Source: an uncultured Phycisphaeraceae bacterium
GTDB lineage: Bacteria > Planctomycetota > Phycisphaerae > Phycisphaerales > UBA1924
Length of the DNA: 32,990 nt
Assembly: GCA_964611775.1 (NCBI GenBank)
Contig: CAZTEE010000001.1
Location: 1-32,990, forward strand
Direction of reading: 5' to 3'
The notes beneath the pieces were generated by a model. The model was not told the origin of the DNA and searched no databases. It worked only from the letters and a program-made list of their open reading frames with translations. Made by a program: the position numbers and the translations under genes. Below, piece by piece: positions 1 to 32,990 of this stretch; the stretch's first letter is position 1; the number at the start of each line of letters is the position of its first letter.

Positions 1-15
1 CACAACCTCAATCCC

Positions 16-66
16 CCGTGGGACGGACCTCCGCATTCCGTGGGGCGGGCCTCCGTGCCCGCACGG
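16..66. repeat. GC-rich tandem direct repeat plus short palindrome (REP-like)
   Basis: CCGTGGGaCGGaCCTCCG (16-33) is repeated as CCGTGGGGCGGGCCTCCG (38-55). It is followed by the palindrome CCGTGC-CC-GCACGG (53-66). The element is intergenic, at the window edge. Confidence 0.5.
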
Positions 67-200
67 GTCGTTTCTGGATCTGTTTATTATTGGTAGGGAC
101 GCTGTTCCCGACCAGGCGGAGACGCCTGACCCGCGTCTGATTTCAAGTCCGCCACTGGGTGTGTGAGCATTCGAGAATCCGCGTGCAGCCGCGATGTATA

Positions 201-851
201 ATGCTCGACGTGCTCGCCGATTCCTTTGAAACAGCCCGCGTGATCTTCGATCGCGGCGGGTGGGTGATGTGGCCGTTGCTCGCGCTGAGTATGGTCGCGG
301 TCGCTCTCAGCGCCGAGCGCCTCATTTTCTGGGGTTTGACGCACCGCCCCGGACGTGGGCGATGGCTAGCTCGGCTGGCGGATCGGCTCCGCGCTGGCGA
401 CGACAAGGGCGCACGGGCCGTGCTCGGCTCGGACGGGTCTGTATACGGACGCGTCGCCGCCAGGCTGCTCTCAACCCCAGCCTCCGAAGAGGCCATCATC
501 GAGATCATCGAAGCAGAGCGGCCCGGGTTCGAACGATTCTCCATCGCACTTTCAACGATCATCACCGCGGCGCCCCTCGTCGGCATACTCGGAACCGTGC
601 TAGGTATCATCGAAAGTTTCGAACTCCTCGGCGGGGCGACCGGGTCGCCCGTGTCGGACCCCGCCCAGGTCGCCGCGGGCATCGCCAAGGCACTCATCAC
701 CACCGCGTTCGGGCTGGTCATCTCCGCGTTCACTCTCTTCCCTCACGCCATGGCCCGGGCGAGCGCATCAAGGTGCGTGGGCAGGCTCGAATCGCTAGGC
801 GCCGCGGCGATCCAGGGGCGAGCAGCCTCGCACGGCCCGCGAAAAGATTAA
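201..851 (+). CDS. MotA/TolQ/ExbB-family proton-channel protein
   Basis: Derived from ORF 159..851. Hydrophobic segments WPLLALSMVAVALSAERLIFW, IITAAPLVGILGTVLGII and AKALITTAFGLVISAF match the family layout and the GILGTV.GI / AL.TT..GL signatures. The in-frame ATG at 201 is preferred over the GTG at 159. No ExbD/TolR gene follows. Confidence 0.8.
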   Translation: MLDVLADSFETARVIFDRGGWVMWPLLALSMVAVALSAERLIFWGLTHRPGRGRWLARLADRLRAGDDKGARAVLGSDGSVYGRVAARLLSTPASEEAIIEIIEAERPGFERFSIALSTIITAAPLVGILGTVLGIIESFELLGGATGSPVSDPAQVAAGIAKALITTAFGLVISAFTLFPHAMARASASRCVGRLESLGAAAIQGRAASHGPRKD

Positions 852-976
852 ATCTTCAACCGCCGCGCCCGGTTTGCGCGTCGCTCCGAAGCCCGAGGAT
901 GAAATCCCTGGGCACGATGCGCTATTAACAATGAAATAGTGACGTCGAGGCTCGGGGAGCATTCACGCCGCGGAGC

Positions 977-1072
977 GTACGGGCGAGACGCCCGTGCCAC
1001 CGTTTGCGCCCGTGCCACTGTTTCCGACCCCCTCTCCCGCTGGGCGAGGGACGGGTAAAGGGACGAAACAGT
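977..1072. repeat. REP-like palindromic element cluster between convergent genes
   Basis: Contains the palindrome ACGGGCG-AGA-CGCCCGT (979-995). CCCGTGCCACcGTTT (991-1005) is repeated as CCCGTGCCACTGTTT (1008-1022). A long-range inverted repeat pairs CACTGTTTC (1016-1024) with GAAACAGTG (1064-1072). The element lies between the exbB-like stop (851) and the ptsN stop (1148). Confidence 0.6.
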
Positions 1073-1147
1073 GCTGGGCACAAATCATGATCAACAAACA
1101 CGGTTCTGAGAGCAGAGCGATCCCGCGCTGATATTATAAATATTGAA

Positions 1148-1621
1148 TCACCGCGCCGAGGACGAAGCCGCCTCGTGCTCCTGGAGGATCTCGTAGGCCT
1201 CTCCCGCGGTGCTCGCCGCGTAGATGCGCTCGCGGAACTCCTCGTTCATGATCATCCGGCTGATCCGCGCGAGCGCCTGGATGTGGTCGTTGGTCCGATC
1301 GACCGGGCTTGCGAGCAGCACGACGAGGCGCACGGGCTTGCCGTCGATCGAGCCGAAGTCGATGGGTTCTGTGGGGCGTCCGATCGCCATCGCGAGTTCG
1401 CGTACGGCGTCGGACTTCCCGTGCGGGATCGCCAGACCGTGCCCGATGCCCGTGGTTCGCGCCTGCTCGCGGGACCATACGGCGTCCTTGAGAGCGGCGG
1501 GGTCAGCGACCTTACCGGCGGCGTCGAGCGTGTCGACGAGTTCCTCGATGACGCCCTTCTTGTCGGCGGCGGCGAGGGGCGCCTTGATGCAATCCGGCGT
1601 GATTAGTTCGAGCAAATTCAT
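1148..1621 (-). CDS. ptsN: PTS EIIA(Ntr)-type nitrogen regulatory protein
   Basis: 157-aa ORF with an ATG start. It has the PTS_EIIA type-2 fold signature, with the phosphorylatable His context TTGIGHGLAIPHGK. The length is typical of PtsN. Confidence 0.85.
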   Translation of the reverse strand: MNLLELITPDCIKAPLAAADKKGVIEELVDTLDAAGKVADPAALKDAVWSREQARTTGIGHGLAIPHGKSDAVRELAMAIGRPTEPIDFGSIDGKPVRLVVLLASPVDRTNDHIQALARISRMIMNEEFRERIYAASTAGEAYEILQEHEAASSSAR

Positions 1622-1748
1622 CTCGCGCCCAAGCCTCGCGCTCTCGTTGGTCAGCGGGCCGGGGATCGACTCCTCCGGACGATCGGTCCGCCGCTGAACC
1701 GGGCATCCTACCCGTTACGGCCCGCCCGGGGAAGCGCGAGCGCCGGGA

Positions 1749-3104
1749 TCAGCGGCTTAGCGCTGCGAATCCGCCGTCGCGCCACGCGCACGCCGGCGCT
1801 CCCGGGCCGCCCTCGGGCCACCGCGTCTCCGACCTCAACGCCCGGCGGTTGTGCCAGCGCTCGAGCCACTTGACCTGATCTTCGTTCTCGCGTCGATCCA
1901 CGCTGCACGTCGTGTACAGGATCGCCGCCCCGTTCGCGAGCAGGCGGATCGAATCCGCCATGATCTGCCGTTGAACATCCACGAGCGAGCCGACGCTCGA
2001 GTCCGACCATCGCCGAGTCGCTTCCACACGCCGGGCGAGCACGCCCGAGTTCGAGCAAGGCACGTCCAGAAGCACGAGATCCGCCACGCCGACGTGATCG
2101 ATAAGTCTGCCCGGTTCGATGACCTCCGTGCTGCGATCGCCGCGGAACACTCGCGCGAGTTCGGCCCGGCGTGCGTCATTCGTGTCCGTGGCGATCACCC
2201 GCGCGTCCGGGAACAACGCCCGGAGTTGTCGCGTCTTCGTTCCCCGCCCGGCGCAGACATCGACAATGACCCGAGGGGAAAGGCCGACCGCGAGCAGCGT
2301 CGCCGCGCTCGAAGTCGGATCTTGCGCCCAGATGTCGCGCCGATCTACGAGCAGATCGGTCAGCGACGCAGCCGACCCTGTGAACAAATGATGCCCGGGC
2401 AGAGAATGCGCCACGAGGTGCTGTTCGGGCAGCGGCTCGCGAGCGAAAGCGGTGTTGAGGACTACAGGCGCACGGGCGACGCCGTGATGCGCGAACCGCC
2501 GGACGTCGTCGATTGAACGATATTTCATCAGTTCGCGCAGAAGCCCGGCCGGGCGACCCGTCGCGACTGCGAGCCGATCGAGGGAGTCCTCGGGGAGGAT
2601 CGGCTCTGCGAGCGGGCGGGCGCCGCCGTCGGATAGGGGGAGTTCGTCGCGGAGGTTGTCCCAGCGATCTTTGCGGGCCGGGGCGTCCGCGTCCTGCACG
2701 ACCAGGGACGCGAACCGCCGCAGGACCGCGTTGACCAGTCCGGCGCTCTTGGCGCCGAGCCGCGACCGTGTCCACCCGACGGTCTCATCGACGACGGCGT
2801 GGGCGGGCAGGCGGTCGAAGAAGAGCAGTTGGGCGCCGCCCGCGAGCAGCGCCGCCCGGACCACAGGGGCGTGATCTCCGAACGGTCGGGTCATGAGCAC
2901 GCCGAGGATGTGCTCGATCGTGCCCCAACGTCGAACCGCCTGATCCACGATCGCGTGCGCGAGGGCGGCGTCGCGCAGCGACAGCCCCGCATCATCGAGA
3001 GGTTCGGGATGCAGATCCGGGTCACGCCGGGCGTGCCGGGTCAGCAGAGTCATGGCGCGAACGCGGGCGGATCGAATGTCGGCGTCGTGTGATAGGTCAG
3101 GCAC
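1749..3104 (-). CDS. rsmB: 16S rRNA (cytosine-C5)-methyltransferase, RsmB/Sun family (NusB-like N-domain plus SAM methyltransferase)
   Basis: Derived from ORF 1749..3272. SAM-binding motif VIVDVCAGRGTKT and catalytic motifs LLDVPCSNSGVLARR and ILYTTCSVDRRENE are present. There is a NusB-like N-terminus (SARVRAMTLL...LAHAIV). The start is uncertain: GTG at 3104 is chosen, ATG at 3053 is the alternative, and the track's 3272 start adds non-homologous residues. Confidence 0.85.
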   Translation of the reverse strand: MPDLSHDADIRSARVRAMTLLTRHARRDPDLHPEPLDDAGLSLRDAALAHAIVDQAVRRWGTIEHILGVLMTRPFGDHAPVVRAALLAGGAQLLFFDRLPAHAVVDETVGWTRSRLGAKSAGLVNAVLRRFASLVVQDADAPARKDRWDNLRDELPLSDGGARPLAEPILPEDSLDRLAVATGRPAGLLRELMKYRSIDDVRRFAHHGVARAPVVLNTAFAREPLPEQHLVAHSLPGHHLFTGSAASLTDLLVDRRDIWAQDPTSSAATLLAVGLSPRVIVDVCAGRGTKTRQLRALFPDARVIATDTNDARRAELARVFRGDRSTEVIEPGRLIDHVGVADLVLLDVPCSNSGVLARRVEATRRWSDSSVGSLVDVQRQIMADSIRLLANGAAILYTTCSVDRRENEDQVKWLERWHNRRALRSETRWPEGGPGAPACAWRDGGFAALSR

Positions 3105-3338
3105 GCCGCGAGTGTACGCTCGAAAGGTCAGCGCCGAGTCACGCCGCGCGCCGCAGCGGCACGGGCACCCCACCCCTGCGCCAATAGAACATCTGGCGTG
3201 ATCCCGTTCACGGGATAGCCCGGTGGCGTGACGTGCCACCGAGTTCGGTCCGCCGAACTCGGTGCAGAACACCTGACGCGCGGGATCGAAGGCACATCGT
3301 CAGCGCTGGGCACCGACTTCGCCGCCGAGCCGTCGAAG

Positions 3339-3620
3339 TCGGTGGCACGGCTCGCACGGAACATGATGGCACAAGTTGATCCGGCCGGGAGCACTGGTGG
3401 CACGGGCGTCTCGCCCGTGCGTGCTGCTGGTTTGTGACATCAGGAGCGGGTGCGGGCTGTGGGATGGTAGGTTGCGGTGTTTTGTGTGCTGTTGGCGCAC
3501 GGCTCTGGAGAGCCGTGCCACCCTGGGAGCCGTGCCATCCCGAGCCGGGCCGTCCTCGGCCCGGTCGTTGCTCGCCAAACTCACAAGCAAGGTTCACGCA
3601 CGGGCGGCTCGTCCGCGCCA
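3339..3620. repeat. BIME-like cluster of two GC-rich palindromic repeat types (REP)
   Basis: Type A is GCACGGGCG-TCT-CGCCCGTGC (3400-3420, 9-bp arms). Type B is GCACGGCTCT-GG-AGAGCCGTGC (3497-3518, 10-bp arms). The direct repeat GAGCCGTGCCA occurs at 3510-3520 and 3527-3537. A further palindrome is CCGGGCCG-TCCT-CGGCCCGG (3545-3564). Degenerate units lie at 3343-3357 and 3596-3620. The whole 366-bp gap 3273-3638 is non-coding. Confidence 0.75.
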
Positions 3621-3638
3621 CTATTGGCTGAATGCAGA

Positions 3639-4970
3639 TCAGTCGTGGCGCAGCGCGACGATCGGGTCCTGCTTCGCCGCGACCATCGCGGGATAGATGC
3701 CGAAGATCAGACCCGTCGCGGTGGCGATCGAGAACGACAGCAGGATCGACCACATCGTGACCGCGGTGGGCAGGTCGAGAGTGGAGTTGAAGAACGACCC
3801 GAGGACGGGCATCCTGGGCAACGCGGGCACAACGATCTCGACCGCTAGCGACAGCCCGACCCCGAGCGCCACTCCGATCAGCCCGCCGATGACCGACAGC
3901 ACGCCCGTCTCGACGAGGAACTGGCTGACGATGTGCTTGCGTGTAGCGCCGATCGCCCGGCGGATGCCGATCTCGCGTGTGCGTTCGGTAACGGACGCGA
4001 GCATGATGTTCATGATCCCGATCCCGCCGACGAGCAGCGAGATGCCCGCGACGGCGCCGAGCACCAGGTTCCACGTCATCGCGCTCTTCTTCGCGTTTTC
4101 GAGAAGTTCGTACGGGACGATGACGGAAATATCGTCCATGTTCTGCCGCCGGCTCTCGATCAGGCGGACCAGGCGAGCCGCGTCCGAAGGCACGCGATCG
4201 CGCGTCGGCGATTCGACGTAGATCTCGTGGACCTGAACTTCGGTGATTTCGCGCGAGCCGGAGTCCCCGCGGATGACGAGGTCGCCGAAGACCATGCGGG
4301 ACGTTGTGAACGGGATGTGAACGTCAAAGTTAAGATCACGTCCCACGAGCGCACCGCCGGCCCCGCCGCTGAGGCCCACCGGCGCGAGCACTCCGATCAC
4401 ACGGACGACCTTGTCATCGATGCGGAACGTCGAGCCGAGCGGGTCTTCGAATGGGAACAGAGCGCGTGAGATCTCGACGCCGATCACCGCGACCATCGCA
4501 TTGGTGTCGAGATCTTCCTGTGTGATGTACCGCCCGCGCTGGAGCCTCAGCCCCGCGAGCGCCGGTAGGTTCGGCGTCACTCCGAACGCCTGGCTCGTCC
4601 GCCGGCGATCCTCCCGGAGCACCTGGCTCCCGACCGCCTTGAGCGGGACGACGATGCAGCCCGTCGGCTCGAAGTTCGATCGGACCACGTCGAGATCCTC
4701 GCGCGTCAGCCCGTACTTGCTCGCCCAGGACTGCTGACGCCCGCCGCCCGCGGTCTGGGTCTGCGGCGGCTTCTGCGAGCGGACGATCACATTTCTCGCC
4801 CCGAGCCGTTCCAGTTGTTCGAGCGCCTGCTGTTTGGACCCCTCGCCGATCGACACCATCGTGATGACCGCAGTCACACCCAGGATGATGCCCAGCGCCG
4901 TCAGGATCGACCGCAGCAGGTGGAGCCGGAGGTTGCGCAGGCCGAGCTGGATGATCTCAAATATGAACAT
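3639..4970 (-). CDS. MacB/FtsX-family ABC transporter permease (with periplasmic MacB_PCD-like domain)
   Basis: Derived from ORF 3639..5342, trimmed to the ATG at 4970. The N-terminus MFIFEIIQLGLRNLRLHLLRSILTALGIILGVTAVITMVSIGEG is typical of the family. The C-terminal FtsX module shows ERTREIGIRRAIGATRKHI. No ATPase gene is adjacent. Confidence 0.85.
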   Translation of the reverse strand: MFIFEIIQLGLRNLRLHLLRSILTALGIILGVTAVITMVSIGEGSKQQALEQLERLGARNVIVRSQKPPQTQTAGGGRQQSWASKYGLTREDLDVVRSNFEPTGCIVVPLKAVGSQVLREDRRRTSQAFGVTPNLPALAGLRLQRGRYITQEDLDTNAMVAVIGVEISRALFPFEDPLGSTFRIDDKVVRVIGVLAPVGLSGGAGGALVGRDLNFDVHIPFTTSRMVFGDLVIRGDSGSREITEVQVHEIYVESPTRDRVPSDAARLVRLIESRRQNMDDISVIVPYELLENAKKSAMTWNLVLGAVAGISLLVGGIGIMNIMLASVTERTREIGIRRAIGATRKHIVSQFLVETGVLSVIGGLIGVALGVGLSLAVEIVVPALPRMPVLGSFFNSTLDLPTAVTMWSILLSFSIATATGLIFGIYPAMVAAKQDPIVALRHD

Positions 4971-5054
4971 GGTCGGCTCAACTGTAGCGCCGGCGCGTCC
5001 CGTGGTTGCATCGCCCGGCCGGTTTGGACGGATCGGCCCGTGTAGCATGGCCGC

Positions 5055-5354
5055 ATGGACCGCCCGGTCGAAGTGCGGATAGTGCGTGAAGCCGACGCGC
5101 CGACAGCGTGGGACTTCGATATCCGTCTCGGCGACCAGACGAGCGGGCGGATCGTTAGGCTTCGGCTGGCGTGGGCCGACTATGAGCACTGGTCGGGCGG
5201 TCGGCTCGCGCCCGAAGAGGTCGCAGCAGCGGTGATGCGCTGCGCCGTCGAGGCGGTCGGCGAAGACGCGATCCCCGAACGCGAAGACGCGGCGACATTC
5301 CGCCGGACCTCGCCGGGCTTTGATGAACGCCTGACCGAACATCTCCCCAGGTGA
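5055..5354 (+). CDS. hypothetical protein (99 aa, no family recognised)
   Basis: ATG-initiated ORF that fills an otherwise 430-bp gap. By hand count, about three quarters of its codons end in G/C, which is compatible with coding. The opposing frame is an R-rich shadow. Confidence 0.45.
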   Translation: MDRPVEVRIVREADAPTAWDFDIRLGDQTSGRIVRLRLAWADYEHWSGGRLAPEEVAAAVMRCAVEAVGEDAIPEREDAATFRRTSPGFDERLTEHLPR

Positions 5355-5399
5355 GCCTGGGTAGGCCGATCGCCGCTGACCACGCCGACGCCGACGGCT

Positions 5400-7307
5400 T
5401 CAGCCCGCGATCTCGCCGTCCTCGGACTCGACACGCCCGCTGACCGCCGAGACGCTCAGGCGCTCAGTCATTGATTCGAGCGAGAACGGCCAGCGGTGCT
5501 CGCTCTGAAGCGATCGGCGCCGGAATGACTGCACCTGCTGCACGATCTGCTGGAACGTCTCGTACGGCAGCGGTGTAATATTGTGAATCTCCGCCACGGC
5601 CAGCGACAGCGTCGAAGGCGTCGGGACGATCACAAGCCGATCCGCCATCGGCAGTTCTTCGGTCGCGATCGTTGGATCCAGCCCCGCCGACGCGTCCATG
5701 ATCCCGTCGCGCACACGCTGGAGATCCTCTTCGGACAGATTCGTCTGCTGGCCGAAGACGGTCCGGCTTACCGCGACCTCGGGGTAGATCAGGCTTACAC
5801 GGTACGGAACCGTCGCGTCCTGAAACCCTTTCTCTACGACGGCGCCGCGTAACTCGTCGATCCGCGTGACCAGCCTTTCGTACTCGTGCAGGCGTTTTAG
5901 ATCGTTGACGATCAGCGCGCGGACCTCGTCGACGGAATCCGGCGGGGACTCCGGCCGAACCTCGTTGATCCGGAAAAAGCACAGCGTCCCTCCGTCGGCC
6001 AGCAGCGGGTCGGGGAACGATACACCGGCCTGGACACCCATCGCGCCCGCCCCGCCGAGCCGTTCCAAAGAGAACACCAGATCCGCGAACGTGACCGGCA
6101 CTCGCCCGACCGCGATCCGCGCCTGCCCGATCACCGGGAGCGCGGCGACGTCGCTGCGCGTCAGCCAGAACGGGTCGCGCAGCACGTCGGGGCGCGGCAA
6201 GGGGACGCCCGTGCGCTCGAGCACGTCGCGCTCGATCTTCAGCGCCAGCGATTCGAACGATTCACGCCGGACTCCCCAGTCCGGGGGCAGGATGTACCGG
6301 CCCTGGGCGTCGGTGTTGAGCGTCGCCGTCGCCTGGAGGATCGCGCCTTTATAAGACTCGCGCACCCGGGCCGCGACGCGGTCGACCTCGCGGTTGCGCA
6401 GCTCGCGTTCGACCGAAGGTTTGGCAAGCGCGAAACTCTCCCCGTAGCGGTCCTTGTTGTTCTGCCAGTGGACGTTGACCTCGATCGGGTCGAGCGTGAC
6501 CGCGCGTTCGATGTCGCTGCGCGTGACAAGCATCCACTCGAGCCGGACCGCCGGCTCGCGGAGATAGCCGAACCCGTGCTCGCCGTCGCCGCGGCGGGTG
6601 TTCTTATATTTTTCGAACGTCGCGATGATCTCATCCTCGGCCGGTTCGGGCGTGCTCTCGTTGATGAGCGCCGCGGCGTTGATCGGCGCGTAGCGCACGC
6701 CGACGGATTCCTGAAGGTCGCGCGCCGCGATCGACAGTTCCGGCGCCGAGAGAGTCAACGCGCCGAGGTAGACCGACTGCATCCTGAACACCCCGCGAAT
6801 GCGCGAGACGATCCCGTCGACGGACTCCGGCGTCTGACCGGCGTTGATCGCGTTGGTCCGCGCCTGCTCGAGCGAGGCGCGGATGAACTGCGTCGCGACG
6901 TCCTGCTGCGACAGCATCGACGCCACGTCCCGCCCGAAGATCTGCCTCAGCTCGACGATCGCGAACTCGGCGGCCAAAGAATCGAGCGCGTTGCGCCCGT
7001 CCTCCGGCCCGCCCACGAACCCGGCTGCGTCGGCTTCACGTTTGAGCAGCGTCCAGTGCAGCGGGGACTCGATCCCGAGGTACTGCTGCCGCATCGCCGG
7101 GTACAGCGAGTCCATGAACTGGAGCTCCTGCCCGGCGCGGATCAGGTCGCCCTCGGTGATCCGCCCGCCGGCGTAGTTGAACGCCGTGCGCTCGCGCGGA
7201 TCGCCGATGAGCTGGCTCACGCCCTGCGGCAGGAGGAAGACCACCATCAGGAAGGCGAAGCCGATCACGAGAATGATCTTGTTATATTTACGAAAGAACT
7301 TGAGCAT
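5400..7307 (-). CDS. PpiD/SurA-N-like membrane-anchored periplasmic chaperone candidate
   Basis: 635-aa ORF. The N-terminus MLKFFRKYNKIILVIGFAFLMVVFLLPQG resembles the PpiD-type signal anchor with a SurA_N-like start. I could not recognise a parvulin PPIase signature in the remainder. Confidence 0.5.
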   Translation of the reverse strand: MLKFFRKYNKIILVIGFAFLMVVFLLPQGVSQLIGDPRERTAFNYAGGRITEGDLIRAGQELQFMDSLYPAMRQQYLGIESPLHWTLLKREADAAGFVGGPEDGRNALDSLAAEFAIVELRQIFGRDVASMLSQQDVATQFIRASLEQARTNAINAGQTPESVDGIVSRIRGVFRMQSVYLGALTLSAPELSIAARDLQESVGVRYAPINAAALINESTPEPAEDEIIATFEKYKNTRRGDGEHGFGYLREPAVRLEWMLVTRSDIERAVTLDPIEVNVHWQNNKDRYGESFALAKPSVERELRNREVDRVAARVRESYKGAILQATATLNTDAQGRYILPPDWGVRRESFESLALKIERDVLERTGVPLPRPDVLRDPFWLTRSDVAALPVIGQARIAVGRVPVTFADLVFSLERLGGAGAMGVQAGVSFPDPLLADGGTLCFFRINEVRPESPPDSVDEVRALIVNDLKRLHEYERLVTRIDELRGAVVEKGFQDATVPYRVSLIYPEVAVSRTVFGQQTNLSEEDLQRVRDGIMDASAGLDPTIATEELPMADRLVIVPTPSTLSLAVAEIHNITPLPYETFQQIVQQVQSFRRRSLQSEHRWPFSLESMTERLSVSAVSGRVESEDGEIAG

Positions 7308-7361
7308 GTCCGACCCTCGCGTGTGGCGTCCGGGCCGCGGCCGGGCCGCCGCCCGACGGGA

Positions 7362-7961
7362 TCAGCGGTAGAACTCGATGACCAGATTCATGTTGATGTC
7401 GAACGGGACCGCGTCGGCGCTCGGCTCGGCGATCATCCGCGCCTTGAGTTCCGACGGGTTCACGTCCAGCCAGTCCGGCGTGATGTGCCCCGCCATCGAC
7501 TCCATCATGTCGCGAACCACCGCGTGCAAGCCCGGCTTGAGCGTGATCTCATCGCCGGGACGGAGAGTGCAACTCGGCCTGTCGGTTTTGCGACCGTTCA
7601 ACAGAACATGCCCGTGAGCCACGAACTGCCGCGCCTGCCAGATCGTCCGCGCAAAGCCCGCCCGGCGGACGGCGTTGTCCAGACGGGATTCGAGCAGCTG
7701 GAGCAGCACCTCGCCGGTGTTGCCCTTGCTTCGCTGCGCCTCGGCCATCGTCTTGCGGAACTGCTTCTCGAGCAGGTTGTAGTGGTAACGGAGCTTCTGC
7801 TTCTCGACGAGGCGCACGCCGTACTCACGCAAGCGCCGGCCGCGGTATCCGTGCATCCCGGGCGGCGACAACTGACGCCGGGCCGTGTGCTTGGGGATAT
7901 CCGCGATCGGGACTCCGACGCGACGCGACAGTTTGACCTTGGGGCCGAGATAACGTGCCAT
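7362..7961 (-). CDS. rpsD: 30S ribosomal protein S4
   Basis: The N-terminus MARYLGPKVKLSRRVG and the S4 RNA-binding domain (RLDNAVRRAGFARTIWQARQFVAHGHVLLNG) are present. The gene is 199 aa and monocistronic here. Confidence 0.97.
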   Translation of the reverse strand: MARYLGPKVKLSRRVGVPIADIPKHTARRQLSPPGMHGYRGRRLREYGVRLVEKQKLRYHYNLLEKQFRKTMAEAQRSKGNTGEVLLQLLESRLDNAVRRAGFARTIWQARQFVAHGHVLLNGRKTDRPSCTLRPGDEITLKPGLHAVVRDMMESMAGHITPDWLDVNPSELKARMIAEPSADAVPFDINMNLVIEFYR

Positions 7962-8186
7962 CCGCGATTCTCCGTCCTGCCGGTCCGTGCGCCATCGCGC
8001 CCGCCGGGGTGCTCGGGGTGTATCTGAGCGATCGGCGGGGTTGCCCGCGACTGCGGCCCGCTTGCCTTGCCGATCCGGTCCGATCCGTTGTCAGCCCCGT
8101 ATTGAACCGCCTCACACCGGAATCGTCAAATCGGGTCGGAATCGGCGCCCACGCGTTGCTCCGGCCCGCTACGTCGGCTAGCGTTC

Positions 8187-9827
8187 GTGAGTCGGGAGGT
8201 CATCGAGAGTCGTCTGGGGCTGCGGGTGCATGAAGATTTGACGAAGATTCACTCGCTCCCGGTGCTCTCCGGGCGGGACCGCCGCCCTCCTTGTCGCGCG
8301 CCCGCCCAGCAGATCGACCGCGGCTTCGATCCGGCCTCAGACCGAAAGGAAAAGTGCGGCGTCTTCGGCGTCTGGGGCGATCCCGCCGGCGTCCGACTCG
8401 CCTATATCGCCCTCTACGCCCAGCAGCACCGCGGGCAGGAGTCCGCCGGCATCGCGGTCTCCGACGGCGAGTCGATCGTCGGCCACTGCGGGATGGGCCT
8501 CGTACCCGAGGTCTTCACCGAGCGCGCGCTCTGGGAACTCGAGCACCCACCCGAACGACGCCGCGCCGCAGCCAACAGCGAGGAGCGATCAACCGTCCTC
8601 GGCGCCATCGGGCATAACCGATACTCCACCACCGGCGCCAGCGTCATGACCAACTGCCAGCCGATCATCGAATCTTACATCGGCGGGCAGGTCGCTGTCG
8701 GGCACAACGGCAACCTTATAAACGCCGGCGCCGTCCGCGACCGCTTCGAGGAAGACGGGCACATCTTCCACACCACCAGCGACACCGAGGTCATCGTCCA
8801 CCTCCTCGCCTCCCCCGAACAGCAGCGGACCCGCGACCCACTCGCCGCGACTCTCCGCCGGCTTCAGGGCGCGTTCAGCCTCGTCTTCCTCTTCCCGGAC
8901 CGCGTCGAAGCCGCCCGAGACCCGTGGGGCTGGCGCCCGCTCTCTCTCGGATGGACCAAATCCGGTCGGCCCGTCGTCGCTAGCGAGACCGTCGCGTTCG
9001 ACGCGATCGGCGCCGCCTTCGACCGCGAGATCGAGCCGGGCGAGATCGTGACCCTCACGGACGCCGGCGTGACCAGCCGCCGATTCTCAGAACCAGCCGA
9101 GCGATTGGCGCACTGCGTCTTCGAGCATGTTTACTTCGCCAACCCCGCCAGCCGCCTGTTCGGCCAGACCGTGCAGATCGTGCGCGAGAAGCTCGGCGAA
9201 CGGCTCGCCGCCGAGGCCCCCGTAGACGCGGACTTCGTGATGCCGATGCCCGATTCCGGCCGCAGCGCCGCCAACGGCTTCGCACGCGCATCGGGCGTCC
9301 CCTACCGCGAGGGCATCGTCCCCAACCGCTACGTCGGGCGTACTTTCATCAAGCCGACGCAGGGCGAACGCGACGCCGCCGTCCGACTCAAACTTAATAT
9401 CATCGAGGAGATCGTCCGCGGCCGGCGCCTGATCATCGTCGACGATTCGATCGTCCGCGGCACCACCACCCGCACCAAGATGCAGCAACTCCGCGACGCC
9501 GGCGCCAGCGAGATCCACCTCCGCATCTCCTGCCCGCCGATCGCTCACCCCTGCTACTTCGGCGTGGACTTCGCCGAGCGCGACCAACTCATCGCCCACA
9601 ACCGCACCGTCGAAGAAATCCGCGAGTTCCTCGGCGTCGACTCTCTCTACTTCCTCTCGCTCGACGGCCTGCTCGCGTGCGCCGCCACCGACCGCACGCC
9701 CCCCGGCCAGTTCTGCACCGCCTGCTATTCCGGAAACTACCCGATCGATATCGAACACCCGCAGACAAAGGGCATCATCGAACGCAGGCAGATGAAGATG
9801 TTCTCGCCGGACGCGCCCGACGCGTGA
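8187..9827 (+). CDS. purF: amidophosphoribosyltransferase (glutamine PRPP amidotransferase)
   Basis: The Ntn nucleophile context is KCGVFGVWG. Also present are IGHNRYSTTG, GHNGNLINA, the PRTase motif LIIVDDSIVRGTT, and C-terminal Fe-S cysteines (CYFGVD, CTACYSGNYP). The start is uncertain: the catalytic Cys is codon 57 of the GTG-initiated ORF. Confidence 0.93.
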   Translation: MSREVIESRLGLRVHEDLTKIHSLPVLSGRDRRPPCRAPAQQIDRGFDPASDRKEKCGVFGVWGDPAGVRLAYIALYAQQHRGQESAGIAVSDGESIVGHCGMGLVPEVFTERALWELEHPPERRRAAANSEERSTVLGAIGHNRYSTTGASVMTNCQPIIESYIGGQVAVGHNGNLINAGAVRDRFEEDGHIFHTTSDTEVIVHLLASPEQQRTRDPLAATLRRLQGAFSLVFLFPDRVEAARDPWGWRPLSLGWTKSGRPVVASETVAFDAIGAAFDREIEPGEIVTLTDAGVTSRRFSEPAERLAHCVFEHVYFANPASRLFGQTVQIVREKLGERLAAEAPVDADFVMPMPDSGRSAANGFARASGVPYREGIVPNRYVGRTFIKPTQGERDAAVRLKLNIIEEIVRGRRLIIVDDSIVRGTTTRTKMQQLRDAGASEIHLRISCPPIAHPCYFGVDFAERDQLIAHNRTVEEIREFLGVDSLYFLSLDGLLACAATDRTPPGQFCTACYSGNYPIDIEHPQTKGIIERRQMKMFSPDAPDA

Positions 9828-9850
9828 CCGTTATATTTCAGACTAATTGT

Positions 9851-10483
9851 TTATAGCGCCGCCCGGCCCATCGGCATCGTGAAGCGGTCGCGCGTCCGGC
9901 AGTATTCCAGCCCCGCCAGTCGCCCGATCGCCCCCAGCGAGTCCGCGTCTATGTGCAGACGATCGTTTATAAGATCGTCTCGGATGTACACGTGCAGAAC
10001 CCGGCCCAGCACCACGTTCCCGCCGCCCGGCGCGCCCGGATTCAGCCGGATAACCTCCGAAGTCTCACACTCGAACGCGACCGGGCTTTCCGCGACCCGA
10101 GGCGGCGCGACCCGCACGCTCGGCGTCGGCGTCAGACCCACAAGATCGAACTCGCTCTCGCCGAACTCCAGCGGCTCGGCGGCGCCCGCGACCTTGCCCG
10201 CGTATCCCTCCGTCGCAACATTAACAACAAACTGTCCCACACCCCCGGGCGCCGGCGCGGCGTTCCGCAGCGTGTCCTTCTCCGTGCCGTCCGGCTTGTT
10301 CGACGGGCAGAACAGCAGAGTCAACGGGTCGCTGCCCACACCCGTAAAAAACGAGAACGGCGCCAGATTCGTCCGTCCGGCGGGAGACACCGTCGAAACA
10401 AACGCGATCGGCCTCGGCACGACGCAACCGATCAGAAGTTTGTACCGCTCCGCCGTGCTCAGCGTGCCCGGGTCTATGTCCAT
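9851..10483 (-). CDS. flavin reductase-like FMN-binding (split-barrel) protein
   Basis: Derived from ORF 9851..10606, trimmed to the ATG at 10483. YKLLIGCVVPRPIAFVSTVSPAGRTNLAPFSFF is the typical flavin reductase domain signature. Confidence 0.8.
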   Translation of the reverse strand: MDIDPGTLSTAERYKLLIGCVVPRPIAFVSTVSPAGRTNLAPFSFFTGVGSDPLTLLFCPSNKPDGTEKDTLRNAAPAPGGVGQFVVNVATEGYAGKVAGAAEPLEFGESEFDLVGLTPTPSVRVAPPRVAESPVAFECETSEVIRLNPGAPGGGNVVLGRVLHVYIRDDLINDRLHIDADSLGAIGRLAGLEYCRTRDRFTMPMGRAAL

Positions 10484-10528
10484 GCCGCGAGTGTACGCGA
10501 AGCCCCGGCGTCGACGTATCATCGCGGC

Positions 10529-11515
10529 ATGACCACCGCAGCCCGGGCGCCGTTCACATTTGCAGACATCGAATCCGCCGCCGAGCGATTGGCGGGCGTC
10601 GCGCATCGCACGCCGGTCATGACCTCGCGGACGTTCGATGATCGCGTCGGCGCAGCGTGCTTCTTCAAGTGCGAGAACTTCCAGCGCGTCGGAGCATTCA
10701 AGTTCCGCGGCGCCTACAACGCGCTCTCACGCCTGTCCGACGAGGAAAAGGCGCGCGGCGTGGTCACGTTTTCATCGGGCAATCACGCGCAGGCCGTCGC
10801 GCTCGCCGGCAAGTTGCTCGGGATCCGGCGTGTGATCGTCATGCCGCGCTCGGCGCCGAGGGTGAAACTCCAGGCGACCCGCGGTTACGGCGCCGAGGTC
10901 GTCGAGCACGACCCGTCCGAAACAACTCGCGAAAAAGTCGCGCAGGAATTCGCCGAGCGTGACGGCCTCGTCGTCATCCCGCCGTTCGATCACCCGCACA
11001 TCGCCGCCGGGCAGGGGACCGCCGCGATGGAACTTATCGAAGACGCCGGCCCGCTCGACACGCTCGTCGTTTGTGTCGGTGGCGGCGGGCTTATCAGCGG
11101 CTCCGCGGTCGCGGCGAAAGCGATGTGCCCGGGTTCCCGGGTGATCGGCGTCGAGCCGGTGGCCGGCGACGACGGTGCGCGATCGTTCCGCGAGAAGCGG
11201 CTCGTGACGATCGAACCGCCGGACACGATCGCGGACGGCGCCCGCACACCGAGCCTGGGCCCGCGCGTCACACTGCCGACGATCCTCGCGATGGTCGACG
11301 ACATGGTGACCGTCCCGGACGCCGCGCTTGTGCACGCTATGCGCTTCCTCTGGGGACGGATGAAGGTGGTCGTAGAGCCGACCGGAGCGCTCGCAACCGC
11401 CGCTCTTATGGAAGGGGTTGTCTCAGCCCCCGGCGAACGTGTCGGCGTCATCATCAGCGGCGGGAACGTGGACCTCGGCAACGCGGCGTCGCTGTTTCAA
11501 GCCTTTCCGGAATGA
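10529..11515 (+). CDS. PLP-dependent threonine/serine dehydratase (serine-racemase-like, no ACT domain)
   Basis: Derived from ORF 9953..11515, trimmed to the ATG at 10529. The PLP-lysine motif is ENFQRVGAFKFRGA. SSGNHAQAVA and the glycine loop VCVGGGGLISG are present. The product is 328 aa. Confidence 0.88.
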   Translation: MTTAARAPFTFADIESAAERLAGVAHRTPVMTSRTFDDRVGAACFFKCENFQRVGAFKFRGAYNALSRLSDEEKARGVVTFSSGNHAQAVALAGKLLGIRRVIVMPRSAPRVKLQATRGYGAEVVEHDPSETTREKVAQEFAERDGLVVIPPFDHPHIAAGQGTAAMELIEDAGPLDTLVVCVGGGGLISGSAVAAKAMCPGSRVIGVEPVAGDDGARSFREKRLVTIEPPDTIADGARTPSLGPRVTLPTILAMVDDMVTVPDAALVHAMRFLWGRMKVVVEPTGALATAALMEGVVSAPGERVGVIISGGNVDLGNAASLFQAFPE

Positions 11516-11715
11516 TATTCCCGGACCGCGCACGCATTAATATTATTGTAGATGCTTTGACAGTGCGATTGTTCAGGCGCCGTGAAAATACCTGCCTCAC
11601 GTGTTATAACAGGCGATTTAGGCGATGTGGGCGGCGCCGCGTGTGTCGCTTAACTTGTGACCCGTAGTCAAATTCTGTAATATCCAAACCGGTTCGGAGA
11701 GAGAATCCATTCACA

Positions 11716-11729
11716 GCACGAATTCGTGC
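11716..11729. promoter_or_regulatory. perfect 14-bp palindrome GCACGAATTCGTGC just upstream of the RBS of the PEP-CTERM gene (candidate operator or 5'-UTR hairpin)
   Basis: The palindrome was read directly from the sequence. GGAG at 11734-11737 and the ATG at 11745 follow it. It lies in a locally AT-richer 229-bp intergenic region. Confidence 0.3.
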
Positions 11730-11744
11730 CCATCGGAGTACGCG

Positions 11745-12437
11745 ATGCGAAACTACCTTTGTGTCATCGGGTCGGCGGCGTTGTCGTCATCCGCGCTCGC
11801 CGGGAGCGTCACGACGTTCGACAGCGCCCTCAACGCGGGTGTCGTGATCGGGAGCGGCATCCCGAACACGAACTTCGCCGTCAACACCAACACGACCTAC
11901 GGCGTGCAGACCGGGATCAAGGCGATCGAGCGCTTTCTCGGCGACCTGCCTAACTCCGGTAACACGTACATCGCGCAGCCGGGCGAGTCGCCGGTCAGCG
12001 GCGCCGCGGGCGCGCCCGCCGATCCCGGGCGGGCCACCTGGAACTATCTTTACTCCGTCGATCTCGGCACGAGCGGGCTTACGTTCGCTGATGTCGCCGT
12101 CATCGTGACGATCGACTTTGACCCGGCCGTCGGCAACTCGAACGTCTTCGAGTTCGAACTCGTCTCGGCGCTCGGCGGGAGCATCGACGGGCAGACACTC
12201 TTCCAGGATTCGCAGAACCTCGGGTTCGGCTTCTGGCAGGCGATCGGCGACCCGAACATCACGCCGTTCGACCCGTTCGCGCCGGGCGAATACACGATGA
12301 ACATCCGCGTGATCCGCGACTCGGACGAGGCACTTCTCTCGGAAGTGGGCATGACCGTAGTCGTCGTCCCGACGCCGATGGCGGCCGGGTTGGGCCTCGC
12401 GGGCCTGGGCATGCTGGTTTCACGCCGCAGGCGGTGA
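11745..12437 (+). CDS. secreted protein with C-terminal PEP-CTERM-type sorting signal
   Basis: There is an N-terminal signal peptide (MRNYLCVIGSAALSSSALAGS). The C-terminus VVVPTPMAAGLGLAGLGMLVSRRRR has the PEP-like motif (VPTP), a hydrophobic helix and an Arg cluster. Confidence 0.8.
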   Translation: MRNYLCVIGSAALSSSALAGSVTTFDSALNAGVVIGSGIPNTNFAVNTNTTYGVQTGIKAIERFLGDLPNSGNTYIAQPGESPVSGAAGAPADPGRATWNYLYSVDLGTSGLTFADVAVIVTIDFDPAVGNSNVFEFELVSALGGSIDGQTLFQDSQNLGFGFWQAIGDPNITPFDPFAPGEYTMNIRVIRDSDEALLSEVGMTVVVVPTPMAAGLGLAGLGMLVSRRRR

Positions 12438-12474
12438 CACGAGCATGCGCGTACATTTCTGATACTTATAAAAT

Positions 12475-12500
12475 CCCACCCATTCGGTGGGTTTTTTATT
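12475..12500. terminator. bidirectional rho-independent terminator
   Basis: The hairpin is CCCACC-cattc-GGTGGG (12475-12491). It is followed by TTTTTTATT on the plus strand and preceded by TTATAAAAT, which gives the U-tract for the minus strand. It sits between the convergent PEP-CTERM gene (stop 12437) and rlmN (stop 12499). Confidence 0.8.
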
Positions 12501-13803
12501 ACGCTCCCGCCGTCTCATGCCGGAGTTGCCCGCACGCGGCGGCTATGTCGCGCCCGCGGCTGGCGCGGATGTGGGCCGACACGCCCGCGTCGCGGAGGAT
12601 CGTCTGGAACTCGCGCACGTCATCATCACGAGGGCGTTCGAACGGCAGGCCCGCGACCTCGTTGTAGCGGATCAGGTTCACGTTGCTGCGCATGGACCGC
12701 GCCAGGCGCGCGAGTTCGCGGGCGTGCTCGGGGCGGTCGTTCACGCCTCGCATGAGGGTGTATTCGAGGGTGATCTCGCGTCCGGTCTTCTCGAACCACA
12801 GCCGGCACGCGGCGAGCAGGTCCGCGATCGTGGTGAACTCCGACCACGGGATAAGCGATCGGCGGATGTCGTCGGTCGGCGCGTGCAGCGAGAGCGCGAG
12901 CGTGACGGGAAGATCAAGGTCGCGCGCCAGGCGTTCGATGTATTTCGGCAGGCCGACGGTCGAGACGGTGATCTTGCGGGCGGAGATGTTCATTCCCCAA
13001 GGCGCAGCGATGGTCTCGATCGCGCGCTTTACGTTGTCGAAGTTCGCCAACGGCTCGCCCATGCCCATGAAAACAACGTTGGTTATACGCCCGACGCCCG
13101 TCAGGCGAGAAAGGCGCCATACCTGCTCGACGATTCGGCCGGCTGAGAGGTTTCCGTCCAGGCCGCCCAGTCCCGACGCGCAGAATCGGCAACCCACCGG
13201 GCATCCGACCTGCGACGAGATGCACGCCGTCCTGCGGGGATCCGCGGGGATCATCACGCACTCGGACTGCCGCGAGGTGTCAGCGGCGGTTTGTTGAATC
13301 AGCGATGTTTGCAATATCGGTAATATAAGAGAAGCTTGCCCGTCACTCGATCCCGCAAGCCCGGCTCGAGCTAAGCGAAGGTCAGGATTCGGCTCTTCTG
13401 AGTATCGATTGATTGAGAGATTTTCACGCACCGGCGGGACGCCCATGCCACCGGGGTCGGGGTGGCACGGCTCTCCGAGCCGTGATCGCACGGGCGGGGC
13501 GCCGTTGCCGTTGTTTAATCGGGGTTTGCTAGCGTCGTTCCACTGGATGAGTAGTTTCTGCACACCGTCGGTTGCGGACTGGTGGGCGAGCGTCTCGCCG
13601 GTGAGGAACGCGAGTTCCCGGCGGACAGTCTCGCGGTCATGACGGCTGAGGTTGGACATCTCGGCGGGGTCGGCGACGCCGTGGGCGTAGATCCATTCGA
13701 GGATCTGATCGGCGCGGAACCCGGCCATCCCGCGCTCGGCGACGAAGGCGCGGAGCGATTCAGGCGTCATGCCGAAAACGTGATTGTCCGGGTTGGTGAG
13801 CAT
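12499..13803 (-). CDS. rlmN: 23S rRNA/tRNA (adenine-C2)-methyltransferase RlmN (radical SAM), carrying a ~90-codon insertion
   Basis: Derived from ORF 12499..14046, trimmed to the ATG at 13803. The radical-SAM cluster motif is ISSQVGCPVGCRFCASG. Downstream motifs are NVVFMGMGEPLAN, LSLHAP, IEYTLMRGVNDRPEHA, NLIRYN and AACGQL. The N-terminal domain shows FRADQILEWIY. See findings for the insert at about 13264-13533. Confidence 0.92.
   Translation of the reverse strand: MLTNPDNHVFGMTPESLRAFVAERGMAGFRADQILEWIYAHGVADPAEMSNLSRHDRETVRRELAFLTGETLAHQSATDGVQKLLIQWNDASKPRLNNGNGAPPVRSRLGEPCHPDPGGMGVPPVRENLSINRYSEEPNPDLRLARAGLAGSSDGQASLILPILQTSLIQQTAADTSRQSECVMIPADPRRTACISSQVGCPVGCRFCASGLGGLDGNLSAGRIVEQVWRLSRLTGVGRITNVVFMGMGEPLANFDNVKRAIETIAAPWGMNISARKITVSTVGLPKYIERLARDLDLPVTLALSLHAPTDDIRRSLIPWSEFTTIADLLAACRLWFEKTGREITLEYTLMRGVNDRPEHARELARLARSMRSNVNLIRYNEVAGLPFERPRDDDVREFQTILRDAGVSAHIRASRGRDIAAACGQLRHETAGA
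13428..13509. repeat. three REP units (types A and B) located inside the rlmN reading frame
   Basis: 13428-13450 reads CACCGGCG-GGA-CGCCCATG, a degenerate type A. 13466-13484 reads CACGGCTC-TCC-GAGCCGTG, an intact type B. 13489-13509 reads CACGGGCG-GGG-CGCCGTTG, a degenerate type A. Compare 3400-3420, 3497-3518 and 21473-21491. Confidence 0.7.
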
Positions 13804-13974
13804 GGCGCTTTCGATCGGCGACAAGCATAGCCGCCGTCTCACGCGACGAGCGCGGACCGCAGAACCGGCGATTTCACTCAAAAGTATTGAACCGATTGCG
13901 GTCAAACGATATTCTCGAATTGGAAGCCTCGTCCAACCCTGTGCTGTCCGAGCACCGGCAACCGGAGATACCTC

Positions 13975-15453
13975 TTGAAAAAAGCTCAATCGAGAATCGT
14001 CGCGGCGGTCGTGACGCTCGCGACGCCGTACCTCGCGCACGCGCAATGGATCGACTTCACCAACCAGACCGCCACGCGGCTGATTCTAACACAGGTCGGA
14101 ATGAACGACGGCGTCGAGAAAGACCTCGCTTCCGGCGATCTCAACAAGAACGGCTGGACAGACCTTGTCGTCGTCCGCAAGATCCCGTTCTCGACGCCCG
14201 GCGCGCTCGTCGATGTGCTCCTGATGAACGAGAACGGCGTGCTAACCGATCGCACCGCGGAGTTCGCGCCGGGCTTCATCGACAACCCCACGGACGCCCG
14301 CGACGTCGTCATCGCGGATTTCAACGGCGACGGCTGGGACGATGTGCTCATCGTCAACACGTTCAATGATCAGCCGCGGCTGTATATAAACCGCGGCAAC
14401 GACGCGCAGGGGAACTGGCTTGGTCTTGCAGATGAATCTTCGTCGCGATTGCCGGTGATCGGACCGCTGCAGAATCAGGCGCCCGGCCCGCTGTTCTGCG
14501 CCGCCGCGGTCGGCGATCTCACGGGCGACGGCGCGCTGGATATTTTCTTTTCCAACTACAACCAGTTCCAAGCAGGCGCGACGGAGGACGTGCTGCTTAT
14601 AAACGACGGGACCGGCGTGTTCACCGATCAGACCGTCGCAAGGATGGGCAACCGCAGATTCTCCGCGTTCAACACCGGATCAATCTTCGCGGACGCCGAC
14701 GGCGACGGCTCGCTGGACATCATCAAGATTTCGACGCTGTTTCCCGTCTCGCCGTGGAACGAGGTCGGCGTGTTCGTGATCCCGAACGACGGCGCCGGCG
14801 GTTTCACCACATCGGCCGTCACCCGGCTGGACTCCGACACCCCGTACATGGTCGTCGCCGGGCTTTTCAACGGCGACGGGCTGACCGATTTCTATGTCGT
14901 CGACGACGAGGAGGACAGCGTTCACTTCGCGTCGCTCGCCGGTGGAAGCCTCTCGTACACGCGATCGCAGATCTCGGCGCCGCGCACGTCCCGGCTCGGC
15001 GGCAATGTAAAACAGGCGGACCTCGACGGCGACGGGTTCCCCGACATCGGCGTCGGGCCGGTAGATACCGACATCGCCAACTGCACCGGGCCGTTCGCCG
15101 AGCAGTTCAGCCTGCTCCGCAACGACGGCGCCGGGGGATTCGATGACCCGTTCCCCGTCGGCAGCCCGATCGATCTCCGCCCGCACGACTTTGAGTTCAT
15201 GGACGTCAACGGCGACGGCCTGCTCGACATCGTCATGGGCCTATGCACCGGGTGGGCCGTGCTGATCCAGGACACCCCGGTCTCGGCATGCACACCCGAT
15301 CTTAATTCGGACGGGTCTGTCGACGGCGTCGATCTGCTGATCCTCCTCTCGGCGTGGGGTAACGGCGCGGGCGCGGAAGACCTCAACGGCGACGGCGTCG
15401 TTGATGGGGTGGACCTGCTGATCCTGCTATCCGCGTGGGGCGACTGCGGCTGA
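13975..15453 (+). CDS. secreted FG-GAP/VCBS-repeat (beta-propeller) protein with two C-terminal dockerin-like repeats
   Basis: The start is TTG, with signal peptide MKKAQSRIVAAVVTLATPYLAHAQ. Repeated Ca-binding loops are present: DLNKNGWTDLVVV, FNGDGWDDVLIV, GDLTGDGALDIFF, DADGDGSLDIIK, FNGDGLTDFYVV, DLDGDGFPDIGV and DVNGDGLLDIVM. The C-terminus has DLNSDGSVDGVDLLILLSAWG and DLNGDGVVDGVDLLILLSAWG. Confidence 0.85.
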   Translation: MKKAQSRIVAAVVTLATPYLAHAQWIDFTNQTATRLILTQVGMNDGVEKDLASGDLNKNGWTDLVVVRKIPFSTPGALVDVLLMNENGVLTDRTAEFAPGFIDNPTDARDVVIADFNGDGWDDVLIVNTFNDQPRLYINRGNDAQGNWLGLADESSSRLPVIGPLQNQAPGPLFCAAAVGDLTGDGALDIFFSNYNQFQAGATEDVLLINDGTGVFTDQTVARMGNRRFSAFNTGSIFADADGDGSLDIIKISTLFPVSPWNEVGVFVIPNDGAGGFTTSAVTRLDSDTPYMVVAGLFNGDGLTDFYVVDDEEDSVHFASLAGGSLSYTRSQISAPRTSRLGGNVKQADLDGDGFPDIGVGPVDTDIANCTGPFAEQFSLLRNDGAGGFDDPFPVGSPIDLRPHDFEFMDVNGDGLLDIVMGLCTGWAVLIQDTPVSACTPDLNSDGSVDGVDLLILLSAWGNGAGAEDLNGDGVVDGVDLLILLSAWGDCG

Positions 15454-15467
15454 ACGGCGCGGCGTGA

Positions 15468-16502
15468 TCAGGTCGCGCCGACGGTCAGCGGCGTGGCGCC
15501 GTAGACCTCGGCGGTGATCTCCGGCGGCGTGACGCGGATGCGCCGCTGCGACGGGTCTACGCCCGCGTTGCGCATGATGTCCTTGAGCGACTTTGGGATC
15601 TGGAACTCGACGTCCTCGTTCACCGTGGTGCGGAGTTCGATCGTCCCGCCGTGGGTTTCGACCAGCCGCTTGCACACATCCGCGACGAGGTACTCCGGTG
15701 CGCTGGCGCCGGCGGTGACGAGCACGGTCTGGTCCGCGTGGAACCACGATGGGTCGAGTTCCGACACGTCGTCTATGAGATAGGCGGGGACGCCCTGGTG
15801 CTCGGCGATCTCGGTCAGGCGTTTCGAGTTCGACGAGTTCTGCGAGCCGACGACCAGCACAAGGTCGCACTCCGGGGCGAACTCGCGCACGGCCGCCTGG
15901 CGGTTCGTCGTCGCGTAGCAGATGTCGCTCGTCGGCGGCGCCTTGATGTTCGGGAACGCTTCCTTGAGCGCGGAGATAATCACCTCGGCGTCGTCGACGC
16001 TGAGCGTCGTCTGCGTCAGATATGTAAGTTTGTACGGGTCGTGGATGGTGAGCGTGGGGATGTCGTCGGGCGATTCGACGATCTGGATCGAGTCGGGCGC
16101 CTCGCCGCGTGTGCCGACGACCTCCTGGTGGTCGGCGTGGCCGATGAGGAGGATCTGGTACCCCTGGCGTGCGTAGCGGATCGCCTCCATGTGGACCTTG
16201 GTGACGAGCGGGCACGTCGCGTCGATGGTGGTCAGGCTGCGTTCGCGGGCGGTGGAGCGGACGGTGGGCGAGATGCCGTGGGCGCTGAAGATTACGATGG
16301 CGCTCTCGGGGACTTCGCTCACGTCCTCGACGAAGACCACGCCGCGTTCCTCGAATCGGCGTACGACGTGCTTGTTGTGGACGATCTCGTGGAAGACGTA
16401 GATCGGTTCGTCCGGGCATAGCGCGAGGACCTGGTCGACTACTTCGATCGCCATGCCGACGCCGGCACAGAAGCCGCGGGGGTTCGCGAGGAGGATGCGC
16501 AT
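15468..16502 (-). CDS. ispH: 4-hydroxy-3-methylbut-2-enyl diphosphate reductase
   Basis: Derived from ORF 15468..16790, trimmed to the ATG at 16502. The N-terminus is MRILLANPRGFCAGV. HEIVHN, SAHG and the conserved Cys in IDATCPLVTKVH are present. An alternative ATG lies at 16547. Confidence 0.92.
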   Translation of the reverse strand: MRILLANPRGFCAGVGMAIEVVDQVLALCPDEPIYVFHEIVHNKHVVRRFEERGVVFVEDVSEVPESAIVIFSAHGISPTVRSTARERSLTTIDATCPLVTKVHMEAIRYARQGYQILLIGHADHQEVVGTRGEAPDSIQIVESPDDIPTLTIHDPYKLTYLTQTTLSVDDAEVIISALKEAFPNIKAPPTSDICYATTNRQAAVREFAPECDLVLVVGSQNSSNSKRLTEIAEHQGVPAYLIDDVSELDPSWFHADQTVLVTAGASAPEYLVADVCKRLVETHGGTIELRTTVNEDVEFQIPKSLKDIMRNAGVDPSQRRIRVTPPEITAEVYGATPLTVGAT

Positions 16503-16632
16503 CGTTGGCTCCGGTCGGGGCTGTTCGGTCGTTGCGTCGGTCGGCATTAGGTCGGCGTTCGGTCGGCGAGTAGGGCGGGCGGCTCGACGATCCGCGCCGG
16601 GTGAGGGATGATACTCGCCGACGCCGGGGATA

Positions 16633-17682
16633 GTGCGGCGGGCGACGGAGAGCATCGTGACGCAGCCGACAACCATCGAGAACCCGGCGGAAGTGCGACG
16701 CGGCGGCGTGCTCGCCGACTTCCCCGCCGACGACGCCGGCCTGCCGATCCCGCCCGAACCGCCCACGCTCCCCGACGCGGTCGCGTACACCAGATCCCTC
16801 GCGACCGGCCACTACGAGAACTTCAGCGTGCTGTCGCGGCTAGTCCCGGCGGCGCTGCGTGACGATTTCGCCGCGGTGTATGCCTTCTGCCGATGGGCTG
16901 ATGATCTCGGCGACGAGACCGGCGCCGGGGACGCCGGCCGGGCCGAGGCGGCGAGGCTCCTCGCGTGGTGGCGCGGCGAACTCGACAACTGCTTCCGCTC
17001 GGCGCGCGGCGAAAACGAAAATCAGCAACGCCACCACGTCTTCGTCGCGCTCGCGGACACCGCCCGGCGTCGGGGCCTCGCGCCCGAACATTTCCATCAC
17101 CTCATCGACGCGTTCGAGATGGACCAGCGCGTCACACGCTATGAAACTTGGGACGATGTGCTCGGCTACTGCAAACTCAGCGCGGACCCCGTCGGGCGGA
17201 TCGTGCTCGCGCTTGCCGGGCATGACGGATCGAAGCCCGGCGACGCCGAACGTTTCGCCATGTCCGACGCGACGTGCTCGGCGTTGCAACTTATCAACCA
17301 CTGGCAGGACGTTCGGCGTGACCTCATCGAGCGTGACCGCGTGTACCTGCCCGCCGCAGAAACCGGCCTGAGCGCGGCGGATCTCCGCGACATGCTCGAT
17401 CGCGGCGACGACCCGGCGAGCCGAGTGCGCTACATCCGCGCGGTCCGGCCGCTGGTCGAGCGGACGCGCGAGATGTTCCGCGCCGGGCGACCGCTGCCGA
17501 AGAATCTCGAACCTTCGATCGCGCCGGTGGTTCGGCTCTTCGGCGTGGGGGGGGAGGCTACTCTCGCCGCGGTCGAGCGCATCGGGTGCGCGACGTTGTG
17601 GCAGCGGCCGCGGCTTACTCGAGCGAAGAAACTGCTGCTGGTCGGGACCGCGGCGGCGCGGGCGGCGCTGTCTCAGCGATAG
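16633..17682 (+). CDS. hpnC: hydroxysqualene synthase (squalene synthase-like, HpnC type)
   Basis: The HpnC-type signature HYENFSVLSRLVP is present, along with the Asp-rich motif YAFCRWADDLGDE and a second motif LQLINHWQDVRRD. The start is uncertain: GTG at 16633, with several in-frame GTGs downstream. Confidence 0.85.
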   Translation: MRRATESIVTQPTTIENPAEVRRGGVLADFPADDAGLPIPPEPPTLPDAVAYTRSLATGHYENFSVLSRLVPAALRDDFAAVYAFCRWADDLGDETGAGDAGRAEAARLLAWWRGELDNCFRSARGENENQQRHHVFVALADTARRRGLAPEHFHHLIDAFEMDQRVTRYETWDDVLGYCKLSADPVGRIVLALAGHDGSKPGDAERFAMSDATCSALQLINHWQDVRRDLIERDRVYLPAAETGLSAADLRDMLDRGDDPASRVRYIRAVRPLVERTREMFRAGRPLPKNLEPSIAPVVRLFGVGGEATLAAVERIGCATLWQRPRLTRAKKLLLVGTAAARAALSQR

Positions 17683-17711
17683 CTCGGCGGCCGCGTTAGA
17701 CTGCACGGTTC

Positions 17712-18635
17712 ATGAGTTCGCTATCAGCCCCATCGCCGACCGACGAGCACGCCGCCGCTTATGCGTGGTGCCGGGATGTAGCGCGGACCCGGGCCCGAAA
17801 TTTTTATTACGGGTTGTGCCTGACGCCGGAACCCCGGCGTAGCGCGGTCTACGCGGTGTACGCGTGGATGCGCATCGGTGATGATCTTGTTGACGACGCC
17901 GGGGACGACGACGCGAAGCGCGAGGCGCTCGCCGCGTTTCGTGCGGCTACCGCAAACGTTCTCGACGGCATGAGCGCCGAGGAGCAGCCGATCGGCGCGC
18001 CCGAGATGTGGGCCGCGTTCGCCGACACGGTGCGCGCATTCGGCGTTGAAGCGCGCGACATCGACGCCATGCTCGCGGGCCTCGGCGAGGATCTCGACCA
18101 CGCCGGGTACGACACGCTCGACGACCTCCAGCGGTACTGCGCCCGCGTCGCGTCGAGTGTCGGTCGCGTGTGCGTGACGATCTGGGGGCTGCGTGACGGG
18201 ATGTCGATGGAAGACGCCGTGCGGCTCGCGGATCGGCGCGGGGTGGCGTTCCAGTTGACGAACATTCTCAGGGATTTCGCCGAGGATTTCGACGACGGGC
18301 GGGTTTATCTCCCGCGCGAATCTTTAGAGCGAGCAGGGATTACGCCCGGGCAGTTGCGGCGCTGGGACGAGCCGGCGGCGTGCGAGCGATTGGTGAACGA
18401 GGTTGCTGCGGCGGCGCGATCGGATTTCGAAGCGTCGGCGCCGCTCGAGGCGATGATCGATCCCGCGTGCGCGCCGACGCTCTGGGCGATGACGCGGATC
18501 TACGCCGGGCTTCTCGAGAAGATCGAGGATCGGCCGGCGCGGATCGTCGGTGAGGCGCGCATCCGGCTTCAATCGCTGCACAAAGCCGGGATCGCCGTGC
18601 GGGCGCTGGCGCGGAGCAAGCGCGGGCGATGGTGA
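17712..18635 (+). CDS. hpnD: presqualene diphosphate synthase (HpnD type)
   Basis: RARNFYYGLCLTP..R.AVYAVYAWMRIGDDLVDD is present, together with the second Asp-rich region AFQLTNILRDFAEDFDDGRVYLP. The gene lies 29 nt downstream of hpnC. Confidence 0.88.
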   Translation: MSSLSAPSPTDEHAAAYAWCRDVARTRARNFYYGLCLTPEPRRSAVYAVYAWMRIGDDLVDDAGDDDAKREALAAFRAATANVLDGMSAEEQPIGAPEMWAAFADTVRAFGVEARDIDAMLAGLGEDLDHAGYDTLDDLQRYCARVASSVGRVCVTIWGLRDGMSMEDAVRLADRRGVAFQLTNILRDFAEDFDDGRVYLPRESLERAGITPGQLRRWDEPAACERLVNEVAAAARSDFEASAPLEAMIDPACAPTLWAMTRIYAGLLEKIEDRPARIVGEARIRLQSLHKAGIAVRALARSKRGRW

Positions 18636-20011
18636 AGCGAAACCGCGCGGTGAAGTCGGCGCTCGTCGTCGGTGGCGGGATCGCCGGGATCGCCGCGGCG
18701 TTGCGGCTCGCCGAGGCCGGGGTCGCAGTAACCTTGCTCGAAACAAGGAAAAAACTCGGCGGCCGCGCCACGAGTTTCGACGACGCGCGCACCGGCGAGC
18801 GACTCGACAACTGCCAGCACATCGCGATGGGCTGCTGCACGAACTACCTCGACCTGCTCGGGCGGCTCGGCGTCGCGGGCATGGTCGAATGGTCGCGTGC
18901 GATCTGGTGGGTCGAGCGCGGCGGTCGACGCAGCGCGATGCGCCCGGGATTCACGCCCGCGCCCGCGCATTTCGCCGGATCATTTATTACCGCGAAGTTT
19001 CTTACGCTTGAAGAGAAGATCGCCGTCGCGGGCGCGATGCTCGTCCTGACCCGGGCGGCGCTAGATCGGCTCGAACACGAGACGTTCGCGGCGTGGCTGG
19101 ATCGGCACGATCAGCCGGCGGGCGCGGCCGAGAAGTTCTGGGCGCCGATCGTCGCGAGCGCGTGCAACGGCTGGCCCGAGCGGGTCGCGGCGTCCGCAGC
19201 GGCGCACGTCTTTCAGGAAGGGTTCCTCGCGCACCGCGACGCGGCGATGATCGGCGTCCCCTCGGCGCCGCTCGTGGAACTCTACGACTCCGCCGAATCA
19301 GCGATCGCACGCGCGGGCGGCGCGGTCCGGCTCGGCGCGTCCGTCGCGCGCATCGACCCGAACGAGGTCGAGACCGCCGACGGCGAACGGCTCGGCGCCG
19401 ATGTTGTTATATGCGCCGCACCATTCGAACGCGCTCTCAAGATCGTCGCGCACGACGTGCAGCGCGCCGACATCAGATTCGCCCGGCTCGCCCGGCTCGA
19501 ACACAGCCCGATCCTCGGCGTGCATCTTACATACGACCGGACAGTCCTCGACCTCCCCCACGCCGCGATGGTCGGGACGGGGACGCAGTGGGTCTTCCGC
19601 AAGGACGACGCGGGGACGCGCGTGCACGCTGTCATCAGCGCCGCGGACGGGTGGGTCGATCTCGGCGAGACGGAGATCGTCGAACGCGTCGCGGCGGATA
19701 TCGCGGCGTGCTTCCCCGCGGCGCGCGCGGCGCGGCTGCTCTCTGGCAGACCTGTCAAGGAGAAACGCGCGACGTTCCTGCCTACGGTCGAGTCGATCGC
19801 GGCGAGGCCGACGGCCACCGGAACCAGCGGGCTGATCCTCGCGGGCGATTACACACGCACGGGCTGGCCGTCGACGATGGAGGGCGCGACGCGGAGCGGG
19901 TACATCGCGGCGGCCGCGGCGCTGGGGCGCGATGAGGCGTCGCCGGGGAGGCCGCCGCTGAAGTCGGCGCCGGCATATCGTGCGGCGCGAGCGCTGGCCG
20001 GGGTCGAGTGA
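18629..20011 (+). CDS. hpnE: hydroxysqualene dehydroxylase (FAD-dependent amine-oxidase fold)
   Basis: The Rossmann motif is VVGGGIAGIAAALRLAEAGVAVTLLE..KKLGGRA. The C-terminal region LILAGDYTRTGWPSTMEGATRSG is present. The ATG overlaps the hpnD stop (ATGGTGA). Confidence 0.85.
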   Translation: MVKRNRAVKSALVVGGGIAGIAAALRLAEAGVAVTLLETRKKLGGRATSFDDARTGERLDNCQHIAMGCCTNYLDLLGRLGVAGMVEWSRAIWWVERGGRRSAMRPGFTPAPAHFAGSFITAKFLTLEEKIAVAGAMLVLTRAALDRLEHETFAAWLDRHDQPAGAAEKFWAPIVASACNGWPERVAASAAAHVFQEGFLAHRDAAMIGVPSAPLVELYDSAESAIARAGGAVRLGASVARIDPNEVETADGERLGADVVICAAPFERALKIVAHDVQRADIRFARLARLEHSPILGVHLTYDRTVLDLPHAAMVGTGTQWVFRKDDAGTRVHAVISAADGWVDLGETEIVERVAADIAACFPAARAARLLSGRPVKEKRATFLPTVESIAARPTATGTSGLILAGDYTRTGWPSTMEGATRSGYIAAAAALGRDEASPGRPPLKSAPAYRAARALAGVE

Positions 20012-20078
20012 CGCCGGCTCGTCGCGGCGATCGGGTCGGGCGCCCGTCGTGCGAATGCAGGGTGAGTAATCGGATGCA

Positions 20079-20102
20079 AGCCCAGGGATAAATCCCTGGG
20101 CT
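20079..20102. terminator. 10-bp stem hairpin between convergent hpnE and dinB (candidate terminator, weak U-tract)
   Basis: The hairpin is AGCCCAGGGA-TAAA-TCCCTGGGCT, followed by TTGGG. It is located between the hpnE stop (20011) and the dinB stop (20124). Confidence 0.45.
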
Positions 20103-20123
20103 TTGGGATGTCGTTGCGTGTGT

Positions 20124-21335
20124 TCACGCGGGCAGATCGGGGTCTGGGATGGTGCTGAAGGGGATTCGGACGGGGACGGCGTGGAATGTGCCGTGAAGCC
20201 CGCCGAGGTAGACGGCGTGCTTGCCGTGCCTGGTGTTGATGCGGTCGACGGCGCGCCAGAGGTCCGCCTCGCAGCGGGCGGCGGGGAAGAGCGGCTCGCC
20301 CGCGGCGGCGACGGGGAGCAGTTCATCGAGCGTCACGTCCGTTCGGACGGGCGTCCCGGCGAGCGTCCCGGGCCAGAGCGATTCGAATGTTCGTACGAGT
20401 GCGTGGGTGCTCTGTGTCGGCTGCAGCGGCGCCGAGGCGTGCCACCCGGGGCGGTCGGTGAAGTGCACGCCGACATTCAGCCGGCGCACCGCGAAGCCTT
20501 TCTGCCGGGCGCGGGCGGCGGCCTTGCTTATAAGATGCACAAGCATCGCGTGAGCGGCGGGGACCGTGCGGAGTTCCGGCGGGAGAAGCCGTTGATGCCC
20601 GACCGAGCGCGTCCGCGTCGCGACGGGCGGCGCGTCAAGCCCGCGAAGCCGACGCCACCAGCGACGCCCCTCGACGCTGCCCCAGATCGACGCGAGGCCG
20701 GCTTCGCTGATAGCGCAGAGTTGCTCGACGGTGGCTATGCCGCGATCGTGCAGGCGTTGTGTCATGCGAGGCCCGATGCCGGGGAAGTCGTCGAGTTTCA
20801 GCCCGAAGAGCCGTTCGGGCAGTTCGTCCCGGCGGAGCATGACCAGGCCGTCCGGCTTCTCCATTTCTGAGGCGAGTTTGGCGAGCGTCTCGCTGGGTGC
20901 GATCCCCGCTGAGCACGACAGGCCGGTGCTCTCGCGGACGGCCCGTTTGACGCGCTGGGCCGTCGCGAGGGCCTCGGCGGGGGTCCGCTCGTTCGCGGCG
21001 AGTTTGCACGAGAGTTCGTCGATCGAGCAGACACGGTGCACAGGCAGGCACGTCTCGATCGCCGCGACGACCGCGTGGTGGGTGCTGATATAGAGTTCCG
21101 GGCGGGATTCGACCAGGACGATGTCCGGGCACAGCCGGCGTGCCTCGCGGACGGGGCATCCGGTTTTGACGCCGCGACGCTTGGCCTCGTAACTGGCGGC
21201 GATGCAGCAGGTTGTCTCGACGAGCACGGGGACGACGCCGACGGGTCGGCCGCGGAGTTCGGGCCGATCGCGCTGCTCGACCTGCGCGAAGTAGGCGTCC
21301 ACGTCAACGAAGAGGTATTGGTCGCACCCGAACAT
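20124..21335 (-). CDS. dinB: Y-family DNA polymerase (Pol IV/DinB-like)
   Basis: The N-terminal catalytic motif is YLFVDVDAYFAQVEQRDRPELRGRPVGV. The second acidic motif is CSIDELS. The HhH region is DDFPGIGPRMTQRL. The product is 403 aa. Confidence 0.85.
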   Translation of the reverse strand: MFGCDQYLFVDVDAYFAQVEQRDRPELRGRPVGVVPVLVETTCCIAASYEAKRRGVKTGCPVREARRLCPDIVLVESRPELYISTHHAVVAAIETCLPVHRVCSIDELSCKLAANERTPAEALATAQRVKRAVRESTGLSCSAGIAPSETLAKLASEMEKPDGLVMLRRDELPERLFGLKLDDFPGIGPRMTQRLHDRGIATVEQLCAISEAGLASIWGSVEGRRWWRRLRGLDAPPVATRTRSVGHQRLLPPELRTVPAAHAMLVHLISKAAARARQKGFAVRRLNVGVHFTDRPGWHASAPLQPTQSTHALVRTFESLWPGTLAGTPVRTDVTLDELLPVAAAGEPLFPAARCEADLWRAVDRINTRHGKHAVYLGGLHGTFHAVPVRIPFSTIPDPDLPA

Positions 21336-21435
21336 AACCCGATCATACCGGGCTGGGCGGGGAGGAAAAAGGGCTGGGGGCAGAATCGGGGACGCCTGGG
21401 CTGAGCGAGGCTGAGGTCGGGGTTGAATCGCGGCG

Positions 21436-21495
21436 CACGCGCGGGACGCCCGTGCAACTAGGGAAGTTCAATCACGGGCGGGACGCCCGTGCCAC
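21436..21495. repeat. two tandem type-A REP palindromes
   Basis: 21436-21454 reads CACGCGCG-GGA-CGCCCGTG, with one arm mismatch. 21473-21491 reads CACGGGCG-GGA-CGCCCGTG and is perfect, followed by CCAC. Both lie between the dinB start (21335) and the fliM stop (21507). Confidence 0.7.
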
Positions 21496-21506
21496 TGGGT
21501 GGGCGG

Positions 21507-22535
21507 TCACACGCGGTCGTCCGCGGTGATGGGGCGCGTGATCCGCAGGACGCGGGCGCCGCGATGCTGGCCGATGTGGGCGAGCATTTTCTTTTTGCCT
21601 TCGACGGTGAAGACGACAGGCTCCGTGGCGAACTTGTCGGTGGTGATGATGTCGCCGGGTTCGAGCGTGGCGAGGTCGCGGAGTGTGATGGTGGTTTCGG
21701 CGAGCAGGCCGGCGACTTCGACGGGCGCCCCCGAGAGGGTTTTTTCGATGTGCTGGGTGTAGGCGCCGCCGGCCTGCCCGCGCCCAGCGGCGAACCATGA
21801 CTGCGAGGACAGTTTGTCCATCAGCGGCTCGATGACCTTATATGGGATGCAAAGGTTCATCGTCCCGGCGCGGTTGGCGAGGCGGATCTCGAAGCCGATC
21901 ACGACGGCGACCTCGTTCGGCGGGACGATCTGCACCAGCTGCGGGTTCGACTCCGTCTCGACCGCGCGGAACTCGAGGTGCGAAACATCTTCCCAGCTCT
22001 CGCGCATCGCCGCGACGGCGCGCTCGATGATCTTCGACACCAGGCGCGTCTCGATCACGGTGAGCGGGCGCGCGGGGACGAAGAGGTCGTCGTTGTTCCC
22101 GCCGAGGAGCCGATCGATGATGGGGAAGATGATGAGCGGGCTTAGTTCGAGGCAGAGCCGGCCTTGCAGCGGCTCGGCCACGACGAGGTGGAACGATGTC
22201 GGGTTCGGGAGCGCCGCAACGAACTCACCGTAGGTGATCTGTTCGCACGACGCGACCTTGACCTCCACGATCATGCGCAGGAATCCGCTAAGCCCGGCGC
22301 CGAAGTTTCGGGCGAAGGCTTCGTGGAGCGTCTGGAGGGCGCGCATCTGATCTTTGCTCACGCGCTCGGGACGTTTGAAGTCGTACTCGCGGACCTCGAC
22401 GGGGTCGCTGGGCTTGCGCCAACGGCTGAAGACGCGAGGCTCGGAGTCGTCGTAGGATGTCTCGGCGGCGAAGTCGCCCGAGTCAACCGCTGCCAGCAAG
22501 GCGTCGATATCGTTCTGATCGAGCACTTCGGCCAT
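21507..22535 (-). CDS. fliM: flagellar motor switch protein FliM
   Basis: The N-terminal CheY-P-binding-type peptide is MAEVLDQNDIDALL. The middle domain shows YDFKRPERVSKDQMRALQTLHEAFARNF. A C-terminal SpoA-like region is present. The product is 342 aa. Confidence 0.88.
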   Translation of the reverse strand: MAEVLDQNDIDALLAAVDSGDFAAETSYDDSEPRVFSRWRKPSDPVEVREYDFKRPERVSKDQMRALQTLHEAFARNFGAGLSGFLRMIVEVKVASCEQITYGEFVAALPNPTSFHLVVAEPLQGRLCLELSPLIIFPIIDRLLGGNNDDLFVPARPLTVIETRLVSKIIERAVAAMRESWEDVSHLEFRAVETESNPQLVQIVPPNEVAVVIGFEIRLANRAGTMNLCIPYKVIEPLMDKLSSQSWFAAGRGQAGGAYTQHIEKTLSGAPVEVAGLLAETTITLRDLATLEPGDIITTDKFATEPVVFTVEGKKKMLAHIGQHRGARVLRITRPITADDRV

Positions 22536-22718
22536 GCTGGTAGCGGCTCCTGACGGGCGGTACGGGCGCGGGGTTTGATGGATTCGGAGGACGCCGCCGC
22601 CGAATCCGATGCTGTCGGTATCGGACCCAGACGGCGGCGGGCTTGAAGCGGCGTCGGGGCGGGTGCTCCGGCTGTCCCGTCCAACACGGGAATAGTTCCA
22701 CTCTCAACAGGGCTTACA

Positions 22719-24836
22719 GTGCCGATGACCGACCACGCCTCCAGACGATTTCTCGGGATCCTGACCCTCTTCGCGGTGCTGCTCGCTCCCGCAGCGACAT
22801 TTGCGCAAGGCGCGTTCGGGCAGCAGGGGGCGTTCGGCTCACGCCCGGGAACGCAGCAGGAACGCACAGTCAAGCCCGGCGAGGAGGTCGTCGTCGATGT
22901 CGCGGCGTCTCTGAGCACAGTCCGCCCGGGTGAGACCGTCGCGATCGCGTTCATCCTCGACCACGCCGATCACTGGCACTCCTGGCCGAGCGCCGCGCAG
23001 GACGTCCTCCCGAAGAACATCGCGGAGTTCGCCCTGCGCACAGAAGTCGGCGTCGCGGGCGCTAAGCCGGACTGGATCGGCCTCGTCGGACCGGTGCAAT
23101 GGCCCGAACCCGCGCCCGCACCTGTTGCGAACCCCATGGGCGGCCCGCCGATCGAAGTCCCAACCTATCAAGGCCGGGCCATCGCCTACCTACCCGTGAT
23201 CATCGCCGACGACGCCGAGGCCGGTGAATACACCCTCGACGTGCGCACGTTCTTCCAGGCCTGCGACGACAAGGTGTGCCTGGCGCCGAGGACGGAACGA
23301 CGGTCGCTGACGTTCACCGTCACGCCCGCGGGCGCGGAGATCCAATCGCCGGCGCCCGGCGAAGACTTCGCCGCGTTCGACCCGAGCGTCTTCGCACTGA
23401 TGATGAGCGGGGAAGCCACCGGCGATGACGGGCCCGAAGCCCGTCCCGCCGACGCCGGTGATGAAGTTGAATCGGCCGACGCCGCCGCCGCCGGGCGGAC
23501 ATTCTTCGGCGTGACGCTCCCGCGCGGGGACAGCGCGCTCGGCGTCGTCGTGCTGGCGCTCCTCGGGATGCTCGGCGGGTTCATTCTTAACCTTACTCCC
23601 TGTGTGCTCCCCGTCATACCCATCAAGGTTCTTACTATCAGCAAGCACGCCGAGACACCCGGGCGGGCGCTGTCGCTCGGCCTGTGGATGAGCGCCGGCG
23701 TGGTCGCGTTCTGGGTCGGGATCGGCCTGCCGATGGCTTTCTTCAGCGCCGCATCCGACCCCTCACGGCTCTTCGGCATCTGGTGGTTTACGCTCGGCGT
23801 CGGGCTGCTGATCGGCGCGATGGGCGTCGGCATAATGGGCGCGTTCCAGATCACCCTGCCGAACTCGCTGTACATGGTGAATCCCAAGGCGGACTCGCCC
23901 GGCGGCTCGTTCATGTTCGGCGTGATGACCGCGGTGCTAGGACTGCCGTGTTTCGGCTTCGTCGCCGGGGCCCTCCTGGCGGGGGCGGCGACGCTGCCCG
24001 CCATCACCGTGATGGTGATCTTCGCATCGCTCGGGATAGGGATGGCGGCGCCTTACTTTGTAATGGCGCTCAAGCCCGGCCTCGTCGATCGCATCCCGCG
24101 CACCGGACCCGCGAGCGACCTCGTCAAGCAGATCATGGGGTTCCTCCTGCTCGCCGCCGCGGCATACTTCGTCGGGGCCGGGCTGATGGCGCTCACCGCC
24201 GACATGCCCTGGATCGCAAAGCAACTCCACTGGTGGGGCGTGGCGTTCTTCGCGACGCTCGGCGGGTTGTGGCTGATGGGCAAGACAATCCGCATCACGT
24301 CGAAGCCCACGCCGAGGGTTGTGTTCTCGCTCATCGGTGTGGTGATCGCCGGCGCCGCGCTCGCCGTGGCGTTCTCGTCCACCGAAACGGCAAAGAAAAA
24401 CTATGAGGCACGGGCTGCGGCGTTCGCGGCGGCGGGCGGCGTCGCCGACGGCTTCATCCCCGGCGTCTGGAACGACTACACACCTGATCGCCTCGAAGCA
24501 GCGCTCGAATCCGGACGTGTCGTCGTCATGGATTTCACCGCCACTTGGTGCCTCAACTGCAAAGCCCTCAAGGCCGCCGTCCTCGATGTCAACCCCGTAC
24601 GTACCGAACTCGAATCGGACTCCGTCGTTCCCATTCAGGTCGATCTCACCAGCACCAAAGCGCCCGGCTGGGACAAACTCCGCGAACTCGGCCAGACCGG
24701 CATCCCGCTGCTCGTCGTGTATGGTCCGGGCCTTGAGAAGCCCTGGCAGTCCAACGCATACACGTCCGAGCAGGTGCTCGCCGCGATCGAGCGGGCCCGA
24801 GGCGCCGCCGCCTCCACGATTACCTCGGCACGCTGA
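22719..24836 (+). CDS. dsbD: thiol:disulfide interchange protein DsbD/DipZ (alpha domain, CcdA membrane core, thioredoxin gamma domain)
   Basis: A signal peptide is present. The alpha-domain Cys pair is FFQACDDKVCLAP. The membrane-core cysteines are LNLTPCVLPVIP and LGLPCFGF. The C-terminal thioredoxin motif is FTATWCLNCK. The start is GTG at 22719 or ATG at 22725. Confidence 0.9.
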   Translation: MPMTDHASRRFLGILTLFAVLLAPAATFAQGAFGQQGAFGSRPGTQQERTVKPGEEVVVDVAASLSTVRPGETVAIAFILDHADHWHSWPSAAQDVLPKNIAEFALRTEVGVAGAKPDWIGLVGPVQWPEPAPAPVANPMGGPPIEVPTYQGRAIAYLPVIIADDAEAGEYTLDVRTFFQACDDKVCLAPRTERRSLTFTVTPAGAEIQSPAPGEDFAAFDPSVFALMMSGEATGDDGPEARPADAGDEVESADAAAAGRTFFGVTLPRGDSALGVVVLALLGMLGGFILNLTPCVLPVIPIKVLTISKHAETPGRALSLGLWMSAGVVAFWVGIGLPMAFFSAASDPSRLFGIWWFTLGVGLLIGAMGVGIMGAFQITLPNSLYMVNPKADSPGGSFMFGVMTAVLGLPCFGFVAGALLAGAATLPAITVMVIFASLGIGMAAPYFVMALKPGLVDRIPRTGPASDLVKQIMGFLLLAAAAYFVGAGLMALTADMPWIAKQLHWWGVAFFATLGGLWLMGKTIRITSKPTPRVVFSLIGVVIAGAALAVAFSSTETAKKNYEARAAAFAAAGGVADGFIPGVWNDYTPDRLEAALESGRVVVMDFTATWCLNCKALKAAVLDVNPVRTELESDSVVPIQVDLTSTKAPGWDKLRELGQTGIPLLVVYGPGLEKPWQSNAYTSEQVLAAIERARGAAASTITSAR

Positions 24837-24851
24837 TCGGCGGGCCGTCTT

Positions 24852-25850
24852 ATGACTCGGCTATGGGCGCCCATGCTCGCGCTCGGGCTGGCGATCGCGC
24901 TGGCCGTCGTCGCCTGGCTCGGCTTCGGGACGGTCCTCGAAACCGTCCGCCGCGCCGGCTGGGGCGTGCTGATCCTCGCGCCCATCTATCTCGCGCCGTT
25001 GCTGCTAGCGAGTCTGTCGTGGAGCCAACTCCTGCCGCATGGCCGTAGGCCCGGCGTCGGACGTTCGATCCTGCTTACATGGGTCGGGCTGGCGGTGAAC
25101 TGGCTCCTCCCCGTCGGGCAGGTCGGCGGGGAGGTCGTCAAGGCGCGTTGGGCGACGCGCCTCGGGACGCCCGGCCCGGACGCCGCCGCCTCCGTCGTGG
25201 CCGACAAAACATTACAGGTCGCAACCCAAATTATATTCGCGATCGTCGGCGTCGCCCTCTTCGCCTGGGCCTCGACGGACACCGGCGTCCTCGTCGGGGC
25301 GATCGTCGGGACCGGCGCGTTCACCATCGGCGTCGTCGGATTCGTCGTCATACAACGCCGGGGGATCTTCCGAACAACCGCAACACTCGCGAGACGACCG
25401 CTCGAAAAACTCGGCGTCGCCGGCCTCCACGAGGACGCCGCCAGGGTCGACGAAGCACTCCGCGCGATCTACGCCGACCGGGCCTCGCTCGCGCGGGCTG
25501 CATTATTAAGAATGGCCTTCCGGCTCACGCTCGTCATCGAGACCGCCGTCGCGCTCGAACTGCTCGGCCACCCCGTCGGGCTGGCGAAGATCATCGCGTT
25601 CGAGGCGCTCGGGCAGACCGTCCGCGCCGGCGCGTTCCTGATCCCCGGCGGGATCGGCGTGCAGGAGGGCGCGTTCGTCGCGCTCGCCGTCGGACTCGGC
25701 ATCCCCGCCCCCGTCGGGCTGGCCGTGTCGCTGTGCAAACGCGCCCGGGAACTGCTCGTCGGCGTCCCCGGGCTGGTCGTCTGGCAGGCGCAAGTCGGGC
25801 GCGCCGCGTTCACGCCGAAGCCGGGCCGACATGCTCGCGATGGAATGTAA
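24852..25850 (+). CDS. LPG-synthase-TM / flippase-like membrane protein (UPF0104, HpnL-like)
   Basis: Polytopic protein of 332 aa. Its features are typical of the lysylphosphatidylglycerol-synthase TM-region family: VNWLLPVGQVGGEVVKARW and FLIPGGIGVQEGAFVALAV. It starts 15 nt after the dsbD stop. The HpnL assignment rests on family resemblance plus neighbourhood. Confidence 0.7.
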   Translation: MTRLWAPMLALGLAIALAVVAWLGFGTVLETVRRAGWGVLILAPIYLAPLLLASLSWSQLLPHGRRPGVGRSILLTWVGLAVNWLLPVGQVGGEVVKARWATRLGTPGPDAAASVVADKTLQVATQIIFAIVGVALFAWASTDTGVLVGAIVGTGAFTIGVVGFVVIQRRGIFRTTATLARRPLEKLGVAGLHEDAARVDEALRAIYADRASLARAALLRMAFRLTLVIETAVALELLGHPVGLAKIIAFEALGQTVRAGAFLIPGGIGVQEGAFVALAVGLGIPAPVGLAVSLCKRARELLVGVPGLVVWQAQVGRAAFTPKPGRHARDGM

Positions 25851-26706
25851 GAAATGCTCCCGCCGTCCCGTCCGGATCTTCCAGCGGAGGGTAGTGCCCG
25901 ACGCGCTCGTCTAGTTGATACAGCGGCGCCTCGGGCAGCAACTCCTTCCATATCCGAGGCACGTCCTCCCCCGCGACCGGGTCCGCAGCCCCGTTGATCA
26001 GGCACATCGGGATCGACGCCGATTCGAGCGCCCCGACCCAGCGCGAACGCCGGGTCGCGCGCTCACGCAGATACCGAAGCGCGTACGGGACAGTCCGCTG
26101 GCCGGCGTCGTGCCGCAATAGAGTCCAGATAGCGCGGAAGTCTTCTTCTGCAGGCGGGCGAAACGTGCCGAACGCCCGGCCGAGTTTATTTCTGAACACC
26201 GGATACGGCGTCGGGGTGAAGCGCGTCATCAACGGGCCGATCGGCGAGAGCAGAAGTTTCTGCGTTGTTGTCGGGCGTGTTCCTTCTACGAACAGCCCGC
26301 CGTTGACGAAGCACACCGAGATCGGCCGAAACCCGGCTGTCCGTGAATTCCGCTCGATAGATCGCGCGAGAAGTTCCTGCGCCGTAGTTACGCCGTAGGC
26401 GTGCGCGAGAACGTGCGCGCGATCCACGCCGAGATCCGCGAGGAGACTTTCTACGAGGTCGGTGAGATGGTCGATGCCGTAGACCGCGCCGCGCGGCTTC
26501 TCCGAAAACCCCGAGCCGAGCAGATCGGGCGCGATCACGTCGTGCGCCGCAGTGAGCGCGGGCCACATGCGGTGGAATCCCCACGACGCGGTGGGATAGG
26601 CGTGCAGGAGCAGCAGCGGCTCGCCCGATCCGGCGCGAATAAAGAAGAGCCGTCTGCCGCGGACGATCCGAGTTTCACCGAGTGTTCGCCAAGTTTCCGG
26701 TGTCAT
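25810..26706 (-). CDS. MEST-like alpha/beta-fold protein with non-canonical nucleophile elbow (HAYG)
   Basis: Derived from ORF 25810..26997, trimmed to the ATG at 26706. Alpha/beta-hydrolase landmarks are present: LLLLHAYPTASW, DLLGSGFSEKP, the elbow VLAHAYGVTTAQELL, NGGLFVEGTRP, NGAADPV and the C-terminal VGHYPPLEDP. Confidence 0.8.
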   Translation of the reverse strand: MTPETWRTLGETRIVRGRRLFFIRAGSGEPLLLLHAYPTASWGFHRMWPALTAAHDVIAPDLLGSGFSEKPRGAVYGIDHLTDLVESLLADLGVDRAHVLAHAYGVTTAQELLARSIERNSRTAGFRPISVCFVNGGLFVEGTRPTTTQKLLLSPIGPLMTRFTPTPYPVFRNKLGRAFGTFRPPAEEDFRAIWTLLRHDAGQRTVPYALRYLRERATRRSRWVGALESASIPMCLINGAADPVAGEDVPRIWKELLPEAPLYQLDERVGHYPPLEDPDGTAGAFLTFHREHVGPASA

Positions 26707-26756
26707 GCTAGGATCAAGGATATCGGCGGCGTCGATCGCGCGGGCGCCGAGCACGC

Positions 26757-27935
26757 ATGACACACTCGCCGCACGACACACGGGAAGGTTTGGTGACGCA
26801 TCGGCCGCGCGGCGGGAGCGCTCACCCTCTCTTCGGCGCGAACACGCGAACTCTGCTGGCGCTGCTGCGCCGGCACGGGATCCGTCCCGGCGACCGCGCC
26901 GGCGTGCTGCTCGGGGCGCTCGCGTCGAGCCTCGCCCGCGCGCCGATCTCGCTTTGCGAACGCGGGCTGGTCGCGGCCAGGGCGCCCAAGGAATCACCGG
27001 CGCCGATGTTCATACTCGGGCACTGGCGCAGCGGGACCACGCATCTATATAATATATTATCTAAATCGGGCGACTTCGCATACGTCCCGCCGCTGGCGAC
27101 GGGGCTGCCGTGGGACGTGCTGACCCTGGGCCGGGCCCTGCGGCCTTGGCTCGAACGGATGCTCCCGGGCGAGCGATTCATCGACAAAATCCCCGTCAAA
27201 CCGGACTCGCCGCAGGAGGACGAGGCGGCGCTCGCCAACATGCAGCCGGTGTCCTTCTACCACGGGCTTTATTTCCCACGACGGCTGCGCGAAGAGGTCG
27301 AACGCGGCGTGTTCTTTGATGGTCTCGACGCATGCGCGGTCGCGCTGTGGGAACGCCGCTTCCAGCACTTCATAGATAAGATAAGAATCCTCCAGCCCGG
27401 CGGGCGCGTCGTTGTCAAAAACCCCGTTTACACCGCCCGGGTCGCGGCGATGGATCGGCTGTGCCCGGGGGCGCTCTTCGTGCACATCGCCCGCGATCCG
27501 CGCGATGTGTTCTTCTCCATGCGCGGCTTTTATTCGAAACTTCTCGAAGCCTACGCGCTCCAGCCCTACTCGCCCGACGGCGTGGACGAACTTATATTTA
27601 CGGTCTACGAGCGGATGATGGACCGCCTGGAGGCCGACGCCGCGACGCTGCCCGCGGGCAGGTTCATCGAGATCCGGTACGACGATCTGACCGCGGCGCC
27701 GATCGAGTGTCTGCGCACGATCGGCAGCCGACTCGGGCTGCACGAGGAGATCGAGCACGGCGTCCCGGCGTTCCGGGAATACCTGGATTCCGTGTGGAAA
27801 TACGAGAAAAACAGGCACGATCGGCCCGCGGCGGATGTCGCGATGGTCGAGCGTCGCCTGGCACGCCAAATCGAAGGCTTCGAGGCGCGGCGGTCCGGTA
27901 TTATTAATAATAATGCGGCGCGCGTGCCCGCATGA
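26757..27935 (+). CDS. PAPS-dependent sulfotransferase family protein
   Basis: The 5'-PSB loop is PMFILGHWRSGTTHLYNIL. The 3'-PB-like region is VVKNPVYTARV...HIARDPRDVFFS. The N-terminal extension of about 83 aa (HPLFGANTRTLLALLRRHG...) is seen in this bacterial sulfotransferase family. The gene is divergent from the hydrolase-like gene, with a 50-bp gap. Confidence 0.85.
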   Translation: MTHSPHDTREGLVTHRPRGGSAHPLFGANTRTLLALLRRHGIRPGDRAGVLLGALASSLARAPISLCERGLVAARAPKESPAPMFILGHWRSGTTHLYNILSKSGDFAYVPPLATGLPWDVLTLGRALRPWLERMLPGERFIDKIPVKPDSPQEDEAALANMQPVSFYHGLYFPRRLREEVERGVFFDGLDACAVALWERRFQHFIDKIRILQPGGRVVVKNPVYTARVAAMDRLCPGALFVHIARDPRDVFFSMRGFYSKLLEAYALQPYSPDGVDELIFTVYERMMDRLEADAATLPAGRFIEIRYDDLTAAPIECLRTIGSRLGLHEEIEHGVPAFREYLDSVWKYEKNRHDRPAADVAMVERRLARQIEGFEARRSGIINNNAARVPA

Positions 27936-28927
27936 CCGACGTCTCGCTTGTCACCGGCGGCAGCGGCTTCATCGGTTGGTGGGTAGTCCGCACTCTCGTC
28001 GAACGCGGAGAACGCGTCCGTGTGTTCGACCTGTGCGAACCGCCCGAGCGGATCGACGGTGTCGAGTTCGTGCGCGGCTCGGTTAATGATCCGGTGAGCC
28101 TCCGCGCTGCGATGGGCGGGATCCAAAGTGTGCATCATCTCGCGGCGACGGCGGGGTTGTGGAGCCGGGATCGCGGCGTTTACGAACGCGTAAACCATCT
28201 CGGGACCTGCGCGACTCTGGACGCGGCCGCTGCGTGTGGTGTGCGATGTTTCGTGCATGTATCGAGCGCGACGGCGCTTGCTACGAAGCACGCCCGGGCG
28301 GAGCGAGTGTCACGGGACGGCCGGCCGTGGCTCCCCGATCCCGACGGGGCGCTTGGTTCTTATTCGAGGTCGAAGATTCTCGCGGAGCGTGCCGCGTACG
28401 CCGCGAATGCAGACGGGATGTCGGTCGTGGTGGCAACGGTGACGACGCCGCTCGGCCCCGGCGATCGCACGCCGACGCCGCCGACACAACTATTGATTGA
28501 TCTCTTGCGCGGACGGATCCCCGCGATGCTCACTATGACGTGGCGCGTGGCGGATGTGCGCGACACGGCGCACGCGATCGTCGCGGCGGGCGAACTCGGC
28601 GAGCCGGGCCGGCGGTATGTGATCCAAGGCGAGGCGTGGACGACGGATCGGCTGCTGGAATGTGTCGCGTGGGCGAGCGGGTCGCGGATGCCGAAGCTCC
28701 GGGCGCCGTACGCGATCGCTCTGGCGACGGCGCACGCGGGAGAGGCTGCGGCGCGCCTGACAGGGCGGGCGCCGAAGGCCTCGATCGAGGGTGTGCGGCT
28801 TGCGCGGGCGACTATCGATTTATCCGGCGAACCCGGCGCGGGTGATCTCGGCGTCACGATCAGGCCGGCGGATGAATCGATTCGCGACGCGATCGCCTGG
28901 CTGCGCGACAGCGGCATGGTGTCATGA
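27932..28927 (+). CDS. NAD(P)-dependent extended SDR (epimerase/dehydratase or 3beta-HSD-like, HpnA-like)
   Basis: The cofactor motif is VTGGSGFIGWWVV and the catalytic motif is YSRSK. The ATG overlaps the sulfotransferase stop (ATGA). Confidence 0.85.
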   Translation: MTDVSLVTGGSGFIGWWVVRTLVERGERVRVFDLCEPPERIDGVEFVRGSVNDPVSLRAAMGGIQSVHHLAATAGLWSRDRGVYERVNHLGTCATLDAAAACGVRCFVHVSSATALATKHARAERVSRDGRPWLPDPDGALGSYSRSKILAERAAYAANADGMSVVVATVTTPLGPGDRTPTPPTQLLIDLLRGRIPAMLTMTWRVADVRDTAHAIVAAGELGEPGRRYVIQGEAWTTDRLLECVAWASGSRMPKLRAPYAIALATAHAGEAAARLTGRAPKASIEGVRLARATIDLSGEPGAGDLGVTIRPADESIRDAIAWLRDSGMVS

Positions 28928-28938
28928 CCCGCTCTGCG

Positions 28939-31548
28939 TCATGAGCGGTTCGTCGTCGCTCGCGTTGGCGCGCGGAACGTAAGAAGCGCGGGCAGCACGA
29001 TCAGCGTGCTTACGAGCATCGACGCCATGCCGATGCTGAGGACAAGACCCATGCTCGCCATCCCGGGATGGGGACTGAATGCGAGCGACCCGAAGCCGGC
29101 GATCGTGGTGAGCGCGCTGAAGAGCACGCCGCGTGCTGTGGCGGATTCGAGCAGGCGGTCGTGCGTCCCCGCCTTGGAGCGGTGAACGAGGTGGATCGCG
29201 CTGTCGATGCCTACACCCATCAGCAGCGGGAGCGCGATGACATTGGCGAAGTTGAAGGGCTGATCGAGGATCACCATCGCAGCGACAGTCGCAGCGCCCC
29301 CGATCAGGAATGGGGCGAGCGTTTCGATCGCCGTCAACGCGCTGCGGAACGCGAGCAGCGCGATTATCGCGACGGCGATGAACGCCGACAGCAGCGCTTG
29401 GCGGAACGCGGAGATAACGGCGTCTCCGGATTCTGTGTGCGATATCGCCGTGCCGACGACCCGGTCGCTCGTGCCGCGAACTGATGCGATGAACTCGCGC
29501 ATCGCGCGGGGGTTGCCGAGATCGGCGCTCGGGAAGGCTTCGACCCGGTGCGTTCCGTCATCGCTGAGCCAGCGCTCGCGGAGCGACGCCGGCAGCGAAT
29601 CTCGCTCGATGAAGTTCGCGGTGAGCGAGTGACGGATCCGCTCGACGAGCAGCGGGAACGTGCCCAGCCAGGCTTGGCGGAGACGGTCGGCGGCGCGGCG
29701 CGCGTCGGCGGGCGGCATGGTGCGCACCTGCTCGATCCAGCCCATGAGGCGATCACTCAGGCCCACCGCGGCTTCGCGGATCATCCCCGGCGTGTCAGGG
29801 GAATCGGATGTTTTAGATAAGGCATCATTTAATGTTTGAAGCGACCCGAGCGTGTCCGCGAGTGTCGGCGCGGGTGCGGGATCGGCGAGCGGCTCAAGCG
29901 TCGGGCCGAGGATGAGCGCGAGATCGTCGACGAGAGCGAGTTTCGCGTCCTGATCCTCTGGGATGAACGAGCCAAGCCAGACCGCTTTATCGACATGTGG
30001 GGATTCCGCGAGCCGATCGCGTATGCCCGCGGCGGCGTGTTCGTCCCGCGCGAGGATGGTCAGGCTCCAGTGATCCGAGCCGTGGGTCGCGCGGAGTTCC
30101 CGGAGCGTGCGGACGGACTCGGAACGTTGGTCCCGGAGGTTCAAAGGGTCAGTGTCGAAACGTACGCCCGGAATGAGTGCGGCGGCAATGATTGTGATGA
30201 TCGCCGCGGAGATCAGTATCGGTGCGCGATGCCTTTCCGGCGCGTGGATCAGCCAGAGAAGACGGCGACTGTTTACGGGCTTCGGCGGGGTCTTCCATCG
30301 GCTGGGCAGGACCGCCATAAGCGCTGGGAAGAGCGTGAGTGTGGTGATGAGGCTGATAACCATGCCGGTCCCGGCGATTATTCCGAGTTCGGACACGCCG
30401 TCGAACGATGTCGGGATGAAGACATAGAAGCCGACCATAGTCGTGATCGCGCAGATGCAGAGCGAGCCGAGCACGTCGCGGACGGCGCAGCGGAGCGCGG
30501 CCGGCGGCGTGAAGCCCTCGGCGCGTCTTGCGCGGATGTTCAGCGCGAGGTGGATCGCGAAGTCCGCGCCGAGTCCGACATATAGCACCCCGAACGCGAC
30601 CGAGATCAGATTCAGGCGTCCGACGGCGAATGTTGCGAATCCGAGCGTGAGCATCAGCCCGACGGCGAGTGTGAGGAGCGACGCGTTAACAAGCGCGAAG
30701 GACCGCATCGCTAAGAAGAGCAACCCGGCGACTAGGACCACCGAGAGCGGACCGGCGATGCGCATCCCGCTCAGCACGGAGTCCAGTTCGTCGCGCTCGA
30801 GCGCGGTCGGGCCGGTGACGCGAACCCGGGCGCCGAGCGATGCAAGATCCCGGCCGACCTCGGCGTCGTCCACAGCGGCGACGGCGTCGGCTTTGCTCGA
30901 GATGACTGTTGTGTCGAGGTTCGGACGCAGAAGGACAATGCGTTGCGTCTCTGGTTCATCAGCGGGATCGTCGGCGACGGCGCGGCGCCAGGAGAGCTCG
31001 CGCACCGGCCCGGTCCCGGCGGCGTCGGGGATCGTCTCTGCCAACGAGCGGATCAGACGGGCTAGCGTGTCCGCGGGAGCGTCGATGGCGCGGTCGAGCG
31101 CTTCGGCGAGCAGGTCGGACAGGCCTCGAACTGTGGTGTCCGCGACGAGCCTGCCGAGGAACGGCTGAGCGTCGGCGAGTCGCGTCGAGAGCCGGTCCAG
31201 TTCTTCCGCGGAAAGAAATAGCAACCCGTGCCGATCGAAGAACTCTCCGCCGTCGGGCCGGTACGCCTCGGCGAATAGATCGGTGCGCGTAGTTAGATCG
31301 GCGGCGATGAGGTCAGCGGCCTGTTCGGCGCGTTCCGGGGTCGCTGCATCTATCACCGCCACCAGCGATGACTTGGCGCGCGGGAACCTATTCTCATAAT
31401 CGATCTGGTTCCGCTGGAAATCGAGTTCGGATGAGATCAGGTCTTCGGTGCGTGTGTCGATGCGAAGTGTGCGTGCCGCGTGCACGCCGGCGGCGGCGGC
31501 GAGCGAGAGGAACAGCAGCACGATCAGCGCGGAGAGCCGACGGTTCAC
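28939..31548 (-). CDS. hpnN: RND/MMPL-family lipid exporter, HpnN-like (hopanoid transporter family)
   Basis: 869 aa with a GTG start. The N-terminal region RIDTRTEDLISSELDFQRNQIDYENRFP...LVAVIDAATPERAEQAADLIAADL...GGEFFDRHGLLFLSAEEL matches the HpnN-type periplasmic domain. There are two 6-TM MMPL halves. Confidence 0.85.
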   Translation of the reverse strand: MNRRLSALIVLLFLSLAAAAGVHAARTLRIDTRTEDLISSELDFQRNQIDYENRFPRAKSSLVAVIDAATPERAEQAADLIAADLTTRTDLFAEAYRPDGGEFFDRHGLLFLSAEELDRLSTRLADAQPFLGRLVADTTVRGLSDLLAEALDRAIDAPADTLARLIRSLAETIPDAAGTGPVRELSWRRAVADDPADEPETQRIVLLRPNLDTTVISSKADAVAAVDDAEVGRDLASLGARVRVTGPTALERDELDSVLSGMRIAGPLSVVLVAGLLFLAMRSFALVNASLLTLAVGLMLTLGFATFAVGRLNLISVAFGVLYVGLGADFAIHLALNIRARRAEGFTPPAALRCAVRDVLGSLCICAITTMVGFYVFIPTSFDGVSELGIIAGTGMVISLITTLTLFPALMAVLPSRWKTPPKPVNSRRLLWLIHAPERHRAPILISAAIITIIAAALIPGVRFDTDPLNLRDQRSESVRTLRELRATHGSDHWSLTILARDEHAAAGIRDRLAESPHVDKAVWLGSFIPEDQDAKLALVDDLALILGPTLEPLADPAPAPTLADTLGSLQTLNDALSKTSDSPDTPGMIREAAVGLSDRLMGWIEQVRTMPPADARRAADRLRQAWLGTFPLLVERIRHSLTANFIERDSLPASLRERWLSDDGTHRVEAFPSADLGNPRAMREFIASVRGTSDRVVGTAISHTESGDAVISAFRQALLSAFIAVAIIALLAFRSALTAIETLAPFLIGGAATVAAMVILDQPFNFANVIALPLLMGVGIDSAIHLVHRSKAGTHDRLLESATARGVLFSALTTIAGFGSLAFSPHPGMASMGLVLSIGMASMLVSTLIVLPALLTFRAPTRATTNRS

Positions 31549-31600
31549 GCGCGGCGGCTCCGTTGGAGACTTCGAGGTTCACACGTTCGGCGGGCGGCGA

Positions 31601-32440
31601 TCATGGTCGGGGGTCGGGCGAGGGCGGTGACTCGGGCGTGTTGGGCTGATCGTTCTCGTCGTCGAAGATATCGTCGGGGAGTTCGTCGAAGACGGTGTCG
31701 TCGCCGTCCCGTTTTATCGACTGGATAATCTCCCATTGTTTTTGCATGTAACCGCTTTTGACGAAGGAGTATGGTTCGATCGCTTCACGTACGCGGCGTA
31801 CGGAGTCGCGGCGTGACTCGGCTTCGCTGACGGCTCCGACGCCGAGGGTGGCGGTGCGTTCGAGCCCCGAGCCGAGGATTCCGACTGGGCTGAGGATGAT
31901 GCGCATCGGTATGTCGGGCAGGCCGGCGACGCTGGTGGGTCCGATGAGTGGCAGCACGAGATACGGCCCGGGTCCGAGTCCCCAGACGCCCGCTGTGACG
32001 CCGAAGTTTTGTCTGCGATGTTCGAGGCCGAGTGTTGTGGCGGGGTCTGCGATCCCGCCGAACCCTACGGTTGTGTTAGTGATGAAGCGGAGTGTGTCGC
32101 GTCCGGCCCAGCCGAAACGCGCCTGCAGCAGATCGTTGATGATCACGAAAGGCATGGAGAGGTTTCGAAAGAAGTTGCGCACTCCGTAGCGGACTGGTTC
32201 GGGCGTGACGCCGCGATATACGTTCGAGATCGGCTCGGCGACGTGACGGTCGAGGGCCATGTTGGCGCCGAACATCACGCGGTTGGCGGGTTCGAGGGGG
32301 TCGGGCGGGTTTGTCCAGCGTTCGCGCGAAGCGCAGCCGGCGCTCGCGGCGATAATGACGGCGAGTGCCAGGCGATTGAGACGTGCGTGAATGATCGCGC
32401 GGCAATGTCGGCGTGATCGCGGAGGGGGGAAGTCAGTCAT
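31601..32440 (-). CDS. mlaA: MlaA/VacJ-family outer-membrane lipoprotein
   Basis: The lipobox is IIAASAGC. The VacJ core is DPLEPANRVMFGANMALDRHVAEPISNVYRGVTPEPVRYGVRNFFRNLSMPFVIINDLLQ. There is an acidic, Pro-rich C-terminal tail. The ATG overlaps the stop of the upstream MlaC-like gene (ATGACTGA). Confidence 0.9.
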   Translation of the reverse strand: MTDFPPPRSRRHCRAIIHARLNRLALAVIIAASAGCASRERWTNPPDPLEPANRVMFGANMALDRHVAEPISNVYRGVTPEPVRYGVRNFFRNLSMPFVIINDLLQARFGWAGRDTLRFITNTTVGFGGIADPATTLGLEHRRQNFGVTAGVWGLGPGPYLVLPLIGPTSVAGLPDIPMRIILSPVGILGSGLERTATLGVGAVSEAESRRDSVRRVREAIEPYSFVKSGYMQKQWEIIQSIKRDGDDTVFDELPDDIFDDENDQPNTPESPPSPDPRP

Positions 32441-32990
32441 CTTCCTTCTCGCCGCGAGAGAATCCGCGGATTTTTACTTCGATCGTGGAGAGGAGCGCAT
32501 CGAACCCGTCTTTTTTGATGACGGCGTCGTACTGCGAGCGTTTGAGGGCGATGTCGTTCACGCCGTCGACCGCGACTCCGACAACGAGCCAGCGCCCGCC
32601 TTGCTCGCGGAGTTGGTAGTCGAAGCGGTGTGTGTCGCCGGCGCCGGTCGTGAGTGTCGAACGCACCACCGCTACGCGGTCGCGCGGCGTGGTCACGCTT
32701 TCGGTCTTGAACGCGTGCCCGGAGAACGAGTCGAACTCCGCGGCATAGTTGGCGACGCTGTACCGACTGAATGTGTCGATGAACCGGTCGCGGTCGGCGG
32801 GCGGGGCGTCGCTCCAGCGCGAGCCGAGCACCAGTCGGGCGATCGTAGGGAAGTCGAAGAGCGCACGGACTACAGGGTCGAGCGTCGCGAGCCGGTCGTC
32901 GAGGAGCACCCTGGCGCGCACGCGGGCCTCGACGTGCGGGGCATCCTGGAAGGCTGCGCGATGCTCCGGACCGAGCGCCGCGAAGACGAG
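32433..32990 (-). CDS. MlaC/Ttg2D (toluene-tolerance) family periplasmic lipid-binding protein, HpnM-like; 5' end runs off the window
   Basis: The family pattern is DFPTIARLVLGSRWSDAPPADRDRFIDTFSRYSVANYA...VVGVAVDGVNDIALKRSQYDAVIKKDGFDALLSTIE. The frame stays open to position 32990 (LVFAALGPEHRAAFQDAPHVEAR...), so the gene is partial. Confidence 0.8.
   Translation of the reverse strand, partial: LVFAALGPEHRAAFQDAPHVEARVRARVLLDDRLATLDPVVRALFDFPTIARLVLGSRWSDAPPADRDRFIDTFSRYSVANYAAEFDSFSGHAFKTESVTTPRDRVAVVRSTLTTGAGDTHRFDYQLREQGGRWLVVGVAVDGVNDIALKRSQYDAVIKKDGFDALLSTIEVKIRGFSRGEKEDD

Follow-up and report, generated by a model that had tools for sequence, protein, structure and literature searches.

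A sulfotransferase paired with an HpnA-like SDR in a planctomycete hopanoid locus points to sulfated hopanoids

Gene organization of the locus

The stretch of DNA analysed here (the window, 32,990 nucleotides) comes from an uncultured Phycisphaeraceae bacterium. Within it, four genes encoding HpnL, an alpha/beta-fold protein, a PAPS-type sulfotransferase, and an HpnA-like extended SDR adjoin the genes for HpnN, an MlaA-like lipoprotein, and HpnM, these last three being identified by profile matches. The features are as follows.

16633–20011, plus strand: hpnC, hpnD, and hpnE squalene-synthesis operon (profiles TIGR03464, TIGR03465, and TIGR03467)
24852–25850, plus strand: HpnL, an MprF flippase-domain-like membrane protein (PF03706, 113 bits; TIGR03476, 265.6 bits, cut-off 195.65)
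25810–26706, minus strand: alpha/beta-fold protein (PF00561 and PF12697)
26757–27935, plus strand: PAPS-type sulfotransferase (PF13469, 99.2 bits, cut-off 27; motif GHWRSGTTHLYN)
27932–28927, plus strand: HpnA-like extended SDR (PF01370 and PF01073; TIGR03466 HpnA, 249.4 bits, below the cut-off of 367.65)
28939–31548, minus strand: HpnN, RND-family hopanoid exporter (TIGR03480, 872.9 bits, cut-off 751.85)
31601–32440, minus strand: MlaA-like outer-membrane lipoprotein (PF04333, 187 bits)
32433–32990, minus strand: HpnM, MlaC-like periplasmic lipid shuttle (TIGR03481, 154.1 bits, cut-off 160.1; PF05494, 125 bits)

The four genes, with their coordinates, families, and junctions, are as an earlier sequence-only reading of this DNA had claimed. 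The dsbD stop codon ends at 24836 and the hpnL ATG lies at 24852, leaving a 15-nt gap, though dsbD itself is not a member of the module. Downstream, hpnL and the alpha/beta-fold gene overlap convergently by 41 bp (25810–25850), and a divergent gap of 50 bp separates the alpha/beta-fold ATG (complement 26704–26706) from the sulfotransferase ATG at 26757. Here, we noticed an upstream GTG, 48 nt from this ATG, that serves as the start in the gene call of a relative with 90% identity (L081), and with which the gap would become 2 bp. An ATGA overlap of 4 bp (27932–27935) joins the sulfotransferase to the SDR, which, to judge from this junction, is translationally coupled to it, and the SDR gene ends at 28927, convergent with the minus-strand hpnN ending at 28939.

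HpnL and HpnN score above their TIGRFAM cut-offs, though on the profile NF052374 the latter scores 642 bits, below the cut-off of 1100. As the window ends within hpnM, its TIGR03481 score was obtained on a truncated product; the HpnM homolog in L081 has 226 residues. With HpnM, the MlaA-like protein, and the HpnA-like SDR also encoded, the window resembles the classical hopanoid accessory set (hpnA, hpnB, hpnL, hpnM, hpnN, and the proposed hpnS). In contrast, published descriptions of that set include neither a sulfotransferase, nor a PON/SGL-like propeller, nor an alpha/beta-fold protein lacking its nucleophile, and the window SDR falls under the HpnA cut-off. The MlaA-like lipoprotein corresponds to ‘HpnS’, for which a role in hopanoid transport has been proposed in a 2025–26 preprint (bioRxiv 10.1101/2025.07.29.667474).

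The hpnCDE operon, 5 kb upstream of the module, was absent from the earlier reading. HpnC (256 bits, cut-off 250) and HpnE (402 bits, cut-off 283) exceed their thresholds and HpnD (207.7 bits, cut-off 278.6) does not; the three genes also lie near the sulfotransferase in about 25–29 other loci. Neither the window nor the +10 kb of the 90% relative contains shc, hpnG, or hpnH, which weakens the case for hopanoid synthesis by the source organism.

The sulfotransferase and its characterized relatives

The sulfotransferase is a long-form enzyme with a structured N-terminal helical extension, and its AlphaFold2 model has a mean pLDDT of 92.8. No variation was seen in the 5'-PSB loop GHWRSGTTH, nor at the 3'-PB residues R246 and S254, among 93 aligned homologs that are 46–90% identical to the window protein. 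Thus, the PAPS-binding motifs are intact by alignment, and the predicted fold is confidently that of a sulfotransferase.

The closest characterized relative is the BT_0416/BtSULT family, with 29% identity over 311 residues (E 4e-45), the protein compared being the syntenic Bacteroides finegoldii homolog of BT_0416 from a cysQ-cysC-cysD-cysN-SULT cluster laid out alike. BT_0416/BtSULT (Sulfotransfer_3) is a sterol 3-O-sulfotransferase that produces cholesterol-3-sulfate, its acceptor thus being a polycyclic triterpenoid-derived membrane lipid (PMC9417993, PMC13449962). The B. finegoldii homolog and the window enzyme are homologous over their full length, N-terminal extension included, and share the motifs ILGHWRSGTT, PQE(E/D)E-AL-NM, KNP-(Y/H)T-RV, and R(D/N)P--VF-S; like BtSULT, the window enzyme is predicted to be PAPS-dependent. 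However, the two belong to separate clades in a neighbour-joining tree, and the gene for BtSULT follows a cysQ-permease-cysC-cysD-cysN PAPS operon, whereas that for the window enzyme is surrounded by hopanoid genes. We found no PAPS genes near the window sulfotransferase; in one relative (L084), an APS kinase and a CysQ-like gene are located 6 kb from the module.

The best whole-chain structural matches in a Foldseek search were mycobacterial Stf1 (PDB ID: 2zq5) and Stf9 (PDB ID: 2z6v), with E-values of 3e-10 and 1e-8 and TM-scores of 0.57–0.62. These are likewise long-form enzymes (about 370–410 residues; profile E 2e-13), but their identity to the window enzyme is only 15–18% and they lack a hopanoid context; we know of no identified substrates for either. 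In agreement with what the sequence-only reading would expect of a lipid-directed enzyme, the sulfotransferase groups apart from polysaccharide and peptide sulfotransferases, with the BT_0416 sterol sulfotransferase family as its closest characterized relative and Stf1 and Stf9 as its closest solved folds.

Conservation of the neighbourhood across phyla

For synteny, we compared 83 non-redundant loci carrying this sulfotransferase, drawn from six phyla. In 74 of them, the sulfotransferase has an HpnA-like SDR no more than 10 kb away, and of the 41 full-flank loci (8 kb or more on either side), 34 encode one or more of HpnB/C/D/E/G/H/L/M/N/Shc, though many loci represent one family, Parvularculaceae, and the counts therefore overstate independence. 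An HpnN homolog is found within 10 kb of the sulfotransferase in 17/83 loci. Gene orders vary from phylum to phylum, independently between lineages. They run hpnN, hpnM, sulfotransferase, X, SDR, hpnB, hpnC, hpnD, hpnE, shc, hpnG, hpnH in L048 (X being an exported PON/SGL-like beta-propeller); hpnH, sulfotransferase in the cyanobacterial L075; hpnL, SDR (minus strand), sulfotransferase (plus strand) in the gammaproteobacterial L026 and L029; hpnL, alpha/beta-fold gene (minus strand), sulfotransferase in the planctomycete L081, L083, L086, and L087; and hpnH, GT2, sulfotransferase, SDR, MMPL, X, alpha/beta-fold gene in L095 of the Bacteroidota. Moreover, HpnL adjoins either the sulfotransferase or the hydrolase-like gene in L025, L026, L029, L073, L081, L083, L084, L086, and L087. 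In Azospirillum brasilense Sp7, the SDR, sulfotransferase, X, hpnN, shc, hpnG, and hpnH occur together; a survey of this strain detected adenosylhopane only, with no periodate (Rohmer) degradation products (PMC12583986).

Hopanoid neighbours persist in six phyla under independent gene orders, far more than chance would produce, and the sulfotransferase and HpnA-like SDR form a conserved pair within or adjoining hopanoid biosynthesis and transport genes. Synteny with hpnN, hpnM, and hpnL in relatives, which the earlier reading had set as its own test, is thereby borne out for this pair. The arrangement of six to seven genes is conserved in close planctomycete relatives, but only there, with HpnL–hydrolase–sulfotransferase kept in Planctomycetota; the universal core is the sulfotransferase and SDR. 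That the sulfotransferase is a passenger gene drifted beside hopanoid genes, or is inactive, might be read from the seven full-flank loci in which it and the SDR occur without another hopanoid gene nearby. Yet the synteny survives rearrangement in six phyla, the 93 sequences show no change at catalytic or PAPS-binding positions, and the two genes overlap by 4 bp, which together make such a lack of functional link highly improbable.

In the neighbour-joining tree, the hopanoid-linked sulfotransferases form one clade, whose sister clade occurs in C30-carotenoid glycolipid clusters, beside a GT2 homologous to HpnB. This indicates that the family recurs in terpenoid-lipid pathways, and it also lends itself to an explanation in which the acceptor is another envelope component, such as a glycolipid, lipid A/LPS, a C30 carotenoid glycoside made from squalene, or a quinone, produced by genes that only happen to lie beside those for hopanoids. 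Consistent with this, planctomycetes also route hpnCDE-derived squalene into C30 carotenoids, which these genes may feed here, and one homolog (P0064) is annotated as ‘omega-hydroxy-beta-dihydromenaquinone-9 sulfotransferase’, pointing to mycobacterial Stf3, the product of which is the sulfated menaquinone S881. In addition, an LpxL-like acyltransferase adjoins the alpha/beta-fold gene within the hopanoid cluster of L095, and about 29 alphaproteobacterial loci have TamA and TamB next to the module. However, crtI-type genes were found in 0/80 GTDB loci, the hopanoid-linked enzymes are a clade of their own, and the immediate partners are HpnA-like, HpnL, HpnM, HpnN, HpnB, HpnH, and Shc rather than carotenoid, LPS, or quinone genes. 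We thus regard a non-hopanoid acceptor as unlikely.

The SDR and the alpha/beta-fold protein

In the SDR, the TGxxGxxG motif, S111, Y144, and K148 are invariant among relatives, and D33, at the end of beta-2, is present in 65/66. Given this aspartate, the enzyme is probably NAD-dependent, which is consistent with the oxidation or epimerization put forward in the sequence-only reading. Among solved structures, 3wj7 is its closest match and NSDHL (PDB ID: 6jkg) comes second. Every scored sulfotransferase-linked SDR lies under the TIGR03466 cut-off (246–358 bits vs 367.65); in L048, the SDR gene stands in the place of hpnA, ahead of hpnB-hpnC-hpnD-hpnE-shc.

The alpha/beta-fold model (mean pLDDT 94.7) matches haloalkane dehalogenases and epoxide hydrolases in Foldseek, with TM-scores of about 0.73–0.77. 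As in those enzymes, an HGxP-like motif (HAYP) and the triad His and Asp (H271 and D242) are kept, and distant family members retain the Asp nucleophile (A-H-D-Y-G). By contrast, the sulfotransferase-linked clade has Ala or Gly at the nucleophile position: the window protein has Ala103, the elbow motif A-H-A-Y-G is invariant in five orthologs, and in the wider family this residue is Ala in 21 sequences, Gly in 8, and Asp in 8. The gene adjoins HpnL and the sulfotransferase in L081, L083, L084, L086, and L087, and lies nearby in L029. As described in the sequence-only reading, which called its product MEST-like, it is divergent from the sulfotransferase gene and encodes an alpha/beta-fold protein, but with its nucleophile replaced and its distribution restricted by lineage, the protein is probably not an ordinary hydrolase. 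In Proteobacteria loci, the exported propeller X stands in place of the HpnL–hydrolase–sulfotransferase arrangement, and it is present in Bacteroidota as well.

This protein also bears on whether sulfation might be activating, the sulfate serving as a leaving group on a hopanoid side-chain hydroxyl and later being eliminated or displaced by the dehalogenase/epoxide-hydrolase-like protein or the PON-like propeller, to give a dehydrated, unsaturated, or cyclized side chain, e.g. an anhydro-BHT-type ether. In the CurM/olefin-synthase pair, a sulfotransferase domain sulfates a hydroxyl and an adjacent alpha/beta-fold thioesterase then eliminates it. The sulfotransferase domains of CurM and olefin synthase (PDB IDs: 4gbm and 4gox) and retinol dehydratase (PDB ID: 1x8k) are detectable relatives of the window enzyme, which likewise sits beside an alpha/beta-fold protein. 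Furthermore, that protein belongs to a fold class built around leaving-group chemistry, its loss of the Asp nucleophile with retention of His271 and Asp242 could admit an intramolecular nucleophile or general-base elimination, and a transient sulfate would account for the absence of reported sulfated hopanoids. Conversely, the similarity to CurM/olefin synthase is weak (profile E 1e-5 to 4e-10, TM about 0.35), the window has no PKS/ACP context, and its alpha/beta-fold protein is a nucleophile-less dehalogenase-like protein rather than a thioesterase. Moreover, the minimal unit of sulfotransferase and SDR occurs without any hydrolase in Verrucomicrobiota and most Cyanobacteria loci, X is exported while PAPS chemistry is cytoplasmic, and BtSULT forms stable sulfate esters. 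An activating role is thus rather doubtful.

Proposed function

We favour, at a probability of roughly 60%, a hopanoid head-group tailoring and export module with a PAPS-dependent O-sulfotransferase as its new element. In this proposal, the SDR would act at the inner membrane, on its cytoplasmic side, oxidizing or epimerizing a hydroxyl in the head group of an extended hopanoid; this head group would be a polyol of the ribosylhopane or bacteriohopanetetrol (BHT) type, or a sugar attached to it. To this, the sulfotransferase would add a sulfate ester, giving an anionic, phosphorus-free hopanoid that HpnL may transfer across the inner membrane and that HpnN, HpnM, and the MlaA-like lipoprotein may deliver to the outer membrane. 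Putative accessory roles would fall to the alpha/beta-fold protein that lacks its nucleophile and, in Proteobacteria and Bacteroidota, to the exported propeller.

The ring 3-OH of host sterols, which BtSULT sulfates, is missing from squalene-derived hopanoids, and this counts against the hopanoid reading; the acceptor position therefore cannot be taken over from BtSULT. Synteny and enzyme family lend partial support to the sulfated hopanoid or sulfolipid system first proposed for this DNA, but the module composition needs to change, and the chemistry is what we infer. We found no report of hopanoid sulfation or of a sulfated hopanoid in the searchable literature. Taken from its sequence, the locus points to sulfated hopanoids, which, if the proposal is true, would be a lipid class new to that literature.

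Gene organization of the sulfotransferase module

ORF listing and profile searches recovered all four genes that the sequence-only reading had claimed for this module, and reading of the sequence confirmed every junction distance it had given. These are as follows:

24852-25850, plus strand: HpnL, passing TIGR03476 (265.6 bits; cut-off 195.65) and also matching PF03706
25810-26706, minus strand: alpha/beta-fold protein (ABH), from the ORF listing and profile searches
26757-27935, plus strand: Sulfotransfer_3 sulfotransferase (SULT), passing PF13469 (99.2 bits; cut-off 27)
27932-28927, plus strand: extended SDR oxidoreductase, with HpnA (TIGR03466) as best family at 249.4 bits, below the cut-off of 367.65

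Here, dsbD is separated from hpnL by 15 nt, hpnL and the convergent ABH gene overlap by 41 bp, and the ATG codons of the divergent ABH and sulfotransferase genes stand 50 bp apart, a gap that shrinks to 2 bp if the sulfotransferase starts at an upstream GTG, as called in a relative. The sulfotransferase and SDR genes are joined by an ATGA at 27932-27935, and 11 nt beyond the SDR gene lies the end of the convergent hpnN, whose product passes TIGR03480 (872.9 bits; cut-off 751.85) and falls below the stricter equivalog NF052374 (642 bits; cut-off 1100). Also downstream are a gene for an MlaA-like lipoprotein and hpnM, the product of which, cut by the end of the window, scores 154.1 bits on TIGR03481 (cut-off 160.1). 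Moreover, at 15468-20011, 5 kb upstream of the module and unmentioned in the sequence-only reading, ispH (minus strand) is divergent from the hpnC-hpnD-hpnE squalene-synthesis operon, and between this operon and the module there are only a DinB-like polymerase gene, fliM, and dsbD. The window has no shc, hpnG, or hpnH.

Two further observations concern other parts of the window. Adjoining the isoprenoid genes, an ORF at 13975-15453 (plus strand) encodes five FG-GAP-like repeats and a C-terminal dockerin-type domain. Elsewhere, a 635-aa ORF at 5400-7307 (minus strand) overlaps a 519-aa ORF on the opposite strand (6468-8027, plus strand), and neither matches Pfam or NCBIfam.

The sulfotransferase and its structural relatives

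Across 93 homologues, the 5'-PSB loop (G88-H-W-R-S-G-T-T-H96), the 3'-PB residues R246 and S254, and an SPQEDE motif are all invariant; the GHWRSGTTH loop, R246, and S254 are residues that, from general knowledge of the fold, we take to bind PAPS. The AlphaFold2 model (mean pLDDT of 92.8 and pTM of 0.91) has a structured helical extension at residues 1-80, and the top 27 Foldseek matches in the PDB are all sulfotransferases or retinol dehydratase, which has the sulfotransferase fold. In both profile and fold comparisons, the closest solved structures are those of mycobacterial Stf1 (2zq5) and Stf9 (2z6v), with clearly weaker matches to the sulfotransferase domains of CurM and olefin synthase, the tyrosylprotein sulfotransferases, and retinol dehydratase. 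Together, the motifs and the predicted fold mark the window enzyme as an intact PAPS-type sulfotransferase. A clustering with polysaccharide or peptide sulfotransferases, named in the sequence-only reading as evidence against its proposal, is not seen, as Stf1, Stf9, and a sterol sulfotransferase are all nearer. An identity of this kind was rejected since the structural matches to tyrosylprotein and heparan sulfotransferases fall far behind those to Stf1 and Stf9, and since the best characterized sequence relative is the sterol enzyme.

This characterized relative was found by tblastn of plasmid records. In Bacteroides finegoldii, the sulfotransferase sits in a cysQ-SLC13-cysC-cysD-cysN-sulfotransferase cluster, and the same layout has been published for Bt_0411-Bt_0416 (PMC9417993). 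There, BT_0416 (BtSULT) makes cholesterol-3-sulfate, as shown in vitro and by knockout, and is selective for flat steroidal ring systems (PMC9417993, PMC13449962). When compared with the syntenic B. finegoldii homologue, the window enzyme aligns at residues 23-328 with 29% identity (E 4e-45) and shares the family motifs. However, the Bacteroides enzyme lies behind a PAPS-synthesis operon, whereas none of cysC, cysD, cysN, or cysQ is found among the scanned window ORFs. Moreover, BtSULT acts on a steroid 3-OH, whereas hopanoids are built from squalene and have no 3-OH.

Family size and branches

In a homologue search that scored 8000 candidates, 1632 proteins reached E<=1e-10; the closest (64-90% identity) come from Planctomycetota-type contigs, and a large group that is ~50% identical belongs to Parvularculaceae, Hyphococcus, Amphiplicatus, Rhodothalassium, and further taxa. 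When one genome was scanned for each GTDB species, at least 587 encoding stretches turned up, with 80 of the loci fetched, and 507 clusters match at E<=1e-30 in a representative library of 1.84 billion proteins. No NCBIfam model exists for the sulfotransferase, nor for protein X, an exported PON/SGL-like putative beta-propeller of ~380 aa encoded near it in Proteobacteria and Bacteroidota.

A second branch, ~36-45% identical to the window protein, is represented on plasmids of Azospirillum ramasamyi (L093 9788-10930) and Palleronia (L092 7962-9071), where the sulfotransferase gene ends a crtI-crtI-acyltransferase-GT2-sulfotransferase cluster with an aldehyde dehydrogenase; Palleronia also has hpnCDE-like genes. 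These clusters are of the C30-carotenoid glycolipid type, which suggests that sulfated carotenoid glycolipids are made there. As a side observation, the GT2 in both is an HpnB homologue. Another branch occurs on a Gloeothece verrucosa PCC 7822 plasmid (L091 6828-8981), in a type I PKS cluster where an NAD(P)-dependent oxidoreductase gene immediately precedes it, and so the pairing of oxidoreductase and sulfotransferase recurs outside hopanoid loci. In a neighbour-joining tree of 90 sequences, drawn without bootstrap, all hopanoid-linked enzymes fall in one clade, with the carotenoid-linked pair as sister, the PKS-linked enzyme next, and the BtSULT-like protein at the root. The branches with informative context are thus the sterol, C30-carotenoid, and hopanoid-linked clades plus one cyanobacterial PKS cluster, and this distribution over lipid and polyketide pathways fits a hopanoid acceptor for the hopanoid-linked clade. 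The alternative of a non-hopanoid acceptor, which we regard as improbable, draws on the fact that Planctomycetes can also turn hpnCDE-derived squalene into C30 carotenoids. Yet crtI is absent from all 80 GTDB loci and the carotenoid-linked enzymes branch as a clade of their own, and on both grounds a carotenoid-type locus was rejected.

The SDR partner

In the SDR, the TGxxGxxG motif, S111, Y144, and K148 are invariant, and Asp33 occupies the end of beta-2 in 65 of 66 relatives. An Asp at this position is the established rule for the use of NAD(H) rather than NADP(H), and its near-invariance would therefore favour an oxidizing or epimerizing role. Given this NAD-type residue, the SDR is less likely to be the missing NADPH-dependent reductase that converts ribosylhopane to bacteriohopanetetrol (BHT). 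Among solved structures, it comes nearest to 3wj7 (134 bits) and to NSDHL, the sterol-4-carboxylate 3-dehydrogenase. On the HpnA model TIGR03466, six further SDRs linked to the sulfotransferase in other phyla reach 246-358 bits, all below the cut-off of 367.65. In Phaeomarinobacter (L048) and other alphaproteobacterial loci, though not in the window, an SDR homologue takes the hpnA position of the hpnA-hpnB-hpnC-hpnD-hpnE-shc order.

Conservation of the module across phyla

Synteny was analyzed in 83 non-redundant loci by tblastn with the window proteins, all-against-all ORF clustering, and then a wider panel of hopanoid proteins. Within 10 kb of the sulfotransferase, the HpnA-like SDR is found in 74 loci and protein X in 58, followed by HpnG (32), HpnH (31), HpnC (29), HpnD (28), HpnB (26), HpnE (25), HpnN (17), Shc (8), HpnL (7), and HpnM (7), though these raw counts overstate independence, as a single family, the Parvularculaceae, supplies many of the loci. 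Flanks of 8 kb or more on either side are available for 41 loci; 34 of these carry one or more hopanoid-specific genes beyond the SDR, and the remaining seven keep the sulfotransferase-SDR pair. The clearest case is that of Phaeomarinobacter, with the order hpnN(-), hpnM, SULT, X, SDR, hpnB(-), hpnC, hpnD, hpnE, shc, hpnG, hpnH(-), in which HpnB (426 bits) and Shc (814 bits) both exceed their cut-offs. Other arrangements include hpnH then SULT in a cyanobacterial locus (L075), hpnL, SDR(-), SULT(+) in two gammaproteobacterial loci (L026 and L029), and SULT with SDR alone in two Verrucomicrobiota loci (L009 and L059). In a Bacteroidota MAG (L095), whose sulfotransferase is 39% identical to that of the window, the order is hpnH, GT2, SULT(-), SDR, MMPL(-), X, alpha/beta-fold gene.

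The pairing of the sulfotransferase with an HpnA-like SDR of the NAD type is thus conserved, as is its placement among genes for hopanoid synthesis and transport. That the association persists through rearrangement in six phyla is a stronger argument than the counts, and we judge a chance association to be very unlikely. In ~29 alphaproteobacterial loci, we also noticed that tamB and tamA lie divergently and immediately upstream of SULT-X-SDR (e.g., L007 4273-9830 and L027 3951-9592); this adjacency may reflect lineage synteny or a link of hopanoids to outer-membrane lipid transport.

Among close relatives, the whole stretch from hpnCDE to hpnM is collinear with the window in L081 (90% identity). 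At 70% identity (L083), the order hpnL, ABH(-), SULT, SDR, hpnN(-), mlaA(-), mlaC(-) is kept with dsbD replaced, while at 64% (L084 and L085) just hpnL, ABH, and SULT are still together. At 52-54% (L086 and L087), the order hpnL, ABH(-), SULT is kept, with hpnN or the SDR adjoining. The stable core of this Planctomycete-type variant is hence hpnL, the alpha/beta-fold gene, and the sulfotransferase. Membership of dsbD was rejected, as it precedes hpnL only in the closest relatives L081 and L084, and not in L083, L086, or L087. Located ~6 kb downstream of the sulfotransferase in L084 (12992-14631) and L085 (12840-14479) are an APS kinase gene and an inositol-monophosphatase/CysQ-like gene, which could serve PAPS supply and PAP recycling. 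The six-to-seven-gene arrangement for which the sequence-only reading had proposed a conservation check is accordingly retained in Planctomycete-type relatives (L081 and L083), but gives way to other gene orders elsewhere.

The alpha/beta-fold protein and protein X

The AlphaFold2 model of ABH (mean pLDDT of 94.7) has a fold with a cap domain, and Foldseek gives TM scores of 0.73-0.77 to the haloalkane dehalogenases and epoxide hydrolases DbeA, DhaA, and CorEH, though ABH passes none of the NCBIfam dehalogenase models. Its nucleophile elbow, A-H-A103-Y-G, is invariant in five orthologues (48-91% identity) and lacks the Asp nucleophile (Sm-X-Asp-X-Sm), while the His and Asp of the triad are kept; more distant family members have A-H-D-Y-G. 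Among 37 relatives, the nucleophile position is Ala in 21, Gly in eight, and Asp in eight, and H102, Y104, D242, H271, and E276 are invariant. As alanine replaces the nucleophile, ABH is unlikely to be a conventional hydrolase, and an identity as an ordinary esterase or epoxide hydrolase was rejected. One Asp-type relative (L096) lies in an unrelated context. An Ala-type relative in the Bacteroidota hopanoid cluster (L095 6743-9775) adjoins X and then an LpxL-like lipid A acyltransferase, and another in Gemmatimonadota (L094 6916-8903) has a 4-bp overlap with an X-like gene.

Protein X carries a signal peptide or lipobox and four invariant cysteines, and shows weak but consistent matches to the SGL, arylesterase/PON, strictosidine-synthase, and NHL families. 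In the window, tblastn found no X. That X and ABH are mutually exclusive, another idea considered, was overturned by L094 and L095, where they stand side by side.

Either protein could be accommodated by the main alternative, in which sulfation is activating, as in CurM or retinol dehydratase, with ABH or X then completing an elimination or cyclization. We think this rather unlikely. In CurM-type systems, the sulfotransferase is fused to or adjoins a thioesterase in an ACP-bearing PKS; the window has no PKS or ACP genes, and ABH is dehalogenase-like and not a thioesterase.

Discussion

As the best explanation, to which we give a probability of about 0.6, we propose a module for the tailoring, sulfation, and export of hopanoid head groups. 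In the chemistry that we infer, the SDR would modify a hydroxyl on the extended hopanoid head group, the sulfotransferase, acting at the cytoplasmic face, would attach a sulfate ester, HpnL would translocate the anionic product, and HpnN, HpnM, and the MlaA-like protein would export it. In the current literature, HpnL, HpnM, and the MlaA-like protein are uncharacterized hopanoid-associated proteins, with an Mla-like transport role having been proposed for HpnM and the MlaA-like "HpnS" (bioRxiv 10.1101/2025.07.29.667474; PMC12583986). The sequence-only reading had pictured much the same route, with a polar lipid or hopanoid head group oxidized or epimerized, sulfated, flipped, and exported to the outer membrane; its tie of the sulfotransferase and SDR to hopanoid loci holds in six phyla, but the full arrangement is confined to the Planctomycete type.

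Our full-text search found neither a link between hopanoids and a sulfotransferase nor a sulfated hopanoid, and in the supplement of a 2025-26 hopanoid microsynteny preprint, a sulfotransferase domain is only a weak, unflagged correlate. A hopanoid tailoring module with a sulfation step is therefore not reported in the literature found. A 2025 survey of 54 Alphaproteobacteria describes hpnA, hpnB, and hpnL as without established function, the ribosylhopane-to-BHT enzyme as unidentified, and no further candidate genes as evident near hpn clusters (PMC12583986). According to the same survey, Azospirillum brasilense Sp7 "possesses the genetic capability" for extended hopanoids, though only adenosylhopane was seen, with no products of periodate (Rohmer) degradation (PMC12583986). 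Here, our tblastn mapping placed SDR(-), SULT, X, hpnN(-), shc, hpnG, and hpnH(-) within 11 kb, at about 181.8-192.8 kb, on plasmid p1 of this strain (locus L089, NZ_CP012915.1 171664-196662). A sulfation module could explain the adenosylhopane-only result, though low expression would account for it too, and the prediction is directly testable in this cultured and genetically tractable organism.

More tentatively, and with somewhat less than even confidence, we suggest that many bacteria make sulfated hopanoids, as an anionic, phosphorus-free, bacterial counterpart of cholesterol sulfate. The presumed producers would include marine Parvularculaceae, Phycisphaerae-type Planctomycetes, some Cyanobacteria, Verrucomicrobiota, Bacteroidota, and Azospirillum. 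The orphan hpnA and hpnL, the nucleophile-less dehalogenase-like protein, and the PON-like propeller would then be dedicated machinery for building, processing, and flipping the sulfated head group. Such lipids would presumably have been missed by standard analysis because current methods, as we assume, are better suited to neutral or cationic species.

Hopanoids are among the major membrane lipids of bacteria, and no molecular fossils are more abundant; to read them as biomarkers, one must know all the structures that organisms make and the genes responsible. From a conserved sulfotransferase in the hopanoid clusters of at least several hundred species, we predict a class of head group that is absent from the literature found, and the module offers an experimental handle on hpnA and hpnL. 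It would also extend the newly recognized bacterial sterol sulfotransferase family from gut Bacteroides to endogenous terpenoid lipids. Being anionic and free of phosphorus, the predicted lipid would plausibly be useful in sulfate-rich, phosphate-poor seawater.
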